Part shown: one piece after another, positions 1-64,000 of the stretch | Layout of the letters: every line of letters begins with the position of its first letter | Numbering within the stretch: position 1 is the stretch's first letter | NCBI RefSeq assembly: GCF_964355755.1 | Contig: NC_092673.1 | Span: 10,168,001 to 10,232,000, forward strand | Direction of reading: 5' to 3' | Source of the DNA: Antedon mediterranea | Taxonomy: Eukaryota; Animalia; Echinodermata | DNA length: 64,000 nt | Program-made: the position numbers and the translations under genes | Notes under the pieces: generated by a model | Databases searched by the model: none | What the model saw: the letters and a program-made list of their open reading frames with translations, nothing else | Told to the model about the DNA's origin: nothing

Positions 1-1526
1 AGTTTCATATGGTGATTTGCTCTCTCTACATCATCGCATTTCGAGACTGTCTGGTTGCGTCGGTGTATGATGGAGGAAACTGTGCACTTTATTGGCTTCA
101 TGGGTTTCACACAGAGATGTCGTTTTTGAGGTCAAAGTGTCTGAACTGTCATTTCTCTTGTTAGTTCCCACATGAACAATCACTCTTTCAACACCATGTT
201 TTACTGCAAGACGCTTGGCACAATGCGCGAGGTCTTCCATTTTTGGACCACGCATAGTGTGGCATATCACCTTTTTTTCAGTAGAATTATTTAATCGTTT
301 GGGACGAAGATGTTTAATCATTGAATCGCCAATAATCAGAACGTCAGCTGGAATTATGTAATCTTGAGTACTAGCAGTTTTATCAGCAATTTGTTGTGTG
401 TCGCTTAGTGCTTTATGTTTATTACGGTATTTATGAATCTGTAGTTGATAAGAATCAACTTTTCCAGTACTCTTCGTTACATCATTAGTAGGGCTAGTCG
501 TGTCCAATGCGTTATTTAGAGTGTCAATTAGCTGATCAGAATAAGTCCGAGAATCATCGATAACTTTACTGTCACAATTTGGTTCTACATTAGACCGATT
601 TTGTTTCGGGAGGTCCAATGAGGTCAGATGTATAGACTGTTCTTGAGGAGAGGAACATCTATCGTGCAGACCAAGTTGGGGACAGGTTTTATGTTGAGTA
701 ACACTATGCCCCTTCACAGTAATAAAGTCAGATGTGTCAATAGCAACTTGGGTTATTTTCGCATCTTTGGCTTTAGCAGCATCTTTATGAGCTGAGATAA
801 GTAGATCGTGTAGTTTTGTCACTTCCTTATCTTTTTGCTGCAACAGTTGTAAAGTATGCTGCAAATGTGTTACATCGGACTTAAGAGCTTCGAATTTAAT
901 ATTTATATTCTGTTTGAATTTTCTATTTTCTTGTAGGGATTTAACCTCTTTTTAAAATTCATTAAGCTCACGTCGAATATCTTTTACAGCTTCAAACAAA
1001 ATAGCACAATCATTGTTTTTAGCTAATAATTTATCTTTCAGGACTCTATTCTCATTTTCAGACATTTTAATTTTAAGTTCGAAGTTTTCTTTTAGAAAAT
1101 CAGATAGATTTGGAGAAGCTAATGAGTGATCAAAATGTGATTGAGTGCAAGCGGAATGGATGTTTTGGAGGTCATTTACATCAGTGGTTACCAGGTCATG
1201 TATTATGTATCATTACATTCAGTATCTATTTTGTTACTTTCAATAGCTGCATTTACTAAAGGTAGTTCCACTTCAGCATCATTGACTTTAGTTGCATCAG
1301 TACATTCTAAGTCATTGCACACCCCATTTTCGCTGAGATATTTTTCGGCTTTTTCAACACTAAAAAATGATTGGAATAAAGCTCCGTGATAGCCATCAGT
1401 GTTTGCTTGGCATTCCAGCCAGGATAAATATATACCTGGTTGTTTACCGACAGCAACAGCATAAACCTTTTTCTTTTTAGTTTTCTTAGATTTAATTAGT
1501 TTTTCAGCCATTTCTATGTGTTGCAT
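1..1526 (-). pseudogene. Decayed LINE (CR1/L2-like) ORF1-type gene: RNase H1 hybrid-binding (viroplasmin-like) domain, coiled coil, SGNH/GDSL esterase
   Basis: KKKVYAVAVGKQPGIYLSWLECQANTDGYHGALFQSFFSVEKAEKYL matches the RNase H1 N-terminal domain pattern. VLIIGDSMIKHL and VIVHVGTN are SGNH blocks I and III. ORFs 1203..1727 and 31..864 join through a frameshift near 1205 and a TAA at 954-952; a further frameshift near 90 restores VSSIIHR. Runs off the window edge. Confidence 0.72.
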
Positions 1527-1964
1527 TGTTGCATTAGCCACCTCGCTATGCAGTGGTATTTGTACGATTTCAATGGACAAAAGAAGACAATAGAAAGTAC
1601 TGTTGCCTAGCACAACGACGCCTCGCACTGATTGGCCGATTAGAAGGCAGAAAAGACGCGGTACGATCGTTTGAGGTCCCAGCAATGAAAAGGGCCAAAC
1701 TAACCCTGTATAGATCGTATGGTACAACTTTTTTTCCTATCCGTGGGCCTAGGCGTTGAAGGTCTAAATCACTTGGATCTAGCAATGGGTTCTGTAATAA
1801 AAAGTGTACTTTCCTTTTATATGAGTTCCTTGTTTATCACTATGAGTTCAACACCGAATAAAAGTCCAAATATTGTCAAATAATAACAACAATTAAGAGA
1901 TATCTTTCAAGTAGCGTACTGGTTGCGCTTCATTGTTCCTAGATTGCATTAACCAAATTTCTTC

Positions 1965-2469
1965 GATCTATCTCTCTCTCGCTGATCTATCTCTCTCTCG
2001 CTGATCTATCTGTCTCTCGCTGATCTATCTGTCTCTCGCTGATCTATCTGTCTCTCGCTTATCTATCTGTCTCTCGCTGATCTATCTGTCTCTCGCTGAT
2101 CTATCTCTCTCTCGCTGATCTATCTCTCTCTCGCTAATCTATCTGTCTCTCGCTGATCTATCTGTCTCTCGCTGATCTATCTCTCTCTCGCTGATTTATC
2201 TATCTCTCGCTGATCTATCTCTCTATCTGATCTATCTCTCTGTCGCCGATCTATCTGTCTTGCTGATCTATATCTCTTTCGCTGATCTATCTCTCTCTCT
2301 CTCTCGCTGATCTATCTCTCTCTCGCTGATCTATCTCTCTAGCTCATCTATCTCTCTCTCGCTGATATATCTCTCTCTCTCTCCCCGATCTATCTCTCTC
2401 TCTCGCTGATCTATCTCTCTCTCGCTGATCTATCTCTCTCTCACTGATCTATCTCTCTCGCTGATCTAT
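1965..2469 (-). repeat. Short minisatellite block (CTCGCTGATCTATCT)n, reverse complement of the 27-kb array
   Basis: Tandem ~19-bp units identical to the 21616-49025 unit but inverted. Confidence 0.95.
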
Positions 2470-5400
2470 AGCTTCAAACGGATTTGGAGACGTTTTAGAC
2501 CATTTTGTGCATTTCGATGAAACTTTTCACACAAAACATCAAAGTGCACAAAATAGCTTCAAATCGCATTTGGAGACGTTTTAGACCATTTTGTGCATTT
2601 CGATGAAACTTGGTTACACAAAAAAATCAAAGTGCTTAAAATCACATCTGAAACCATTTTAGACCATTTTGAGCATTTCTATAAAACTTTTACAAAAAAT
2701 GTTTTAAACCATTTTGTGCATTTCGATGAAACTTGATTACAAAAAAACATCAAAGTGCTTCAAATCACATTTGAAACCGTTTTAGAACATTTTGAGCATT
2801 TCGAAAAAACTTGTTAACATAAAAACACCAAAGTGCTTAGAATAGCTTCAAAACGGATTTGGAGACGTTTTAGACAATTTTGTGCATTTCGTTAAAACTT
2901 TTCACACAAAAACATCAAAGTGCATACAATAGCTTAATATCGTATTTGGAGACGTTTTAGACCATTTTGTGCATTTCGATGAAACTTTTAACACAAAACA
3001 TCAAAGTGCACAAAATAGCTTCAAATCGCATTTGGAGACGTTTTAGACCATTTTGTGCATTTCGATGAAACTTTTCACACAAAAACAACAAAGTGCATAC
3101 AATAGCTTAATATCGTATTTGGAGACGTTTTAGACCATTTTGTGCATTTCGATGAAACTTTTCACACAAAACCATCTAATTGCACAAAATAGCTTCAAAT
3201 CGCATTTTGAGACGTTTTAGACCATTTTGTGCATTTCGATGAAACTTTTCACACAAAAACAACAAAGTGCATACAATAGCTTAATATCGTATTTGGAGAC
3301 GTTTTAGACCATTTTGTGCATTTCGATGAAACTTTTCACACAAAAACATCAAAGTGCACAAAATAGCTTCAAATCGCATTTGGAGACGTTTTAGACCATT
3401 TTGTGCATTTCGATGAAACTTGGTTACACAAAAAAATCAAAGTGCTTAAAATCACATCTGAAACCATTTTAGACCATTTTGAGCATTTCTATAAAACTTT
3501 TACAAAAAATGTTTTAAACCATTTTGTGCATTTCGATGAAACTTGATTACAAAAAAACATCAAAGTGCTTAAAATCACATTTGAAACCGTTTTAGAACAT
3601 TTTGAGCATTTCGAAAAAACTTGTTAACATAAAAACACCAAATTGCTTAGAATAGCTTCAAAACGGATTTGGAGACGTTTTAGACAATTTTGTGCATTTC
3701 GTTAAAACTTTTCACACAAAAACATCAAAGTGCATACAATAGCTTAATATCGTATTTGGAGACGTTTTAGACCATTTTGTGCATTTCGATGAAACTTTTA
3801 ACACAAAACATCAAAGTGCACAAAATAGCTTCAAATCGCAGTTGGAGACGTTTTAGACCATTTTGTGCATTTCGATGAAACTTTTCACACAAAAACAACA
3901 AAGTGCATACAATAGCTTAATATCGTATTTGGAGACGTTTTAGACCATTTTGTGCATTTCGATGAAACTTTTCACAAAAAAAACATTAAAGTCCACAAAA
4001 TAGCTTCAAATCGCATTTGGAGACGTTTTAGACCATTTTGTGCATTTCGATGAAACTTGATTACACAAAACATCAAAGTGCACAAAATAGCCTCAAATCG
4101 CATTTGCAGACGTTTTAGACCATTTTGTGCATTTCGATGAAATTTGATTACACAAAAACATCAAAGTGCTTAAAATCACATTTGAAACCGTTTTAGACCA
4201 TTTTGAGTATTTCGATAAAACTTTTCACACAAAAACATCAAAATACATACAATAGCTTAATATCGTATTTGGAGACGTTTTAGACAATTTTGTGCATTTC
4301 GATGAGACTTTTCACACAAAAACATCAATGTGCATACAACAGCTTATTATCGTATTTGGAGACGTTTTTGACCATTTTGTGCATTTCGATGAACCTTTTC
4401 ACACAAAACCATCAAAGTGCACAAAATAGCTTCAAATCGCATTTGGAGACTTTTTAGACCATTTTGTGCATTTCGATGAAACTTGATTACACAAAAATAT
4501 CAAAGTGCTTAAAATCACATTTGAAACCGTTTCATACCATTTTGAGCATTTCTATAAAACTTTTCACACAAAACATTAAAGTGCACAAAATAGCTTTAAA
4601 TCGCATTTGGAGACGTTTTAGATTTTTTTCTGCATTTCAATGAAACATGGTTACACAAAAACATCAAAGTGCTTAAAATCACATTTGAAACAGTTTTAGA
4701 CCATTTCAAGCATTTCTATAAAACTTTTGACACAAAAACATCAAAATACATTCAATAGCTTATTATCGTATTTGGAGACGTTTAGACGATTTTGAGCATT
4801 TCGATGAAACTTTTCACAGAAAAACAACAAAGTTGCCAACATACAATAGTTTAATATCGTATTCGGAGACGTTTTAGACCATTTTGTGCATTTCTATGAA
4901 ACTTTTCACACAAAAACATCAAAGTGCATAAAATAGCTTAATATCGTATTTGGAGACGTTTTAGACCATTTTGTGCATTTCGATGAAACTTTTCACACAA
5001 AACATCAAAGTGCACAAAATAGCTTCAAATCGCATTTGGAGACGTTTTAGACCATTTTGTGCATTTCGATGAAACTTGGTTACACAAAAACATCAAAGTG
5101 CTTAAAATCACATCTGAAACCATTTTAGACCATTTTGAGCATTTCTATAAAACTTTTACAAAAAACGTTTTAGACCATTTTGTGCATTTCGATGAAACTT
5201 GATTACAATAAAACATCAAAGTGCTTAAAATCACCTTTGAAACCGTTTTAGAACATTTTGAACATTTCGAAAAAACTTGTTAACATAAAAACACCAAAGT
5301 GCTTAGAATAGCTTCAAAACGGATTTGGAGACGTTTTAGACAATTTTGTGCATTTCGTTAAAACTTTTCACACAAAAACATCAAAGTGCATACAATAGCT

Positions 5401-6086
5401 TAATATCGTATTTGGAGACGTTTTAGACCATTTTGTGCATTTCGATGAAACTTTTAACACAAAATATCAAAGTGCACAAAATAGCTTCAAATCGCATTTG
5501 GAGACGTTTTAGACCATTTTGTGCATTTCGATGAAACTTTTCACACAAAAACAACAAAGTGCATACAATAGCTTAATATCGTATTTGGAGACGTTTTAGA
5601 CCATTTTGTGCATTTCGATGAAACTTTTCACACAAAACCATCAAATTGCACAAAATAGCTTCAAATCGCATTTTGAGACGTTTTAGACCATTTTGTGCAT
5701 TTCGATGAAACTTTTCACACAAAAACAACAAAGTGCATACAATAGCTTATTATCGTATTTGGAGACGTTTTAGACAATTTTGTGCATTTCGATGAAACTT
5801 TTCACATAAAACAACAAAGTGTACAATATAGCTTCAAATCGCATTTGGAGACGTTTTAGACCATTTTGTGCGTTTCATTACACAAAACATCAAAGTGCAC
5901 AAAATAGCTTCAAATCGCATTTGGAGACGTTTTAGACCATTTTGTGCATTTCGAAAAAACTTGGTAACATAAAAAAACACCAAAGTGCTTAGAATAGCTT
6001 CAAAACGGATTTAGTGACGTTTTAGACCATTTTGTGCATTTCGATGAGACTTTCCACACAAAAACATCAATGTGCATACAACAGCT
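2470..6086 (+). repeat. AT-rich satellite DNA, ~86-87 bp monomer (left arm)
   Basis: GGAGACGTTTTAGACCATTTTGTGCATTTCGATGAAAC recurs, e.g. at 2486 and 2572; shorter variant monomers are also present. Confidence 0.95.
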
Positions 6087-6233
6087 TTTTGACACATGTG
6101 AGCCCGATAAACAAAAACAAGGAAACAAGTATTGGTTGTAAAGTTATTTAATATGAATGGCAAGTCATCGTTGCAGCATGCACGTAAAAGGAAAACATAA
6201 AAAAGGAACATTGGGATGCTCTGAAAGGGCCAA
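6087..6233 (-). repeat. Split direct repeat B2 (147 bp)
   Basis: Identical by eye to 6413-6559. Confidence 0.92.
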
Positions 6234-6289
6234 AACACATGTCTCAAAATCGTAATTGAAAACAAAATAAAGAGGGAGTGGAGGGAGGG

Positions 6290-6412
6290 AAGTGAAAATT
6301 ATTTTACTTAGCCAAAAACGTGGCGTGGTAATCTGTTGACAGCGTGAGGTGAAGAGGATGAGATGCTCACGCTGTCAAAAGATGATTGCGAGGGCGCCCC
6401 GCAATCACGTGA
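6290..6412 (-). repeat. Split direct repeat A2 (123 bp)
   Basis: Matches 13037-13158 apart from a 1-bp indel; abuts B1 directly. Confidence 0.92.
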
Positions 6413-6559
6413 TTTTGACACATGTGAGCCCGATAAACAAAAACAAGGAAACAAGTATTGGTTGTAAAGTTATTTAATATGAATGGCAAGTCATCGTTGC
6501 AGCATGCACGTAAAAGGAAAACATAAAAAAGGAACATTGGGATGCTCTGAAAGGGCCAA
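6413..6559 (-). repeat. Split direct repeat B1 (147 bp)
   Basis: Identical by eye to 6087-6233. Confidence 0.92.
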
Positions 6560-6639
6560 CACAGTTGGCAACGAAGGGGCTAACGAAGCAGCCCAAATTA
6601 AGTGCAGGTAGAATCGATGACAAGCCATTCAGATGATGG

Positions 6640-7080
6640 TGCAACATATGTTGACACCCAGAACGTATAGAAACTATCTACATAGTCTACCTGGAGCAAC
6701 ATGTGTTGACTCCAGTACCCGGTTGACCATTAGCGCCTGATAGGTGGAGCAACCAAATATTGACATCGAAAAACGTATAGAAACACCTACATTAGTCTAC
6801 CTGGAGCAACATGTGTTGACTCCAGTACATGTTTAAACATTTTTAATTAGGTAGGCAGTGTAATCAAATGTTGGCACCGAAAAACGTATAGAAACAATCT
6901 ACATTAGTCTGCCTGGGGCAACATGTGTTGACTCCAGTACGCGTTTGAGAATTGAGTTTAATAAACGGTGCAACACCGAAAACATATAAATAACTTATTA
7001 GTCTACCTGGAGCAACGTGTTGACTCCGATTGAACATAATATGATTATAATTGGCGGTGCAACCTATGCTGTCACCGAAA
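6640..7080. repeat. ~110-bp tandem repeat (about 4 copies) in the retroelement 3' non-coding region
   Basis: TAGTCTACCTGGAGCAACATGTGTTGACTCCAG core near 6684, 6794, 6905 and 6999. Confidence 0.85.
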
Positions 7081-7199
7081 GAAAACAAAAATAAAATAAG
7101 TAAAACGATATACAGAAAAAATAAGTATCAAACTTTGTTTAAGCTTGACGCTTAATACCCAGTCATGCTTAGGAAATATGCCAACCAGCCAGCACCCAT

Positions 7200-7880
7200 A
7201 TTTACAACGCTGTATTTGACAAAGTTATGTGGTTCGATCATCGTCCAAAAATCAAAATGTCTTGGTGAGAGTGTCAAGGTTGGTGAAGGTCGGTAGCTCG
7301 ACCGATTCTGAAAGAATGAGTGTTAAACTGTGTATGTTCCAGACTAGCATGGCGAGCTAATTGTTTATAGCATTAGTGTGTGTTCTGCGGCCTTGGAGAC
7401 TACTGCTTCACTGGCTCTGAGGCATGCGAAGTAACATATTATGAACAAGGCTCTGTATAGGATGAATTCGTATTTGGATTTCATGCTACCTCGCATATGT
7501 CCAATTAGCGTTACAAGAATGTCGGAAGTGACCGGCGGTCTGATCGGTTTGGATGGAGAGTTCGTTTTTTGTTTCGCTACTCCTCTGCATAAATTGCTGA
7601 CTGCTGGATTTGCGGTAAGGTCTTCCATAAATGATACCCTGTGCACGAATGACACTGGGCTAAGGTAGTTTCGAATCGTGGAAATCGCCAGTGCATTTTT
7701 AGTCAGCTTACTTACATAGAGAACAATTGTCTGTGGAGTCGCTGGTAGCGGAAGGCTTAGTGATTTCCCGAATTGGTTAAAATGGTGCCATTTGCTTTTA
7801 TAGTTACTAGCGGTTCATTTACTTAATGAGTTCCACATTAGCTCTCGTGTGAGGATCTTGAGTTGTTTAGTGGTTCGAAG
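7200..7880 (-). pseudogene. Tyrosine recombinase of the retroelement, internally deleted
   Basis: STIRNYLS; RPPVT; YFACLRASE (box I Arg); FNTHSFRIGRAT (HxxR); GR*S in place of GRWS. Contains stops and a deletion between boxes I and II. Confidence 0.88.
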
Positions 7881-9200
7881 TAGATTGGTTGTAAGTGCTT
7901 TGGTATCTTTAGCGGTGTGCGGTTCATACTGTGCTCCTCTAGCATGGCCTCCGTTTCCTGAAAACGAGAAAGAGCGTCACATATCCTGTTTTGCTTACCA
8001 GGGATGTGCCTGGCTGTAAACTGAATGTTGTTTAGTAGTAACAAAAGGACGATAGCGCGAACCACTCTCATGACCTTTTCGTTTGATGACAATTTTTTGT
8101 TAAGCACATATACATCAGCTAGGTTATCACAGTGGAAAACTACATGGGTGTTGGCTAGCTGTTTTGCAAAAATCGAAAGCATGACATAGATGGGGTAAAT
8201 TTCGAGAACCATGATGTCGAACATTTTCCAAGTTTCCGGCCAGTGGCCTTGAATCCAGAACTTTTGGAAGGTCGCACCAAGTGCGGTTTTTGAGGCATCA
8301 GAGGAGAAATGTAAACGCTGCGAGTCAAATTTTTGTGGGGGTGAAAAATGGTAACGCCATTGTGTTTGCTAAGAAAGTCGGCCCAAATTTGGAGATCCTC
8401 CTTTGCTGAGTCAGAAAGGTGAATAGTTGAAAAGGGGTTAGTTAGACCGGCCGTTAGGGCATTAAGCCTTCTTAGGAACGCCAGTCCAGAGGGTATAACC
8501 CAGGTGGCAAATTGTAGCTTTTCAAAGAGATTGGGGGGCTCTCAATGTAGTTCAGTGAAGTTTTGAACTTTAAAGGGAGTAACGTAATTTTATTATCTCA
8601 GATGGAAGCCTGTCTTACATTTTCTGTAAATCAAGTTCAATACCCAGGAAGGAAATGGTGGTGGTGGGTGAAATTGTTTTGTGCGGTGCTAGAGGTATGC
8701 CACCGCGGTCAGCAAGCGCCTTGGATATCTTCAAGGAGTTCGCACACAGTTGGTGTGTGTCTTCAATGACGAGGATATCGTCTAATATTTTCACGTTATT
8801 GGGCTGTTTTAACTTTTTTATAAGGAAAAATTTCACTCCGTCAGAAAACTTATTGAATATTTGCCACGAAGATCCGCCGCCTTGGGGAAGCGTTTTATCG
8901 TAGTAATACTGGCCTAACCACGTGAAACCTGTGAGGTGATATTGGCATGGCCTCCGTTTCCTGAGTGGGATGTAAATGTATTAGTCTGTATGCGTCACTG
9001 GTGTCCGTCTTGGCCATGAATGCCGGGTGATTGTGTATGTCAATTATGTCTATTGCGTTGGCAATTGTTTCGTAATGAACTGTTATGCAAAACCCAGGGA
9101 TGTTGTGATTGACAGCGTTTGAGTCGTAGGGATAGGAGAGGTTGTGGAGGATACGACATTTTTCAGGTACGGAATTTCCGGAAGGTTGTTGATGATAGCT
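7838..9200 (-). pseudogene. Reverse transcriptase / RNase H of the retroelement, frameshifted
   Basis: KCRILHNLSYP; MAKTDTSDAYRLI; YDKTLPQG; ILDDILV; FLGIELD; SSDAS; LEIYPI; FHCDN; HIPGKQNRICDALSR. Confidence 0.9.
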
Positions 9201-9249
9201 TGGGAGTTAGTTGCTGTAAAAGCAGCCCCATGTAAGGTAGAAGCCATGA

Positions 9250-10030
9250 GCGAAACATAGGGTTAAGTAAGCGTGGTGTTTGTAACCAGATAGGAGTGCG
9301 CTTATTCTAGTGGGAATTATTGGGATCCCGAGCACTGAAAAACGAGTGGCGATACTGACAGTTTGTCTGGACACATCTATTGAATCTGTTATGGTAGGAG
9401 GAGCCGAGTGGACGCTCCACGGTTGGATGGGTTAGAGGTTTATGGTTAGCTCGTTGCGTCTAGTTTATGCAGGAGGTCGGCTCGAACCGATGACCAAGAG
9501 CAAAGTGTGTACTCAGTAGCCATTCGAAATTATCAGTCGTAAAAGTACCATTAATTTGGATGACTGCGCATGAGGTATTTAATATACTTAAAATAATTAA
9601 GATGTCCTGCGTATATTTACTTAAATAAAATTGTGGCAAAGTCGTGAAAGGCCTAGTGCCAGTTGTGTTCGTTTAAGATGCGGCATTTGGGCTTAGGCAC
9701 AAGTTCAAAGGTACCAGTGAACGTTGGCGTCAAAGCTTCCGCTGCGCTGTTGAAGTCGAGCAGATTGTGCAGCTCGATGAATTTGTGGGAGATTATTTTC
9801 TCTTTAAGTTTTTGACAAGGTAGGGGGTTTGAGGAAGAGAGCTGCCGGTAGGTTCGGCTTAGCGACATTAATCTCAACCACAAAAGTTACCAGGGTTTCG
9901 ACGATATGCCTCATGTCCTTTAATTCTTATTTATGTCAAATTCAGGTACTGGCACAATTCTTTTTTTTTTTTTTTTTTGGTGCCGTATTTTTTACCTCTT
10001 GTTAGTTCTTTTCCGTCCTGACATGGTGTA
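9250..10030 (-). pseudogene. Gag-like ORF1 remnant of the retroelement
   Basis: KLKEKIISHKFIELHNLL resembles DIRS-order gag; Cys/His knuckle remnant NRCVQTNCQYRH near 9345-9385; multiple frameshifts. Confidence 0.6.
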
Positions 10031-10189
10031 TCTGTAAGAAAATCGTTGTGCAATTAGGACGGAAAGGAAAGAAAAATGTGTGTGGACAGATATCATCAAG
10101 TTGCAGGGGAAAAGGGGCCCTGCAACCATGTTAAAGGAGGGAAAAAAAAAAAGATTGGAGACAAAAGTCAGCATTGGGGTAGAGAATGA

Positions 10190-12310
10190 AACCAGCATGA
10201 GTCATTTAAAGAAATGCTGTACTTAGAGGAGGGTGATAAGACACCACCGCCGTATGGGGTGATAGTAGGGGGACCAGCATGAGTCATATAACCAGCATGA
10301 GTCATATAATGAATGCTGTACTTAAGAGCATGAGTGATAAAACACCGCCGTATGTGGGGGTAGTTAATGAACCAGCATAAGTAATTATGCGGTGGTAGTA
10401 GGGAAACCAGCATGAGTCATATAATGAATGCTGTACTTAAGAGCATGAGTGATAAAAACACCGCCGTATGTGGGGTGGGTAATGAACCAGCATAAGAAAT
10501 CATGTGGTGGTAGTAGGGTTAATGAACCAGCATAAGTAATTATGTGGTGGTAATAGGGGAACCAGCATGAGTCATAATATAATGAATGAACCAGCATAAG
10601 AAATTATGTGGTGGTAGTAGTCATATAATGGTAAACCAGCATAAGAAATTATGTGGTGGCAGTAGTCATATAATGGTAAACCAGCATAAGAAATTATGTG
10701 GTGGTAGTAGTCATATAATGGTGAACCAGCATAAGAAATTATGTGGTGGTAGTAGTCATATAATGGTAAACCAGCATAAGAAATTATGTGGTGGTAGTAG
10801 TCATATAATGGTAAACCAGCATAAGAAATTATGTGGTGGTAGTAGTCATATAATGGTGAACCAGCATAAGAAATTATGTGGTGGTAGTAGTCATATAATG
10901 GTAAACCAGCATAAGAAATTATGTGGTGGTAGTAGTCATATAATGTTAAACCAGCATAAGAAATTATGTGGTGGTAGTAGTCATATAATGGTAAACCAGC
11001 ATAAGAAATTATGTGGTGGTAGTAGTCATATAATGGTGAACCAGCATAAGAAATTATGTGGTGGTAGTAGTCATATAATGGTAAACCAGCATAAGAAATT
11101 ATGTGGTGGTAGTAGTCATATAATGGTGAACCAGCATAAGAAATTATGTGGTGGTAGTAGTCATATAATGGTAAACCAGCATAAGAAATTATGTGGTGGT
11201 AGTAGTCATATAATGGTGAACCAGCATAAGAAATTATGTGGTGGTAGTAGTCATATAATGGTAAACCAGCATAAGAAATTATGTGGTGGTAGTAGTCATA
11301 TAATGGTGAACCAGCATAAGAAATTATGTGGTGGTAGTAGTCATATAATGGTAAACTAGCATAAGAAATTATGTGGTGGTAGTAGTCATATAATGGTGAA
11401 CCAGCATAAGAAATTATGTGGTGGTAGTAGTCATATAATGGTAAACCAGCATAAGAAATTATGTGGTGGTAGTATTCATATAATGGTAAACCAGCATAAG
11501 AAATTATGTGGTGGTAGTATTCATATAATGGTGAACCAGCATAAGAAATTATTTGGTGGTAGTAGTCATATAATGGTAAACCAGCATAAGAAATTATGTG
11601 GTGGTAGTATTCATATAATGGTGAACCAGCATAAGAAATTATGTGGTGGTAGTAGTGAAACCAGCATGAGTCATATAACCAGCATGAGTCATATAAAGAA
11701 TGCTGTACTTAAGGGCATGAGTGATAAAACACCGCCGTATGTGGAGGTAGGTAATGAACCAGCATAAGAAATTATGTGGTGGTAGAAGGGTTAATGAACC
11801 AGCATAAGAAATTATGTGGTGGTAGTAGTGAAACCAGCATGAGTCATAAAATGAATGCTGTACTTAAGAGCATGAGTGATAAAACACCGCCGTATGTGGG
11901 GGTAGTAAATGAACCAGCATAAGTAATTATGTGGTGGTAGTATGGGAACCAGCATGAGTCATAATGAATGCTGTACGTAAGAGGATGAGTGATAAAACAC
12001 CGGCGTATGTCGGCGTATGAACCAGCATAAGCAATTTATGTGGTGGTAGTATAGGAACCAGCATGAGTCATATAATGAATGCTGTACTTAAGAGGATGAG
12101 TGATAAAACACCGGCGTATGTCGGCGTATGAACCAGCATAAGTCAATTATGTGGTGGTAGAATAGGAACCAGCATCATATCGTCATAATGAATGCTGTAC
12201 TTGGGGAAACTAGCATGAGTCATAATGAATGCTGTACTTTGGAAACCAGCATGTGTCTTAATATAATGAATGATGTACTTAGGGAACCAGCATGAGTCAT
12301 AAGATGAATG
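10190..12310. repeat. Tandem repeat expansion inside the retroelement: 45-bp core array (10586-11655) flanked by composite longer units
   Basis: AACCAGCATAAGAAATTATGTGGTGGTAGTAGTCATATAATGGT(A/G) repeated more than 20 times, near-identical. Confidence 0.95.
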
Positions 12311-13036
12311 CTATACAAACTATAAACCATTCAGATTTGTGCAAAATATTTGCCAGTTTAGCGTAGCATCAAGAAAGAAAAACAACAAGTTATTATTTAT
12401 TTCTTTTGGATGTAAAACAATGGGAAAATAATAAATGGTGTCAACAGTGTATTGCCTGGCATTTTGTTTTGTTTATTCTGTTTAATTATGTATTTTTTTT
12501 CCTCTAAAATCCGGTTCCGGATTGTCCACAGTGACTGCAGTAGTAGTAACAGATAATAAGATTGTTGTTATTTAATGGCATAACTTAGCATAAGAGGCTT
12601 CGTGTATGAAAGCAGACCTTACTTTTTAACTAGGTCATTCGATCCGAGGTCGATTATCAAAAATCTGGCTTGAATGTTGCCACTTGATTTACAAAATTAG
12701 TTAGGTCGTTTATCTTTAGGCCGGGCACCCCCCAAAGAACAGTACAGTATTATCATAGTGATGACTGATTCGGAAGTCAGGCAAAGGTTGATGTGAACCA
12801 AGTATGGAGTCGGACGAATTACCCAAGCCGTGTTGGAAAGCGAGGCTTTCGCTCAAACCGGAAACGAATGAGTTGAGCCTAGTAGGACACAACCAGACAA
12901 CAAAATTACAGTAAAGTACAAAAAATCGAACAGAATGGGGGTAAAATAAGGTGTTAGATAAATTCCAGTCAAAGAAAATTGTGTGAGTTCACACAGCCTA
13001 TAAGTGTATGAGGATAAAATGAACTGGTAAATGTAA

Positions 13037-13158
13037 AAGTGAAAATTATTTTACTTAGCCAAAAACTGGCGTGGTAATCTGTTGACAGCGTGAGGTGAAG
13101 AGGATGAGATGCTCACGCTGTCAAAAGATGATTGCGAGGGCGCCCCGCAATCACGTGA
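13037..13158 (-). repeat. Split direct repeat A1 (5' terminus of the retroelement)
   Basis: Matches 6290-6412. Confidence 0.92.
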
Positions 13159-16100
13159 TATTATCGTATTTGGAGACGTTTTTGACCATTTTGTGCATTT
13201 CGATGAAACTTTTCACACAAAACCATCAAAGTGCACAAAATAGCTTCAAATCGCATTTGGAGACGTTTTAGACCATTTTGTGCATTTCGATGAAACTTAA
13301 TTACACAAAAATATCAAAGTGCTTAAAAACACATTTTAAACCGTTTTATACCATTTTGAGCATTTCGATAAAACTTTTCACACAAAACATTAAAGTGCAC
13401 AAAATAGCTTTAAATCGCATTTGGAGACGTTTTAGATTTTTTTTTCTGCATTTCGATGAAACTTGGTTACACAAAAACATCAAAGTGCTTAAAATCACAT
13501 TTGAAACCGTTTTAGACCATTTCAAGCATTTCTATAAAACTTTTGACACAAAAACATCAAAATACATTCAATAGCTTATTATCGTATTTGGAGACGTTTA
13601 GACGATTTTGAGCATTTCGATGAAACTTTTCACACAAAAACAACAAAGTAGCCTACATACAATAGCTTAATATCGTATTCGGAGACGTTTTAGAACATTT
13701 TGTGCATTTCGATGAAACTTTTCACACAAAACATCAAAGTGCACAAAATAGCTTCAAATCGCATTTGGAGACGTTTTAGACCAATTTGTGCATTTCGATG
13801 AAACTTTTCACACAAAAACAACAAAGTACATACAATAGCTTAATATCGTATTTGGAGACGTTTTAGACAATTTTGTGCATTTCGATGAAACTTTTCACAC
13901 AAAAAAACAATGTTCACAAAATAGCTTCAAATCGCATTTGGAGACGTTTTTGACCATTTTGTGCGTTTCATTACACAAAACATCAAAGTGCACAAAATAG
14001 CTTCAAATCGCATTTGTAGACGTTTTAGACCATTTTGTGCATTTCGAAAAAACTTGGTAACATAAAAACACCAAAGTGCTTAGAATAGCTTCAAAATGTA
14101 TTTGGAGACGTTTTAGAACATTTTGTGCATTTCGATGAGACTTTTCACACAAAAACATCAATGTGCATACAACAGCTTATTATCGTATTTGGAGACGTTT
14201 TTGACCATTTTGTACATTTCGATGAAAATTTTCACACAAAACATCAAAGTGCAAAAATAGCTTCAAATCGCATTTGGAGACGTTTTAGACCATTTTGTGC
14301 GTTTCATTACACAAAACATCAAAGTGCACAAAATAGCTTCAAATCGCATTTGGAGACGTTTTAGACAATTTTGTGCATTTCGAAAAAACTTGGTAACATA
14401 AAAACACAAAAATGCTTAGAATAGCTTCAAAACGAATTTGGAGACGTTTTAGACCATTTTATGCATTTCGATGAGACTTTTTCACACAAAACATCAATGT
14501 GCATACAACAGCTTATTATCGTATTTGGAGACGTTTTTGACGATTTTGTGCATTTCGATGAAACTTTTCACACAAAACCATCAAAGTGCACAAAATAGCT
14601 TCAAATCGCATTTGCAGACGTTTTAGACCATTTTGTGCATTTCGATGAAACTTGATTACACAAAAATATCAAAGTTCTTAAAATCACATTTGAAACCGTT
14701 TAGACCATTTTGTGCATTTCGATGAAACTTTTCACACAAAAACAACAAATTGCATACAATAGCTTAATATCGTATCTGGAGACGTTTTAGACCATTTTGT
14801 GCATTTCGATGAAACTTTTTACACAAAAACATCAAAGTGCTTAAAATCACATTTAAAACCGTTTTAGACCATTTCGAGCATTTCTATAAAGGTTTTGACA
14901 CAAAACATCAAAGTGCACAAAAGAGCTTCAAATCGCATTTGGAGACGTTTTAGACCATTTTGTGCATTTCGATGAGACTTTTCACTTAAAAACATCAATG
15001 TGCATACAACAGCTTATTATCGTATTTGGAGACGTTTTTGACCATTTTGTGCATTTCGATGAAACTTTTCACACAAAACATCAAAGTGCACAAAATAGCT
15101 TCAAATCGCATTTGGAGACGTTTTAGACCATTTTTTTGCGTTTCATTACACAAAACATCAAAGTGCACAAAATAGCTTCAAATCGCATTTTGAGACGTTT
15201 TAGAGCATTTTGTGCATTTCGATGAGACTTTTCACACAAAAACATCAATGTGCATACAAAAGCTTATTATCGTATTTGGAGACGTTTTTGACCGTTTTGT
15301 GCATTTCGATGAAACTTTTCACACAAACCCATCAAAGTGCACAAAATAGCTTCAAATCGCATTTGCAGACGTTTTAGACCATTTTGTGCATTTCGATGAA
15401 ACTTGATTACACAAAAACAACAAAGTGCATACAATAGCTTAATATCGTATTTGGAGAGGTTTTAGACCATTTTGTGCATTTCGATGAAACTTTTCACACA
15501 AAAACATCAAAGTGCTTAAAATCACATTTGAAACCGTTTTAGACCATTTCGAGCATTTCTATAAAACTTTTGACAAAAAACATCAAAGTGCACAAAAGAG
15601 CTCCAAATCGCATTTGGAGACGTTTTAGACCATTTTGTGCATTTCGATGAGACTTTTCACACAAAAACATCAATGTGAATAAAACAGCTTATTATCGTAT
15701 TTGGAGACGTTTTAGACCATTTTGTGCATTTTGATGAAACTTGAATACAAAAAAACATCAAAGTGCTTAAAATCACATTTGAAACCGTTTTAGAACATTT
15801 TCATCATTTCGAAAAAACTTGTTAACATAAAAACAGCAAAGTGAATACAATAGCTTAATATCGTATTTGGAGACGTTTTAGACCATTTTGTGCATTTCGA
15901 TGAAACTTGAATACACAAAAACATCAAAGTGCTTAAAATCACATTTGAAACCGTTTTAGAACGTTTTCATCATTTCGAAAAAACTTGTTAACATAAAAAC
16001 ATCAAAGTGCACAAAATAGCTTCAAATCGCATTTGGAGACGCTTTAGACCATTTTGTGCATTTCGAAAAAACTTGGTAACTTAAAAACATCAAAGTGCAT

Positions 16101-19050
16101 ACAATAGCTTATTATCGTATTTGGAGACGGTTTTGACCATTTTGTCCATTTCGATGAAACTTTTCACATAAAACCATCAAATTGCACAAAACAGCTTATT
16201 ATCGTATTTGGAGACGTTTTTGACCATTTTGTGCATTTCGATGGAACTTTTTACACAAAACATCAAAGTGCACAAAATAGCTTCAAATCGCATTTGGAGA
16301 CGTTTTAGACCATTTTGTGCATTTCGATGAAACTTGATTACACAAAAACATCAAAGTTCTTAAAATCACATTTGAAACCGTTTTAGAACATTTTCATCAT
16401 TTCGAAAAAACTTGTTAACATAAAAACAGCAAAGTGCATACAATAGCTTATTATCGTATTGGGAGACGTTTTTGACCATTTTGTCCATTTCGATGAAACT
16501 TTTCACACAAAACCATCAAATTGCACAAAATAGCTTCAAATCGCATTTGGAGACGTTTTAGACCATTTTGTGCATTTCGATGAAAGTTTTCACACAAAAA
16601 CAACAAAGTGCATACAATAGCTTAATATCGTATTTGGAGACGTTTTAGACCAGTTTGTGCATTTCGATGAAACTTTTCACACAAAACAACAAAGTGCACA
16701 AAATACCTTCAAATCGCATTTGGAGACGTTTTAGACCATTTTGTGCGTTTCATTACACAAAACATCAAAGTGCACAAAATAGCTTCAAATCGCATTTGCA
16801 GACGTTTTAGACCATTTTGTGCATTTCGAAAAAACTTGGTAACATAAAAACACCAAAGTGCTTAGAAGAGCTTCAAAATGGATTTGGATACGTTTTAGAC
16901 AATTTTGTGCATTTCGTTAAAACTTTTCACACAAAAACATCAAAGTGCATACAATAGCTTATTATCGTATTTGGAGACGTTTTTGACCATTTTGTGCATT
17001 TCGATGAAACTTTTCACACAAAACCATCAAATTGCACAAAATAGCTTCAAATCGCATTTGGAGACGTTTTAGACCATTTTGTGCATTTCGATGAAACTTT
17101 TCACACAAAAACAACAAAGTGCATACAATAGCTTAATATCGTATTTTGAGACGTTTTAGACCATTTTGTGCATTTCGATGAAACTTTTCAACCAAAAACA
17201 TCAATGTGCATACAACAGCTTATAATCGTATTTGGAGACGTTTCTGACCATTTTGTGCATTTCGATGAAACTTTTCACACAAAACATCAAAGTGCACAAA
17301 ATAGCTTCAAATCGCATTTGGAGACGTTTTAGACCAATTTGTGCATTTCGATGAAACTTTTCACACAAAAACAACAAAGTACATACAATAGCTTAATATC
17401 GTATTTGGAGACGTTTTAGACCATTTTGTGCATTTCGATGAAACTTTTCACAAAAAAAACATTAAAGTCCACAAAATAGCTTCAAATCGCATTTGGAGAC
17501 GTTTTAGACCATTTTGTGCATTTCGATGAAACTTGATTACACAAAACATCAAAGTGCACAAAATAGCCTCAAATCGCATTTGCAGACGTTTTAGACCATT
17601 TTGTGCATTTCGATGAAATTTGATTACACAAAAACATCAAAGTGCTTAAAATCACATTTGAAACCGTTTTAGACCATTTTGAGTATTTCGATAAAACTTT
17701 TCACACAAAAACATCAAAATACATACAATAGCTTAATGTCGTATTTGGAGACGTTTTAGAACATTTTGTGCATTTCGATGAAACTTTTCACACAAAAACA
17801 TCAATGTGCACAAAATAGCTTCAAATCGCATTGAGAGATGTTTTAGACCATTTTGTGCATTTCGATGAAACTTTTCACACAAAAACATCAAAGTGCACAA
17901 AACAGCTTCAAATCGTATTTGGAGACGTTTTAGACAATTTTGTGCATTTCGATGAAACTTTTCACACAAAACAACAAAGTGCACAAAATAGCTTCAAATC
18001 GCATTTGGAGACGTTTTAGACCATTTTGTGCATTTCATTACACAAAACATCAAAGTGCACAAAATAGCTTCAAATCGCATTTGGAGACGTTTTAGACCAT
18101 GTTGTGCATTTCGAAAAAAACTTGATTACACAAAAATATCAAAGTGCTTAAAATCACATTGGAAACCGTTTTAGACCATTTTGAGCATTTCGATAAAACT
18201 TTTCACACAAAACATTAAAGTGCTTAAAATCACATTTGAAAACGTTTTAGACCATTTCGAGCATTTCTATAAAACTTTTTACACAAAACATCAAAGTGCA
18301 CAAAAGAGCTCCAATTCGCATTTGGAGACGTTTTAGACCATTTTGTGCATTTCGAAAAAACTTTTCACACAAAAACATCAAAGTGCATACAATAGCTTAA
18401 TATCGTATTTGGAGACGTTTTAGACAATTTTGTGCATTTCGATGAAACTTTTCACACAAAAACATCAAAGTGCACAAAATAGCTTCAAATCGCATTTTGA
18501 GAGGTTTTAGACAATTTTGTACATTTCGATGAAACTGGATTACACAAAACATCAAAGTGCACAAAATAGCTTCAAATCGCATTTGCAGACGTTTTAGACC
18601 ATTTTGTGCATTTCGATGAAACTTGATTACACAAAAACATCAAAGTGCTTAAAATCACATTTGAAACCGTTTTCAGACCATTTTGAGCATTTCGATAAAA
18701 CTTTTCACACAAAACATCAAAGTGCACAAAATAACTTCAAATCGCATTTAGAGACGTTTTAGACCATTTTGTGCTTTTCGAAAAAACTTAGTAACATAAA
18801 AAAACACCAAAGTGCTTAGAATAGCTTCAAAACTGATTTAGTGACGTTTTAGACCATTTTGTGCATTTCGAGACTTTTCACACAAAAACATCAATGTGCA
18901 TACAACAGCTTATTATCGTATTTGGAGACTTTTTTGACCATTTTGTGCATTTCGATGAAACTTTTCACACAAAACCATCAAAGTGCACAACATAGCTTCA
19001 AATCGCATTTGGAGACGTTTTAGACCATTTTGTGCATTTCGATGAAACTT
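13159..19050 (+). repeat. AT-rich satellite DNA, ~86-87 bp monomer (right arm)
   Basis: Same monomer as 2470-6086, resuming in register after the retroelement. Confidence 0.95.
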
Positions 19051-19371
19051 GACAAAATTCATTCTGTGTAGACAAAATTAATTCTGTGTTGACAAAATTA
19101 ATTCTGTGTAGACAAAATTCATTCCGTAACGACAAAATTCATTTTGTGGCGACAACATTCATTCTGTAACGACAAAATTCATTTTGTGTAGTAGACAAAA
19201 TTAATTCTGTGTGGACAAAATTAATTCTGTGTAGACAAAATTCATTCTGTAACGACAAAATTCATTTTGTGGCGACAAAATGTATTCTGTGTAGACAAAA
19301 TATATTCTGTGTAGACAAAATACATTCTGTGTAGACAAAATGAATTTTGTCGCGACAAAATGAATTTTGTT
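19051..19371. repeat. ~20-bp tandem repeat (GACAAAATTCATTCTGTGTA) with quasi-palindromic units
   Basis: About 15 copies; variants such as GACAAAATGAATTTTGTC are self-complementary. Confidence 0.9.
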
Positions 19372-19377
19372 AGCCTT

Positions 19378-19437
19378 GCCTACTCAAGCGTGGGACAAAA
19401 CGTTTTTTAAAACATTTTGTCCCACGCGTGAGTAGGC
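19378..19437. repeat. 60-bp near-perfect palindrome (hairpin/cruciform)
   Basis: GCCTACTCAAGCGTGGGACAAAACGTTTT-TT-AAAACATTTTGTCCCACGCGTGAGTAGGC; 29-bp arms with 2 mismatches. Confidence 0.9.
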
Positions 19438-19875
19438 TCGGTTTTAACATTTAAATTAGAAGGCGGAGTTTAAACGTGAAAAGGGCAAGACAGGGTGAAG
19501 CTATACATGATGAAGCGCGGAAAATGGTTTTTATAGAGCCCTGCTTACTAATTAAGTAACATTGTAGTAATAGGGCTATTTAATATTTTGCCGTTTAAAA
19601 TATTATTTATTAATCTTATAAAATGTATATACTTTATTTTAAAATTAAAGATGTATATTGTCTCCCAAAATCATGAAAAATAAAGATTTTTAAAATCGGA
19701 CTTTAAATAGGCCAATATGCAGTTTTAATGAAGTTGTTCACTTCCATAAGAAAAAAGAACGGGGAAAAATTATTTAACCTATAAAAAGACAAAATAAACA
19801 GTTGAATTACCCAAAAACTCATTGGCTTCCAGACAATTTGACCATTTTTTTGCTTTAAATTACAGTTTTTTCAGG

Positions 19876-20099
19876 TAGATCAGCGAGAGAGAGATAGATA
19901 GATCAGCGAGAGAGAGATAGATCAGCGAGGGAGAGATAGATAGATCAGCGAGATAGAGATAGATCAGCGAGAGAGAGATAGATAGATCAGCGAGAGAGAG
20001 ATAGATAGATCAGCGAGAGAGAGATAGATCAGCGAGAGAGAGAGATAGATAGATCAGCGAGAGAGATATAGATCAGCGAGAGAGAGATAGATAGATCAG
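19876..20099 (+). repeat. Short (GA)nTAGATCAGC minisatellite block
   Basis: Same unit and orientation as the main array. Confidence 0.93.
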
Positions 20100-20609
20100 T
20101 ACTTGCCTTTACGACGCCTGAGGGAATATACACTTGTGGAATAGAGATTGGAATGTTCCATTCATCGCAAATCAATACATTTGTATAAACGTATATTAAA
20201 TGTATCAAAATAGCATTTTTTAAGGAAAATCGGCCTGTCTTCAACATTATGATGCTGTACTCGAACTGTTCAACCGGTTTTCAGCTATTAAAAACAATTA
20301 TCGTAGGAGGAGATAGGAAAATGCGAAGTGTCCTCGTATTATTGTATGCGGGTATTTTTCAATTTGACATCATCATTAGACAGTGTATACCACGATCAGA
20401 AAACACCCTGTTTGGGGCAAATCGTTGAACCTAAATTCGTTTTAATCGTCAATAACTAATTATCGAACTCAATTTAATTAGTAAACAGAGTTACATCAGG
20501 TGGTTAAAATCAGTACCGAAAGTACGAACCAACTTTATATACCATCGAGTAAACATTCTAGAAATAACGCTCGATTTAACGATTTTTGCCCTTACGTAAA
20601 TTTATATAT

Positions 20610-21615
20610 AGATTCTATAATTATCCTATAATATTGCCAGTTATGTACATATTATATTGTGCTAACATCATCTTATAGAGACATAGTAACTAGTTATGTC
20701 AAAAAGTAAAAGGGTTGAAAAATGAAAATTAAATAATTATGCTATAATATTGCCATTTATGCAAATATATTGTGCTAACATCATCTTATATAGCCATAGT
20801 AACTAGTTATGTCAAAAAATAAAAGGGTCGAAATTTTGCCATTTTCCGAAAATTTCCGTTCAGGGGACGACAGGAATTTTTTCGAAAAGTAACCAAAATG
20901 TCTACCATTTAAAATTCGAAAATTATGCTATAATATTGCCATTTATGCAAATATATTGTGCTAACATCATCTTATAGAGCCAGAGTAACTAGTTATGTCA
21001 AAAAATAAAAGGTTTGAAATTTGGCAATTTTTGCAAAAATTTCCCTGCGGGGGACCATAGGAATTTTATCGAAAAATGACTAAAATTTCCACTTTTTCAA
21101 ATTCAAAAATTATGCTATAATATTGCCATTTATGCACATATATTGTGCTGACATCATCTTATAGAGCCATAGCAACTACTTATGTCAAAATATAAAAGGG
21201 TCGAAAATGGCTAAAATTTTCCACTTTTTAAAATTAAATAATTATGCTATAATTTTGCCATTTATGGACATATATTGTGTTAACATCATCTTATAGAGCC
21301 ATCGTAACTAGTTATGTCAAAAACTAAAAGGGTCAACATTTTGCCAATTTTCGAAAATTTTACTCTGGGGGACCATAGGATTTTTTTAAAAAAGGGCCAA
21401 AATTTCAAATTTTTTAAATTCTATAATTATGCTATAATATTGCCATTTATGCAAATATATTGTGTTAACATCATCTTATAGAGCCATAGTAACTAGTTAT
21501 GTCAAAAAATAAAAGGGTCGAAATTTGGAAATTTTTCGAAACATTTTCCTGCTGGGGACCACAGGAATTCTTTCGAAAAATGACCAAATTTTCCACCTTT
21601 TAAAATTCAAAAATT
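20610..21615 (+). repeat. ~186-bp AT-rich satellite array, forward orientation
   Basis: AATTATGCTATAATATTGCCATTTATG at ~20735, 20921, 21108, 21240 and 21425. Confidence 0.9.
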
Positions 21616-23071
21616 AGAGATAGATCAGCGAGAGAGAGATAGATCAGTGAGAGAGAGATAGATCAGCGAGAGACAGAGAGATAGATCAGCGACAGAGAGG
21701 AGAGATAGATCAGCGAGAGAGAGATAGATCAGCGAGAGAGAGAGATAGATCAGCGAGAGACAGATAGATCAGCTAGAGAGAGATAGATCAGCGAGAGACA
21801 GATAGATCAGCGAGAGAGATAGATCAGCGAGAGAGAGATAGATCAGCGAGAGAGAGATAGATCAGCGAGAGAGAGATAGATCAGCGAGAGAAAGAGATAG
21901 ATCAGCGAGAGAGAGAGATAGATCAGAGAGAGAGATAGATCAGCGAGAGAGAGAGAGAGAGAGAGATCAGCGAGAGAGAGATAGATCAGCGAGAGAGAGA
22001 GAGAGAGAGATCAGCGAGAGAGAGATAGATCAGCGAAAGAGATAGATCAGCGAGAGAGAGAGAGATCAGCGAGAGAGATAGATCAGCGAGAGAGATAGAT
22101 CAGCGAGAGAGAGATAGATCAGCGAGAGAGAGAGAGATAGATCAGCGAGAGAGAGAGAGAGATCAGCGAGAGAGAGATAGATCAGCGAGAGAGAGAGAGA
22201 GAGATAGATCAGCGAGAGAGAGATAGATCAGGGAGAGAGAGAGATAGATCAGCGAGAGAGAGATGGATCAGCGAGAGAGAGATAGATCGGCGAGAGAGAG
22301 ATAGATCAGCGAGAGAGAGATAGATCAGCGAGAGCGGGATAGATCAGCGAGAGAGAGAGATAGATCAGCGAGAGAGAGATAGATCAGCGAGAGAGAGAGA
22401 GAGAGAGAGATCAGCGAGAGAGAGATAGATCAGCGAGAGAGATAGCTCAGCGAGAGAGAGAGAGATCAGCGAGAGAGATAGATCAGCGAGAGAGAGAGAT
22501 AGATCAGCGAGAGAGATAGATCAGCGAGAGAGAGATAGATCAGCGAGAGAGAAAGAGATAGATCAGCGAGAGAGAGAGAGAGAGAGAGATCAGCGAAAGA
22601 GAGATAGATCAGCGAGAGAGAGAGAGATAGATCAGCGAGAGAGAGATAGATCAGCGAGAGAGAGAGAGATAGATCAGCGAGAGAGAGATGGATCAGCGAG
22701 AGAGAGATAGATCGGCGAGAGAGAGATAGATCAGCGAGAGAGAGATAGATCAGCGAGAGCGGGATAGATCAGCGAGAGAGAGAGATAGATCAGCGAGAGA
22801 GAGATAGATCAGCGAGAGAGAGATAGATCAGCGAGAGAGAGAGATAGATCAGCGAGAGAGAGATAGATCAGCGAGAGAGAGATAGATCAGCGAGAGAGAT
22901 CAGCGAAAGAGAGAGAGATAGATCAGCGAGAGAGAGATAGATCAGCGAGAGAGAGAGATAGATCAGCGAGAGAGAGATAGATAGATCAGCGAGAAAGAGA
23001 GATAGATCAGAGAGAGAGAGAGATAGATCAGCGAGAGAGAGAGAAAGAGAGATCAGCGAGAGAGAGATAGA

Positions 23072-23135
<64 letters not shown>

Positions 23136-26100
23136 TCAGCGAGAGAGAGAGAGAGAGAGAGATCAGCGAGAGAGATAGATCAGCGAGAGAGAGAGAGAGA
23201 GATAGATCAGCGAGAGAGAGATAGATCAGTGAGAGAGAGAGATCAGCGAGAGAGAGAAAGATCAGCGAGAGAGAGAGATAGATCAGCGAGAGAAAGATAG
23301 ATCAGCGAGAAAGAGATATAGATCAGCGAGAGAGAGATAGATCAGCGCGAGAGAGAGAGATAGATCAGCGAGAGAGAGAGAGATAGATCAGCGAGAGAGA
23401 GATAGATCAGCGAGAGCGAGATAGATCAGCGAGAGAGGGAGAGATAGATCAGCGAGAGAGAGATAGATTAGCGAGAGAGAGATAGATCAGCGAGAGAGAG
23501 AGAGATCAGCGAGAGAGAGATAGATCAGCGAGAGAGAGATAGATCAGCGAGAGAGAGATAGATCAGCGAGAGAGAGATAGATCAGCGAGAGAGAGATAGA
23601 TCAGCGAGTGAGAGAGATAGATCAGCGAGAGAGAGAGATAGATCAGCGAGAGAGATATAGATCAGCGAGACAGAGATAGATCAGCTAGAGAGAGAGATAG
23701 ATTAGCGAGAGAGAGAGAGAGAGAGATCAGCGAGAGAGAGATAGTTCAGCGAGAGAGAGAGATAGATCAGCGAGAGAGAGATAGATCAGCGAGAGAGAGA
23801 GAGATTAGCGAGAGAGATAGATCAGCGAGGGAGAGAGAGATAGATAGATCAGCGAGAGAGATAGATCAGCGAGAGAGAGATAGATCAGCGAGAGAGAGAG
23901 AGAGATAGATCAGCGAGAGAGAGAGAGATAGATCAGCGAGAGAGAGTGATAGATCAGCAAGAGAGAGATAGATCAGCGAGAGAGAGATAGATCAGCGAGA
24001 GAGAGATAGATCAGCGAGAGAGAGATAGATCAGCGAGAGAGAGATAGATCAGCGAGAGAGATAGATCAGCGAGAGAGAGAGATAGATCAGCGAGAGAGAG
24101 AGAGATAGATCAGCGAGAGAGAGAGATAGATCAGCGAGAGAGAGAGAGATAGATCAGCGAGAGAGAGAGAGATCAGCGAGAGAGAGATAGATCAACTAGA
24201 GAGAGATAGAACAGCGAGGGAGATAGATCAGCGAGAGAGAGATAGATCAGCGAGAGAGAGATGGATCTGCGAGAGAGAGATAGATCAGCGAGAGAGAGAT
24301 AGATCAGCGCGAGAGAGAGAGATAGATCAGCGAGAGAGAGATAGATCAGCGAGAGAGATAGATCAGCGAGAGAGGGAGAGATAGATCAGCGAGAGAGAGA
24401 TAGATTTGCGAGAGAGAGATAGATCAGCGGGGGAGAGTTAGATCAGCGAGAGAGAGATAGATCAGCGAGAGAGAGACAGATCAGCGAGAGAGAGATAGAT
24501 CAGTGAGAGAGAGAGAGAGATCAGCAAGAGAGAGATAGATCAGCGAGAGAGAGAGAGATAGATCAGCGAGAGAGAGATAGATAAGCGAGAGAGAGATAGA
24601 TCAACTAGAGAGAGATAGAACAGCGAGGGAGATAGATCAGCGAGAGAGAGATAGATCAGCGCGAGAGAGAGAGAGATAGATCAGCGAGAGAAAGATAGAT
24701 CAGCGAGAGAGATAGATCAGCAAGAGAGAGAGATAGATCAGCGAGAGAGAGATAGATCAGCGAGAGAGATAGATCAGCGAGAAAGATAGAGATAGATCAG
24801 CGAGAGAGAGAGATAGATCAGCGAGAGAGAGAGAGAGATAGATCAGTGAGAGATAGAGATAGATCAGTGAGAGAGAGAGAGAGATAGATCAGCGCGAGAG
24901 AGAGATAGATCAGCGAGAGAGAGTGATAGATCAGCAAGAGAGAGAGAGAGATCAGCGAGAGAGAGATAGATCAGCGAGAGAGAGAGAGATAGATCAGCGA
25001 GAGAGAGATAGATAAGCGAGAGAGAGATAGATCAACTAGAGAGAGATAGAACAGCGAGGGAGATAGATCAGCGAGAGAGAGATAGATCAGCGAGAGAGAG
25101 ATGGATCTGCGAGAGAGGGATAGATCAGCGAGAGAGAGATAGATCAGCGCGCGAGAGAGAGAGATAGATCAGCGAGAGAAAGATAGATCAGCGAGAGAGA
25201 TAGATCAGCAAGAGAGAGAGATAGATCAGCGAGAGAGAGATAGATCAGCGAGAGAGATAGATCAGCGAGAAAGATAGAGATAGATCAGCCAGAGAGAGAG
25301 AGAAAGATCAGCGAGAGAGAGATAGATCAGCGAGAGAGATATAGATCAGCGAGAGAGATAGATCAGCGAGAGAGAGATAGATCGGCGAGAGAGAGATAGA
25401 TCAGCGAGAGAGAGATAGATCAGCGAGAGAGAGAGATAGATCAGCGAGAGTGAGATAGATCAGCGAGAGAGAGAGATAGATCAGCGAGAGAGAGATAGAT
25501 CAGCGAGAGAGATAGATCAGCGAAAGAGAGATAGATCAGCGAGAGAGAGATAGATCAGAGAGTGAGAGATAGATCAGCGAGTGAGAGATAGATCAGCGAG
25601 AGAGAGATAGATCAGCGAGAGAGAGATAGATCAGCGAGAGAGAGATAGATCAGCGAGAAAGAGATAGATCAGCGAGATAGTGATAGATCAGCGAGAGAGT
25701 TAGATCAGCGAGAGAGAGATAGATCAGCGAGAGAGAGATAGATCAGCGAGAGAGAGAGATAGATCAGCGAGAGAGAGATAGATCAGCGAGAGAGATAGAT
25801 CAGCGAGAAAGATAGAGATAGATCAGCGAGAGAGAGAGATAGATCAGCGAGAGAGAGAGAGAGATAGATCAGTGAGAGATAGAGATAGATCAGTGAGAGA
25901 GAGAGAGAGAGATAGATCAGCGCGAGAGAGAGATAGATCAGCGAGAGAGAGTGATAGATCAGCAAGAGAGAGAGAGAGATCAGCGAGAGAGAGATAGATC
26001 AGCGAGAGAGAGAGAGATAGATCAGCGAGAGAGAGATAGATAAGCGAGAGAGAGATAGATCAACTAGAGAGAGATAGAACAGCGAGGGAGATAGATCAGC

Positions 26101-29100
26101 GAGAGAGAGATAGATCAGCGAGAGAGAGATGGATCTGCGAGAGAGGGATAGATCAGCGAGAGAGAGATAGATCAGCGCGCGAGAGAGAGAGATAGATCAG
26201 CGAGAGAAAGATAGATCAGCGAGAGAGATAGATCAGCAAGAGAGAGAGATAGATCAGCGAGAGAGAGATAGATCAGCGAGAGAGATAGATCAGCGAGAAA
26301 GATAGAGATAGATCAGCCAGAGAGAGAGAGAAAGATCAGCGAGAGAGAGATAGATCAGCGAGAGAGATATAGATCAGCGAGAGAGATAGATCAGCGAGAG
26401 AGAGATAGATCGGCGAGAGAGAGATAGATCAGCGAGAGAGAGATAGATCAGCGAGAGAGAGAGATAGATCAGCGAGAGTGAGATAGATCAGCGAGAGAGA
26501 GAGATAGATCAGCGAGAGAGAGATAGATCAGCGAGAGAGATAGATCAGCGAAAGAGAGATAGATCAGCGAGAGAGAGATAGATCAGAGAGTGAGAGATAG
26601 ATCAGCGAGTGAGAGATAGATCAGCGAGAGAGAGATAGATCAGCGAGAGAGAGATAGATCAGCGAGAGAGAGATAGATCAGCGACAAAGAGATAGATCAG
26701 CGAGATAGTGATAGATCAGCGAGAGAGTTAGATCAGCGAGAGAGAGATAGATCAGCGAGAGAGAGATAGATCAGCGAGAGAGAGAGATAGATCAGCGAGA
26801 GAGAGATAGATAATCGAGAGAGCGATAAATCAGCGAGAGAGAGAGATAGATCAGCGAGAGAGAGATAGATCAGCGAGAGAGAGATATATCTGCGAGAGAG
26901 AGATAGATCAGCGAGAGAGAGATAGATCAGCTAGAGAGAGATAGATCAGCGAGAGAGAGATAGATCAGCGAGTGAGAGATAGATCAGCGAGACAGAGATA
27001 GATCAGCGAGAGAGAGATAGATCAGCGAGAGAGAGATAGATCAGCGAGAGAGAGATAGATCAGCGAGAGAGATAAATCAGCGAGAGAGAGATAGATCAGC
27101 GAGAGAGAAATAGATCAGCGAGAGGGAGATAGATCAGCGAGAGAGAGATAGATCAGCGAGAGAGAAATAGATCAGCGAGAGAGATAGATCAGCGAGAGAG
27201 AGATAGAGAGATAGATCAGCGACAGAGAGAGATAGATCAGCGACAGAGAGAGATAGATCAGCGACAGAGTGAGATAGATCAGCGACAGAGAGAGATAGAT
27301 CAGCGACAGAGAGAGATAGATCAGCGACAGAGAGAGATAGATCAGCGAGAGAGAGCTAGAGATAGATCAGCGACAGAGAGCTAGAGATAGATCAGCGAGA
27401 GAGAGATAAATCAGCGAGAGAGAGAGATAGATCAGTGAGAGATAGAGATAGATCAGCGAGAGAGACAGAGAGAGATAGATCAGCGCGAGAGAGAGATAGA
27501 TCAGCGAGAGAGAGTGATAGATCAGCAAGAGAGAGATAGATCAGCGAGAGAGAGATAGATCAGCGAGAGAGAGAGATAGATCAGCGAGAGAGAGATAGAT
27601 CAGCGAGAGAGAGATAGATCAGCGAGAGAGAGATAGATCAACTAGAGAGAGATAGAACAGCGAGGGAGATAGATCACCAAGAGAGAGATAGATCAGCGAG
27701 AGAGAGATGGATCTGCGAGAGAGAGATAGATCAGCGAGAGAGAGATAGATCAGCGCGAGAGAGAGAGAGAGATAGATCAGCGAGAGAAAGATAGATCAGC
27801 GAGAGAGATAGACCAGCGAGAGAGAGATAGATCAGCGAGAGAGAGATAGATCAGCGAGAGAGATAGATCAGCGAGAGAGAGAGAGAAAGATCAGCCAGAG
27901 AGAGAGAAAGATCAGCGAGAGAGAGATAGATCAGCGAGAGAGATATAGATCTGCGAGAGAGAGATAGATCAGCGAGAGAGAGATAGATCGGCGAGAGAGA
28001 AATAGATCAGCGACAGAGAGATAGATCAGCGAGAGAGAGATAGATCAGCGAGAGAGAGTGATAGATTAGCAAGAGAGAGAGATAGATCAGCGAGAGAGAG
28101 ATAGATCAGCGAGAGAGAGATAGATCAACGAGAGAGATAGATCAGCGAGAGAGAGATAGATCAGCGAGAAAGAGATAGATCAGCGAGTGAGAGATAGATC
28201 AGCGAGTGAGAGATAGATCAGCGAGAGAGAGATAGATCAGCGAGAGAGAGATAGATCAGCGAGAAAGAGATAGATCAGCGAGAGAGAGATAGATCAGCGA
28301 GAGAGTTAGATCAGCGAGAGAGATTGATCAGCGAGAGAGATAAATCAGAGAGAGAGAGATAGATCAGCGAGAGAGATAGATCAGCGAGAGAGAGATAAAT
28401 CAGCGAGAGAGAGAGATAGATCAGCGAGAGAGAGATAGATCAGCGAGAGAGAGAGATATATCTGCGAGAGAGAGAAAGATCAGCGAGAGAGAGATAGATA
28501 AGCGAGAGAGAGATAGATCAGCTAGAGAGAGATAAATCAGCGAGAGAGAGATAGATCAGCGAGTGAGAGATAGATCAGCGAGAGAGAGATAGATCAGCGA
28601 GAGAGAGATAGATCAGCGAGAGAGAGATAGATCAGCGAGAGAGAGAGATAGATCAGCGAGAGAGATAGATAATCGAGAGAGAGATAAATCAGAGAGAGAG
28701 AGAGATAGATCAACGAGAGAGATAGATCAGCGAGAGAGAGATAGATCAGCGAGAGAGATAGATCAGCGAGAGAGAGATAGAGAGATAGATCAGCGACAGA
28801 GAGAGATAGATCAGGGACAGAGAGAGATAGATCAGCGACAGAGAGAGATAGATCAGCGACAGAGGAAGATAGATCAGCGACAGAGAGAGATAGATCAGCG
28901 ACAGAGAGAGATAGATAAGTGACAGAGAGAGATAGATCAGCGAGAGAGAGCTAGAGATAGATCAGCGACAGAGAGCTAGATATAGATCAGCGAGAGAGAG
29001 ATAGATCAGCGCGAGAGAGAGATAGATCAGTGAGAGATAGAGATAGATCAGCGAGAGAGAAAGAGAGATAGATCAGCGCGAGAGAGAGATAGATCAGCGA

Positions 29101-32100
29101 GAGAGAGTGATAGATCAGCAAGAGAGAGAGATAGATCAGCGAGAGAGAGATAGATCAGCGAGAGAGAGAGAGAGATAGATCAGCGAGAGAGAGATAGATC
29201 AGCGAGAGAGAGATAGATCAACTAGAGAGAGATAGAACAGCGAGGGAGATAGATCAGCGAGAGATAGATAGATCAGCGAGAGAGAGATGGATATGCGAGA
29301 GAGAGATAGATCAGCGAGAGAGAGACAGATCAGCGCGAGAGAGAGAGAGAGATAGATCAGCGAGAGAAAGGTAGATCAGCGAGAGAGAGATGGATCTGCG
29401 AGAGAGAGATAGATCAGCGAGAGAGAGAGATAGATCAGCGAGAAAGAGAAAGAGAGATAGATCAGCGAGAGAAAGATAGATCAGCGAGAAAGAGATAGAT
29501 CAGCGAGAGAGAGAGATGGATCAGCGAGAGAGAGATAGATCAGCGAGAGAGATAGATCAGCGAGAGAAAGATAGATCAGCCAGAGAGAGAGAAAGATCAG
29601 CGAGAGAGAGATAGATCAGCGAGAGAGATATAGATCCGCGAGAGAGAGATAGATCAGCGAGAGAGAGATAGATCAGCGAGAGAGAGAGATAGATCAGCGA
29701 GAGAAAGAGAGAGATAGATCAGCGAGAGAAAGAGAGAGATAGATCAGCGAGAGAGAGATAGATCAGCGAGAGAGAGATAGATCAGCGAGAGAGAGAGAGA
29801 TAGATCAGCGAGAGAGAGAGTGATAGATCAGCGAGAGAGAGATAGATCAGCGAGAGAGAGATAGATCAGCGAAAGAGAGAAAGATCAGCGAGAGAGATAT
29901 AGATCAGCGAGAGAGAGATAGATCAGCGAGAGAGAGAGATAGATCAGCGAGAGAGAGAGATAGATCAGCTAGAGAGAGATAAATCAGCGAGAGAGAGATA
30001 GATCAGCGAGTGAGAGATAGATCAGCGAGAGAGAGATAGATCAGCGAGAGAGAGATAGATCAGCGAGAGAGAGATAGATCAGCGAGAGAGAGAGATAGAT
30101 CAGCGAGAGAGATAGATAATCGAGAGAGAGATAAATCAGAGAGAGAGAGAGATAGATCAACGAGAGAGATAGATCAGCGAGAGAGAGATAGATCAGCGAG
30201 AGAGATAGATCAGCGAGAGAGAGATAGAGAGATAGATCAGCGACAGAGAGAGATAGATCAGGGACAAAGAGAGATAGATCAGCGACAGAGAGAGATAGAT
30301 CAGCGACAGAGGAAGATAGATCAGCGACAGAGAGAGATAGATCAGCGACAGAGAGAGATAGATAAGTGACAGAGAGAGATAGATCAGCGAGAGAGAGCTA
30401 GAGATAGATCAGCGACAGAGAGCTAGATATAGATCAGCGAGAGAGAGATAGATCAGCGCGAGAGAGAGATATATCAGTGAGAGATAGAGATAGATCAGCG
30501 AGAGAGAAAGAGAGATAGATCAGCGCGAGAGAGAGATAGATCAGCGAGAGAGAGTGATAGATCAGCAAGAGAGAGAGATAGATCAGCGAGAGAGAGATAG
30601 ATAAGCGAGAGAGAGAGAGAGATAGATCAGCGAGAGAGAGATAGATCAACTAGAGAGAGATAGAACAGCGAGGGAGATAGATCAGCGAGAGATAGATAGA
30701 TCAGCGAGAGAGAGATGGATATGCGAGAGAGAGATAGATCAGCGAGAGAGAGATAGATCAGCGCGAGAGAGAGAGAGAGAGATAGATCAGCGAGAGAAAG
30801 GTAGATCAGCGAGAGAGAGATGGATCTGCGAGAGAGAGATAGATCAGCGAGAGAGAGAGATAGATCAGCGAGAGAGAGAGAGAGAGAGATAGATCAGCGA
30901 GAGAAAGATAGATCAGCGAGAAAGAGATAGATCAGCGAGAGAGAGAGATGGATCAGCGAGAGAGAGATAGATCAGCGAGAGAGATAGATCAGCGAGAGAA
31001 AGATAGATCAGCCAGAGAGAGAGAAAGATCAGCGAGAGAGAGATAGATCAGCGAGAGAGATATAGATCCGCGAGAGAGAGATAGATCAGCGAGAGAGAGA
31101 TAGATCAGCGAGAGAGAGAGATAGATCAGCGAGAGAAAGAGAGAGATAGATCAGCGAGAGAAAGAGAGAGATAGATCAGCGAGAGAGAGATAGATCAGCG
31201 AGAGAGAGATAGATCAGCGAGAGAGAGAGAGATAGATCAGCGAGAGAGAGAGTGATAGATCAGCGAGAGAGAGATAGATCAGCGAGAGAGAGATAGATCA
31301 GCGAAAGAGAGAAAGATCAGCGAGAGAGATATAGATCAGCGAGAGAGAGATAGATCAGCGAGAGAGTTAGATCAGCGAGAGAGAGATATATCAGCGAGAG
31401 AGAGATAGATCAGCGAGAGAGAGAGATAGATCAGCGAGAGAGAGGTAGATCAGCGAGAGAGAGATAGATAAGTGAGAGAGAGATAGATCAGCGAGAGAGA
31501 GATAGATCAGCGAGAGAGAGCTAGATCAGCGAGAGAGAGATAGATAAGCGAGAGAGAGACAGATCAGCGAGAGAGATAGATCAGCGAGAGAGAGATAGAT
31601 CAGCGAGAGAGAGATAGATCAGCGAGAGAGAGAGAGAGATAGATCAGCGAGAGAGAGAGATAGATCAGCGAGAGAGAGAGATAGATCAGCGAGAGAGAGA
31701 TAGATCAGTGAGAGAGATAGATCAGCGAGAGAGAGATAGATCAGCGAGAGAGAGAGAGAGATAGATCAGCGAGAGAGAGAGAGATAGATCAGCGAGAGAG
31801 AGTGATAGATCAGCAAGAGAGAGATAGATCAGCGAGAGAGAGATAGATCAGCGAGAGAGAGATAGATCAGCGAGAGAGAGAGATAGATCAGCGAGAGAGA
31901 GATAGATCAGCGAGAGAGATAGATCAGCGAGAGAGAGAGATAGATCAGCGAGAGAGAGAGAGATAGATCAGCGAGAGAGAGAGATAGATCAGCGAGAGAG
32001 AGAGAGATAGATCAGCGAGAGAGAGAGAGATCAGCGAGAGAGAGATAGATCAACTAGAGAGAGATAGAACAGCGAGGGAGATAGATCAGCGAGAGAGAGA

Positions 32101-35100
32101 TAGATCAGCGAGAGAGAGATGGATCTGCGAGAGAGAGATAGATCAGCGAGAGAGAGATAGATCAGCGCGAGAGAGAGAGATAGATCAGCGAGAGAGAGAT
32201 AGATCAGCGAGAGAGATAGATCAGCGAGAGAGGGAGAGATAGATCAGCGAGAGAGAGATAGATTTGCGAGAGAGAGATAGATCAGCGGGGGAGAGTTAGA
32301 TCAGCGAGAGAGAGATAGATCAGCGAGAGAGAGACAGATCAGCGAGAGAGAGATAGATCAGCGAGAGAGAGAGAGAGATCAGCGAGAGAGAGATAGATCA
32401 GCGAGAGAGAGAGAGATAGATCAGCGAGAGAGAGATAGATAAGCGAGAGAGAGATAGATCAACTAGAGAGAGATAGAACAGCGAGGGAGATAGATCAGCG
32501 AGAGAGAGATAGATCAGCGCGAGAGAGAGAGAGATAGATCAGCGAGAGAAAGATAGATCAGCGAGAGAGATAGATCAGCAAGAGAGAGAGATAGATCAGC
32601 GAGAGAGAGATAGATCAGCGAGAGAGATAGATCAGCGAGAAAGATAGAGATAGATCAGCGAGAGAGAGAGATAGATCAGCGAGAGAGAGAGAGAGATAGA
32701 TCAGTGAGAGATAGAGATAGATCAGTGAGAGAGAGAGAGAGATAGATCAGCGCGAGAGAGAGATAGATCAGCGAGAGAGAGTGATAGATCAGCAAGAGAG
32801 AGAGAGAGATCAGCGAGAGAGAGATAGATCAGCGAGAGAGAGAGAGATAGATCAGCGAGAGAGAGATAGATAAGCGAGAGAGAGATAGATCAACTAGAGA
32901 GAGATAGAACAGCGAGGGAGATAGATCAGCGAGAGAGAGATAGATCAGCGAGAGAGAGATGGATCTGCGAGAGAGGGATAGATCAGCGAGAGAGAGATAG
33001 ATCAGCGCGCGAGAGAGAGAGATAGATCAGCGAGAGAAAGATAGATCAGCGAGAGAGATAGATCAGCAAGAGAGAGAGATAGATCAGCGAGAGAGAGATA
33101 GATCAGCGAGAGAGATAGATCAGCGAGAAAGATAGAGATAGATCAGCCAGAGAGAGAGAGAGAAAGATCAGCGAGAGAGAGATAGATCAGCGAGAGAGAT
33201 ATAGATCAGCGAGAGAGATAGATCAGCGAGAGAGAGATAGATCGGCGAGAGAGAGATAGATCAGCGAGAGAGAGATAGATCAGCGAGAGAGAGAGATAGA
33301 TCAGCGAGAGTGAGATAGATCAGCGAGAGAGAGAGATAGATCAGCGAGAGAGAGATAGATCAGCGAGAGAGATAGATCAGCGAAAGAAAGATAGATCAGC
33401 GAGAGAGAGATAGATCAGAGAGTGAGAGATAGATCAGCGAGTGAGAGATAGATCAGCGAGAGAGAGATAGATCAGCGAGAGAGAGATAGATCAGCGAGAG
33501 AGAGATAGATCAGCGAGAAAGAGATAGATCAGCGAGATAGTGATAGATCAGCGAGAGAGTTAGATCAGCGAGAGAGAGATAGATCAGCGAGAGAGAGATA
33601 GATCAGCGAGAGAGAGAGATAGATCAGCGAGAGAGAGATAGATAATCGAGAGAGAGATAAATCAGAGAGAGAGAGATAGATCAGCGAGAGAGATAGATCA
33701 GCGAGAGAGAGATAAATCAGCGAGAGAGAGAGAGATAGATCAGCGAGAGAGAGATAGATCAGGGAGAGAGAGATAGATCTGCGAGAGAGATAGATCAGCG
33801 AGAGAGAGAGATAGATCAGCGAGAGAGAGATAGATCAGCGAGAGAGAGAGATAGATCAACGAGAGAGAGAGAGATAGATCAGCGAGAGAGAGATAGATCA
33901 GCGAGAGAGAGATAGATCAGCGAGAGAGAGATAGATCAGCGAGAGAGAGAAAGATCAGCGAGAGAGCGATAGATCAGCGAGAGAGATAGATCAGCGAGAG
34001 AGAGATACATCAGCGAGAGATAGATAGATCAGCGAGAGAGAGATAAATCAGCGAGAGAGATAGATAGATCAGCGAGAGAGAGAGAGATAGATCAGCGAGA
34101 AAGAGAGAGATAGATCAGCGAGAGATAGATAGATCAGCGACAGAGAGATAGATAGATCGAGAGAGAGATAGATCAGCGAGAGAGAGATAGATCAGCGAGA
34201 GATAGATAGATCAGCGAGAAAGAGATAGATAGATCAGCGAGAGAGAGATAGATAGATCAGCGAGAGAGAGATAAATAGATCAGCGAGAAAGAGATAGATA
34301 GATCAGCGAGAGAGAGATAGATAGATCAGCGAGAGGCAGATAGATAGATCAGCGAGAGACAGATAGATAGATCAGCGAGAGAGAGATAGATAGATCAGCG
34401 AGAGAGAGAGAGATAGATCAGCGAGAAAGAGAGAGATAGATCAGCGAGAGTGAGATAGATCAGCGAGAGAGATAGATCAGCGAGAGAGAGATAAATCAGC
34501 GAGATAGAGATAGATCAGCGAGAGAGAGATAGATCAGCGAGAGAGAGATAGATCAGCGAGAGAGAGATAGACCAGCGAGAGAGAAATAGATCAGCGAGAG
34601 AGAGAGATAGATAGATCAGCGAGAGAGAGGTAGATAGATCAGCTAGAGAGAGATAGATAGATCAGCGAGAGAGAGAAAGATAGATCAGCGAGAGGCAGAT
34701 AGATCAGCGAGAGACAGATAGATAGATCAGCGAGAGAGAGATAGATCAGCGAGAGAGATAGATCAGCGAGAGAGAGATAAATCAGAGAGAGTGAGATAGA
34801 TCAGCGAGAGAGATAGATCAGCGAGAGAGAGATAGATCAGCGAGATAGAGATAGATCAGCGAGAGAGATAGATCAGCGAGAGAGATAGATCAGCGAGAGA
34901 GAGATAGACCAGCGAGAGAGAGATAGATCAGCTGAGAGAGATAGATAGATCAGCGAGAGGGAGATAGATCAGCGAGAGAGAGATGGATCTGCGAGAGAGA
35001 GATAGATCAGCGAGAGAGAGATAGATCAGCGAGAGAGGGATAGATCAGCGAGAGAGAGATAGATCAGCGAGAGCGAGATAGATAGATCAGCGAGAGAGAG

Positions 35101-38100
35101 GTAGATAGACCAGCGAGAGAGAGATAGATAGATCAGCGAGAGAGAGATAGATAGATCGGCGAGAGGCAGATAGATCAGCGAGACACAGATAGAAAGATCA
35201 GCGAGAGAGAGAGAGATAGATCAGCGAGAGATAGATAGATCAGCGAGAGAGAGATAGATAGATCAGCGAGAGTGAGATAGATCAGCGAGAGAGATAGATC
35301 AGCGAGAGAGAGATAGATCAGCGAGATAGAGATAGATCAGCGAGAGAGATAGATCAGCGAGAGAGAGATAGATCAGCGAGAGAGAGATAGACCAGCGAGA
35401 GAGAGATAGATCAGCGAGAGAGAGATAGATAGATCAGCGAGAGAGAGATAGATCAGCGAGAGAGATATAGACCAGCGAGAGAGAGATAGATCAGCGAGAG
35501 ATAGATAGATCAGCGAGAGAGAGATAGATCAGCGAGAGAGAGATAGATCAGCGAGAGAGAGAGATAGATCAGCGAGAGAGAGATAGATAGATCAGCGAGA
35601 GAGAGGTAGATAGATCAGCGAGAGAGGGATATATAGATCTGCGAGAGAGAGATAGATAGGCGAGAGAGAGAGAGAGATAGATCAGCGAGAGTGAGATAGA
35701 TCAGCGAGAGAGATAGATCAGCGAGAGAGAGATAGATCAGCGAGATAGAGATAGATCAGCGAGAGAGAGATAGATCAGCGAGAGAGAGATAGACCAGCGA
35801 GAGAGAGATAGATCAGCGAGAAAGAGATAGATAGATCAGCGAGAGGGAGATAGATCAGCGAGAGATAGATAGATCAGCGAGAGAGAGAGATAGATCAGCA
35901 AGAGAGAGATAGATCACCTAGAGAGAGATAGATCAGTGAGAGAGAGAGAGATAGATCAGCGAGAGATAGATAGATCAGCGAGAGAGAGATAGATCAGCGA
36001 GAGAGAGATAGATCAGCGAGAGAGAGATAGATCAGCGAGAGAGATAGATCAGCGAGAGAGAGATAGATCAGCGAGAGATATATAGATCAGCGAGAGAGAG
36101 ATAGATAGATCAGCGAGAGAGAGATAGATAGATCAGCGAGAGAGAGATAGATAGATCAGTGAGAAAGATAGATCAGCGAGAGAGAGATAGATAGATCAGC
36201 AAGAGGCAGATAGATAGATCAGCGAGAGACAGATAGATAGATCAGCGAGAGAGAGATAGATAGATCAGCGAGAGAGAGAGAGATAGATCAGCGAGAAAGA
36301 GAGAGATAGATCAGCGAGAGTGAGATAGATCAGCGAGAGAGATAGATCAGCGAGAGAGAGATAAATCAGCAAGATAGAGATAGATCAGCGAGAGAGAGAT
36401 AGATCAGCGAGAGAGAGATAGATCAGCGAGAGAGAGATAGACCAGCGAGAGAGAGATAGATCAGCGAGAGAGAGATAGATAGATCAGCGAGAGAGAGGTA
36501 GATAGATCAGCGAGAGAGAGATAGATAGATCAGCGAGAGAGAGATAGATAGATCGGCGAGAGGCAGATAGATCAGCGAGACACAGATAGATAGATCAGCG
36601 AGAGAGAGAGATAGATCAGCGAGAGAGATAGATCAGCGAGAGAGAGATAGATCAGCGAGAGTGAGTTAGATCAGCGAGAGAGATAGATCAGCGTGAGAGA
36701 GATAGATCAGCGAGATAGAGATAGATCAGCGAGAGAGATAGATCAGCGAGAGAGAGATAGATCAGCGAGAGAGAGATAGACCAGCGAGAGAGAGATAGAT
36801 CAGCGAGAGAGAGATAGATAAATCAGCGAGAGAGAGATAGATAAATCAGCGAGAGAGAGATAGATCAGCGAGAGAGAGATAGACCAGCGAGAGAGAGATA
36901 GATCAGCGAGAGAGAGATAGATAGATCAGCGAGAGGGAGATAGATCAGCGAGAGATAGATAGATCAGCGAGAGAGAGATAGATCAGCGAGAGAGAGACAG
37001 ATCAGCGAGAGAGAGAGATAGATCAGCGAGAAAGAGAGAGATAGATCAGCGAGAGAGAGATAGATAGATCAGCGAGAGAGAGATAGATAGATCAGCGAGA
37101 GAGAGAGAGATAGATCAGCAAGAGAGAGATAGATCACCTAGAGAGAGATAGATCAGTGAGAGAGAGAGAGATAGATCAGCGAGAGATAGATAGATCAGCG
37201 AGAGAGAGATAGATCAGCGAGAGAGAGATAGATCAGCGAGAGAGAGATAGATCAGCGAGAGAGATAGATCAGCGAGAGAGAGATAGATCAGCGAGAGATA
37301 TATAGATCAGCGAGAGAGAGATAGATAGATCAGCGAGAGAGAGATAGATAGATCAGCGAGAGAGAGATAGATAGATCAGTGAGAAAGATAGATCAGCGAG
37401 AGAGAGATAGATAGATCAGCAAGAGGCAGATAGATAGATCAGCGAGAGACAGATAGATAGATCAGCGAGAGAGAGATAGATAGATCAGCGAGAGAGAGAG
37501 AGATAGATCAGCGAGAAAGAGAGAGATAGATCAGCGAGAGTGAGATAGATCAGCGAGAGAGATAGATCAGCGAGAGAGAGATAAATCAGCAAGATAGAGA
37601 TAGATCAGCGAGAGAGAGATAGATCAGCGAGAGAGAGATAGATCAGCGAGAGAGAGATAGACCAGCGAGAGAGAGATAGATCAGCGAGAGAGAGATAGAT
37701 AGATCAGCGAGAGAGAGGTAGATAGATCAGCGAGAGAGAGATAGATAGATCAGCGAGAGAGAGATAGATAGATCGGCGAGAGGCAGATAGATCAGCGAGA
37801 CACAGATAGATAGATCAGCGAGAGAGAGAGATAGATCAGCGAGAGAGATAGATCAGCGAGAGAGAGATAGATCAGCGAGAGTGAGTTAGATCAGCGAGAG
37901 AGATAGATCAGCGTGAGAGAGATAGATCAGCGAGATAGAGATAGATCAGCGAGAGAGATAGATCAGCGAGAGAGAGATAGATCAGCGAGAGAGAGATAGA
38001 CCAGCGAGAGAGAGATAGATCAGCGAGAGAGAGATAGATAAATCAGCGAGAGAGAGATAGATAAATCAGCGAGAGAGAGATAGATCAGCGAGAGAGAGAT

Positions 38101-41100
38101 AGACCAGCGAGAGAGAGATAGATCAGCGAGAGAGAGATAGATAGATCAGCGAGAGGGAGATAGATCAGCGAGAGATAGATAGATCAGCGAGAGAGAGATA
38201 GATCAGCGAGAGAGAGACAGATCAGCGAGAGAGAGAGATAGATCAGCGAGAAAGAGAGAGATAGATCAGCGAGAGAGAGATAGATAGATCAGCGAGAGAG
38301 AGATAGATAGATCAGCGAGAGAGAGATAGATAGATCAGCGAGAGGCAGATAGATAGATCAGCGAGAGACAGATAGATAGATCAGCGAGAGAGAGATAGAT
38401 CAGCGAGAGAGATAGATCAGCGAGAGAGATAGATCAGCGAGAGTGAGATAGATCAGCGAGAGAGAGAGATCAGCGAGAGAGAGATAGATCAGCGAGAGAT
38501 AGATAGATCAGCGAAAGAGAGATAGATAGATCAGCGAGAGAGAGATAGATAGATCAGCGAGAGAGAGAGATAGATAGATCAGCGAGAAAGTGATAGATAG
38601 ATCAGCGAGAGAGAGATAGATAGATCAGCGAGAGACAGATAGATAGATCAGCGAGAGAGAGATAGATAGATCAGCGAGAGAGAGATAGATCAGCGAGAAA
38701 GAGAGAGATAGATCAGCGAGAGTGAGATATATCAGCGAGAGAGAGATAGATCAGCGAGAGAGAGATAGACCAGCGAGAGAGAGATAGATCAGCGAGAGAG
38801 AGATAGATAGATCAGCGAGAGAGAGATAGATCAGCGAGAGAGAGATAGACCAGCGAGAGAGAGATAGATCAGCGAGAGATAGATAGATCAGCGAGAGAGA
38901 GATAGATCAGCGAGAGAGAGATAGATCAGCGAGAGAGAGAGATAGATCAGCGAGAGAGAGATAGATAGATCAGCGAGAGAGAAGTAGATAGATCAGCGAG
39001 AGAGGGATATATAGATCTGCGAGAGAGAGATAGATAGGCGAGAGAGAGAGAGAGATAGATCAGCGAGAGTGAGATAGATCAGCGAGAGAGATAGATCAGC
39101 GAGAGAGAGATAGATCAGCGAGATAGAGATAGATCAGCGAGAGAGAGATAGATCAGCGAGAGAGAGATAGACCAGCGAGAGAGAGATAGATCAGCGAGAA
39201 AGAGATAGATAGATCAGCGAGAGGGAAATAGATCAGCGAGAGATAGATAGATCAGCGAGAGAGAGAGATAGATCAGCAAGAGAGAGATAGATCACCTAGA
39301 GAGAGATAGATCAGTGAGAGAGAGAGAGATAGATCAGCGAGAGATAGATAGATCAGCGAGAGAGAGATAGATCAGCGAGAGAGAGATAGATCAGCGAGAG
39401 AGAGATAGATCAGCGAGAGAGATAGATCAGCGAGAGAGAGATAGATCAGCGAGAGATATATAGATCAGCGAGAGAGAGATAGATAGATCAGCGAGAGAGA
39501 GATAGATAGATCAGCGAGAGAGAGATAGATAGATCAGTGAGAAAGATAGATCAGCGAGAGAGAGATAGATAGATCAGCAAGAGGCAGATAGATAGATCAG
39601 CGAGAGACAGATAGATAGATCAGCGAGAGAGAGATAGATAGATCAGCGAGAGAGAGAGAGATAGATCAGCGAGAAAGAGAGAGATAGATCAGCGAGAGTG
39701 AGATAGATCAGCGAGAGAGATAGATCAGCGAGAGAGAGATAAATCAGCAAGATAGAGATAGATCAGCGAGAGAGAGATAGATCAGCGAGAGAGAGATAGA
39801 TCAGCGAGAGAGAGATAGACCAGCGAGAGAGAGATAGATCAGCGAGAGAGAGATAGATAGATCAGCGAGAGAGAGGTAGATAGATCAGCGAGAGAGAGAT
39901 AGATAGATCAGCGAGAGAGAGATAGATAGATCGGCGAGAGGCAGATAGATCAGCGAGACACAGATAGATAGATCAGCGAGAGAGAGAGATAGATCAGCGA
40001 GAGAGATAGATCAGCGAGAGAGAGATAGATCAGCGAGAGTGAGTTAGATCAGCGAGAGAGATAGATCAGCGTGAGAGAGATAGATCAGCGAGATAGAGAT
40101 AGATCAGCGAGAGAGATAGATCAGCGAGAGAGAGATAGATCAGCGAGAGAGAGATAGACCAGCGAGAGAGAGATAGATCAGCGAGAGAGAGATAGATAAA
40201 TCAGCGAGAGAGAGATAGATAAATCAGCGAGAGAGAGATAGATCAGCGAGAGAGAGATAGACCAGCGAGAGAGAGATAGATCAGCGAGAGAGAGATAGAT
40301 AGATCAGCGAGAGGGAGATAGATCAGCGAGAGATAGATAGATCAGCGAGAGAGAGATAGATCAGCGAGAGAGAGACAGATCAGCGAGAGAGAGAGATAGA
40401 TCAGCGAGAAAGAGAGAGATAGATCAGCGAGAGAGAGATAGATAGATCAGCGAGAGAGAGATAGATAGATCAGCGAGAGAGAGATAGATAGATCAGCGAG
40501 AGGCAGATAGATAGATCAGCGAGAGACAGATAGATAGATCAGCGAGAGAGAGATAGATCAGCGAGAGAGATAGATCAGCGAGAGAGATAGATCAGCGAGA
40601 GTGAGATAGATCAGCGAGAGAGAGAGATCAGCGAGAGAGAGATAGATCAGCGAGAGATAGATAGATCAGCGAAAGAGAGATAGATAGATCAGCGAGAGAG
40701 AGATAGATAGATCAGCGAGAGAGAGAGATAGATAGATCAGCGAGAAAGTGATAGATAGATCAGCGAGAGAGAGATAGATAGATCAGCGAGAGACAGATAG
40801 ATAGATCAGCGAGAGAGAGATAGATAGATCAGCGAGAGAGAGATAGATCAGCGAGAAAGAGAGAGATAGATCAGCGAGAGTGAGATATATCAGCGAGAGA
40901 GATAGATCAGCGAGAGAGAGATAAATCAGCGAGATAGAGATAGATCAGCGAGAGAGAGAGATAGATCAGCGAAAGAGAGATAGATCAGCGAGAGAGAGAG
41001 ATAGATAGATCAGCGAGAGAGAGATAGATAGATCAGCGAGAGGCAGATAGAAAGATCAGCGAGAGACAGATAGATAGATCAGCGAGAGAGAGATAGATAG

Positions 41101-44100
41101 ATCAGCGAGAGAGAGAGAGATAGATCAGCGAGAAAGAGAGAGATAGATCAGCGAGAGTGAGATAGATCAGCGAGAGAGATAGATCAGCGAGAGAGAGATA
41201 AATCAGCGAGATAGAGATAGATCAGCGAGAGAGAGATAGATCAGCGAGAGAGAGATAGATCAGCGAGAGAGAGATAGACCAGCGAGAGAGAGATAGATCA
41301 GCGAGAGAGAGATAGATAGATCAGCGAGAGAGAGGTAGATAGATCAGCGAGAGAAAGATAGATCAGCGAGAGAGAGATAGATAGATCAGCGAGAGGCAGA
41401 TAGATCAGCGAGAGACAGATAGATAGATCAGCGAGAGAGAGAGAGAGATAGATCAGCGAGAAAGAGAGAGATAGATCAGCGAGAGTGAGATAGATAAGCG
41501 AGAGAGATAGATCAGCGAGAGAGAGAGATAAATCAGCGAGATAGAGATAGATCAGCGAGAGAGAGATAGATCAGCGAGAGAGAGATAGATCAGCGAGAGA
41601 GAGATAGACCAGCGAGAGAGAGATAGATCAGCGAGAGAGAGATAGATAGATCAGCGAGAGAGAGGTAGATAGATCAGCGAGAGAGAGATAGATAGATCAG
41701 CGAGAGAGAGATAGATAGATCACCGAGAGGCAGATAGATCAGCGAGAGACAGATAGATAGATCAGCGAGAGAGAGATAGATCAGCGAGAGAGATAGATCA
41801 GCGAGAGAGAGATAGATCAGCGAGAGTGAGATAGATCAGCGAGAGAGATATATCAGCGAGAGAGAGATAGATCAGCGAGATAGAGATAGATCAGCGAGAG
41901 AGATAGATCAGCGAGAGAGAGATAGACCAGCGAGAGAGAGATAGATCAGCGTGAGAGAGATAGATAGATCAGCGAGAGGGAGATAGATCAGCGAGAGAGA
42001 GATGGATCTGCGAGAGAGAGATAGATCAGCGAGAGGGAGATAGATCAGCGAGAAAGGGATAGATCAGCGAGAGAGAGATAGATCAACGAGAGCGAGATAG
42101 ATAGATCAGCGAGAGAGAGGTAGATAGATCAGCGAGAGAGAGATAGATAGATCAGCGAGAAAGAGATAGATAGATCGGCGAGAGGCAGATAGATCAGCGA
42201 GACACAGATAGATAGATCAGCGAGAGAGAGAGATAGATCAGCGAGAGAGATAGATCAGCGAGAGAGAGATAGATCAGCGAGAGTGAGATAGATCAGCGAG
42301 AGAGATAGATCAGCGAGAGAGAGATAGATCAGCGAGATAGAGATAGATCAGCGAGAGAGATAGATCAGCGAGAGAGAGATAGATCAGCGAGAGAGAGATA
42401 GACCAGCGAGAGAGAGATAGATCAGCGAGAGAGAGATATATAGATCAGCGAGAGAGATATATAGATCAGCGAGAGAGAGATAGATCAGCGAGAGAGAGAT
42501 AGACCAGCGAGAGAGAGATAGATCAGCGAGAGAGAGATAGATAGATCAGCGAGAGAGAGATAGACCAGCGAGAGAGAGATAGATCAGCGAGAGAGAGATA
42601 TATAGATCAGCGAGAGAGAGATAGATCAGCGAGAGAGAGATAGACCAGCGAGAGAGAGATAGATCAGCGAGAGAGAGATAGATAGATCAGCGAGAGGGAG
42701 ATAGATCAGCGAGAGATAGATAGATCAGCGAGAGAGAGATAGATCAGCGAGAGAGAGATAGATCAGCGAGAGAGAGAGATAGATCAGCGAGAGAGAGATA
42801 GATAGATCAGCGAGAGAGAGGTAGATAGATCAGCGAGAGAGAGATATATAGATCTGCGAGAGAGAGATAGATAGGCGAGAGAGAGAGAGAGAGATAGATC
42901 AGCGAGAGTGAGATAGATCAGCGAGAGAGATAGATCAGCGAGAGAGAGATAGATCAGCGAGATAGAGATAGATCAGCGAGAGAGAGATAGATCAGCGAGA
43001 TAGAGATAGATCAGCGAGAGAGATAGATCAGCGAGAGAGAGATAGATCAGCGAGAGAGAGATAGACCAGCGAGAGAGAGATAGATCAGCGAGAGAGAGAT
43101 ATATAGATCAGCGAGAGAGATATATAGATCAGCGAGAGAGAGATAGATCAGCGAGAGAGAGATAGACCAGCGAGAGAGAGATAGATCAGCGAGAGAGAGA
43201 TAGATAGATCAGCGAGAGAGAGATAGACCAGCGAGAGAGAGATAGATCAGCGAGAGAGAGATATATAGATCAGCGAGAGAGAGATAGATCAGCGAGAGAG
43301 AGATAGACCAGCGAGAGAGAGATAGATCAGCGAGAGAGAGATAGATAGATCAGCGAGAGGGAGATAGATCAGCGAGAGATAGATAGATCAGCGAGAGAGA
43401 GATAGATCAGCGAGAGAGAGATAGATCAGCGAGAGAGAGAGATAGATTAGCGAGAGAGAGATAGATAGATCAGCGAGAGAGAGGTAGATAGATCAGCGAG
43501 AGAGAGATATATAGATCTGCGAGAGAGAGATAGATAGGCGAGAGAGAGAGAGAGAGAGATAGATCAGCGAGAGTGAGATAGATCAGCGAGAGAGATAGAT
43601 CAGCGAGAGAGAGATAGATCAGCGAGATAGAGATAGATCAGCGAGAGAGAGATAGATCAGCGAGAGAGAGATAGACCAGCGAGAGAGAGATAGATCAGCG
43701 AGAGAGAGATAGATAGATCAGCGAGAGGGAGATAGATCAGCGAGAGATAGATAGATCAGCGAGAGAGAGATAGATCAGCAAGAGAGAGATAGATCACCGA
43801 GAGCGAGATAGATCAGTGGGAGAGAGAGAGAGAGATAGATCAGCGAGAGATAGATAGATCAGCGAGAGAGAGATAGATCAGCGAGAGAGAGATAGATAAG
43901 CGAGAGAGAGATAGATCAGCGAGAGAGAGATAGATCAGCGAGAGATAGATAGATCAGCGAGAGAGAGATAGATAGATCAGCGAGAGTGAGATAGATAGAT
44001 CAGCGAGAGAGAGATAGATAGATCAGCGAGAAAGAGATGGATAGATCAGCGAGAGAGAGATAGATAGATCAGCGAGAGGCAGATAGATAGATCAGCGAGA

Positions 44101-47100
44101 GACAGATAGATAGATCAGCGAGAGAGAGATAGATAGATCAGCGAGAGAGAGAGAGATAGATCAGCGAGAAAGAGAGAGATAGATCAGCGAGAGTGAGATA
44201 GATCAGCGAGAGAGATAGATCAGCAAGAGAGAGATAAATCAGCAAGATAGAGATAGATCAGCGAGAAAGAGATAGATCAGCGAGAGAGAGATAGATCAGC
44301 GAGAGAGAGATAGACCAGCGAGAGAGAGATAGATCAGCGAGAGAGAGATAGATAGATCAGCGAGAGAGAGGTAGATAGATCAGCGAGAGAGAGATAGATA
44401 GATCAGCGAGAGAGAGATAGACAGATCGGCGAGAGGCAGATAGATCAGCGAGACACAGATAGATAGATCAGCGAGAGAGAGAGATAGATCATCGAGAGAG
44501 ATATATCAGCGAGAGAGAGATAGATCAGCGAGAGTGAGATAGATCAGCGAGAGAGATAGATCAGCGAGAGAGAGATAGATCAGCGAGATAGAGATAGATC
44601 AGCGAGAGAGATAGATCAGCGAGAGAGAGATAGATCAGCGAGAGAGAGATAGACCAGCGAGATAGAGATAGATCAGCGAGAGAGAGATAGATAGATCAGC
44701 GAGAGAGAGATAGATCAGCGAGAGAGAGATAGACCAGCGAGAGAGAGATAGATCAGCGAGAGAGAGATAGATAGATCAGCGAGAGGGAGATAGATCAGCG
44801 AGAGATAGATAGATCAGCGAGAGAGAGATAGATCAGCGAGAGAGAGAGATAGATCAGCAAGAGAGAGAGATAGATCAGCGAGAAAGAGAGAGATAGATCA
44901 GCGAGAGAGAGATAGATAGATCAGCGAGAGAGAGGTAGATAGATCAGCGAGAGAGAGATAGATAGATCAGCGAGAGAGAGATAGATAGATCAGCGAGAGG
45001 CAGATAGATAGATCAGCGAGAGACAGATAGATAGATCAGCGAGAGAGAGATAGATCAGCGAGCGAGATAGATCAGCGAGAGAGAGATAGATCAGCGAGAG
45101 TGAGATAGATCAGCGAGAGAGATAGATCAGCGAGAGAGAGATAGATCAGCGAGAGATAGATAGATCAGCGAGAGAGAGATAGATAGATCAGCGAGAGAGA
45201 GATAGATAGATCAGCGAGAGAGAGAGATAGATAGATCAGCGAGAAAGTGATAGATAGATCAGCGAGAGAGAGATAGATAGATCAGCGAGAGACAGATAGA
45301 TAGATCAGCGAGAGAGAGATAGATAGATCAGCGAGAGAGAGAGATAGATCAGCGAGAAAGAGAGAGATAGATCAGCGAGAGTGAGATAGATCAGCGAGAG
45401 AGATAGATCAGCGAGAGAGAGAAAAATCAGCGAGATAGAGATAGATCAGCGAGAGAGAGATAGATCAGCGAAAGAGAGATAGATCAGCGAGAGAGAGATA
45501 GACCAGCGAGAGAGAGATAGATAGATCAGCGAGAAAGAGGTAGATAGATCAGCGAGAGAGAGGTAGATAGATCAGCGAGAGAGAGATAGATAGATCAGCG
45601 AGAGGCAGATAGATAGATTAGCGAGAGACAGATAGATAGATCAGCGAGAGAGAGATAGATCAGCGAGAGAGATAGATCAGCGAGAGAGAGATAGATCAGC
45701 GAGAGTGAGATAGATCAGCGAGAGAGATAGATCAGCGAGAGAGAGATAGATCAGCGAGATAGAGATAGATCAGCGTGAGATATAGATCAGCAAGAGAGAG
45801 ATAGATCAGCGAGAGAGAGATAGACCAGCGAGAGAGAGATAGATCAGCGAGAGGGAGATAGATCAGCGAGAGATAGATAGATCAGCGAGAGAGAGATAGA
45901 ACAGTGAGAGAGAGATAGATCAGCGAGAGAGAGAGATAGATCAGTGAGAGAGAGATAGATCAGCGAGAGATAGATAGATCAGCGAGAGAGAGATAGATCA
46001 GCGAGAGAGAGATAGATCAGCGAGAGAGAGATAGATCAGCGAGAGAGAGATAGATCAGCGAGAGATAGATAGATCAGCGAGAGAGAGATAGATAGATCAG
46101 CGAGAGAGAGATAGATAGATTAGCGAGAGAGAGATAGATAGATCAGCGAGAGAGGGATAGATAGATCAGCGAGAGAGATATATAGATCAGCGAGAGGCAG
46201 ATAGATAGATCAGCGAGAGACAGATTGATAGATCAGCGAGAGAGAGAGATAGATAGATCAGCGAGAGAGAGAGAGATAGATCAGCGAGAAAGAGAGAGAT
46301 AGATCAGCGAGAGTGAGATAGATCAGCGAGAGAGATAGATCAGCGAGAGAGAGAGATAGATCAGGGAGATAGAGATAGATCAGCGAGAGAGAGAGATAGA
46401 TCAGCGAGAGAGAGATAGGTCAGCGAGAGAGAGATAGACCAGCGAGAGAGAGATAGACCAGCGAGAGAGAGATAGATAGATCAGCGAGAGGGAGATAGAT
46501 CAGCGAGAGATAGATAGATCAGCGAGAGAGAGATAGATCAGCAAGAGAGAGATAGATCAGCGAGAGAGAGAGAGATAGATCAGCGAGAGAGAGATAGATC
46601 AGCCAGAGATAGATAGATCAGCGAGAGAGAGATAGATCAGCGAGAGAGAGATAGATCAGCGAGAGAGAGATAGATCAGCGAGAGAGAGATAGATCAACGA
46701 GAGATAGATAGATCAGCGAGAGAGAGAGATAGATAGATCAGCGAGAGAGAGATAGATAGATCAGCGAGAGAGAAATAGATAGATCAGCGAGAGAGAGATA
46801 GATAGATCAGCGAGAGAGAGAGAGATATATAGATCAGCGAGAGAGAGAGATAGATAGATCAGCGAGAGAGAAATAGATAGATCAGCGAGAGAGAGAGAGA
46901 GAGAGATAGATCAGCGAGAGAGAGAGAGACAAATCAGCGAGAGAGAGATAGATCAGCGAGAGAGAGATAGATCAGCGAGAGAGAGATAGATCAGCGAGAG
47001 AGAGATAGATCAGCGAGAGAGAGTGATAGATCAGCGAGAGAGAGATAGATCAGCGAGAGATAGATAGATCAGCGAGAGAGAGATAGATAGATCAGCGAGA

Positions 47101-49025
47101 GAGAGATAGATAGATCAGCGAGAGAGAGAGATAGATAGATCAGCGAGAAAGTGATAGATAGATCAGCGAGAGAGAGATAGATAGATCAGCGAGAGACAGA
47201 TAGATAGATCAGCGAGAGAGAGATAGATAGATCAGCGAGAGAGAGAGATAGATCAGCGAGAAAGAGAGAGATAGATCAGCGAGAGTGAGATAGATCAGCG
47301 AGAGAGATAGATCAGCGAGAGAGAGAAAAATCAGCGAGATAGAGATAGATCAGCGAGAGAGAGATAGATCAGCGAAAGAGAGATAGATCAGCGAGAGAGA
47401 GATAGACCAGCGAGAGAGAGATAGATAGATCAGCGAGAAAGAGGTAGATAGATCAGCGAGAGAGAGGTAGATAGATCAGCGAGAGAGAGATAGATAGATC
47501 AGCGAGAGGCAGATAGATAGATTAGCGAGAGACAGATAGATAGATCAGCGAGAGAGAGATAGATCAGCGAGAGAGATAGATCAGCGAGAGAGAGATAGAT
47601 CAGCGAGAGTGAGATAGATCAGCGAGAGAGATAGATCAGCGAGAGAGAGATAGATCAGCGAGATAGAGATAGATCAGCGTGAGATATAGATCAGCAAGAG
47701 AGAGATAGATCAGCGAGAGAGAGATAGACCAGCGAGAGAGAGATAGATCAGCGAGAGGGAGATAGATCAGCGAGAGATAGATAGATCAGCGAGAGAGAGA
47801 TAGAACAGTGAGAGAGAGATAGATCAGCGAGAGAGAGAGATAGATCAGTGAGAGAGAGATAGATCAGCGAGAGATAGATAGATCAGCGAGAGAGAGATAG
47901 ATCAGCGAGAGAGAGATAGATCAGCGAGAGAGAGATAGATCAGCGAGAGAGAGATAGATCAGCGAGAGATAGATAGATCAGCGAGAGAGAGATAGATAGA
48001 TCAGCGAGAGAGAGATAGATAGATTAGCGAGAGAGAGATAGATAGATCAGCGAGAGAGGGATAGATAGATCAGCGAGAGAGATATATAGATCAGCGAGAG
48101 GCAGATAGATAGATCAGCGAGAGACAGATTGATAGATCAGCGAGAGAGAGAGATAGATAGATCAGCGAGAGAGAGAGAGATAGATCAGCGAGAAAGAGAG
48201 AGATAGATCAGCGAGAGTGAGATAGATCAGCGAGAGAGATAGATCAGCGAGAGAGAGAGATAGATCAGGGAGATAGAGATAGATCAGCGAGAGAGAGAGA
48301 TAGATCAGCGAGAGAGAGATAGATCAGCGAGAGAGAGATAGACCAGCGAGAGAGAGATAGACCAGCGAGAGAGAGATAGATAGATCAGCGAGAGGGAGAT
48401 AGATCAGCGAGAGATAGATAGATCAGCGAGAGAGAGATAGATCAGCAAGAGAGAGATAGATCAGCGAGAGAGAGAGAGATAGATCAGCGAGAGAGAGATA
48501 GATCAGCCAGAGATAGATAGATCAGCGAGAGAGAGATAGATCAGCGAGAGAGAGATAGATCAGCGAGAGAGAGATAGATCAGCGAGAGAGAGATAGATCA
48601 ACGAGAGATAGATAGATCAGCGAGAGAGAGAGATAGATAGATCAGCGAGAGAGAGATAGATAGATCAGCGAGAGAGAAATAGATAGATCAGCGAGAGAGA
48701 GATAGATAGATCAGCGAGAGAGAGAGAGATATATAGATCAGCGAGAGAGAGAGATAGATAGATCAGCGAGAGAGAAATAGATAGATCAGCGAGAGAGAGA
48801 GAGAGAGAGATAGATCAGCGAGAGAGAGAGAGACAAATCAGCGAGAGAGAGATAGATCAGCGAGAGAGAGATAGATCAGCGAGAGAGAGATAGATCAGCG
48901 AGAGAGAGATAGATCAGCGAGAGAGAGTGATAGATCAGCGAGAGAGAGATATAGATCAGCGAGAGAGAGATAGATCAGCGAGAGAGAGATAGATCACCGA
49001 GAGAGAGATAGATCAGCGAGAGAGA
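21616..49025 (+). repeat. 27.4-kb purine-rich minisatellite (GA)n-TAGATCAGC, modal unit ~19 bp, with kb-scale internal duplications
   Basis: Uninterrupted tandem array; variable GA run length and GATA insertions. Confidence 0.98.
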
Positions 49026-50164
49026 ATAAATTTTCGCCATTTTTTGAAAAAAAATCTGATGGTCCCCAGCAGGAAAATTTTTCGAAAAATGGCTAAATTT
49101 CGACCCTTTTATTTTTTGACATAACTAATTGTTACTATGGCTCTATAAGATGATGTTAACACAATATATATGCATAAATGGCAATATTATATCATAATTA
49201 TAGAATTTTAAAAATTGGAAATTTTGGCCCTTTTTCAAAAAACTTCTTATAGTCCCCCAGAGGAAAATTTTCGAAAATTGGCAAAATTTTGACCCTTTTC
49301 TTTTTTAACATAACTAGTTACGATGGCTCTATAAGATGATGTTAACACAATATATGTCCATAAATGGCAAAATTATAGCATAATAATTTAATTTTAAAAA
49401 GTGTAACATTTTTGCCATTTTCGACCCTTTTATATTTTGACATAAGTAGTTGCTATGGCTCTATAAGATAATGTCAGCACAATATATGTGCATAAATGGC
49501 AATATTATAGCATAATTTTTGAATTTTAAAAAGTAGAAATTTTAGTCATTTTTCGAAAAAATTCCTATGGTCCCCTCCAGGGAAATTTATCGCAAAAATG
49601 GCCAAATTTTAACCCTTTTATTTTTTGACAAAACTAATTACTATGGCTCTATAAGAAGATGTTAGCACAATATATTTGCAAAAATGGCAATATTATAGCA
49701 TAATTATTGAATTTTAAAAAGTGGGAATTTTGGCAATTTTTGGAAAAAAATCCTATGGTCCCCAGCAGGGAAATTTTCGAAAATGGCCAAATTTTGATCC
49801 TTTTATTTTTTGACATAACTAGTTACTATAGCTCTATAAGATGATGTTAGCACAATATAATTATTTGCATAAATGGCAATATTATAGCATAATTTTTTAA
49901 TTTTAAACAATGGAAATTTTGACAATTTTTCGAAAAAAAAATCTTATTGGCCAAATGGCCAAATTTCGACCCTTTTATTTCTTGACATAACTAGTTACTA
50001 TGGCTCTATAAGATGATGTTACAACAATATATGCGCATAAATGGCAATATTATAGCCTATTTATAGAATTTTGAAAATTGGAAATTTTTGCCATTTTTCG
50101 AAAAAATTTTTATGGTCCCCCGCAGTGAAATTTTCGCAAAAATGGCCAAACTTCAAACCTTTTA

Positions 50165-50363
50165 TTAGTCGCGTGGACGCGACTCTACAGTTCACTATGT
50201 CGGTCGGTCTGTCGGTCTGTCTGTCGGTCCGGTATCACTTTGCGTTTTATCGCTTTTCTGTACTTTTGAACTGTTTTGATGTACAGAAAAGTTTTGAAGT
50301 ACATTACTTTTTGAAAGTTCATTTATTTCTGAGAGCACGCAACTTATTGTTGTTGGCCTTGTT
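50165..50363 (+). mobile_element. Non-autonomous Helentron/DINE-1-like (HINE) element
   Basis: 5' hairpin AGTCGCGTGGACGCGACT, (GTCK)n microsatellite, 3' subterminal inverted copy CACGCAACT then GGCCTTGTT; inserted in a T-run of the satellite with no obvious TSD. Confidence 0.7.
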
Positions 50364-50729
50364 TTTTGACATAACGAGTTACTATGGCTGTATAAGATGA
50401 TGTTAACACAATATATGTGCATAAATGGCAATATTATAGCCTAATTATAGAATTTAAAAAGGTGGACATTTTGGTCGTTTTTGAAAAAAATCGTATGGTC
50501 CCCCGCAGGAAAAAATGGCGAAATTTCAAACCTTTTATTTTTTGACATAACTATTTACTATGGCTCTATAAGTTGCTATTTACACAACATATGTGCATAA
50601 ATGGCAATATTATAGTCTAATTATTGAATTTTAAAAGGTGGAAATTTTGGTCATTTTGCGAAAAAATTCCTGTGGTCCCCCCAGGGAAATTTTCGCAAAA
50701 ATGGCCAAATTTTAACCCTTTTATTTTTT

Positions 50730-50966
50730 TATTTATTTTTTTTTTTATTTCATACTCATCCAACAGCGAGTAACCCGCAAATTACAGGATGGATAAACTA
50801 TTTAAAATTTCACAAGACAAACATATACACAAGATGCTCTACATAAACAAAGACTTATTATTAAGTCTTTGGGAGTGGAGTTGTAAATTGTCATGAGAAA
50901 AAATCCCTGACATATGACAGGACTTGAACCCAGGACCCTTAGATTGGTAGCCAAGCATCATAACCA
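50730..50966 (-). mobile_element. tRNA-derived SINE-like insertion with A-rich tail
   Basis: Minus strand reads TGGTTATGATGC...GGGTTCAAGTCC (B box at 50930-50920), then a body and AAATAAAAAAAAAAA; it interrupts the satellite. Confidence 0.65.
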
Positions 50967-51005
50967 TTTTTTCGAAAAATGGCCAAATTTAGACCCTTTT
51001 ATTTT

Positions 51006-53313
51006 AATAGTCTATTTATATGAAATGAATGATCAATCAATGAAAAATAATGCCATGGAACTTTGTTTCTGATTTTAAAAAAGGTCCACTTGTTTAGGCC
51101 TGACATTTACAACCCTCAAAATATCTCACTTTCAAAAACAATATTTATTTTCTATTAAAAAAAAAAGAAAAAAGATATTCGTAGAGGTTCGAACCCACTA
51201 CTGCGAGAACTCAAACCTGAGCATTACCGGTTACGCCATAAACCAGTAGATGACAGAAGAGCTGATAACAGTCTATTTATATGAAATGAATGATCAATCA
51301 ATGAAAAATAATGCCATGCAACTTTTTTTCTGATTGAAAAAAATGTCCACTTGTTTAGGCCTGACATTTACAACCCTCAAAATATCTCACTTTCAAAAAA
51401 AATATTTATTTTCAATTTAAAAAAAAGGGAAAAGAAATATCCCTAGAGGTTTGAACCCACTACTGCGAGCACTGAAACTTGAGCATTTCAAAAACAATAT
51501 TTATTTTAAATAAAAAAAAAAAAAAAAAAAAAAATATCGGTAGAGGTTCGAACCCACTAGCTTAGTGAGAGCACTCAAACTTGAGCATTACCCGTTACGC
51601 CACAAACCAGTAGATGACTGAAGAGCTGATAATAGTCTATTTATATGAAATTAATGATCCATCAATGTAAAATGATGTTATGCAACTTTGTTTCTGATTT
51701 AAAAAAAGGTCCACTTGGTTAGGCTTGACATTTAAAACCATACAAATATCTCACTTTCAAAAACAATATTTATTTAAAAAAAAAAAAAATGAAAAAAAAT
51801 ATTCCTAGAGGTTCGAACCCACTACTGAGAGAACTCAAATCTGAGCATTACCGGTTACGCCACAAACCAGTAGATGAGTGAAGAGCTGATAATAGTCTAT
51901 TTATATGAAATGAATTATCCATCAATGTAAAATGATGTTATGCAACTTTGTTTCTGATTTAAAAAAAGGTCCACTTGTTTAGGCCTGACATTTACAACCC
52001 TCAAAATATCTCACTTTCAAAAACAATATTTATTTTCAATTTAAAAAAAAAAAGAAAAAAAATATCCCTAGAGGTTCGAACCCACTACTGAGAGAACTCA
52101 AACCTGAGCATTACCGGTTACGCCACAAACCAGTAGATGAGTGAAGAGCTGATAATATTCTATTTATATGAAATGAATAATAAATCAATGTAAAATGATG
52201 TTATGCAACTTTGTTTCTGATTTAAAAAAAGGTCCACTTGGTTAGGCTTGACATTTAAAACCATAAAAATATCTCCCTTTAAAAAACAATATTTATTTTC
52301 AAATAAAAAAAAAAGAAAAAAATATCCCTAGAAGTTTGAACCCACTATTGAAATCACTCAAACCTGACCATTACCCGTGACGCCGCAAACCAGTATATGA
52401 CTGAAGAGCTGATAATAGTCTATTTATATGAAATGAATGATCAATCAATGAAAAATAATGCCATGCAACTTTGTTTCTGATTTTAAAAAAGGTTCACTTG
52501 TTTAGGCCTGACAGTTGCAACCCTCAAAATATCTCACTTTCAAAAACAATATTTATTTTCAATTAAAAAATAAAGAAAAAAAATACCTGTATAGGTTCGA
52601 ACCCACTACTGAGAGCACTCAAACCTGAGCATTACTCGTTACGCCACAAACCAGTAGATGATTGAGGAGCTGATAATAGTCTATTTATATGAAATGAATG
52701 ATCAATCAATGAAAAATAATGCCATGCAACTTTGTTTCTGATTTTAAAAAAGGTCCACTTGTTTAGGCCTGACATTTACAACACTCAAAATATCTCACTT
52801 TCAAAAACAATATTTATTTTCAATTAAAAAAAAAAAATATCCGTAGACGTTCGAACCCACTAGTGAGAGCACTCAAACTTGAGCATTACCCGTTACGCCA
52901 CAAACCAGTAGATGACTGAAGAGCTGATAATACTCTATTTATATGAAATGAATGATCAATCAATGAAAAACAATGCCATGCAACTTTGTTTCTGATTTAA
53001 AAAAAGGTCCACTTGTTTAGGCCTGACATTTACAACACTCAAAATATCTCACTTTCAAAAACAATATTTATTTTCAATTTAAAAAAAAGAAAGAAAAAAA
53101 AAATTCGTAGAGGTTCGAACCCACTACTGCGAGAACTCAAACCTGAGCACTACCAGTTACGCCAAAAACCAGTAGATGAGTGAAGAGCTGATAATAGTCT
53201 ATTTATATGAAATGCATGATCAATCAATGAAAATAATGCCATGCAACTTTGTTTCTAATTTTAAAAAAGGTCCACTTGTTTAGGCCTGACATTTACAACC
53301 CTCAAAATATCTC
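51006..53313 (-). repeat. Tandem array of ~262-bp units, each with tRNA-type Pol III A and B boxes and an oligo-T run
   Basis: B-box-like GGTTCGAACC or variants at ~51186, 51448, 51545, 51810, 52073, 52333, 52594, 52848 and 53112; minus-strand A box TGGCGTAAC(C/G)G upstream in most units; T-runs ~10 nt downstream. Confidence 0.85.
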
Positions 53314-53350
53314 AGATATTATACATTTTTTTTTTGTTATCATGTTTTTG

Positions 53351-53364
53351 TATATAATATATAA
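53351..53364 (+). promoter_or_regulatory. Candidate TATA box for the CARD/PolB unit
   Basis: TATATAATATATAA 65-78 bp upstream of the ATG at 53429; the AT-rich context makes a chance match possible. Confidence 0.3.
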
Positions 53365-53428
53365 TTTTCTTTATTTTCATTCGTGGCTTTCAACATCGAC
53401 ATAACCTTGTCTCCTCTGTGCTGAAGGA

Positions 53429-54208
53429 ATGGAAGAAAGTTACTTTGAAGGCGAACCGTGGCTGACGAAACATCACAAACTCCTCACCACGTCCATGAAC
53501 CTGTCGGCGGTACTCGAAGCATTGGTCGTCAGAGAAATATACTTGCGGGAATTCGAGAACTTTGTACTGCGTATGGACAGAGAGAAAGGGGTTAAAGAGA
53601 ATCGGATGGCCTATTATCTCATCGACGACATTCGAAGGTATCCGAAATTGCACGCTAACGGAGCTTTCGTGGATTCTCTTAAATGCGCCGGCCACCACGA
53701 TCTTGTTGTCGCTTTGAGAAAAGGAGCGAAAACAACTTTGAACACGCCGTTCGAGAAAGATCATCCTTTTTCTTCCTTCAAGTCGGCGATGGTCCGTCTT
53801 TCGCACTACGAAATCGATCAAACATACAAGAAACGATTGCGAGAGAGGAACGTTCTTCTGAAACGCATCGACCGGTTCGCTGAAACGATAAATCTGGAGG
53901 CCACCGTCAAACAAATGGTGGTCAGAAGAATTTACAAACCCGAATACGCAAATTTCCTCCTCGACGGTGACAGACAGAGAAACGTTTACTTTTTCCTCAA
54001 CAACGTTCGGAAGCATCAAGACGAGTCCGGTTACAAAGCTTTCGTCGAGTCTCTCAAAGCAACCGGTCAACACGAACTCGCATCGACTTTGGAGAAAAAA
54101 AAATACAAAAAGAAAAAACAGTCTGTCGAAGTTCCAGACTTCGGAATTTTGTCCGATCAAAAGGCGCAATGTTCGTGTATCTGGCACGTGTCAAGTATTC
54201 CAAGATAA
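53429..54208 (+). CDS. Tandem death-fold (2x CARD-like) protein, 259 aa, intact ORF
   Basis: Two ~90-aa internal repeats ending GAFVDSLKCAGHHDLVVAL and GYKAFVESLKATGQHELASTL, typical of CARD helices 5-6; basic C-terminal tail. Confidence 0.75.
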   Translation: MEESYFEGEPWLTKHHKLLTTSMNLSAVLEALVVREIYLREFENFVLRMDREKGVKENRMAYYLIDDIRRYPKLHANGAFVDSLKCAGHHDLVVALRKGAKTTLNTPFEKDHPFSSFKSAMVRLSHYEIDQTYKKRLRERNVLLKRIDRFAETINLEATVKQMVVRRIYKPEYANFLLDGDRQRNVYFFLNNVRKHQDESGYKAFVESLKATGQHELASTLEKKKYKKKKQSVEVPDFGILSDQKAQCSCIWHVSSIPR

Positions 54209-56464
54209 ACGGAAAGTTGTACCTCTACGGCAGAGATCCGGAAGGAAACAGGCTGTCGTTGAAGACGAGGAAAGTGAAATTCACGTCGTACGTCGAAGAC
54301 GAAACGGACGGAGAATGCATCATGCGCAGAGGTGACGATCCAATTTCTTGCGCCAAGAAGTACAGGAGGCCCACGGCCGACGAAAGAAACGGCATCAAGG
54401 TCGACAACCTCTTCGGCAACCTCCCCTCGTCCGTGGGCGACCTGGACGCTCAGTGTGCGGTCGGGGTTCACGGATGCGCTTGGCACAGTTACTCCGAAGA
54501 CAAAGACGGCAACGTCGAAGGCTTGACGTACGACGAGCAGATCCACTTGGAACGACAGAACGTTCACCCGGTGCGACTGTCGGTGTTGTGCGTAGTTCTC
54601 AGGTGGGACGTGAACGGTCGAATAATTTCGGTGATGCTGTCCGACGGAAAGAGACTGCACGGCGAAAATGCGGAGATCGACACGCTGTCGGAAATCGCAA
54701 AGTCGATCGAATCTGCCGACGTGTTCGTGTATCACAGTGGTCGGGTCAAGGACAGCATCGTCGCCAGATGTCGGGTGTGCGAGGTACCCCTTGCCGTAGA
54801 CGGGTTCCCCGTGTGCTTGGACACTTCGAAACACGTACGGTCGCCGGCGGGCGGCGACAACGACTCCGTCTACGATTACGTACATCGGTTACGAATCTTG
54901 TCACGAGCTAGCGGCGAGCTAGTCGGCGAAGAAGCTAGACGACGACGTTTGCGTGCTGGAACGCTACGTGTCGGAGGTGGAAGCGAAAAAATTGGTCGAA
55001 ATCGAGACGAACTTGTCCAGAATAGTGGGAAGGTTCCCCAACGGATCGTCGACCGGCGTCCTTTCGTCGGTGCTGTGCAGAGAAGCGCAGCGTCAGCGTG
55101 TGGTGTTTCCGAGGAGCAATGCGGACCCGAAGCCCAAAGGAAGCGTCAACGAAGACGAAACGTGCAGAGGAGGCCTGGTGCTGGACACCGTGTCCGGTAT
55201 TCACAGAGACGTCGACGTGTACGACTTTCAGTTTTGCTATCCGAGGTTCATCATCGACAAAAACGTGGACAAGTCGACGGCTCTCGAAGACGGCTCTTTC
55301 GTCGACGCCGAAGTACGCGAAGGTCTGCTTCCGTCCGTCATGAAAAGACTGGTGTCGGCTAGAGAACAAAAAAACATCACTCCCCAGAACTCCGCCGTGT
55401 ACAAACAAGCGGCCAACGCATGCGTCGGATTTCTGTGCACGTCTGGCAAGAAAAGCCTTTACAACCACGTGACGGAAAAGTGCAGGGAACAACTGAACGC
55501 GCTAAAAAATTGCGCCGAAGAAAACGGTGCTCGGGTGCTGTACGGCGACACCGACTCGTTGTTTTTGGACATAGTTCCAGGCGGGAGACAGGAGCTGGAA
55601 GAGCAATTCGCCCGAGTCTTGGGCGAAAGAAGCTTTCAAAGGTTCAAACACAGGGAGACGCTTTGCGGCTTGCTGCTGACGGACAAGAAGAAAAGGTATG
55701 CGTGTCTCCATGCCGACGGGAGGGTGAGCACCACAGGGATGACGAGGCCCGGCGTCGAAAAATTCGCGTCTCGACTGGAACAGGTCATGATCGACATAGC
55801 CTTGAGGATCGGAGATAGCAATACGGCGGCCGACCGTTGCGTAAAAGAATTTTGTCGAGTCGTCAACGAACTGAAGGACGACGAAGCGATCGAGGTCCAA
55901 GGCGTTGTTCGAAAGGGCAAAAACGAGACGAACTCTCACAGATTCAAAAAGAGTTGCGCCGCCCTCGGATGCTACAGACAGACGCCTTACCACCTGAAAC
56001 ACGGAGGCGTTTCCTATCATCCGCTGTCGCATTCGTGCATCCATCCGACCGTGGAAGTCGAGCACTTGATCCGAGAGCTGAAACAATTTTGCGAACTCGA
56101 CAGAAGCAACGTTTTGAGCGTAATCGTTTGGAACGCGGAAGCAGGGGACTGCCGAACGAGCATATTGCATCGGTTGAAGGAGATCAAAGATACTTTGGAA
56201 AAGATTCCGACGCACCTGCCCCGGAAGGAGATGCAGCTCTGCGGAGGGTGGAATTTGTTCAGTGGCAGTTGCTGTTCCACGGTGAAGGTGTCGACCGCCG
56301 AAGAAGAGCGACAGGTTAGAAAAAACGAACCGGTCTTTCGAAGCGTAGATCTCGAAAACGGGGAGAGGAGATTATTCATCGTAAGATGTACAAACGCTTT
56401 GTGTTGCGACGCACACCGATTCTGGGGAAAGGCATGGAACTACACAGCAAAAGATGAAGCGTAA
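54169..56464 (+). pseudogene. polB: Family B DNA polymerase (RNA-primed type, ~765 aa) split by one frameshift near 54880-54925
   Basis: LYLYGRDPEG N-terminal motif; GGLVL; motif A DFQFCYP; GLLPSVMKRLV; motif B KQAANACVG; motif C YGDTDSLF; KKKRYAC. Confidence 0.9.
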
Positions 56465-56469
56465 AATAA

Positions 56470-56560
56470 TCCAAAAAAAATAAAAAAATAAATAAAAAAT
56501 AGTTTTAAGTCTACTTTTGAAATAAAAGAAAAAAAGAAATGGTTGAAGGAAATAAAAACA
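56470..56560 (+). terminator. A-rich spacer between convergent genes with several AATAAA polyadenylation signals
   Basis: Multiple AATAAA hexamers right after the polB stop codon. Confidence 0.45.
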
Positions 56561-56617
56561 CAAAAACCAAAAATATTGTTTAACAGTTTTTCTTGTATTC
56601 TTTTGTTTGTCAATTTG

Positions 56618-57805
56618 TCAAAGTATTGCGCATCCGCAAATCACGGTCACGTCCAGATCTTTTACGCCGAGCAGTAGATTCCCTGAAACAAACGACGAAT
56701 CGAGAAATTTGGGTGGTCGTTCGTCGATCTCGTCGTTCATGCATCGTTTCAACCACTTCCTTCTTATCTTGTTTTCGTCAACGGCGAGATCGTCTTCGAC
56801 AGGCTCTAGGTGTTCTCCTAGAAAAAGCGAAATCACCTTTTCCTTGCATTTCCTGTCCGTTTCGTGCAACACGGTCGATTCGGTTATGCAAGAAGGCAAC
56901 GTGGTCCCGGTCGCTCTCAACCGTTTCCAAACGCTTGGCAGGAACACGTCCGAGTCCGTCGTGAAAGCGGTGTGTCTTTCTTTGACCTCGGTGAGTAGCC
57001 TCAGAGGACGGACGAATTAGGCCGAGACGGAATTGAAATATTTTCCGTACGCCCACCAGTCTCTCAACGGGTTCGTTGCTTCTTCCACAACGTCCTCGAC
57101 GAATTCGAAGAATTCCACTTCCGCCAACTCGAAATTCAGGATGCTTTCCGTCGTTTGCGATCCTTCGAAAACAAGACGGGAAGATCTATCGGCCAGACCT
57201 ACCATCAGTCGTTGCGAGGTTTCCAGGGTTAAAAGGGCAGAGAAGAAGTCTGCGTTAAGCCATCCGATCTGGCGTCTGTCGTGCCCGACGAACATCGGAG
57301 GTGGGCCCAAATGCACGCCGCTTCTGCCTACGCCACCTTCCGTCTCGGCCAAATTGTCGAGGCAGGTTTCGACTGCGCAAGCGACGTTCTTCGGACACAA
57401 CGGTAGCGATCTGTTGTACGACAGACACAGATGCCTCAATATTATCATCAGAAGCTCGAAGTAAGGGTTGTCGGATCCGTAACGCCTTCCGTCGAAGTAC
57501 CACTGGAACGTTGGAGAGGGGTTGCCGCTTCTCACAAACACGCTCCAATCGTCCAGAGACTGTAGAGTTCGGGAAAGCGTCGTGTAGTCTGTGTAATCTT
57601 CGATTTTAGTCAACCAGAGACGACCGGTCAGATAACGCCTTCCGTAATCGTTGCCCTCCTCACCGCCACCGTCGTCGTCGTAGTCGTCGTAGTCGTACGA
57701 CTTGAAATGTCTAGGGTCGACTGTCATTATCTTTGACCACCTGACCTGCACGGCAGGTTGAGGCAATCCCAACTTCAACACCGGTCTCTCTTTGAACAAG
57801 TCCAT
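56618..57805 (-). pseudogene. BRO1/BROX-like domain protein (~395 aa) with one in-frame TAA at 57019-57017
   Basis: ORFs 57017..57880 and 56618..56947 share a frame and are separated by a single stop; likely start MDLFKE at 57805. PTFQWYFDGRRYGSDNPYFELLMII resembles the Bro1 F-x-W...D-x-x-FE motif. Confidence 0.5.
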
Positions 57806-57911
57806 AAGAAAGATTCTTGTGAAACATAACAACAACAACAACAACAACAACAACAATAAAAAAATAAATAAAAAACACATATATGTATATAAATTTCAAT
57901 TTCCTTTTATT

Positions 57912-58139
57912 TCAAACGACCATCATTTTCTTAAATTTAGAAGATAAAGTATTTTCACTTTCTGCTTTGCAATCTATCAATCTCTCTATTTTGTCGATCA
58001 CTTCGCATAAGTCTTTTTTGTTTTTTTCATCCACATCGCCGTCGTTGCCACTGTGTTGCTTTTTTTTTTTAAGGCGTAGCACTTTCAGAACCCTTTCCAC
58101 GTGGAAGACCGGCATTTCGATGTATATGTTTGTGCTCAT
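57912..58139 (-). CDS. Small basic/coiled-coil hypothetical protein, 75 aa
   Basis: ATG in good Kozak context; GC-richer core between AT-rich spacers; KKKK possible NLS. Confidence 0.45.
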   Translation of the reverse strand: MSTNIYIEMPVFHVERVLKVLRLKKKKQHSGNDGDVDEKNKKDLCEVIDKIERLIDCKAESENTLSSKFKKMMVV

Positions 58140-58613
58140 TCTTGTGTTGTTTTTTTTCCACTTTCTTTTCTCCTTTTCTGTGAATTTTGTAAATATTATT
58201 CTTTTCTTCCAAGTCTATTTCTGTATTAATATACTGTAAAATGTTACTATTTAATCAGTTATAGTTGGTTTTCTAAAATGTTTTTTTTTTTGCCCCTGCC
58301 TATTTCGAGTCGTTTTTCTCCGTCTGGAAAGAATCGCCAGCTTTTTCGGCATGATTCCTTAGTCCGTTATTACTTGTAAAACAATCTTTCTTCTTTTTTT
58401 TTTCTTTTCGGACTCTTCTTCGTCCACGACCTCGACAGGTTCAGCAACATTTCCAACGTTCTGAAAGTTCTGAAAGGCCTTGATCGGTCGTCTTCTCATC
58501 TACAAAGAAGAGTTTCTAAAGTCCAAATACTTGATCTTAATGTTTTTCACAGGTAAGAACTCATCGGGAGAATCTGATATTACAAAAAAAAAAAAAAAAA
58601 AAAAAAAATTTTT

Positions 58614-59365
58614 TCACTTTGTGACGTACCGTTTTCGTTTGCAACCGGACCTTTTGCAGCAGATCGGACGGTTCGACGGACTTATCTCCAGCAGTGTTCG
58701 ATCGTTCAACGGTTCGCCACAATCCAGCTCCTCTGCAATGCACTTTCGGGACAGTTCTGAATCGAATTTGTCGACGTGCCTTAATATCATGTCGAGGAAC
58801 GTGCGACCGGTTTGCTAGAGAGAAGCGACCGTCTGAAACTGAGTGTTGCAGCAAAGCGAAGGAGAAAACAACTGGAACTTTCTCGCTCGTCCGTCCACGT
58901 GGTACGGGATGGTGAACTTGACCGACGGAAACAGATCGTTGCTGTCGACCGTCAAAGATTCTAAAAGCTTAAGTCGTTCGACTACGTCCAGCACGCCGTA
59001 CATCCTACCTGCATGGTTCAGGTTGTTTGTCGAAATGTGCATAGGTACGCTCTTGTATTTTCTCTTATCGCCTGTTGCAGTTGGTAGTTGAGCGAAGTTT
59101 TCGTTCTCACGTTGAAGTTACCCCTCGTCGTGATGTTCGTCTATCCTGTGGAAACGAAATACAGCGCGGTCGATCCTCTTTTCAGAGGCGATTGAAATTC
59201 TATCATGTCGTCTTGCAATTTCGTGCCCCTCATGTGGATGGATTGCGCCGTCTCGCGCGTGTCGTACGGATATCGATGCACGATGTTTTGCGAAGACACC
59301 ACGTTCACCAGGAAGAAGTTCATCGACGCTCTGTTGCAACTGGATTGAACGGTTGTGTACGTCAT
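58614..59365 (-). pseudogene. Divergent TATA-binding-protein-like gene (two stops, one frameshift)
   Basis: Reconstructed LVNVVSSQNI...STALYFVSTG*TNIT...ISTNNLNHAG...NDLFPSVKF...KFQLFS...TFLDMIL is collinear with both TBP saddle repeats. Confidence 0.65.
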
Positions 59366-60057
59366 GATTGTTTCGTATTTTTCCTCGCCGTCTGTTGCAA
59401 TCGGGGTGGTTTTTTCACACCTTTTTTCAGAACCTGGATCCTCCGGATGCTGTTGTCCACCTTCACCAGCACGTCTCCGTTGGAGGTGCGTTGATGTTCC
59501 GAAAACATGGAGGCCAGAGACTGACGTTCCCGGTCGTTGTACGTGGCAAACACGACCGTTTCTGCGAATAACGACAGCAGATCGAGCGCCGATGTGAGGA
59601 ACGACATCGGCAGATCGGGAGCGTCGACCATGAGCTCCACGTGATCGACAAAGGTGGTTTTCGCCGCTTGTCCTTTTTCGTTCTGTAACCGTCGAACCTT
59701 AAAGTCTCCCACCACGATGCCCTCTTCTCTGTAGAGTAAGTGAACAAGGTTTTTCGTGGAAAACACCACCGCCAAACCGTCAAACGACTCGACTCTGGTC
59801 CTATGATCGCCTTAGTAGACGACGTCATCGACGTAAAACTTTCTCTTCTCCGGAATCGGGTTCAGGTTGTTCCTCAGCCGGTTCGTGAACCGTTCGCCGA
59901 GCACGTTCCGGAACCGATCCAACAAGGAAACGGGATCGGACGGCTTCGAGGAGAGAGCTTTGCAGATCCTCGGATCCGAGTTGATGTACGTGTACCAGAA
60001 CGTCGCCTCCTGTTCCGTCAGGCCGCCTCTCAGTTCCACCAGCTGCCGACAAAACAT
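59362..60057 (-). pseudogene. Hypothetical protein (~231 aa) with one in-frame stop at 59814-59812
   Basis: ORFs 59812..60057 and 59362..59775 are in the same frame; its stop overlaps the TBP-like start (ATGA). Confidence 0.6.
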
Positions 60058-60885
60058 TCAATTCACCAGGGAAAAAAAGTCATGCGCCCTCTATCGGTTG
60101 CTACCTTCAATATCTGCTCAGCGAAGCGTGCATAGTAACCGGAAGTGATGTTTTTTTCAAAACATTATTTCCGTAATCTTTAATCAACGAATGAGAAGCC
60201 TTCAAATTGTTTTTCTCATGAATAATTCATATTTAGTTGAAGATAAGGTATGGAAGAACCATGTGACGATCTCTTTTAAACGAAACGGCCATTTTAAGAC
60301 AGTCTAGTAAACCAACGATTTCGAGAGTAAGTTTTTAGATATTTAACAGTTTTTGAGGATCGTTTTTTTGTGTAATTTTGCACGCATATAAAATCAAAAC
60401 CTAATTTTTTAAGAAGTAAATGCAAACAAATATAATAACTATATACTATTTATATTTGTTACAAAAAAAATCACGCTGGTGTTATGTCCCATTTTTTTTT
60501 AAATGAAGCTGAAAATTGGTATATAATCCACGTGGTTAGTATTTCGGCCTAGCACTCTATATCACATGTCTAGGCCTAAACATAGGGCAAATCCAGCAGC
60601 AATGTAAATACGAAGTTCAAGATCAATAAAGAGACTTTGTATAAATATTAACATAATGTTATTATTGTAATTTTTATGCAATAATAATAAAAACATGTTA
60701 TATATAGGCCTTTTAGTCATAAACCATTATTATTACAATTATTATAGCCTACTAACTAAGATAATAGACCTCCAGGCCTAACCTAGTTAGACAATTATGT
60801 AGTAGGTATATTATTAATATAGTATAGACAATATAAAAAGGTTACTGTTTTGATCTGAGATTTTCACTAATTTTTGCCTACTATT

Positions 60886-63538
60886 TTATTTAAATTTCAG
60901 CTGCTTTCGGCTTTTTGGGTGTTCGACCTCCTTGATTATTTCAGGGACTGTGGACATGGTATGCGCTTTCATAATAGACGTCGTTCTTGAATTTTCATTA
61001 CGCATACCCCAAAATGACCGTTTCCTTCTGTTTATTGAGGCATGTATGGACTCTCCTCCCTGCTCTCCTAGCAGTCCTAACCCAACTCCCCACTTCTTAA
61101 TTGATGGCAGCACATGATCCTCAAGTAAATGGAGCTTAGGTGATATTCTCTCATTGTATTGGCGAAAGTGGTCCATAAAAGCCATTATTTTTTTCATCTG
61201 TATAAATATAAACGCAAATTATTTTAAATATAATTGATTACTTTTGTTCTTGTTCCAAAATTTTACAACTTGTAAAAAAATCTAGTTGATACATCTATAG
61301 TGGTTTGAAATAAAGAAAAATCATACCAATTGATTGAATGTCATCGGTTGTTAACACCCGGCAATGGTCAATACTGTTGTGTACTGCTGAATATTTAGAG
61401 AGTAAGTTTATGTATTTTACTTCAATCTCTGCTGCCTTCGCCATTATCAGTTGTCCCTTACTAATTGAAAAGAGATCTGCCTCTATACTGACCACTCTAG
61501 AAATGTTCTTGCATAGATCATCTATGACGTCAGACTTTTATTTAAAAAAAATTATAATACAGTATTGTAATAGTAGTAGTAATGTAAATAAGGATCATGT
61601 ATATAAAGAGGCCTACTACTATTATGTATTAGAATTAGAATACATAATTCTACATACAGTTAATGTGCATACCTTTAGTGCCTTGTGCACATGATTGCCA
61701 TTAAAAGATTTCCCATGAAATGGCTGTCGTTTAATACCATGATAATGGAGTGTCTGGTCCATAGATGCTACTATTGGACCAGTCCCAAACCTCAGTTGTA
61801 CGTCCATTTGCCTTTCCTATAGAAAAATACTTATGCAGGTAATTATGTTTGCTTTCATAGGTACAGAATAACCATGTGAGGTTCTAAGGCATCGATTTTT
61901 AGGGTAAGTAACAAGTAAAAACAAACAATATAATTATGAATGAAATATTGACGTACTGTTTCTGTCAACTCATCTTGAAGCTTTACTAGTTCATGCAATT
62001 GTTTAGACATTTTTGCCTTAGCATCCCCACTTTGATTTTTTAAATACAATAAAGGGATATCGTCTTCTATTTTCTCAATTTGTAGTAAAAGTTGATCTTT
62101 TTCTCTTGCCAATTCTGGAATTAAAAACAATTTAATTTATTTTTATTTATTTATTGAATTTTCTGCCATATACAATACAACGAAGACAAAACAAATATAA
62201 AAAGCAAGGAAAGACAACAAATAAAAACGAAAGGAGAGAATAAATAAATTATACCTTCTTGCTTCATAGCCACTGCCTTCACTAACTTATCAAACTTTGA
62301 TTTTGCTTGATCATCATCATAATCATCTTCTTCTGTACGATTTTTTCTTTTCATCAATATAGCAACATCCATTTTGTGGCATTCGCTTTCCAGCATCTCA
62401 TACAGTTTTTTGAATATCCCTAAAGAGATATGGAGGGTAGGGACGGACACCTGTAAAGATAATTATAAAAAAATACTTACGACATTTAAGATTATTTACT
62501 TGGTATTTAGAGTACAAGATAAAAATTACTTACTTGCTCAATTTCAATATCAATCATAGGCTCCCATATTACACTAAGTGATACATTCTTGGACATTTCC
62601 TTTTTCCCTCCATGTTCCTCAAATGCCTTTAAGTTTTCAGCCAATGACCTCAGTGTCCTACACTCTCCATTAATAGACTTTGTTTGCTGTTCCTCTTTGG
62701 ATTTTTTACAAAATAGGCAACAATACCGGCCTAAAACAAATATAATTTACTGTTAATATTATTTCACATTCTATTTTTTGTTTTGATAGAAAAAACATGT
62801 ATTGTTTTTTTATATTATGTTTTTTTACTACTTACAGTTTGGTCCATTGATTCCGTAGATTTTGATTAGAAAATCATAGTCACCAAAACAAAACATTCGC
62901 AGATTATACTCTCTGTGAAAGAAAAAAAATCCACATTTATAGATAAAGATAAGTGTATTTGTTACTCTGTTGTAATACATAGTATTTTATCCATGATAAA
63001 TGAAACAACATAACTACCTCCACTGTAGACCATTCAGTCCCATAACTTGCTCCGTCACTCTTGGTAATGTTTGCGACAAGTTATAGACGCTGTCCTTTGC
63101 ATGGAACATCAATACTACAACCACATTTCTGACTGCATTCGGATCAGCAACACTTACAATTTGTATTTCTGCCTTAAAACTCTCACCACCATGATCTCCG
63201 CCAAACTTCAGCCATATCTCATTGCCGTTGTATATTTTAAGTTTATTTTGCCTGTAAAATATAATAACATCGTTATTTTTTTTTGACAGGAACATACAAA
63301 ATGTGTGTACAGAATTGAGAAGATAAAATTATAAACTTACTGGCGGTACTCATCAAGGTAATTAAAAACCAAAGCCTTTATATCTGGTATGTGAACCACA
63401 GCTACCTCTTTCAAACTGAGACCTTCGTGCCGACTGGAATTAAACAACAGTAGCTCATTTTTTGATTTCAACTCGCAAAGCAGTTCCTTCTGGCATTCTC
63501 TCATCCTCTTCTCTGAAGGTATTAGTCCTGGAACATAC
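60886..63538 (-). CDS. Multi-exon Chapaev/CMC-like DDE transposase (RAG1/Transib-related fold); 5' part not resolved
   Basis: GGDHGGESFK; FGDYDFL; CCLFC; PTLHISLG; FNGNH; KLHLLEDH; GEQGGESIH. GT-AG exons approx. 63538-63341, 63251-63018, 62912-62836, 62730-62534, 62450-62255, 62114-61957, 61816-61673, 61534-61327 and 61197-60886; possible 1-bp homopolymer frameshift at the start of the last exon. Confidence 0.8.
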
Positions 63539-64000
63539 CTGAAAGTATAATAATATACTGTATATTTACAGTACTGTACTGTATATAATTGTTTATTCAT
63601 ATAAATACAGTAGGTATTACTTAAAGCTCAGGTACAGGCATGAATTTTAAATACAATATCTGGTTAATTGTACATAAATCAAATATTAGTAACAGAAATC
63701 AAGACGAAAAAACATGAATTTCCCTTAATATGGTCAAATACAAAATTTTGAAAAATTCTGCCATAAAAACCTGGAAGACTTTTTTTTCAGTAGTTAGGTA
63801 GTTTAACCTAATGTAATAACATATCTGGTGACTCCCTAGAAGGTGAAAAAAGATGGTGGATATACGGTGGATAATTTTTGCTATAGCATGAAAATAAAAA
63901 TCTGAAGTTGATTAAAAATACCAGAAATGTAAAATTCAAGTTATATTACCTATATTTAGTCATCTGATAACATTTTTTACCACACCGTTTATTTTTCATA

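Follow-up and report, generated by a model that had tools for sequence, protein, structure and literature searches.

A CpG-rich island in the Antedon mediterranea genome is probably a decayed, truncated copy of a longer virus-like element

Introduction

Crustaceans, wasps and fish are known to harbour endogenous large DNA viruses, and the question raised by the locus described here is whether a compact, CpG-rich island in the genome of the crinoid Antedon mediterranea is what is left of another. The island lies in a window of 64,000 nucleotides, which is the whole stretch of DNA that was analysed. A first-pass annotation had taken it for an endogenous fragment of a large DNA virus that carries two CARDs, a DNA polymerase of family B (PolB), a BRO1-like protein and a TBP-like protein. 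A foreign, virus-like cassette in an animal genome is indeed what was found, while its proposed TBP and BRO1 modules were not confirmed by the tests described below. The reading that we favour, with reasonable though far from full confidence, is that the island is a truncated and decayed copy of a longer element with a divergent PolB, likely a large dsDNA virus of an unnamed lineage and one that probably sits in a marine invertebrate's germline. The viral nature of the element is judged likely from the content and the tight packing of its genes.

Results

The island, of about 6.7 kb, stands out from its surroundings in composition, as first annotated. Positions 53351-60140 have a GC content of 0.484 and an observed/expected CpG ratio of 1.44 versus ~0.31 and ~0.6 in the flanks (0.306 and 0.68 on the left, 0.313 and 0.57 on the right). 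On the basis of composition and of contigs that cover its right end, the island is placed at 53351..60052. The right end is at 60052, where contigs from two public sequencing runs (X5 and X6) depart from the window sequence, and not at 60135 as had been proposed. It is followed by a short segment (60054..60097) that matches several separate, unrelated contigs with different upstream sequences at high depth (up to 608 in run X1), and that is for this reason read as a host repeat at the right junction. The left end is approximate and adjoins a 260-bp tandem array ending at 53314. Repeats abut the island at both ends. Within the window there was no match to Rfam, and neither terminal inverted repeats nor any clear terminal repeat were found at the ends of the island, which is a truncated copy.

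A DNA transposase gene, split into pieces that are likely exons, is found on the minus strand 0.8 kb beyond the right end of the island (60886..63630), where a profile search identified DUF1280 (PF06918, E 9e-13 on 63017-63328) and where we take the motifs to resemble those of RAG1/Transib/Chapaev. It is treated as flanking host sequence and annotated separately from the island, and its membership in the element would be only conjectural.

Two plus-strand genes converge on minus-strand genes, the layout that the first reading of the island had described, and the genes are intron-free and overlapping. Six packed genes had been counted, five of which are clear (GC3 0.54-0.73), and four of these five carry breaks (stops, frameshifts or truncation) in the window copy, some of which may be assembly errors. 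The sixth is an ORF of 75 aa (57912..58139, minus strand, ATG to stop) that is doubtful as a gene, with a GC3 of 0.47, below that of the other ORFs, and no family match under E 0.08.

The best-defined gene encodes a short family B DNA polymerase (54169..56464, plus strand) with a frameshift near 54900-54930. It matches PF00136 (E 1.5e-14), can be aligned with archaeal B-family polymerases of solved structure (E 9.7e-13), and has both the polymerase motifs A, B and C (YGDTDS) and a Cys-rich C-terminal motif. Its C-terminal piece is 44% identical, over 97% of its length, to an uninterrupted protein of 738 aa (P0001), and 48% identical to XP_033123481.1 of the crinoid Anneissia japonica. In searches with Pfam profiles, the exonuclease domain PF03104 was not found on the window pieces or on P0001, P0096, P0105 and P0119, and it was detected in other hits of similar length. 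The protein-primed polymerase family PF03175 was not found on members of the clade, which match PF00136 only. This led to rejection of a Polinton/Maverick/adintovirus polymerase, and the window polymerase is, by its profile matches, an RNA-primed-type PolB, in agreement with the annotation that it is not protein-primed.

In two trees, whose rows are unlabelled and do not include labelled viral references, the window polymerase, P0001, the Anneissia proteins, P0105 and P0119 form one group (support 92 and 85), and all of them have the C-terminal Cys motif. The group is on a long branch, and its deeper placement differs between the trees. It is separate from, and not a short-branch sister to, the rows that we take by eye to be Pol delta- or alpha-like, so the short-branch nesting among host polymerases that would have spoken for a host gene was not seen. 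Host DNA polymerase delta was rejected as the identity of the gene because of this separate, long-branch clade and the missing exonuclease domain.

How the polymerase relates to known viruses bears on a second reading, in which the island is an endogenous virus and a divergent member of a named group, namely the Naldaviricetes (nimavirus-like), the Mirusviricota or another herpes-like lineage, or the Nucleocytoviricota. We regard this as unlikely. The clade polymerases are 738-841 aa long, far below the ~2,200-2,300 aa that we take the WSSV enzyme to have, and also shorter than those of herpesviruses and most giant viruses. When P0001 was compared by HMMER with 1.84 billion representatives, two of the 1333 matched sequences reached E <= 1e-30 and the next was at 1.7e-20 or weaker, and no PolB cluster bridged the gap from the clade to the remaining B-family matches, which were generic and largely of archaeal type. 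Scans of IMG/VR with proteins of the element or of a distant relative (L001, see below) confirmed no relative, although such scans rely on near-exact peptides and detect only close relatives, and this, together with the trees being without labelled viral references, leaves room for a named group. Also in its favour, the core genes of the Nimaviridae include wsv303 (a TATA-binding protein), wsv514 (a DNA polymerase) and wsv447 (a helicase), and 22-477 copies per haploid genome are given for these viruses (Kawato et al., PMC10871703). The earlier argument that PolB plus TBP points to Nucleocytoviricota or Mirusviricota is therefore incomplete, since nimaviruses have both (PMC10871703) and those two groups are not singled out.

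The gene that precedes PolB is an uninterrupted ORF of 259 aa (53429..54208, plus strand), which overlaps the start of PolB by 40 nt and contains two tandem CARD-like (death-fold) repeats. The internal repeat has 37% identity and a score of 134 that was reached by none of 2000 shuffles, and the duplication is genuine. The assignment of the repeats to CARD, which had been stated outright in the first-pass annotation, is likely on profile evidence that falls below threshold: the match to Pfam CARD_2 has an E value of 0.003 and 18 bits where the cut-off is 28.2, and a profile of the two repeats has, across positions 11-90, a match to a chain of MDA5 (E 0.61).

Two further assignments, to membrane scission and to transcription, were not substantiated and are based on motif resemblance alone, and the nuclear, probably enveloped character that the first-pass annotation had proposed for the virus would likewise be conjectural. 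The first concerns a gene of 395 codons (56618..57805, minus strand) with one premature stop at 57017-57019 and with uninterrupted full-length relatives in P0098 (45%), P0099 (40%) and P0100. No Pfam family, including BRO1 (PF03097), was found on these three relatives at E <= 10, a profile of four sequences of the family matched no BRO1 chain in the PDB, an AF2 model had a pLDDT of 31, and scans of JGI and GTDB, which need near-exact peptides, gave no relative. An FxW...FEL motif is what we take to resemble BROX/ALIX, and BRO1-type recruitment of ESCRT by this protein would be a guess from that motif.

The second concerns a gene of ~250 codons (58614..59365, minus strand) whose motif pattern resembles that of TBP and whose ATG shares nucleotides with the stop codon of the ORF upstream. 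It is interrupted by stops at 58815-58817 and 59141-59143 and by a frameshift near 59064, and has uninterrupted relatives in P0101 and P0102 (64-75%), on neither of which did Pfam place the TBP family PF00352. The HMMER score against TBP was -1.2 bits (185 of 1000 shuffles as high). In hhalign, six TBPs gave E 0.093 over 156 columns, and the reference set of 33, of which 32 are archaeal and one comes from a giant-virus MAG, gave E 0.18, with scores as high in 9 of 100 column shuffles. A glocal profile gave a z of 1.19, the pairwise score was within the range of shuffles, no internal repeat was detected in the protein, and the AF2 model had a pLDDT of 32 and yielded no informative fold match. 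The last gene (59362..60052, minus strand, GC3 0.69) is an orphan that is truncated at its 5' end by the host repeat and contains a premature stop at 59812-59814. Searches of Pfam, NCBIfam, PHROGs and the PDB gave it no significant match, and a GNAT-like reading, which came from a motif impression, was dropped for lack of support in profile searches.

Sequence words of the island occur in 11 runs from six studies and four organisms. Four public runs from three species match a compared segment of 2.3 kb, which leaves out the left junction, the CARD gene, PolB and the 395-codon gene, with ~98-99% identity in the three that are well covered. The shares of runs X9 to X11 are small, and X9 contributed only short pieces. 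The runs differ from the window at the stop at 58815-58817 (four of four), at the stops at 59141-59143 and 59812-59814 (all three that cover them) and at the frameshift within the compared segment (four of four). Beyond 60052 the contigs from X5 and X6 share another sequence, which is not the transposase flank and which extends for 1608 letters in the X6 contig of 3,125 letters. Because the runs differ at the breaks and two of them run past 60052, the element is concluded to be longer than the island, and the window to hold a decayed and truncated copy of it. Contig depth is higher on the island than on the flank in X1 (177-187 vs 74), X5 (40 vs ~3) and X6 (39 vs 18), an excess that is only a hint at multiple copies, contig depth being no copy number. 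The longer element is probably multi-copy. X1 may be the source sample, and X5 was guessed to be an RNA run; no RNA run is listed among those with island words.

The same contigs bear on a third explanation, that DNA of a symbiont, a parasite or a free virus was misassembled to host repeats, or that the polymerase is a fast-evolving paralogue of host Pol delta. Such an origin would suit the repeats at the island ends, and NCBI names four of the five Anneissia proteins 'DNA polymerase delta catalytic subunit-like'. We nevertheless consider it very improbable. One X1 contig spans 60023-60880 and so connects the island with its right flank, as predicted for a true host junction, even if only 31 letters of it are on the island side. 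The private stops and frameshift of the window copy fit a decaying chromosomal copy, and of the five near-identical PolB proteins of Anneissia japonica one (XP_033122522.1) is encoded on a 128-kb scaffold. A Pol delta paralogue is also difficult to reconcile with an intron-free gene that lacks the exonuclease domain and has no short-branch sister among the Pol delta- or alpha-like rows.

Other relatives extend the gene content that can be associated with the element. P0100 and P0101, relatives of the 395-codon and TBP-like proteins, are each encoded on a 19,013-bp contig in ENA, probably one and the same, and P0001 is encoded on a contig of 5,551 bp. A distant PolB relative is found in L001 (JAAUXV010208390.1), of which 17.5 of 37.9 kb were examined. 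The genes there are compact and of viral type: one for a deoxynucleoside kinase (dNK, E 1.4e-21), one that is C1q-like and one, in head-to-head orientation with PolB, for an AAA/MCM-like protein of 1467 aa, whose best matches are weak (AAA_5 E 0.00018, MCM E 0.011). Behind PolB is a fragment that we take to be LINE-like. PolB is the only gene common to the examined part of L001 and the window, and the link between the two has a support of 85-92 between long branches.

No capsid gene (HK97 or other), and no genes for packaging (terminase, portal), envelope, integrase or RNA polymerase, were seen in the window or in the examined 17.5 kb of L001. This absence would be expected of a mobile element that replicates itself but has no capsid (a large DNA transposon or something plasmid-like) and that brings an RNA-primed-type PolB of its own and a CARD cargo. 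Multiple copies with open frames at ~98-99% identity across species are as in an active transposon, and a DUF1280 transposase is close to the island. We consider an element of this kind improbable: the island ends lack terminal inverted repeats, the X5 and X6 contigs lead away from the transposase, and large DNA viruses typically have a dNK and a dedicated helicase such as those in L001.

Discussion

The near-identical copies in three species and the relatives in Anneissia likely represent an unnamed virus lineage inside marine invertebrate genomes, and no named family was found for the combination of genes, as the first-pass annotation had suspected. By likeness to endogenous nimaviruses or Teratorn, we infer that such a virus could persist as several vertically transmitted chromosomal copies with open reading frames, single copies of which, such as that in the window, would be cut by host repeats and then decay. 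In replication of the viral genome the PolB would extend RNA primers, likely without proofreading, and its partner would likely be an MCM-like helicase such as the one that adjoins PolB in L001. The TBP-like protein may bring the host's RNA polymerase II to promoters of the virus, and the tandem CARD protein could serve as a decoy in signalling based on CARDs, either innate-immune or through caspases. A fuller proposal, which we advance tentatively and would not yet bet on, is an as yet unnamed lineage of large animal DNA viruses at the family or order level, whose proviruses would be intact and multi-copy in the genomes of crinoids and of further marine invertebrates, and which would be defined by a minimal, proofreading-deficient, Cys-tailed PolB, an MCM-like helicase, a highly divergent TBP of its own, a budding factor of BRO1 fold and tandem-CARD decoys.

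Since several species have open-frame copies, existing records should suffice to read a complete natural genome and, from it, the capsid type. Such a genome would give the PolB tree of DNA viruses a further branch of animal-infecting members, would correct five RefSeq proteins misnamed 'Pol delta / Pol II-like', and would offer a viral tandem-CARD protein for probing CARD signalling in invertebrates. No description of the polymerase clade or of such crinoid elements was found in a literature search conducted mostly at the level of abstracts (supplements and most subscription papers were outside its scope), nor is the clade described in the accessible portions of PMC10827195, PMC11097642, PMC6950620 and PMC10871703. 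A survey of endogenous Mirusviricota and Nucleocytoviricota left out metazoan assemblies (PMC10827195).

Among known systems, Polintons, Mavericks and adintoviruses are likewise self-replicating, virus-like elements that are common in invertebrate genomes; theirs, however, is a protein-primed PolB (PF03175) accompanied by an integrase and terminal inverted repeats, while the clade has PF00136 only and no such repeat, and no integrase or capsid protein of Polinton type was seen in the truncated fragment. Mirusviricota and Nucleocytoviricota encode TBP, and their endogenous elements are comparable in an RNA-primed-type PolB, a dNK (in L001) and a possible TBP. They differ in that the island PolB is shorter, without a detectable exonuclease domain, and has no IMG/VR relative, and no double jelly-roll or other major capsid protein, A32, D5, VLTF3 or RNA polymerase gene was seen in the truncated fragment.

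Teratorn, a herpesvirus fused to piggyBac in fish, would be comparable in its way of life, as an endogenous large DNA virus that has open frames and is a multi-copy genomic parasite, whereas its herpes-type terminase and capsid are not seen in the island, whose neighbouring transposase is so far only a flank. Endogenous nimaviruses (Nimaviridae, Naldaviricetes) differ in their crustacean hosts, in a much longer PolB, and in pif genes and an integrase that are not seen in the truncated island, the comparison being one of descriptions. They would nevertheless be alike, on the favoured reading, in being large dsDNA viruses with many near-identical chromosomal copies in an invertebrate, situated among host repeats, and the study that describes them as multi-copy endogenous elements of crustaceans also names Teratorn (PMC10871703).

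A compact foreign gene cassette

The window is animal-type, repeat-rich DNA with tandem arrays of 87-bp, 19-bp, 186-bp and 260-bp units, including a 27-kb satellite of 1368 copies of the purine-rich 19-bp unit (21616-49025). A 45-bp tandem repeat (10577-11656; 24 copies, 96% matches) retains long open reading frames in both directions, and an ORF piece at 7838-8368 (minus strand) resembles the RNase H part of DIRS-type retrotransposons. The segment at ~53350-60140 has a GC content of 0.484 and a CpG observed/expected ratio of 1.44, compared with 0.306 and 0.68 in the left flank and 0.313 and 0.57 in the right, which bears out the CpG-rich island amid repeats claimed in the first-pass annotation. 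No further island copy was found elsewhere within the 64-kb window. A fragmented DNA transposase (60886-63630, minus strand; DUF1280, E 9e-13) lies 0.8 kb from the island; it probably contains introns, and we take its motifs to resemble those of RAG1/Transib/Chapaev-type enzymes.

The island is a foreign, compact gene cassette carrying a member of a divergent PolB clade. Five of the six packed genes originally described are clear and intron-free (third-position GC 0.54-0.73), while the sixth, a 75-aa ORF, is doubtful. The first ORF (259 aa, 53429..54208, plus strand) shares 40 nt with the start of the PolB gene (54169..56464, plus strand), and the TBP-like gene (58614..59365, minus strand) has its start overlapping the stop of the preceding gene. 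Four of the five clear genes are broken in this copy. PolB carries a frameshift near 54900-54930, and a stop at 57017-57019 interrupts the 395-codon gene (56618..57805, minus strand). The TBP-like gene has two stops (58815-58817, 59141-59143) besides a frameshift near 59064. The last gene, an orphan (59362..60052, minus strand), has lost its 5' end and holds a stop at 59812-59814.

An isolated clade of B-family polymerases

The C-terminal piece of the PolB matches PF00136 (E 1.5e-14) and solved archaeal B-family enzymes (E 9.7e-13). A search of a 5.8-billion collection gave 92 matches, 90 of them at E 1.9e-11 or weaker and two outliers, P0001 (738 aa, ENA) at 44% and Anneissia japonica XP_033123481.1 at 48%. 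The Anneissia cluster comprises five RefSeq proteins labelled 'Pol delta-like' or 'Pol II-like', one of which is on a 128-kb scaffold. An exhaustive search with P0001 returned 1333 matches, two of them at E <= 1e-30. The database proteins P0105 and P0119 are weaker matches that align over their full length, and share with the window PolB a C-terminal Cys-rich motif, which we take to resemble CysB of eukaryotic Pol delta/zeta. That the island is a host paralogue or a misassembly is very improbable; the test for host Pol delta was negative. An exonuclease domain was not detected in any clade member scanned, so proofreading has likely been lost.

The PolB phylogeny proposed in the first-pass annotation isolates the clade but does not place it. 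The clade was recovered by FastTree (support 92; 140 rows from 154 chosen, the 14 without motif anchors being left out and three quarters of the generic matches from the first search already removed) and by IQ-TREE (support 85; 42 rows picked by hand), falling within a set containing eukaryote-like polymerases in one tree and apart in the other. Since the rows carry no virus labels, the trees demonstrate isolation and not affiliation. P0246 (814 aa), a further PolB that sits on a long branch and has a Cys-rich tail, attaches weakly to the clade in each tree (88, 80), which may be long-branch attraction.

The accompanying genes

A helical unit of ~90 aa is duplicated in the first ORF, the two repeats being 37% identical (none of 2000 shuffles scored as high). 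Hence the tandem arrangement annotated earlier is real, and the unit is likely a CARD, judging from weak matches to Pfam CARD_2 (E 0.003, below cut-off) and, over positions 11-90, to an MDA5 chain (E 0.61). The BRO1 and TBP assignments remain unproven. Uninterrupted relatives of the 395-codon gene exist at 40-45% (2 matches among 2876 candidates), and family, PDB and fold comparisons gave no support for BRO1. For the TBP-like gene such relatives stand at 64-75% (one match among 24 candidates, plus one cluster member); a TBP repeat pattern is visible by eye in both halves, and one hhalign run placed 156 columns colinear with TBP (E 0.093). Its profile score against 33 TBPs lies within the column-shuffle range (9 of 100 shuffles as high), HMMER gave -1.2 bits and a glocal profile z 1.19 against TBP, and no internal repeat was detected in the gene, leaving TBP as no more than a plausible lead. 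Relatives of the two genes, P0100 and P0101, are each encoded on a 19,013-bp ENA contig, probably one and the same, so the two genes may have remained together in a relative.

Other copies and the right junction

Island words occur in 11 public runs from six studies and four organisms, and four runs were compared along 58625-60880: X1 and X5 (organism A), X6 (organism B) and X9 (organism C). Long contigs with ~1-2% differing letters cover the island part in X1, X5 and X6, and short pieces only in X9. Every covering run differs from the window at the three stop codons and the frameshift; these breaks appear private to the window copy, with assembly error as an alternative. A stretch absent from the window copy at 59372-59373 is present in all four runs.

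The match of island contigs ends at 60052, beyond which X5 and X6 continue into one shared other sequence (1608 letters in X6). Separate contigs, differing in their upstream sequence, match positions 60054-60097, which are therefore a host repeat; in one X1 contig the 19-bp satellite unit precedes this repeat. A single X1 contig covers 60023-60880, so the right junction exists in this run, which may be the source sample, though no more than 31 letters of that contig belong to the island. The window copy is cut short at a host repeat, and a longer element with open frames exists in related species. Contig depth, which is not equal to copy number, is higher in the island than in the flank in all three of X1, X5 and X6 and hints at several copies. 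A second contig in X1 and X5 matches 59187-59220 and then diverges (loose end at 59187); a second, more diverged element lineage in organism A is suggested.

Genes around a distant relative

The record JAAUXV010208390.1, of which 17.5 of 37.9 kb were examined, carries the gene for P0105. This PolB gene is head-to-head with that of a 1467-aa protein with a P-loop domain (weak scores with AAA_5 and MCM), near a deoxynucleoside kinase (E 1.4e-21), a C1q-like gene and several orphans. The lower-GC stretch directly behind PolB is presumably a decayed LINE, which would fit a provirus lodged in animal DNA. Two adjoining small, apparently secreted proteins (3853-4847, minus strand), of which one is the weakly C1q-like product (E 0.025), are possible TNF/C1q-type immune mimics, and a 757-aa orphan (14452-16725, plus strand) has an N-terminus that is BTB/BACK-like by eye, without a family match. 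The record and the window have no gene in common besides PolB. No capsid gene was seen in the examined 17.5 kb, as would suit a capsid-less self-replicating element, a reading that we consider improbable.

Nature of the element and comparison with known systems

The endogenous virus-like element is real, its PolB identity and proviral state are well supported, and its lineage is apparently undescribed. No description of the clade was found in the literature outside supplements, the available parts of two invertebrate virome papers mention nothing similar (PMC11097642, PMC6950620), and a mirusvirus host survey, in its available part, left out Metazoa (PMC10827195). A divergent member of an already named virus group is unlikely, if less so than the other alternatives. 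Hallmark structural genes by which membership of Naldaviricetes, Mirusviricota, Herpesvirales or Nucleocytoviricota could be judged are not in view. We favor a large dsDNA virus, whose genome would be copied by its own PolB and helicase, with host RNA polymerase II likely used for transcription and a decoy protein likely dampening CARD signalling. A crinoid is the nearest carrier known by name, which makes an echinoderm or some other marine invertebrate the likely host.

The protein-primed PolB of Polintons is absent from the island; the PF00136 match and a negative Polinton test agree with the first-pass annotation on this point. The element would behave like Teratorn and like endogenous nimaviruses, being kept, as we propose, as several germline copies. 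Nimaviruses, in the part of the source available, number 22-477 endogenous copies per haploid genome and have TBP, polymerase and helicase among their core genes (PMC10871703).

Follow-up and report, generated by a model that had tools for sequence, protein, structure and literature searches.

An intact tandem CARD-like gene overlapping a virus-like DNA polymerase in Antedon mediterranea: a possible decoy of host CARD signalling

The island and its surroundings

The window analysed here, a 64-kb stretch of the Antedon mediterranea genome, contains a 6.7-kb island (53,337 to 60,057) embedded in satellites and transposon remnants with a GC content of about 31 %. The genes of the island are intronless and CpG-rich, with about 45-58 % GC and a CpG observed/expected ratio of 1.3-1.55, and are separated by AT-rich gaps. 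The island opens with a CARD-like ORF on the plus strand, which runs without introns from an ATG at 53,429 to a TAA at 54,208 and encodes 259 aa, in agreement with the intact large ORF reported in the preliminary description. It is followed on the same strand by a compact family B DNA polymerase (54,169 to 56,464; PF00136) with a frameshift near 54,870-54,920. TATA-like words, identified by consensus match only, lie in the AT-rich leader (53,351 to 53,363, plus strand), 66-78 nt 5' of the ATG. The first AATAAA words on the plus strand downstream of the CARD-like ORF are located 3' of the polymerase (56,479 to 56,556), where a shared transcript might end. Judged by these sequence signals, the arrangement would fit one early transcript.

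The other island genes lie on the minus strand. A gene of 395 codons (56,618 to 57,805) is interrupted by an in-frame stop at codon 263. Its family had no match in Pfam, NCBIfam or the atlas, and its sole match among PDB profiles, a designed repeat protein, was taken as spurious. Full-length homologues of 396-405 aa with 40-43 % identity are present in Logan and ENA assemblies. This orphan 400-aa family, which includes the relatives P0101-P0103, has a near-invariant stretch, DGRRYGSDNPYFELLM, and its protein is a candidate for the hallmark protein of the element. Further frames without a family match are a small basic ORF of 76 aa from its Met (57,912 to 58,142), a frame of 167 codons with an in-frame stop and a Cys-rich end (58,617 to 59,117), and a frame of 231 codons with an in-frame stop (59,362 to 60,057).

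Directly to the left of the island, a 260-bp unit that contains GTTCGAACCC is repeated seven times in tandem (51,486 to 53,314). We take this sequence to resemble a tRNA B-box; the array is probably a SINE-derived host satellite. No tRNA was detected in the 64-kb window and no Rfam match between 49 and 64 kb. Further to the left, a purine-rich unit of 19 bp is repeated about 1368 times over 27 kb (21,616 to 49,025), which creates an extreme strand skew, and an 87-bp AT-rich satellite forms arrays at 2,700 to 6,100 and 13,487 to 19,050. Two retroelement remnants on the minus strand carry an RNase H1 N-terminal domain (1,206 to 1,736; E=7e-17) and a reverse transcriptase fragment (8,618 to 8,980; E=2e-6). 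On its right, the island is flanked by an AT-rich remnant on the minus strand (60,073 to 64,000), which looks multi-exonic and matches DUF1280 at 63,017 to 63,328 (E=9e-13).

The polymerase and its element

The window polymerase matched PF00136 with an E-value of 1.5e-14. Neither it nor its relatives P0002 and P0097 matched the protein-primed family PF03175, all of them being assigned to PF00136 instead. A full-length homologue of 738 aa aligns from residue 1 with the first 240 residues of the window polymerase at 48 % identity, and the ATG at 54,169 was therefore taken as the start codon. This results in an overlap of 40 nt with the CARD-like ORF, and the earlier observation that the ORF directly overlaps the polymerase start is upheld.

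The polymerase search returned 92 matches, two of which scored far above the rest, namely the 738-aa ENA protein and a model from the feather star Anneissia japonica. The cluster of the latter match comprises five Anneissia gene models, which look element-borne despite their RefSeq names of 'DNA polymerase delta-like' or 'II-like'. This lineage of about 740 aa has kept the polymerase motifs and has a Cys-rich C-terminus, and no exonuclease was matched in Pfam. A tree was built with a quick method from the C-terminal piece of the window polymerase, five close relatives and 30 of the 90 distant matches, in which the window polymerase and its relatives form a long-stemmed clade. Since eukaryotic and viral references were left out, the tree provides this clade and assigns no family.

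No loci related to the polymerase or the 395-aa gene were found in IMG/VR or JGI metagenomes. The occurrence of polymerase relatives and of the 396-405-aa homologues elsewhere implies that the island belongs to an element family found in several animals. In this partial island copy, no capsid, packaging ATPase, integrase or transposase was recognised, nor were hallmarks of Nucleocytoviricota, herpesviruses or Naldaviricetes (capsid, packaging, pif), and the island ends carry no terminal inverted or direct repeats. As neither a capsid nor an integrase was identified, we infer the viral nature from the polymerase, the way the genes are laid out, and the composition. The viral island suggested earlier is thus retained as a virus-like polymerase island, but one in whose partial copy no capsid, ATPase or integrase is found.

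Repeats and fold of the CARD-like protein

Self-alignment revealed two repeats of about 85 aa each, repeat 1 at aa 12-98 (53,462 to 53,722, plus strand) and repeat 2 at aa 143-223 (53,855 to 54,097, plus strand), joined by a linker of about 40 aa. They share 30 identities over 81 positions (37 %) and are alignable at the DNA level as well. Their alignment score of 134 was not reached in any of 5000 shuffles, the maximum of which was 57. Repeat 2 is followed by a 35-aa tail with the basic run KKKYKKKK (aa 223-230; 54,095 to 54,118, plus strand), a possible nuclear localisation signal. No hydrophobic anchor is present in this tail (maximum 19-residue hydropathy 1.05), and a Pfam search together with inspection of the tail revealed no effector domain in the 259-aa ORF. 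The description of two repeats lacking an effector domain was therefore correct.

The Pfam profile CARD_2 (PF16739) matched repeat 2 with an E-value of 0.003 and 18 bits, which is below the curated cut-off of 28.2. Neither the Pfam CARD (PF00619) profile nor a DED profile matched, and repeat 1 alone had no Pfam match. In a search of PDB profiles, the MDA5 2CARD was a weak, non-significant match. The neighbours in a protein language model also lean towards death folds without reaching significance, the nearest look-alikes being cellular CARD clusters. The model of repeat 2 contains six helices at a pLDDT of 60, and repeat 1 aligns to this six-helix repeat. The single-sequence fold of the full-length protein had a pLDDT of 40, and its Foldseek matches are meaningless. 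Structure comparison leans to death folds, not significantly, and PAH and histone-fold chains score equally high. Since Pfam, PDB profiles, language-model neighbours and the weak model all lean one way, both repeats are likely to adopt a CARD-type death fold, with every line of fold evidence below significance. The term CARD-like is thus supported by weak converging evidence, including the six helices modelled for repeat 2, but not by a significant profile or structure match.

No homologue of the CARD-like protein was found at E<=0.001 among 1.84 billion representatives, nor among 488 word-sharing candidates of 142-454 aa, nor in 50,697 phage records. A structure search against BFVD returned 33 matches, none at E<=0.001. 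Among these, a 91-aa lymphocystis virus protein, a vFLIP and a Clandestinovirus MAVS-like protein were rejected as noise-level.

Given that PAH and histone-fold chains score like death folds and all fold evidence is sub-significant, the repeats could instead represent another small helical bundle, such as a nuclear, DNA- or polymerase-associated factor. The predicted pI of 9.2-9.5 for both repeats, the basic tail and the overlap of the gene with the polymerase start would suit such a protein. We nevertheless consider this fairly unlikely, since the sequence profile, the language-model features and the structure comparison all favour death folds, and the repeat length and six-helix pattern are those of a CARD, a six-helix domain of about 90 aa.

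Proposed role

The reading that we favour, tentatively and at somewhat less than even confidence, is that a virus-like polymerase element carries the ORF as an intact accessory gene for a bivalent CARD decoy directed against host CARD signalling. Because the two repeats are far more alike than either is to any known protein, the element may have captured a host CARD and then duplicated the domain. The duplicated gene would have been placed at the head of the polymerase gene, and its early expression would start from the AT-rich leader, probably as one transcript with the polymerase. As a decoy, its product would attach to host CARD proteins without relaying the signal, and might thereby cap or sequester CARD assemblies, either Apaf-1 with an initiator caspase or an RLR with MAVS. 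This mode of action would correspond to that of ranavirus vCARD and human CARD-only proteins. GIV-CARD (027L) is described as an early protein that enters the nucleus and blocks apoptosis (PMC4457926), FV3 vCARD (064R) provides a precedent for CARD-only inhibition of apoptosis (PMC4974522), and INCA capping and vFLIP are precedents for CARD and death-fold blocking (PMC11874512). Since the window ORF falls short of the Pfam CARD cut-off and of the features that define membership in vCARD and vFLIP, it was classified as working like a viral CARD decoy.

The main rival to the decoy reading is an agonist or scaffold role, in which the tandem CARDs would seed filaments of host CARDs and, to the benefit of the element, turn on NF-kB or stress signalling. 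CARD_2 as the nearest profile is of the RLR/MAVS type, isolated RIG-I CARDs are reported to suffice for signalling (PMC9293153), and v-E10, a viral CARD protein of equine herpesvirus, is reported to activate NF-kB and JNK (PMC2198798). Such a role is unlikely because both a membrane anchor and an effector tail are absent, the characterised viral CARD-only proteins inhibit apoptosis (PMC4457926, PMC4974522), and a replicating element would be less likely to gain from triggering an antiviral pathway.

Other copies and intactness of the ORF

Parts of the island are present in 11 runs of six studies. Four runs of three studies, covering two organisms, were compared with the window, while organisms C and D (shares 0.06-0.14) were left out of this comparison. 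One compared sample could be the window's own source and would then not be independent. No RNA run is listed among the carriers of the island, X5 is RNA only by guess, and contig depths are equivalent neither to copy number nor to expression. In X3 and X5, the ORF and the polymerase lie together on unbroken contigs, which differ from the window at 25 of 1658 and 67 of about 3130 positions, respectively. The window's frameshift in the polymerase, along with several further indels, is absent from all four runs, which indicates that the window copy is more decayed. It is also partial, since contigs of organism B extend 1.2-1.6 kb beyond 60,052 into sequence absent from the window and one X3 contig links the island to the window flank. 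In organism B (X6, X8), a region at about 53,505-54,051, the core of both repeats, is uncovered, with equal-depth contigs on both sides and no contig joining them among the listed rows. The loss or replacement of the CARD-like gene in this organism is a lead, not evidence.

As claimed earlier, the CARD-like ORF is the only large ORF of the island without a visible lesion; the four others are broken by the polymerase frameshift and by the in-frame stops in the 395-, 231- and 167-codon frames. At the lesion density seen in the other genes of the island, the chance of 780 nt without a lesion is 0.51-0.64. In all four runs, the ORF ends eight codons before the stop of the window copy, shrinking the polymerase overlap to 16 nt. 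Among the differences listed (40 of 409, including 24 of the 25 of X3 within 53,337-55,000), 14 fall into the ORF, comprising 4 synonymous, 9 missense and one stop change. The resulting pN/pS is 0.68 (4 synonymous to 10 non-synonymous; p=0.35 versus neutral), based on small counts. For the 12 differences from the window that X3 and X5 have in common (4 synonymous, 8 not), it is 0.54 (p=0.24). The broken polymerase has a pN/pS of 0.70 overall in the listed rows and of 0.30 for its N-terminal piece, which alone is near-complete in these rows. On these small counts, the substitution ratios of the ORF across copies, a check suggested in the preliminary description, look neutral.

Chance or host co-option had been offered to explain the intactness. 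The first of these fits the lesion density, while the second has no support in the substitution ratio. If the host had co-opted the gene and selection kept it intact at this locus, it would be expected to stand out as the sole large unbroken ORF, which it does. This is very unlikely, however, given how readily a lesion-free frame arises by chance here, the near-neutral differences shared by X3 and X5, whose small counts would be compatible with weak selection, and the earlier termination in all compared runs. The best reading is that the window ORF is a passenger in which, by chance, no lesion has yet broken the frame.

A further reading takes the ORF for part of an ordinary host gene next to the island, either an exon or a fragment of an NLR, RLR or caspase gene. 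A pyrimidine-rich stretch 5' of the ATG and the cellular CARD look-alikes could point to it, but it is highly improbable and largely refuted: the ORF has an island-like composition (GC3 0.54, CpG observed/expected 1.55), adjoins the polymerase without a break in two samples and has no cellular homologue at E<=0.001, and NACHT, helicase, caspase or death-fold families were found in none of the 78 flanking frames of at least 60 aa (21.7-49 kb satellite left out), with exons beyond the window being possible.

Significance

Viral CARD-only proteins and tandem-DED decoys are already known. In the literature searched, which was mainly open-access, neither a report of a virus-encoded tandem-CARD-only protein nor a description of this polymerase family in crinoids was found. 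A term search of PMC10175614 gave no mention of CARD, crinoid or echinoderm. The same terms do not appear in the main text of a survey of endogenous dsDNA viruses (bioRxiv 10.1101/2025.04.19.649669), whose supplements may include these loci. A wider interpretation, which is possible but rather doubtful, is that the island represents a piece of an undescribed DNA virus family of echinoderms or related marine invertebrates. Such a family would combine a compact RNA-primed-type polymerase B and the orphan 400-aa family with a bivalent CARD antagonist coupled to the polymerase gene, and less decayed copies would exist in living individuals.

On this wider interpretation, the protein would be a CARD counterpart of vFLIP and would point to a CARD-based antiviral defence (RLR-MAVS or apoptosome) in these animals. 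Viral antagonists reveal the host pathways that truly defend against viruses. If the decoy reading is true, the gene would offer a way of testing how CARD-based signalling, whether antiviral or in cell death, operates in invertebrate deuterostomes, and would mark a group of animal DNA viruses or elements that is still unclassified. The window copy itself is a decaying passenger and of value mainly as a pointer to the element family. The unclassified carrier element may even be a more valuable lead than the CARD-like gene.

Comparison with known systems

The island resembles Polintons/adintoviruses and Teratorn in being integrated, in its family B polymerase and intronless genes, and in its several copies, as indicated by the five Anneissia models. 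It differs from them in that the Polinton/adintovirus polymerase is of the protein-primed PF03175 type, whereas that of the island belongs to PF00136 and has only about 740 aa, and in that an integrase, transposase, capsid and terminal repeat were not recognised in the partial island copy.

Like the ranavirus vCARDs (GIV-CARD 027L, FV3 064R), the ORF is probably CARD-only, has no effector and is encoded next to a DNA polymerase, as vCARD is in a DNA-polymerase-encoding genome. In contrast, vCARD is a single CARD of 91 aa close to human ICEBERG, while the window ORF comprises two repeats in 259 aa, is without a detectable sequence relative, and resides in an invertebrate host, in a carrier for which an iridovirus nature is unsupported. 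It also recalls the vFLIPs (MC159 and herpesvirus vFLIPs), where death folds in tandem, lacking a catalytic domain, serve viruses against cell death (PMC11874512). The vFLIPs use DEDs, whereas the sequence evidence for the window ORF points to CARD and its repeats are set apart by the linker. An RxDL motif in helix 6 is a feature of vFLIP tandem DEDs. It is absent from the window ORF, in which the probable equivalents of the motif read HHDL and QHEL.

Equine herpesvirus 2 v-E10 is another CARD protein of viral origin and acts on the CARD signalling of its host. This Bcl-10 homologue is reported to activate NF-kB and to bring Bcl-10 to membranes (PMC2198798), while no Bcl-10 likeness is seen in the window ORF. 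Finally, the likely tandem CARDs, CARD_2 as the nearest Pfam family and the weak profile match to the MDA5 2CARD connect the ORF to the 2CARD modules of RIG-I and MDA5. Unlike these, it has no helicase, and its repeats look like one duplicated domain. Moreover, the free 2CARD of RIG-I and MDA5 activates MAVS, whereas the window ORF is read as a decoy.

Follow-up and report, generated by a model that had tools for sequence, protein, structure and literature searches.

The window analysed here, a stretch of 64,000 nucleotides from Antedon mediterranea, carries an island of about 7 kb (53330..60400) that is intronless and convergent in layout, with a CpG observed-to-expected ratio of 1.3-1.6 against 0.3-0.7 in the adjacent flanks. 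Its tightly packed genes span about 53.4-60.2 kb; the plus strand carries two of them and the minus strand the others, the two sets facing each other across an A-rich gap that contains AATAAA motifs. The first plus-strand gene, ORF1 (53429..54208), encodes 259 aa with two internal repeats, the halves being 36% identical (E=3e-17), and is weakly CARD-like, with a Pfam CARD_2 match (E=0.003) below the cut-off. It overlaps the start of the second, a family B DNA polymerase (PolB) gene at 54169..56464. On the minus strand lie ORF3 (56618..57805, ~390 aa), an orphan with one in-frame stop at 57017-57019 and no usable match in Atlas, Pfam or PDB; a small unassigned ORF of 76 aa (57912..58142); and ORF4 (58560..60057, ~500 aa), an orphan whose frame is interrupted in the window copy by a stop and indels, and for which no homologue of residues 1-231 and no match in Pfam or PDB were found. 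Sequence searches of Pfam, PHROGs, PDB and Atlas recognised no capsid, packaging ATPase, helicase, primase or integrase among the island ORFs. Matches to Ig_3, RHS and GldM were rejected as noise, Rfam gave no match in 50000-64000, and no tRNA was found in the 64-kb window. Next to the island, an intron-containing, CpG-depleted gene on the minus strand (60886..63630) encodes a DUF1280 transposase (PF06918, E=9e-13) of the Chapaev type, DUF1280 being equated with the Chapaev transposase in the available part of PMC3985635. Elsewhere the window holds a 27-kb minisatellite of a 19-bp unit, other tandem arrays and a retroelement relic; with these and the intron-containing transposase gene, it looks like animal DNA.

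The polymerase gene is a broken copy of 765 codons, with an ATG at 54169 and a stop at 56464. Its 5' piece (54169..54882, ~238 aa) comprises the N-terminal domain and a domain of exonuclease fold without the canonical Exo I and Exo II carboxylates, and its 3' piece (54923..56464, coding to 56461, ~513 aa) comprises palm, fingers, thumb and a C-terminal cysteine module. The frame switches between them (54883..54922), at about 54870-54925 by tblastn with P0001, an intact sister of 738 aa on an ENA contig. P0001 is 44-48% identical to the window pieces over its full length, its residues 1-234 matching the 5' piece at 48% (E=2e-70) and the 3' piece aligning at 44% over 502 columns. The palm and fingers, 60% identical between the two against 40% for the exonuclease domain, are the best conserved part, as expected of a working polymerase. 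The 3' piece matches Pfam DNA_pol_B (PF00136, E=1.5e-14), and profile-profile comparison aligned the family profile with 74 archaeal and bacterial PolBs at a probability of 100, colinearly from the N-terminal domain and its first strand to the thumb. Indeed, the hallmarks of RNA/DNA-primed PolBs are present, namely the motif A Asp, KxxxNxxxG, the motif C DTD and an N-terminal-exo-palm-fingers-thumb architecture. The sequence-only reading had proposed a PolB of ~765 aa here, with a single frame break at ~54880-54925, and this is borne out by the ORFs, tblastn and Pfam; the motifs that it had singled out (ADVFVYHSG, GGLVL, NACVG, the cysteine tail and others) were each found in place.

The catalytic aspartates of motifs A and C are kept, as previously claimed. 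Motif A (DFQFCYP, 55223..55243) retains the catalytic Asp and the steric-gate Tyr position, and motif C (YGDTDS, 55541..55558) is intact with both aspartates. Motif B (KQAANACVG, 55403..55429) lacks an aromatic residue before the Gly, as do all nine family sequences covering it (variants NACVG, NACIG, NAYIG and NSCIG), whereas Tyr or Phe precedes this Gly in 86 of the 87 outgroup motifs found. Motif A reads SYYP or SAYP in the sisters (DFKSYYP, DFRSAYP, DFKSAYP; one SYCP), and FCYP, which is unique to the window among the family sequences compared, would belong to the window's lineage or copy. Both substitutions proposed at the outset, SLYP to FCYP and NSxYG to NACVG, are thus present, but only the motif-B change is family-wide.

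The exonuclease domain has lost its motifs. The Exo II position reads ADVFVYHSG (54715-54741), and in the profile alignment with the 74 PolBs both positions hold non-acidic residues, the Exo I (DIE) column reading VLCVVLRW or VLYLSIRL and the Exo II (N..FD) column YHSGRVK or HHGEWVK. Neither pattern was found in the window or in P0001, while they are present in 69/74 and 64/74 outgroups, respectively; the motifs are therefore degenerate, as had been suspected. They are gone from all family members that have an N-terminus, P0107 and P0117 retaining the Exo I Asp only (LVFDVSI in P0107). Motifs A and B are separated by 57-60 residues in the family against 67-102 in the outgroups, and motifs B and C by 46 against 50-51. 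As these spacings are shorter than in archaeal PolBs and the profile alignment is colinear, protein-priming insertions (TPR1/TPR2) are absent, which agrees with the initial claim.

A word-based search for relatives returned 92 proteins, headed by P0001 at 417 bits and an Anneissia japonica gene model at 312 bits, the next scoring 61 bits. Five such models of A. japonica, a feather star, cluster together at >=90% identity (XP_033123481.1, XP_033122522.1, XP_033114483.1, XP_033116595.1 and XP_033097587.1), with the source names 'DNA polymerase delta catalytic subunit-like' or 'DNA polymerase II-like'. They resemble the window in their 43-49% identity to the 3' piece, in NAC(I/V)G, in YGDTDS and in exonuclease degeneration, and differ in motif A, which reads SYYP; by these data none is a delta orthologue, and the 'Pol delta-like' names appear to be wrong. 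When 1.84 billion representatives were searched exhaustively with the profile, 3,307 matches reached E<=0.001, only one of them (P0002) lying below 1e-30, and the best 150 of the 3,307 include at least three further family members: P0102, an N-terminal fragment that is 40% identical, and the deeper relatives P0107 (841 aa) and P0117 (815 aa), which are ~25% identical. No family member was found in JGI metagenomes or in IMG/VR, where the matches were generic PolBs at 20-36% identity. One candidate relative (L001, 28% over 74 columns) was rejected as chance. A search for longer homologues yielded four intein-bearing PolBs, all outside the family.

In a quick maximum-likelihood (ML) tree of 43 rows, the four family rows form one clade on a long branch (SH-aLRT 99). 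No description of this clade was found in a literature search by titles and abstract starts, with Repbase and most subscription papers outside its range, nor was a group like it seen among the PolB clades defined in the available part of PMC7544198. Judging from the sequences, it is likely a distinct, undescribed PolB clade, and P0001, the Anneissia models, P0102, P0107 and P0117 lend support to the new clade that the sequence-only reading had offered as one option. Because motif B is just as non-canonical in intact sisters, and their exonuclease just as degenerate, these are not products of post-insertion decay; in the alignments, the odd motifs are mostly features of the clade. Intact sister copies with canonical motifs would have been evidence to the contrary, but P0001 and the others keep the odd motifs instead.

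The lesions of the window copy are another matter. Part of the island is present in eleven sequencing runs from four coded organisms, as small shares in three of the eleven; no RNA run was listed for the stretch. Contigs of three runs were compared with the window. Run X3 yielded 164 contigs over the island, 57 of them at >=99%, 70 at 95-99%, 27 at 90-95% and 10 below 90%, and run X6, from another organism, yielded one contig that covers the PolB gene from end to end and differs from the window at 49 letters in 2.4 kb; contig depth was about 1,050-1,350 for the main X3 contigs and 42 for the X6 contig, a measure that has no host baseline and is not a copy number. As the main contigs of both runs differ from the window at the PolB break, by a small indel, and at the ORF3 stop (57019), both lesions are private to the window copy, and the PolB frameshift is private decay of that copy. 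Other runs carry extra letters in the ORF4 region relative to the window, X6 and X9 skip 53503-54052 (most of ORF1), and loose contig ends with varied junctions lie at 60054-60400 in X3 and X6. Of the changes that other copies might have shared, the motif-B substitution and the loss of the exonuclease are indeed shared, but the frameshift is private and the sisters do not have FCYP. Variant contigs spread in this way would suit a repeat family as well as a viral population. We consider it very improbable that DNA of a symbiont or contaminant was wrongly joined into the assembly here: although the best sequence matches outside the family are archaeal and the composition is unlike that of the flanks, more than one coded organism has runs with the stretch, several of the disabling lesions occur in the window copy alone, multiple copies are annotated in another animal (Anneissia), and the intergenic stretches are poly-A-rich with AATAAA motifs.

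Outside the family, the best sequence, profile and structure matches are to archaeal PolB3 (Pyrobaculum calidifontis, PDB 5mdn; 105 bits, Z 22.3) and bacterial Pol II, which share the compact size and colinear domains. They are nevertheless only 22-25% identical to the family, have no C-terminal module and, unlike the family, mostly keep the exonuclease motifs and the motif-B Tyr/Phe. In hhalign, profile scores against the family were 340 for B3, 305 for Pol II, 289 for Pol alpha, 213 for NCLDV and 196 for herpesviruses, the B3, Pol II and Pol alpha sets having been picked by similarity to the query. An AF2 model of P0001 (pLDDT 75) has the full PolB architecture at Z 19-22; it was built with an 88-row, mostly archaeal alignment that biases the fold ranking, and a single-sequence model (pLDDT 34) was left unused. 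With residues 1-660 of the model, VIA-align gave Z-scores of 22.3 for archaeal B3, 21.5 for yeast Pol delta, 21.2 for E. coli Pol II, 20.8 for Xenopus Pol alpha and 20.0 for HSV-1; as modelled, the structure singles out no primer-dependent PolB group, and all tie, Pol alpha included.

Phylogeny was based on quick ML searches of 24 and then 43 rows, P0109 having been dropped by a motif filter. In the 43-row tree, which like the smaller one holds no nudivirus, mirusvirus, malacoherpesvirus, mininucleovirus or Pol zeta sequences, the family clade lies outside the herpes/NCLDV group and outside a ten-row Pol alpha group, eight rows of which were labelled Pol alpha by a Pfam check. In AU tests, joining the family with Pol alpha gave p=0.46 (43 rows), with archaeal B3 p=0.22 (24 rows), and with the delta-like (herpes/NCLDV) group p=0.022 at 24 rows and p=0.29 at 43 rows with the deep relatives; only the 24-row herpes/NCLDV grouping was rejected, and this did not hold up once taxa were added. 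Placement in a known viral PolB clade, the alternative outcome named at the outset, is therefore not what the ML tree returns, while the 43-row AU test does not reject it (p=0.29).

The other origin suggested earlier was from Pol alpha. That the clade is a host Pol alpha captured by a virus, with the N-terminal region and most of the C-terminal domain trimmed, seems to us rather doubtful; the dead exonuclease would then be inherited and not newly lost, which is compatible with our best explanation. The exonuclease is inactive in both, in the family as read from its motifs and in Pol alpha according to the available part of PMC7544198, but the Exo I Asp retained in P0107 and P0117 suggests gradual loss within the clade. 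Core profile identity is highest with Pol alpha among the five groups compared (31%), and the AU test does not reject the grouping, whereas in the ML tree the clade lies outside Pol alpha and the B3 and Pol II profiles, from sets picked by query similarity, score above it. When scored with the family profile, yeast Pol alpha takes second place at 61 bits, with yeast Pol delta at 34, yet human Pol delta, at 40 bits, exceeds human Pol alpha, at 33. The Pol alpha zinc finger occurs in 8 of 23 representative matches, picked for length, that were checked with Pfam; the family itself has no PF12254 or PF08996 match and is about half as long, P0001 beginning at the PolB N-terminal domain with no N-terminal PF12254 region found. 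Pol alpha further retains an NSMYG-type motif B and SLYP, unlike the family. GGLVL (55169-55183) and LLLTDKKKRYACL (55670-55708) had been thought to recall Pol alpha, a weak argument given that a G[GA]xV-type motif is found in 68/74 and a KKRYA motif in 67/74 archaeal and bacterial PolBs; GGLVL- and KKRYA-like motifs are generic across PolBs.

Cysteine-bearing tails are a further point of likeness. Cysteine motifs lie at 56240 (CGG), 56267 (SCC) and 56384-56407 (RCTNALCC), and the C-terminal module (56267..56420, ~75 aa) has the form CC/CxxC ... LF(V/I)xxC-x4-C and is predicted to bind zinc. A CC or CxxC followed by LF(V/I)xxC-x4-C is common to the window, P0001, P0107 and P0117, the conserved cysteines being the CC (CxxC in the deep relatives P0107 and P0117) and the C-x4-C; in close sisters, conservation does not extend to the first Cys of CGG. 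In the AF2 model of P0001 the tail forms a small sheet and a helix (pLDDT about 70-80), and these last ~75 residues lie beyond all listed structural matches, which stop at residue 666 or earlier. The tail did not match the Pol alpha zinc domain (CysA/CysB three-helix, PF08996) in Pfam, in PDB sequence searches or in hhalign (probability 1%), where a 'C..P.C' resemblance to that tail appears at E=0.045. The Cys-rich tail proposed earlier is present. For the Pol alpha derivative as a whole, core identity and the AU test speak in favour, and the generic motifs, the unmatched tail and the structural tie against.

We consider it probable that the window holds a frame-broken copy of a compact, primer-dependent, non-proofreading PolB of an undescribed clade, one that likely replicated the virus-like element on whose island it lies. 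The word 'virus' here rests on composition, layout and the weak CARD match, since the searches of the island ORFs brought up none of the hallmark genes named above. To our knowledge, multi-copy PolB-bearing elements of animals are either protein-primed (Polintons) or large herpesvirus or nimavirus insertions. Polintons and adintoviruses (the former in animal genomes) and pipolins are likewise multi-copy, integrated and PolB-bearing, but their PolBs are protein-primed or primer-independent, whereas the window PolB has no priming insertions and the island no recognised integrase or capsid. In piPolB, moreover, the first Asp of motif C is missing (PMC7544198, in the part available), while the window retains YGDTDS with both aspartates.

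A somewhat unlikely alternative sees in the island a piece of a larger DNA virus and in its PolB not the replicase of a small element but an accessory, diverged second polymerase as in mininucleoviruses, which encode such a PolB according to the accessible part of PMC6960288. The top Foldseek match in BFVD is indeed the 827-aa polymerase of Carcinus maenas virus 1 (E=3.7e-20), from a family of marine invertebrate viruses, the Mininucleoviridae, with a compact, diverged PolB; however, it is 15% identical, comes from one of two CmV1 polymerases, and is nearly tied with unrelated viral PolBs (an unnamed entry at 4.2e-20, a granulovirus at 8.9e-19 and a halovirus at 1.4e-18). P0107 sits on a contig of up to 37.9 kb, and apart from the PolB the island shows no recognisable gene for replication; on the other hand, no NCLDV core gene was found in the island, and IMG/VR yielded no family member.

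The neighbouring transposase gene raises a different alternative, by analogy with Teratorn, a piggyBac-herpesvirus fusion in which a viral-type PolB region adjoins a cut-and-paste transposase: island and Chapaev transposase together might be a single composite element that is self-synthesising and moves by cut-and-paste. Teratorn measures 180 kb and carries herpesvirus genes (PMC10175614, as far as available), whereas the island is 7 kb of orphans and the candidate linkage is one of position. An integrated herpesvirus is also reported from a lancelet in the available part of PMC12373286. The transposase gene shares its strand with ORF4 and ends ~0.8 kb away from where ORF4 starts, but the region is dense in repeats, which makes adjacency a weak sign, and the introns and host-like CpG depletion of the transposase gene are unlike the island. 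High contig depth extends up to 60400, the end of the compared stretch, and a 260-bp tandem array abuts the other island end; yet the junctions at 60054-60400 vary in X3 and X6, and no terminal inverted repeats were found in 49000-64000. We regard such a composite as distinctly unlikely. More broadly, animal genomes might harbour small self-synthesising DNA elements or viruses (~10-kb scale) of a new class, which would replicate with a primer-dependent, proofreading-free mutator PolB of their own in place of a protein-primed enzyme, carry a CARD decoy and perhaps be mobilised by Chapaev; this is in our view unlikely.

Under the preferred reading, a primer-dependent PolB replicating a virus-like element, the palm aspartates of intact copies would extend a primer made by the host primase or by a gene of the element, dependence on a primer being suggested by the lack of protein-priming insertions. 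The retained motif-A steric-gate tyrosine would select dNTPs, and there would be no 3'-5' editing, so that fidelity is predicted to be low. RB69 polymerase mutants without the motif-B tyrosine have a loosened pocket for the nascent base pair. In the window PolB this loss, together with the altered motif-A Leu position, may give a looser nascent base-pair pocket and lower fidelity still. The cysteine module is predicted to bind zinc and to dock a partner, and the twin CARD-like protein encoded by ORF1 may act as a decoy that likely dampens host death or antiviral signalling. For priming and unwinding, the element would rely on the host or on unrecognised genes of its own. It would have entered the germline of an animal, probably an echinoderm to judge by the nearest named relatives, and multiplied there, the window copy having decayed since.

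To conclude, we present a PolB clade in which proofreading and the motif-B tyrosine appear to be lost across members that are only ~25% identical, and which may thus offer a natural test of the fidelity trade-off in a replicative PolB. P0001, as an intact natural member, is open to assay. The clade PolB may also serve as a marker gene for tracing DNA viruses or elements of animals that would make up a group so far unclassified.

Comparison of the window with contigs from sequencing runs revealed that 53503-54052, which makes up most of the CARD-like gene with its twin repeat (ORF1, 53429-54208, plus strand), is skipped by contigs of the runs X6 and X9, and the CARD-like gene is therefore a variable part of the element. 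At the right-hand edge of the island, contigs of X6 and of X3, a run from a different organism, match 60054-60400 rightwards from 60054 and continue leftwards into different sequence. This break adjoins the start codon of the orphan gene ORF4. In other copies, the stretch upstream of ORF4 may lie ahead of different genes. Further right lies an intron-containing gene for a DUF1280 (Chapaev-type) transposase (60886-63630, minus strand), which is directed towards the island.

The island is adjoined by about nine tandem units of 260 bp (50938-53314), every one of which carries GGTTCGAACCC, a sequence that we take to be reminiscent of a tRNA B-box; ARAGORN found no tRNA in the window. A 27-kb array (21616-49025) consists of 1,368 copies of a 19-bp purine-rich unit and is flanked on either side by clusters of a 187-bp repeat, which appear to be in opposite orientations. 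At 10577-11656, a 45-bp unit recurs 24 times (96% match); the repeats yield long open frames on both strands and are probably a minisatellite, not a gene. Broken reverse transcriptase/RNase H frames (7365-9206, minus strand) adjoin a frame resembling a tyrosine recombinase; together they look like a DIRS-type relic, the only domain match being a weak one to RVT_3.

The PolB clade with degenerate Exo motifs to which the window copy belongs has deep members in P0107 (841 aa), whose contig is up to 37.9 kb long, and P0117 (815 aa). Among the 74 archaeal and bacterial PolBs of the outgroup, four (P0004, P0010, P0042 and P0073) likewise lacked the Exo I pattern as well as that of Exo II, and exonuclease loss is therefore not unique to this clade.

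Follow-up and report, generated by a model that had tools for sequence, protein, structure and literature searches.

A decayed gene in a virus-like block of Antedon mediterranea, with intact relatives predicted to fold as a TATA-binding-protein saddle

Virus-encoded versions of the TATA-binding protein (TBP) are already known from mirusviruses, nimaviruses, giant viruses, and beta/gamma-herpesviruses. According to the accessible parts of the respective papers, TBP is encoded by 59% of mirusvirus genomes (PMC10132985) and by nimaviruses, where it corresponds to wsv303 (PMC10871703). The accessible part of a paper on KSHV ORF24 (PMC12529657) describes a TBP fold with an Asn-rich polar face, a Phe-Pro motif, and a C-terminal addition, lacking the acidic residues for TFIIB, and, together with the accessible part of PMC12197705, indicates that the beta/gamma-herpesvirus late factor recruits polymerase without relying on the canonical contact with TFIIB. 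Moreover, divergent Herpesvirales-related regions are reported from the genomes of starfish and ribbon worms (10.1101/2025.04.19.649669). What is new here is a further TBP-like family, its conserved C-terminal tail, and its connection with an ORF of an alloherpesvirus, on none of which anything was found in a literature search that covered papers outside subscription access.

The member of this family that opened the analysis lies in a 64,000-nucleotide stretch of A. mediterranea DNA (referred to as the window), and is most likely the decayed remnant of a promoter-recognition factor from an unclassified large nuclear DNA virus, a reading that leans on the modelled fold of an intact relative. 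The gene runs on the minus strand from a start ATG at 59365 to a terminal TGA at 58616–58614, and is broken by a TAG at 59143–59141, a frameshift at about 59066–59063, and another TAG at 58817–58815. The sequence-only reading had joined the two pieces on either side of the frameshift (59066–59365 with the first TAG, and 58614–59063 with the second) into a single gene, and tblastn bore this out. Residues 5–99 of the full-length, 258-residue relative P0004 map to 59350–59066 (frame –1, 77% identity) and its residues 102–258 to 59063–58617 (frame –3, 64% identity), with a combined E of 6e-94, while P0005 and P0006 show the same two-piece mapping. Since the intact P0004 spans both pieces in order, they constitute one gene, the first piece encoding lobe 1 and the second encoding lobe 2, a conserved helical tail, and a basic end. 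All the motifs quoted in the sequence-only reading are present in the window sequence, with one correction: the first TAG had been repaired to Lys to give STGK, and since the four closest intact relatives have another residue in this column, the STGK part of the TBP motif match is spurious. The window's own copy is most likely non-functional.

Relatives were collected in successive searches. The second piece, with X at its stops, retrieved one relative (P0003) among 24 candidates, the cluster of which includes P0004; a further search added P0005 and P0006 (three matches among 190 candidates), and a wider one added P0007 (four matches among 3920 candidates). A profile of four sequences, run against 1.84 billion representatives, then yielded 22 matches at E≤0.001, from which P0024 and P0026 were excluded as short repeated matches. 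This left about 20 relatives of 93–531 residues from ENA, Logan, and JGI sources, located on contigs of 1 kb to 5 Mb. No real name was found among the cluster members examined for ten relatives. NCBIfam matched none of four family proteins, PHROGs gave just two weak matches for P0004 (E 0.09 and 0.36), the ESM Atlas returned nothing usable for P0003 or P0004, and queries with the family and its neighbour genes found no relative among IMG/VR viral contigs. A family tree of 29 rows (26 of them different), from which P0011 was excluded as too short, resolved three groups, with P0004 in a short group of 240-residue proteins (support 99/99, in a tree for which the tool flags long branches). The family thus escapes Pfam (see below), NCBIfam, and PHROGs, with no fetched member bearing a name, and probably flags large DNA viruses of an as yet unclassified group, copies of which are left in eukaryote assemblies.

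The fold was assessed on P0004 and carried over to the window copy via its identity to this modelled relative, while a single-sequence fold of P0003 was discarded (pLDDT 29). The AlphaFold2 model of P0004, built from a 30-row alignment, reached a pLDDT of 81.4 and a pTM of 0.75 (five models at 78–81), and consists of two consecutive sheet-and-helix lobes (residues 13–101, i.e., the part covered by the first window piece, and 106–203) followed by helices at 211–224 and 230–247; within lobe 1, confidence drops to a pLDDT of about 50 at residues 31–50. Foldseek comparison of this model with the PDB found its best match at E 1.1e-7 and 44 in total at E≤0.001; the 40 of these that were listed are all TBP-containing entries, among them 3eik, which we take to be a TBP entry. 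The first non-TBP row followed at E 1.2e-3 with a TMq of 0.24. An independent aligner (VIA) was run over 48,161 chains, of which only five reached Z≥8, each of them TBP (Z 12.8, 12.6, 12.3, 11.3, and 11.3, with the next chain at 6.7), in alignments of about 170 residues at an rmsd of 3.2–3.6 (3.5 for the best chain) that extend over model residues 11–208 and therefore both lobes. The two-fold saddle that the sequence-only reading had singled out as support for its TBP call, i.e., a sheet with helices behind it in each of two lobes, is thus found in the P0004 model by AlphaFold2, Foldseek, and VIA alike. The intact relatives are accordingly predicted with good confidence to fold as a two-lobed TBP saddle, with two extra C-terminal helices predicted beyond it.

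This agreement is not mirrored in sequence. The Pfam TBP profile (PF00352), which had been proposed as another check, matched none of 23 family sequences, and TBP was absent from the results of PDB sequence searches with family queries, in which rows at E 0.1–1.4 were treated as chance and disregarded. In hhalign, lobe 2 aligns with archaeal TBP in the expected register, yet when a 20-row family alignment was compared with 54 archaeal TBPs (mostly from halophiles and methanogens and without eukaryotic TBP, making this a narrow test) 22 of 50 column shuffles equalled or bettered the score. Likewise, no sequence repeat was found between lobe 1 and lobe 2 (28 of 50 shuffles equal or better). Borderline hhalign signals seen with a four-row alignment (0, 2, and 0 of 60 shuffles) were discounted, since they mostly vanished with 20 rows (22, 1, and 21 of 50 shuffles). 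The call of a TBP homolog is therefore upheld by predicted fold and not by the Pfam and hhalign sequence comparisons, the motif resemblance by itself falling short of significance in hhalign.

Family equivalents of the TBP residues that contact DNA were set by motif spacing and secondary structure, without superposition, and were partly picked as TBP-like, so the following counts (non-gap rows of alignment A6, P0004 numbering) should be read within that motif-based register. The archaeal TBP residues N12, F42, F59, N103, F135-P136, F152, and T160 are each at least 95% conserved. In the family, the central Asn pair is invariant (N20 in 24/24 and N115 in 29/29), as are F69 (the second Phe of repeat 1; 26/26), T78 (27/27), and the Phe-Pro motif (F150 and P151, both 29/29), against a background in which 22 of 198 columns are conserved at 90% or more. 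Position 175 is aromatic in all 30 rows (Y in 22, F in 8), position 183 varies (T in 17, L in 9, S in 4), and position 49, the first intercalating Phe site, is occupied by F in 10, S in 7, L in 6, and P in 2 of 25 rows. The intercalating sites hence comprise two invariant Phe, one Phe/Tyr, and one variable residue. The loss of repeat-1 Phe residues noted in the sequence-only reading consequently holds for the first site, which is non-aromatic in the window's clade, but not for the invariant second. N117, Q173, N182, and Q184 are further invariant polar residues, and the window pieces retain the family's conserved TBP-motif residues. The two Glu preceding Phe-Pro that form the acidic TFIIB stirrup occur in all 53 archaeal TBPs scored and in none of 29 family rows. 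What had been described as a Cys/basic C-terminal extension can be divided into a helical tail common to the whole family (C217 and E221 both 29/29, D210 28/30, L228 28/29), and a distinct basic end, which P0005–P0007 lack and which has a basic patch as its aligned counterpart in the longer members.

The gene is embedded in a virus-like block (53400–60150; GC 0.486, CpG o/e 1.44) that differs in composition from its right flank (GC about 0.3, CpG o/e 0.56). Directly upstream of it, on the same strand, lies the C-terminal part of a kinase gene (59362–60150), which contains stops, lacks its N-terminal catalytic part, and corresponds to residues 286–385 of a 533-residue Pkinase ORF on L001, an 8.4-kb metagenome contig (Smith-Waterman score of 95 versus a maximum of 65 in 500 shuffles). 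On L001 this Pkinase ORF extends into the beginning of the TBP-like gene that encodes P0006, and the kinase-then-TBP order is thus common to the window and L001 at 42% protein identity; convergent with the P0006 gene, the contig also holds a secreted-type zinc metalloprotease gene (7603–8292, minus strand; Peptidase_M10, E 6e-6). On the plus strand of the window, a family B DNA polymerase (PolB) gene is split over two frames (54169–56464; PF00136 at E 1.5e-14, with PolB matches in the PDB). It is compact (about 765 codons) with degenerate motifs, and its best PDB matches are archaeal PolB. An unknown gene that is probably one ORF (56618–57880, minus strand, with an in-frame stop at 57019–57017) had no match in Pfam, NCBIfam, PHROGs, or IMG/VR. 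The block also contains a plus-strand ORF with a weak CARD-like match (53405–54208; PF16739, E 0.0033, under the curated cut-off), which is intact at 267 residues, has its CARD_2 match near the end, and possibly comprises two death-fold units; contigs of two public runs (X8 and X9) omit about 550 bases of it.

Parts of the window were found in nine public runs from three organisms and four studies, and contigs of three of the four runs compared cover much of the block; one (X1) spans 60023–60933 and joins the kinase remnant to the AT-rich flank. The locus accordingly displays the features of an endogenous viral element, i.e., PolB, a shift in composition, satellite-rich flanks, a contig crossing the right side, and several broken genes, and the viral origin proposed in the sequence-only reading gains support from PolB, the composition, the kinase synteny with L001, and the best viral fold match (see below). 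No capsid, terminase, or portal gene of the HK97-type set was recognised in the approximately 7-kb block, and no capsid or packaging gene in the window. No shared promoter box was seen upstream of four genes (with TATATA preceding two), and TATTWAA was absent upstream of these four in the 7-kb block and the 8.4-kb L001. Elsewhere in the window we noted a 27-kb satellite (21616–49025) in which a purine-rich unit of 19 bases recurs about 1368 times, a 260-base repeat present in seven copies that abut the block's left end (51486–53314), broken coding sequence on the host side that matches DUF1280 (60886–63627, minus strand; E 9e-13), and decayed coding-like sequence (7300–9900, minus strand) that presumably resembles a DIRS-type retrotransposon. 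The composition, the satellites, and the DUF1280 relic suggest an animal host.

Since the relatives are predicted to fold like TBP, the source virus likely steered the host transcription machinery with its own version of this protein. We consider it probable that the locus is a broken gene of an integrated large DNA virus whose saddle-folded relatives bound viral promoters and recruited host RNA polymerase II. The intact viral protein would bind an AT-rich box in viral promoters through the minor groove and bend it, and host RNA polymerase II could be brought in by partner proteins of the virus or by the tail, in place of the usual contact with TFIIB, with a possible role in late-gene expression. 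Nevertheless, TBP-like folds serve other jobs too, as illustrated by the VETF-like subunits in BFVD. In an alternative reading, the viral protein has the TBP fold but no part in promoter selection, and serves either to engage host TBP partners as a decoy or to scaffold a viral complex. This would agree with the variable first Phe site, the absent TFIIB stirrup, and the low confidence with which lobe 1 is modelled, and TRF2-type paralogs exist that do not bind TATA. The invariant columns cluster at the motifs of TBP's DNA-binding underside, for which a decoy has no need, and we regard this alternative as rather unlikely.

Less probable still is an origin of the gene from a mobile element that is not a virus, or from a host TBP paralog under fast evolution. 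The lack of a capsid gene in the window, the lack of relatives among IMG/VR viral contigs, and the presence of some relatives on megabase contigs all fit such an origin, whereas the gene is intronless and tightly packed with PolB and the kinase, its order is repeated on L001, its composition differs from that of the flanks, its identity to cellular TBP is only 12–16% in structural alignments, and other relatives lie on contigs of 35–198 kb (P0028 on one of 144 kb, P0043 on 178 kb, and P0019 on 198 kb). Similarly improbable is that the breaks are assembly errors in a gene that is intact in the organism, which would leave the TBP call unaffected and change only its description as decayed. Long homopolymer runs occur near the gene, and the X1 and X8 contigs show small indels relative to the window in the gene and its neighbours. 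However, stop codons account for two of the three breaks, PolB and the unknown ORF are broken as well, as is the kinase, which also lacks its front part, and the public runs have only 0.26–0.63 of words in common with the window, indicating that they carry other copies. A decayed viral promoter-recognition factor remains the most likely reading.

As to the virus from which this factor came, the best match of the P0004 model in BFVD (32 matches at E≤0.001) is ORF75 of Ranid herpesvirus 2 (Q14W31; E 3.3e-9, TMq 0.59), which we take to be an alloherpesvirus. The margin is small, with the next match at E 4.6e-8, and after ORF75 come TBP-type proteins of giant viruses and herpesviruses. ORF75 is entered only under that name, without a function, and shares 16% identity with P0004 over 244 aligned columns; since this exceeds the roughly 195 typical of cellular TBP, the match may take in the tail. 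In comparison with ORF75, no 440-residue protein was present among the 22 family profile matches. The literature searched contained no TBP-like protein of allo- or malacoherpesviruses (the supplement of PMC13030845 may list one), and "TBP" and "TATA" do not occur in the accessible main texts of PMC13030845 and PMC11565193. The fold match thus points to a putative unannotated TBP-fold protein in a frog herpesvirus. Nonetheless, not one of the 44 PDB matches of PolB is a herpesvirus enzyme, which speaks against a close herpes link, and a herpes-like origin of the source virus stands at roughly even odds. A more specific and tentative possibility, rather doubtful at present, is that the family and ORF75-type proteins form one lineage of compact, tailed TBPs of undescribed herpes-like invertebrate viruses. 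If true, the TBP-based promoter switch would long predate the beta/gamma late complex and extend much more widely across Herpesvirales, with the 240-residue proteins as its minimal form. The family bears on how ancient the late-gene switch of herpesviruses may be, and a compact TBP without a stirrup offers a simple system in which to study the redirection of RNA polymerase II by viruses.

Compared with the described systems, the family has the saddle in common with cellular TBP (yeast 7o4i_O, human 5fur_A, and Sulfolobus 1mp9_B; Z 12.3–12.8 over about 170 residues), as well as the paired Asn, Phe-Pro, and Thr motifs. It differs from cellular TBP in its low identity (12–13%), in having no profile match, no acidic stirrup, and no sequence repeat, in its variable first and often Tyr-occupied fourth Phe site, and in its two extra conserved helices. 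The TBPs of mirusviruses, nucleocytoviruses, and nimaviruses are virus-encoded too, although no sequence link from them to the family was found, and the named TBP-type proteins of giant viruses are weaker fold matches (TMq ≤0.50). Among beta/gamma-herpesvirus proteins, BFVD fold matches were obtained with EEHV4 U58 (E 4.5e-5), a gammaherpesvirus UL87-domain protein (E 1.8e-4), and BcRF1 (E 2.6e-3), and the family's N117, Q173, N182, and Q184 are reminiscent of the Asn-rich face that the accessible part of PMC12529657 describes for KSHV ORF24. KSHV ORF24 requires all four Phe, in contrast to the variable first site of the family. Finally, the beta/gamma-herpesvirus TBPs (KSHV ORF24, EBV BcRF1, and HCMV UL87) are proteins of 570–1000 residues that have an N-terminal polymerase-binding domain and act with five partners, whereas the present proteins span 230–530 residues and have their saddle N-terminal or nearly so (from residue 11–13 of 258 in P0004, which has no N-terminal Pol II-binding domain), and are accompanied by neither such partners nor a TATT box in the 7-kb block and the 8.4-kb L001.
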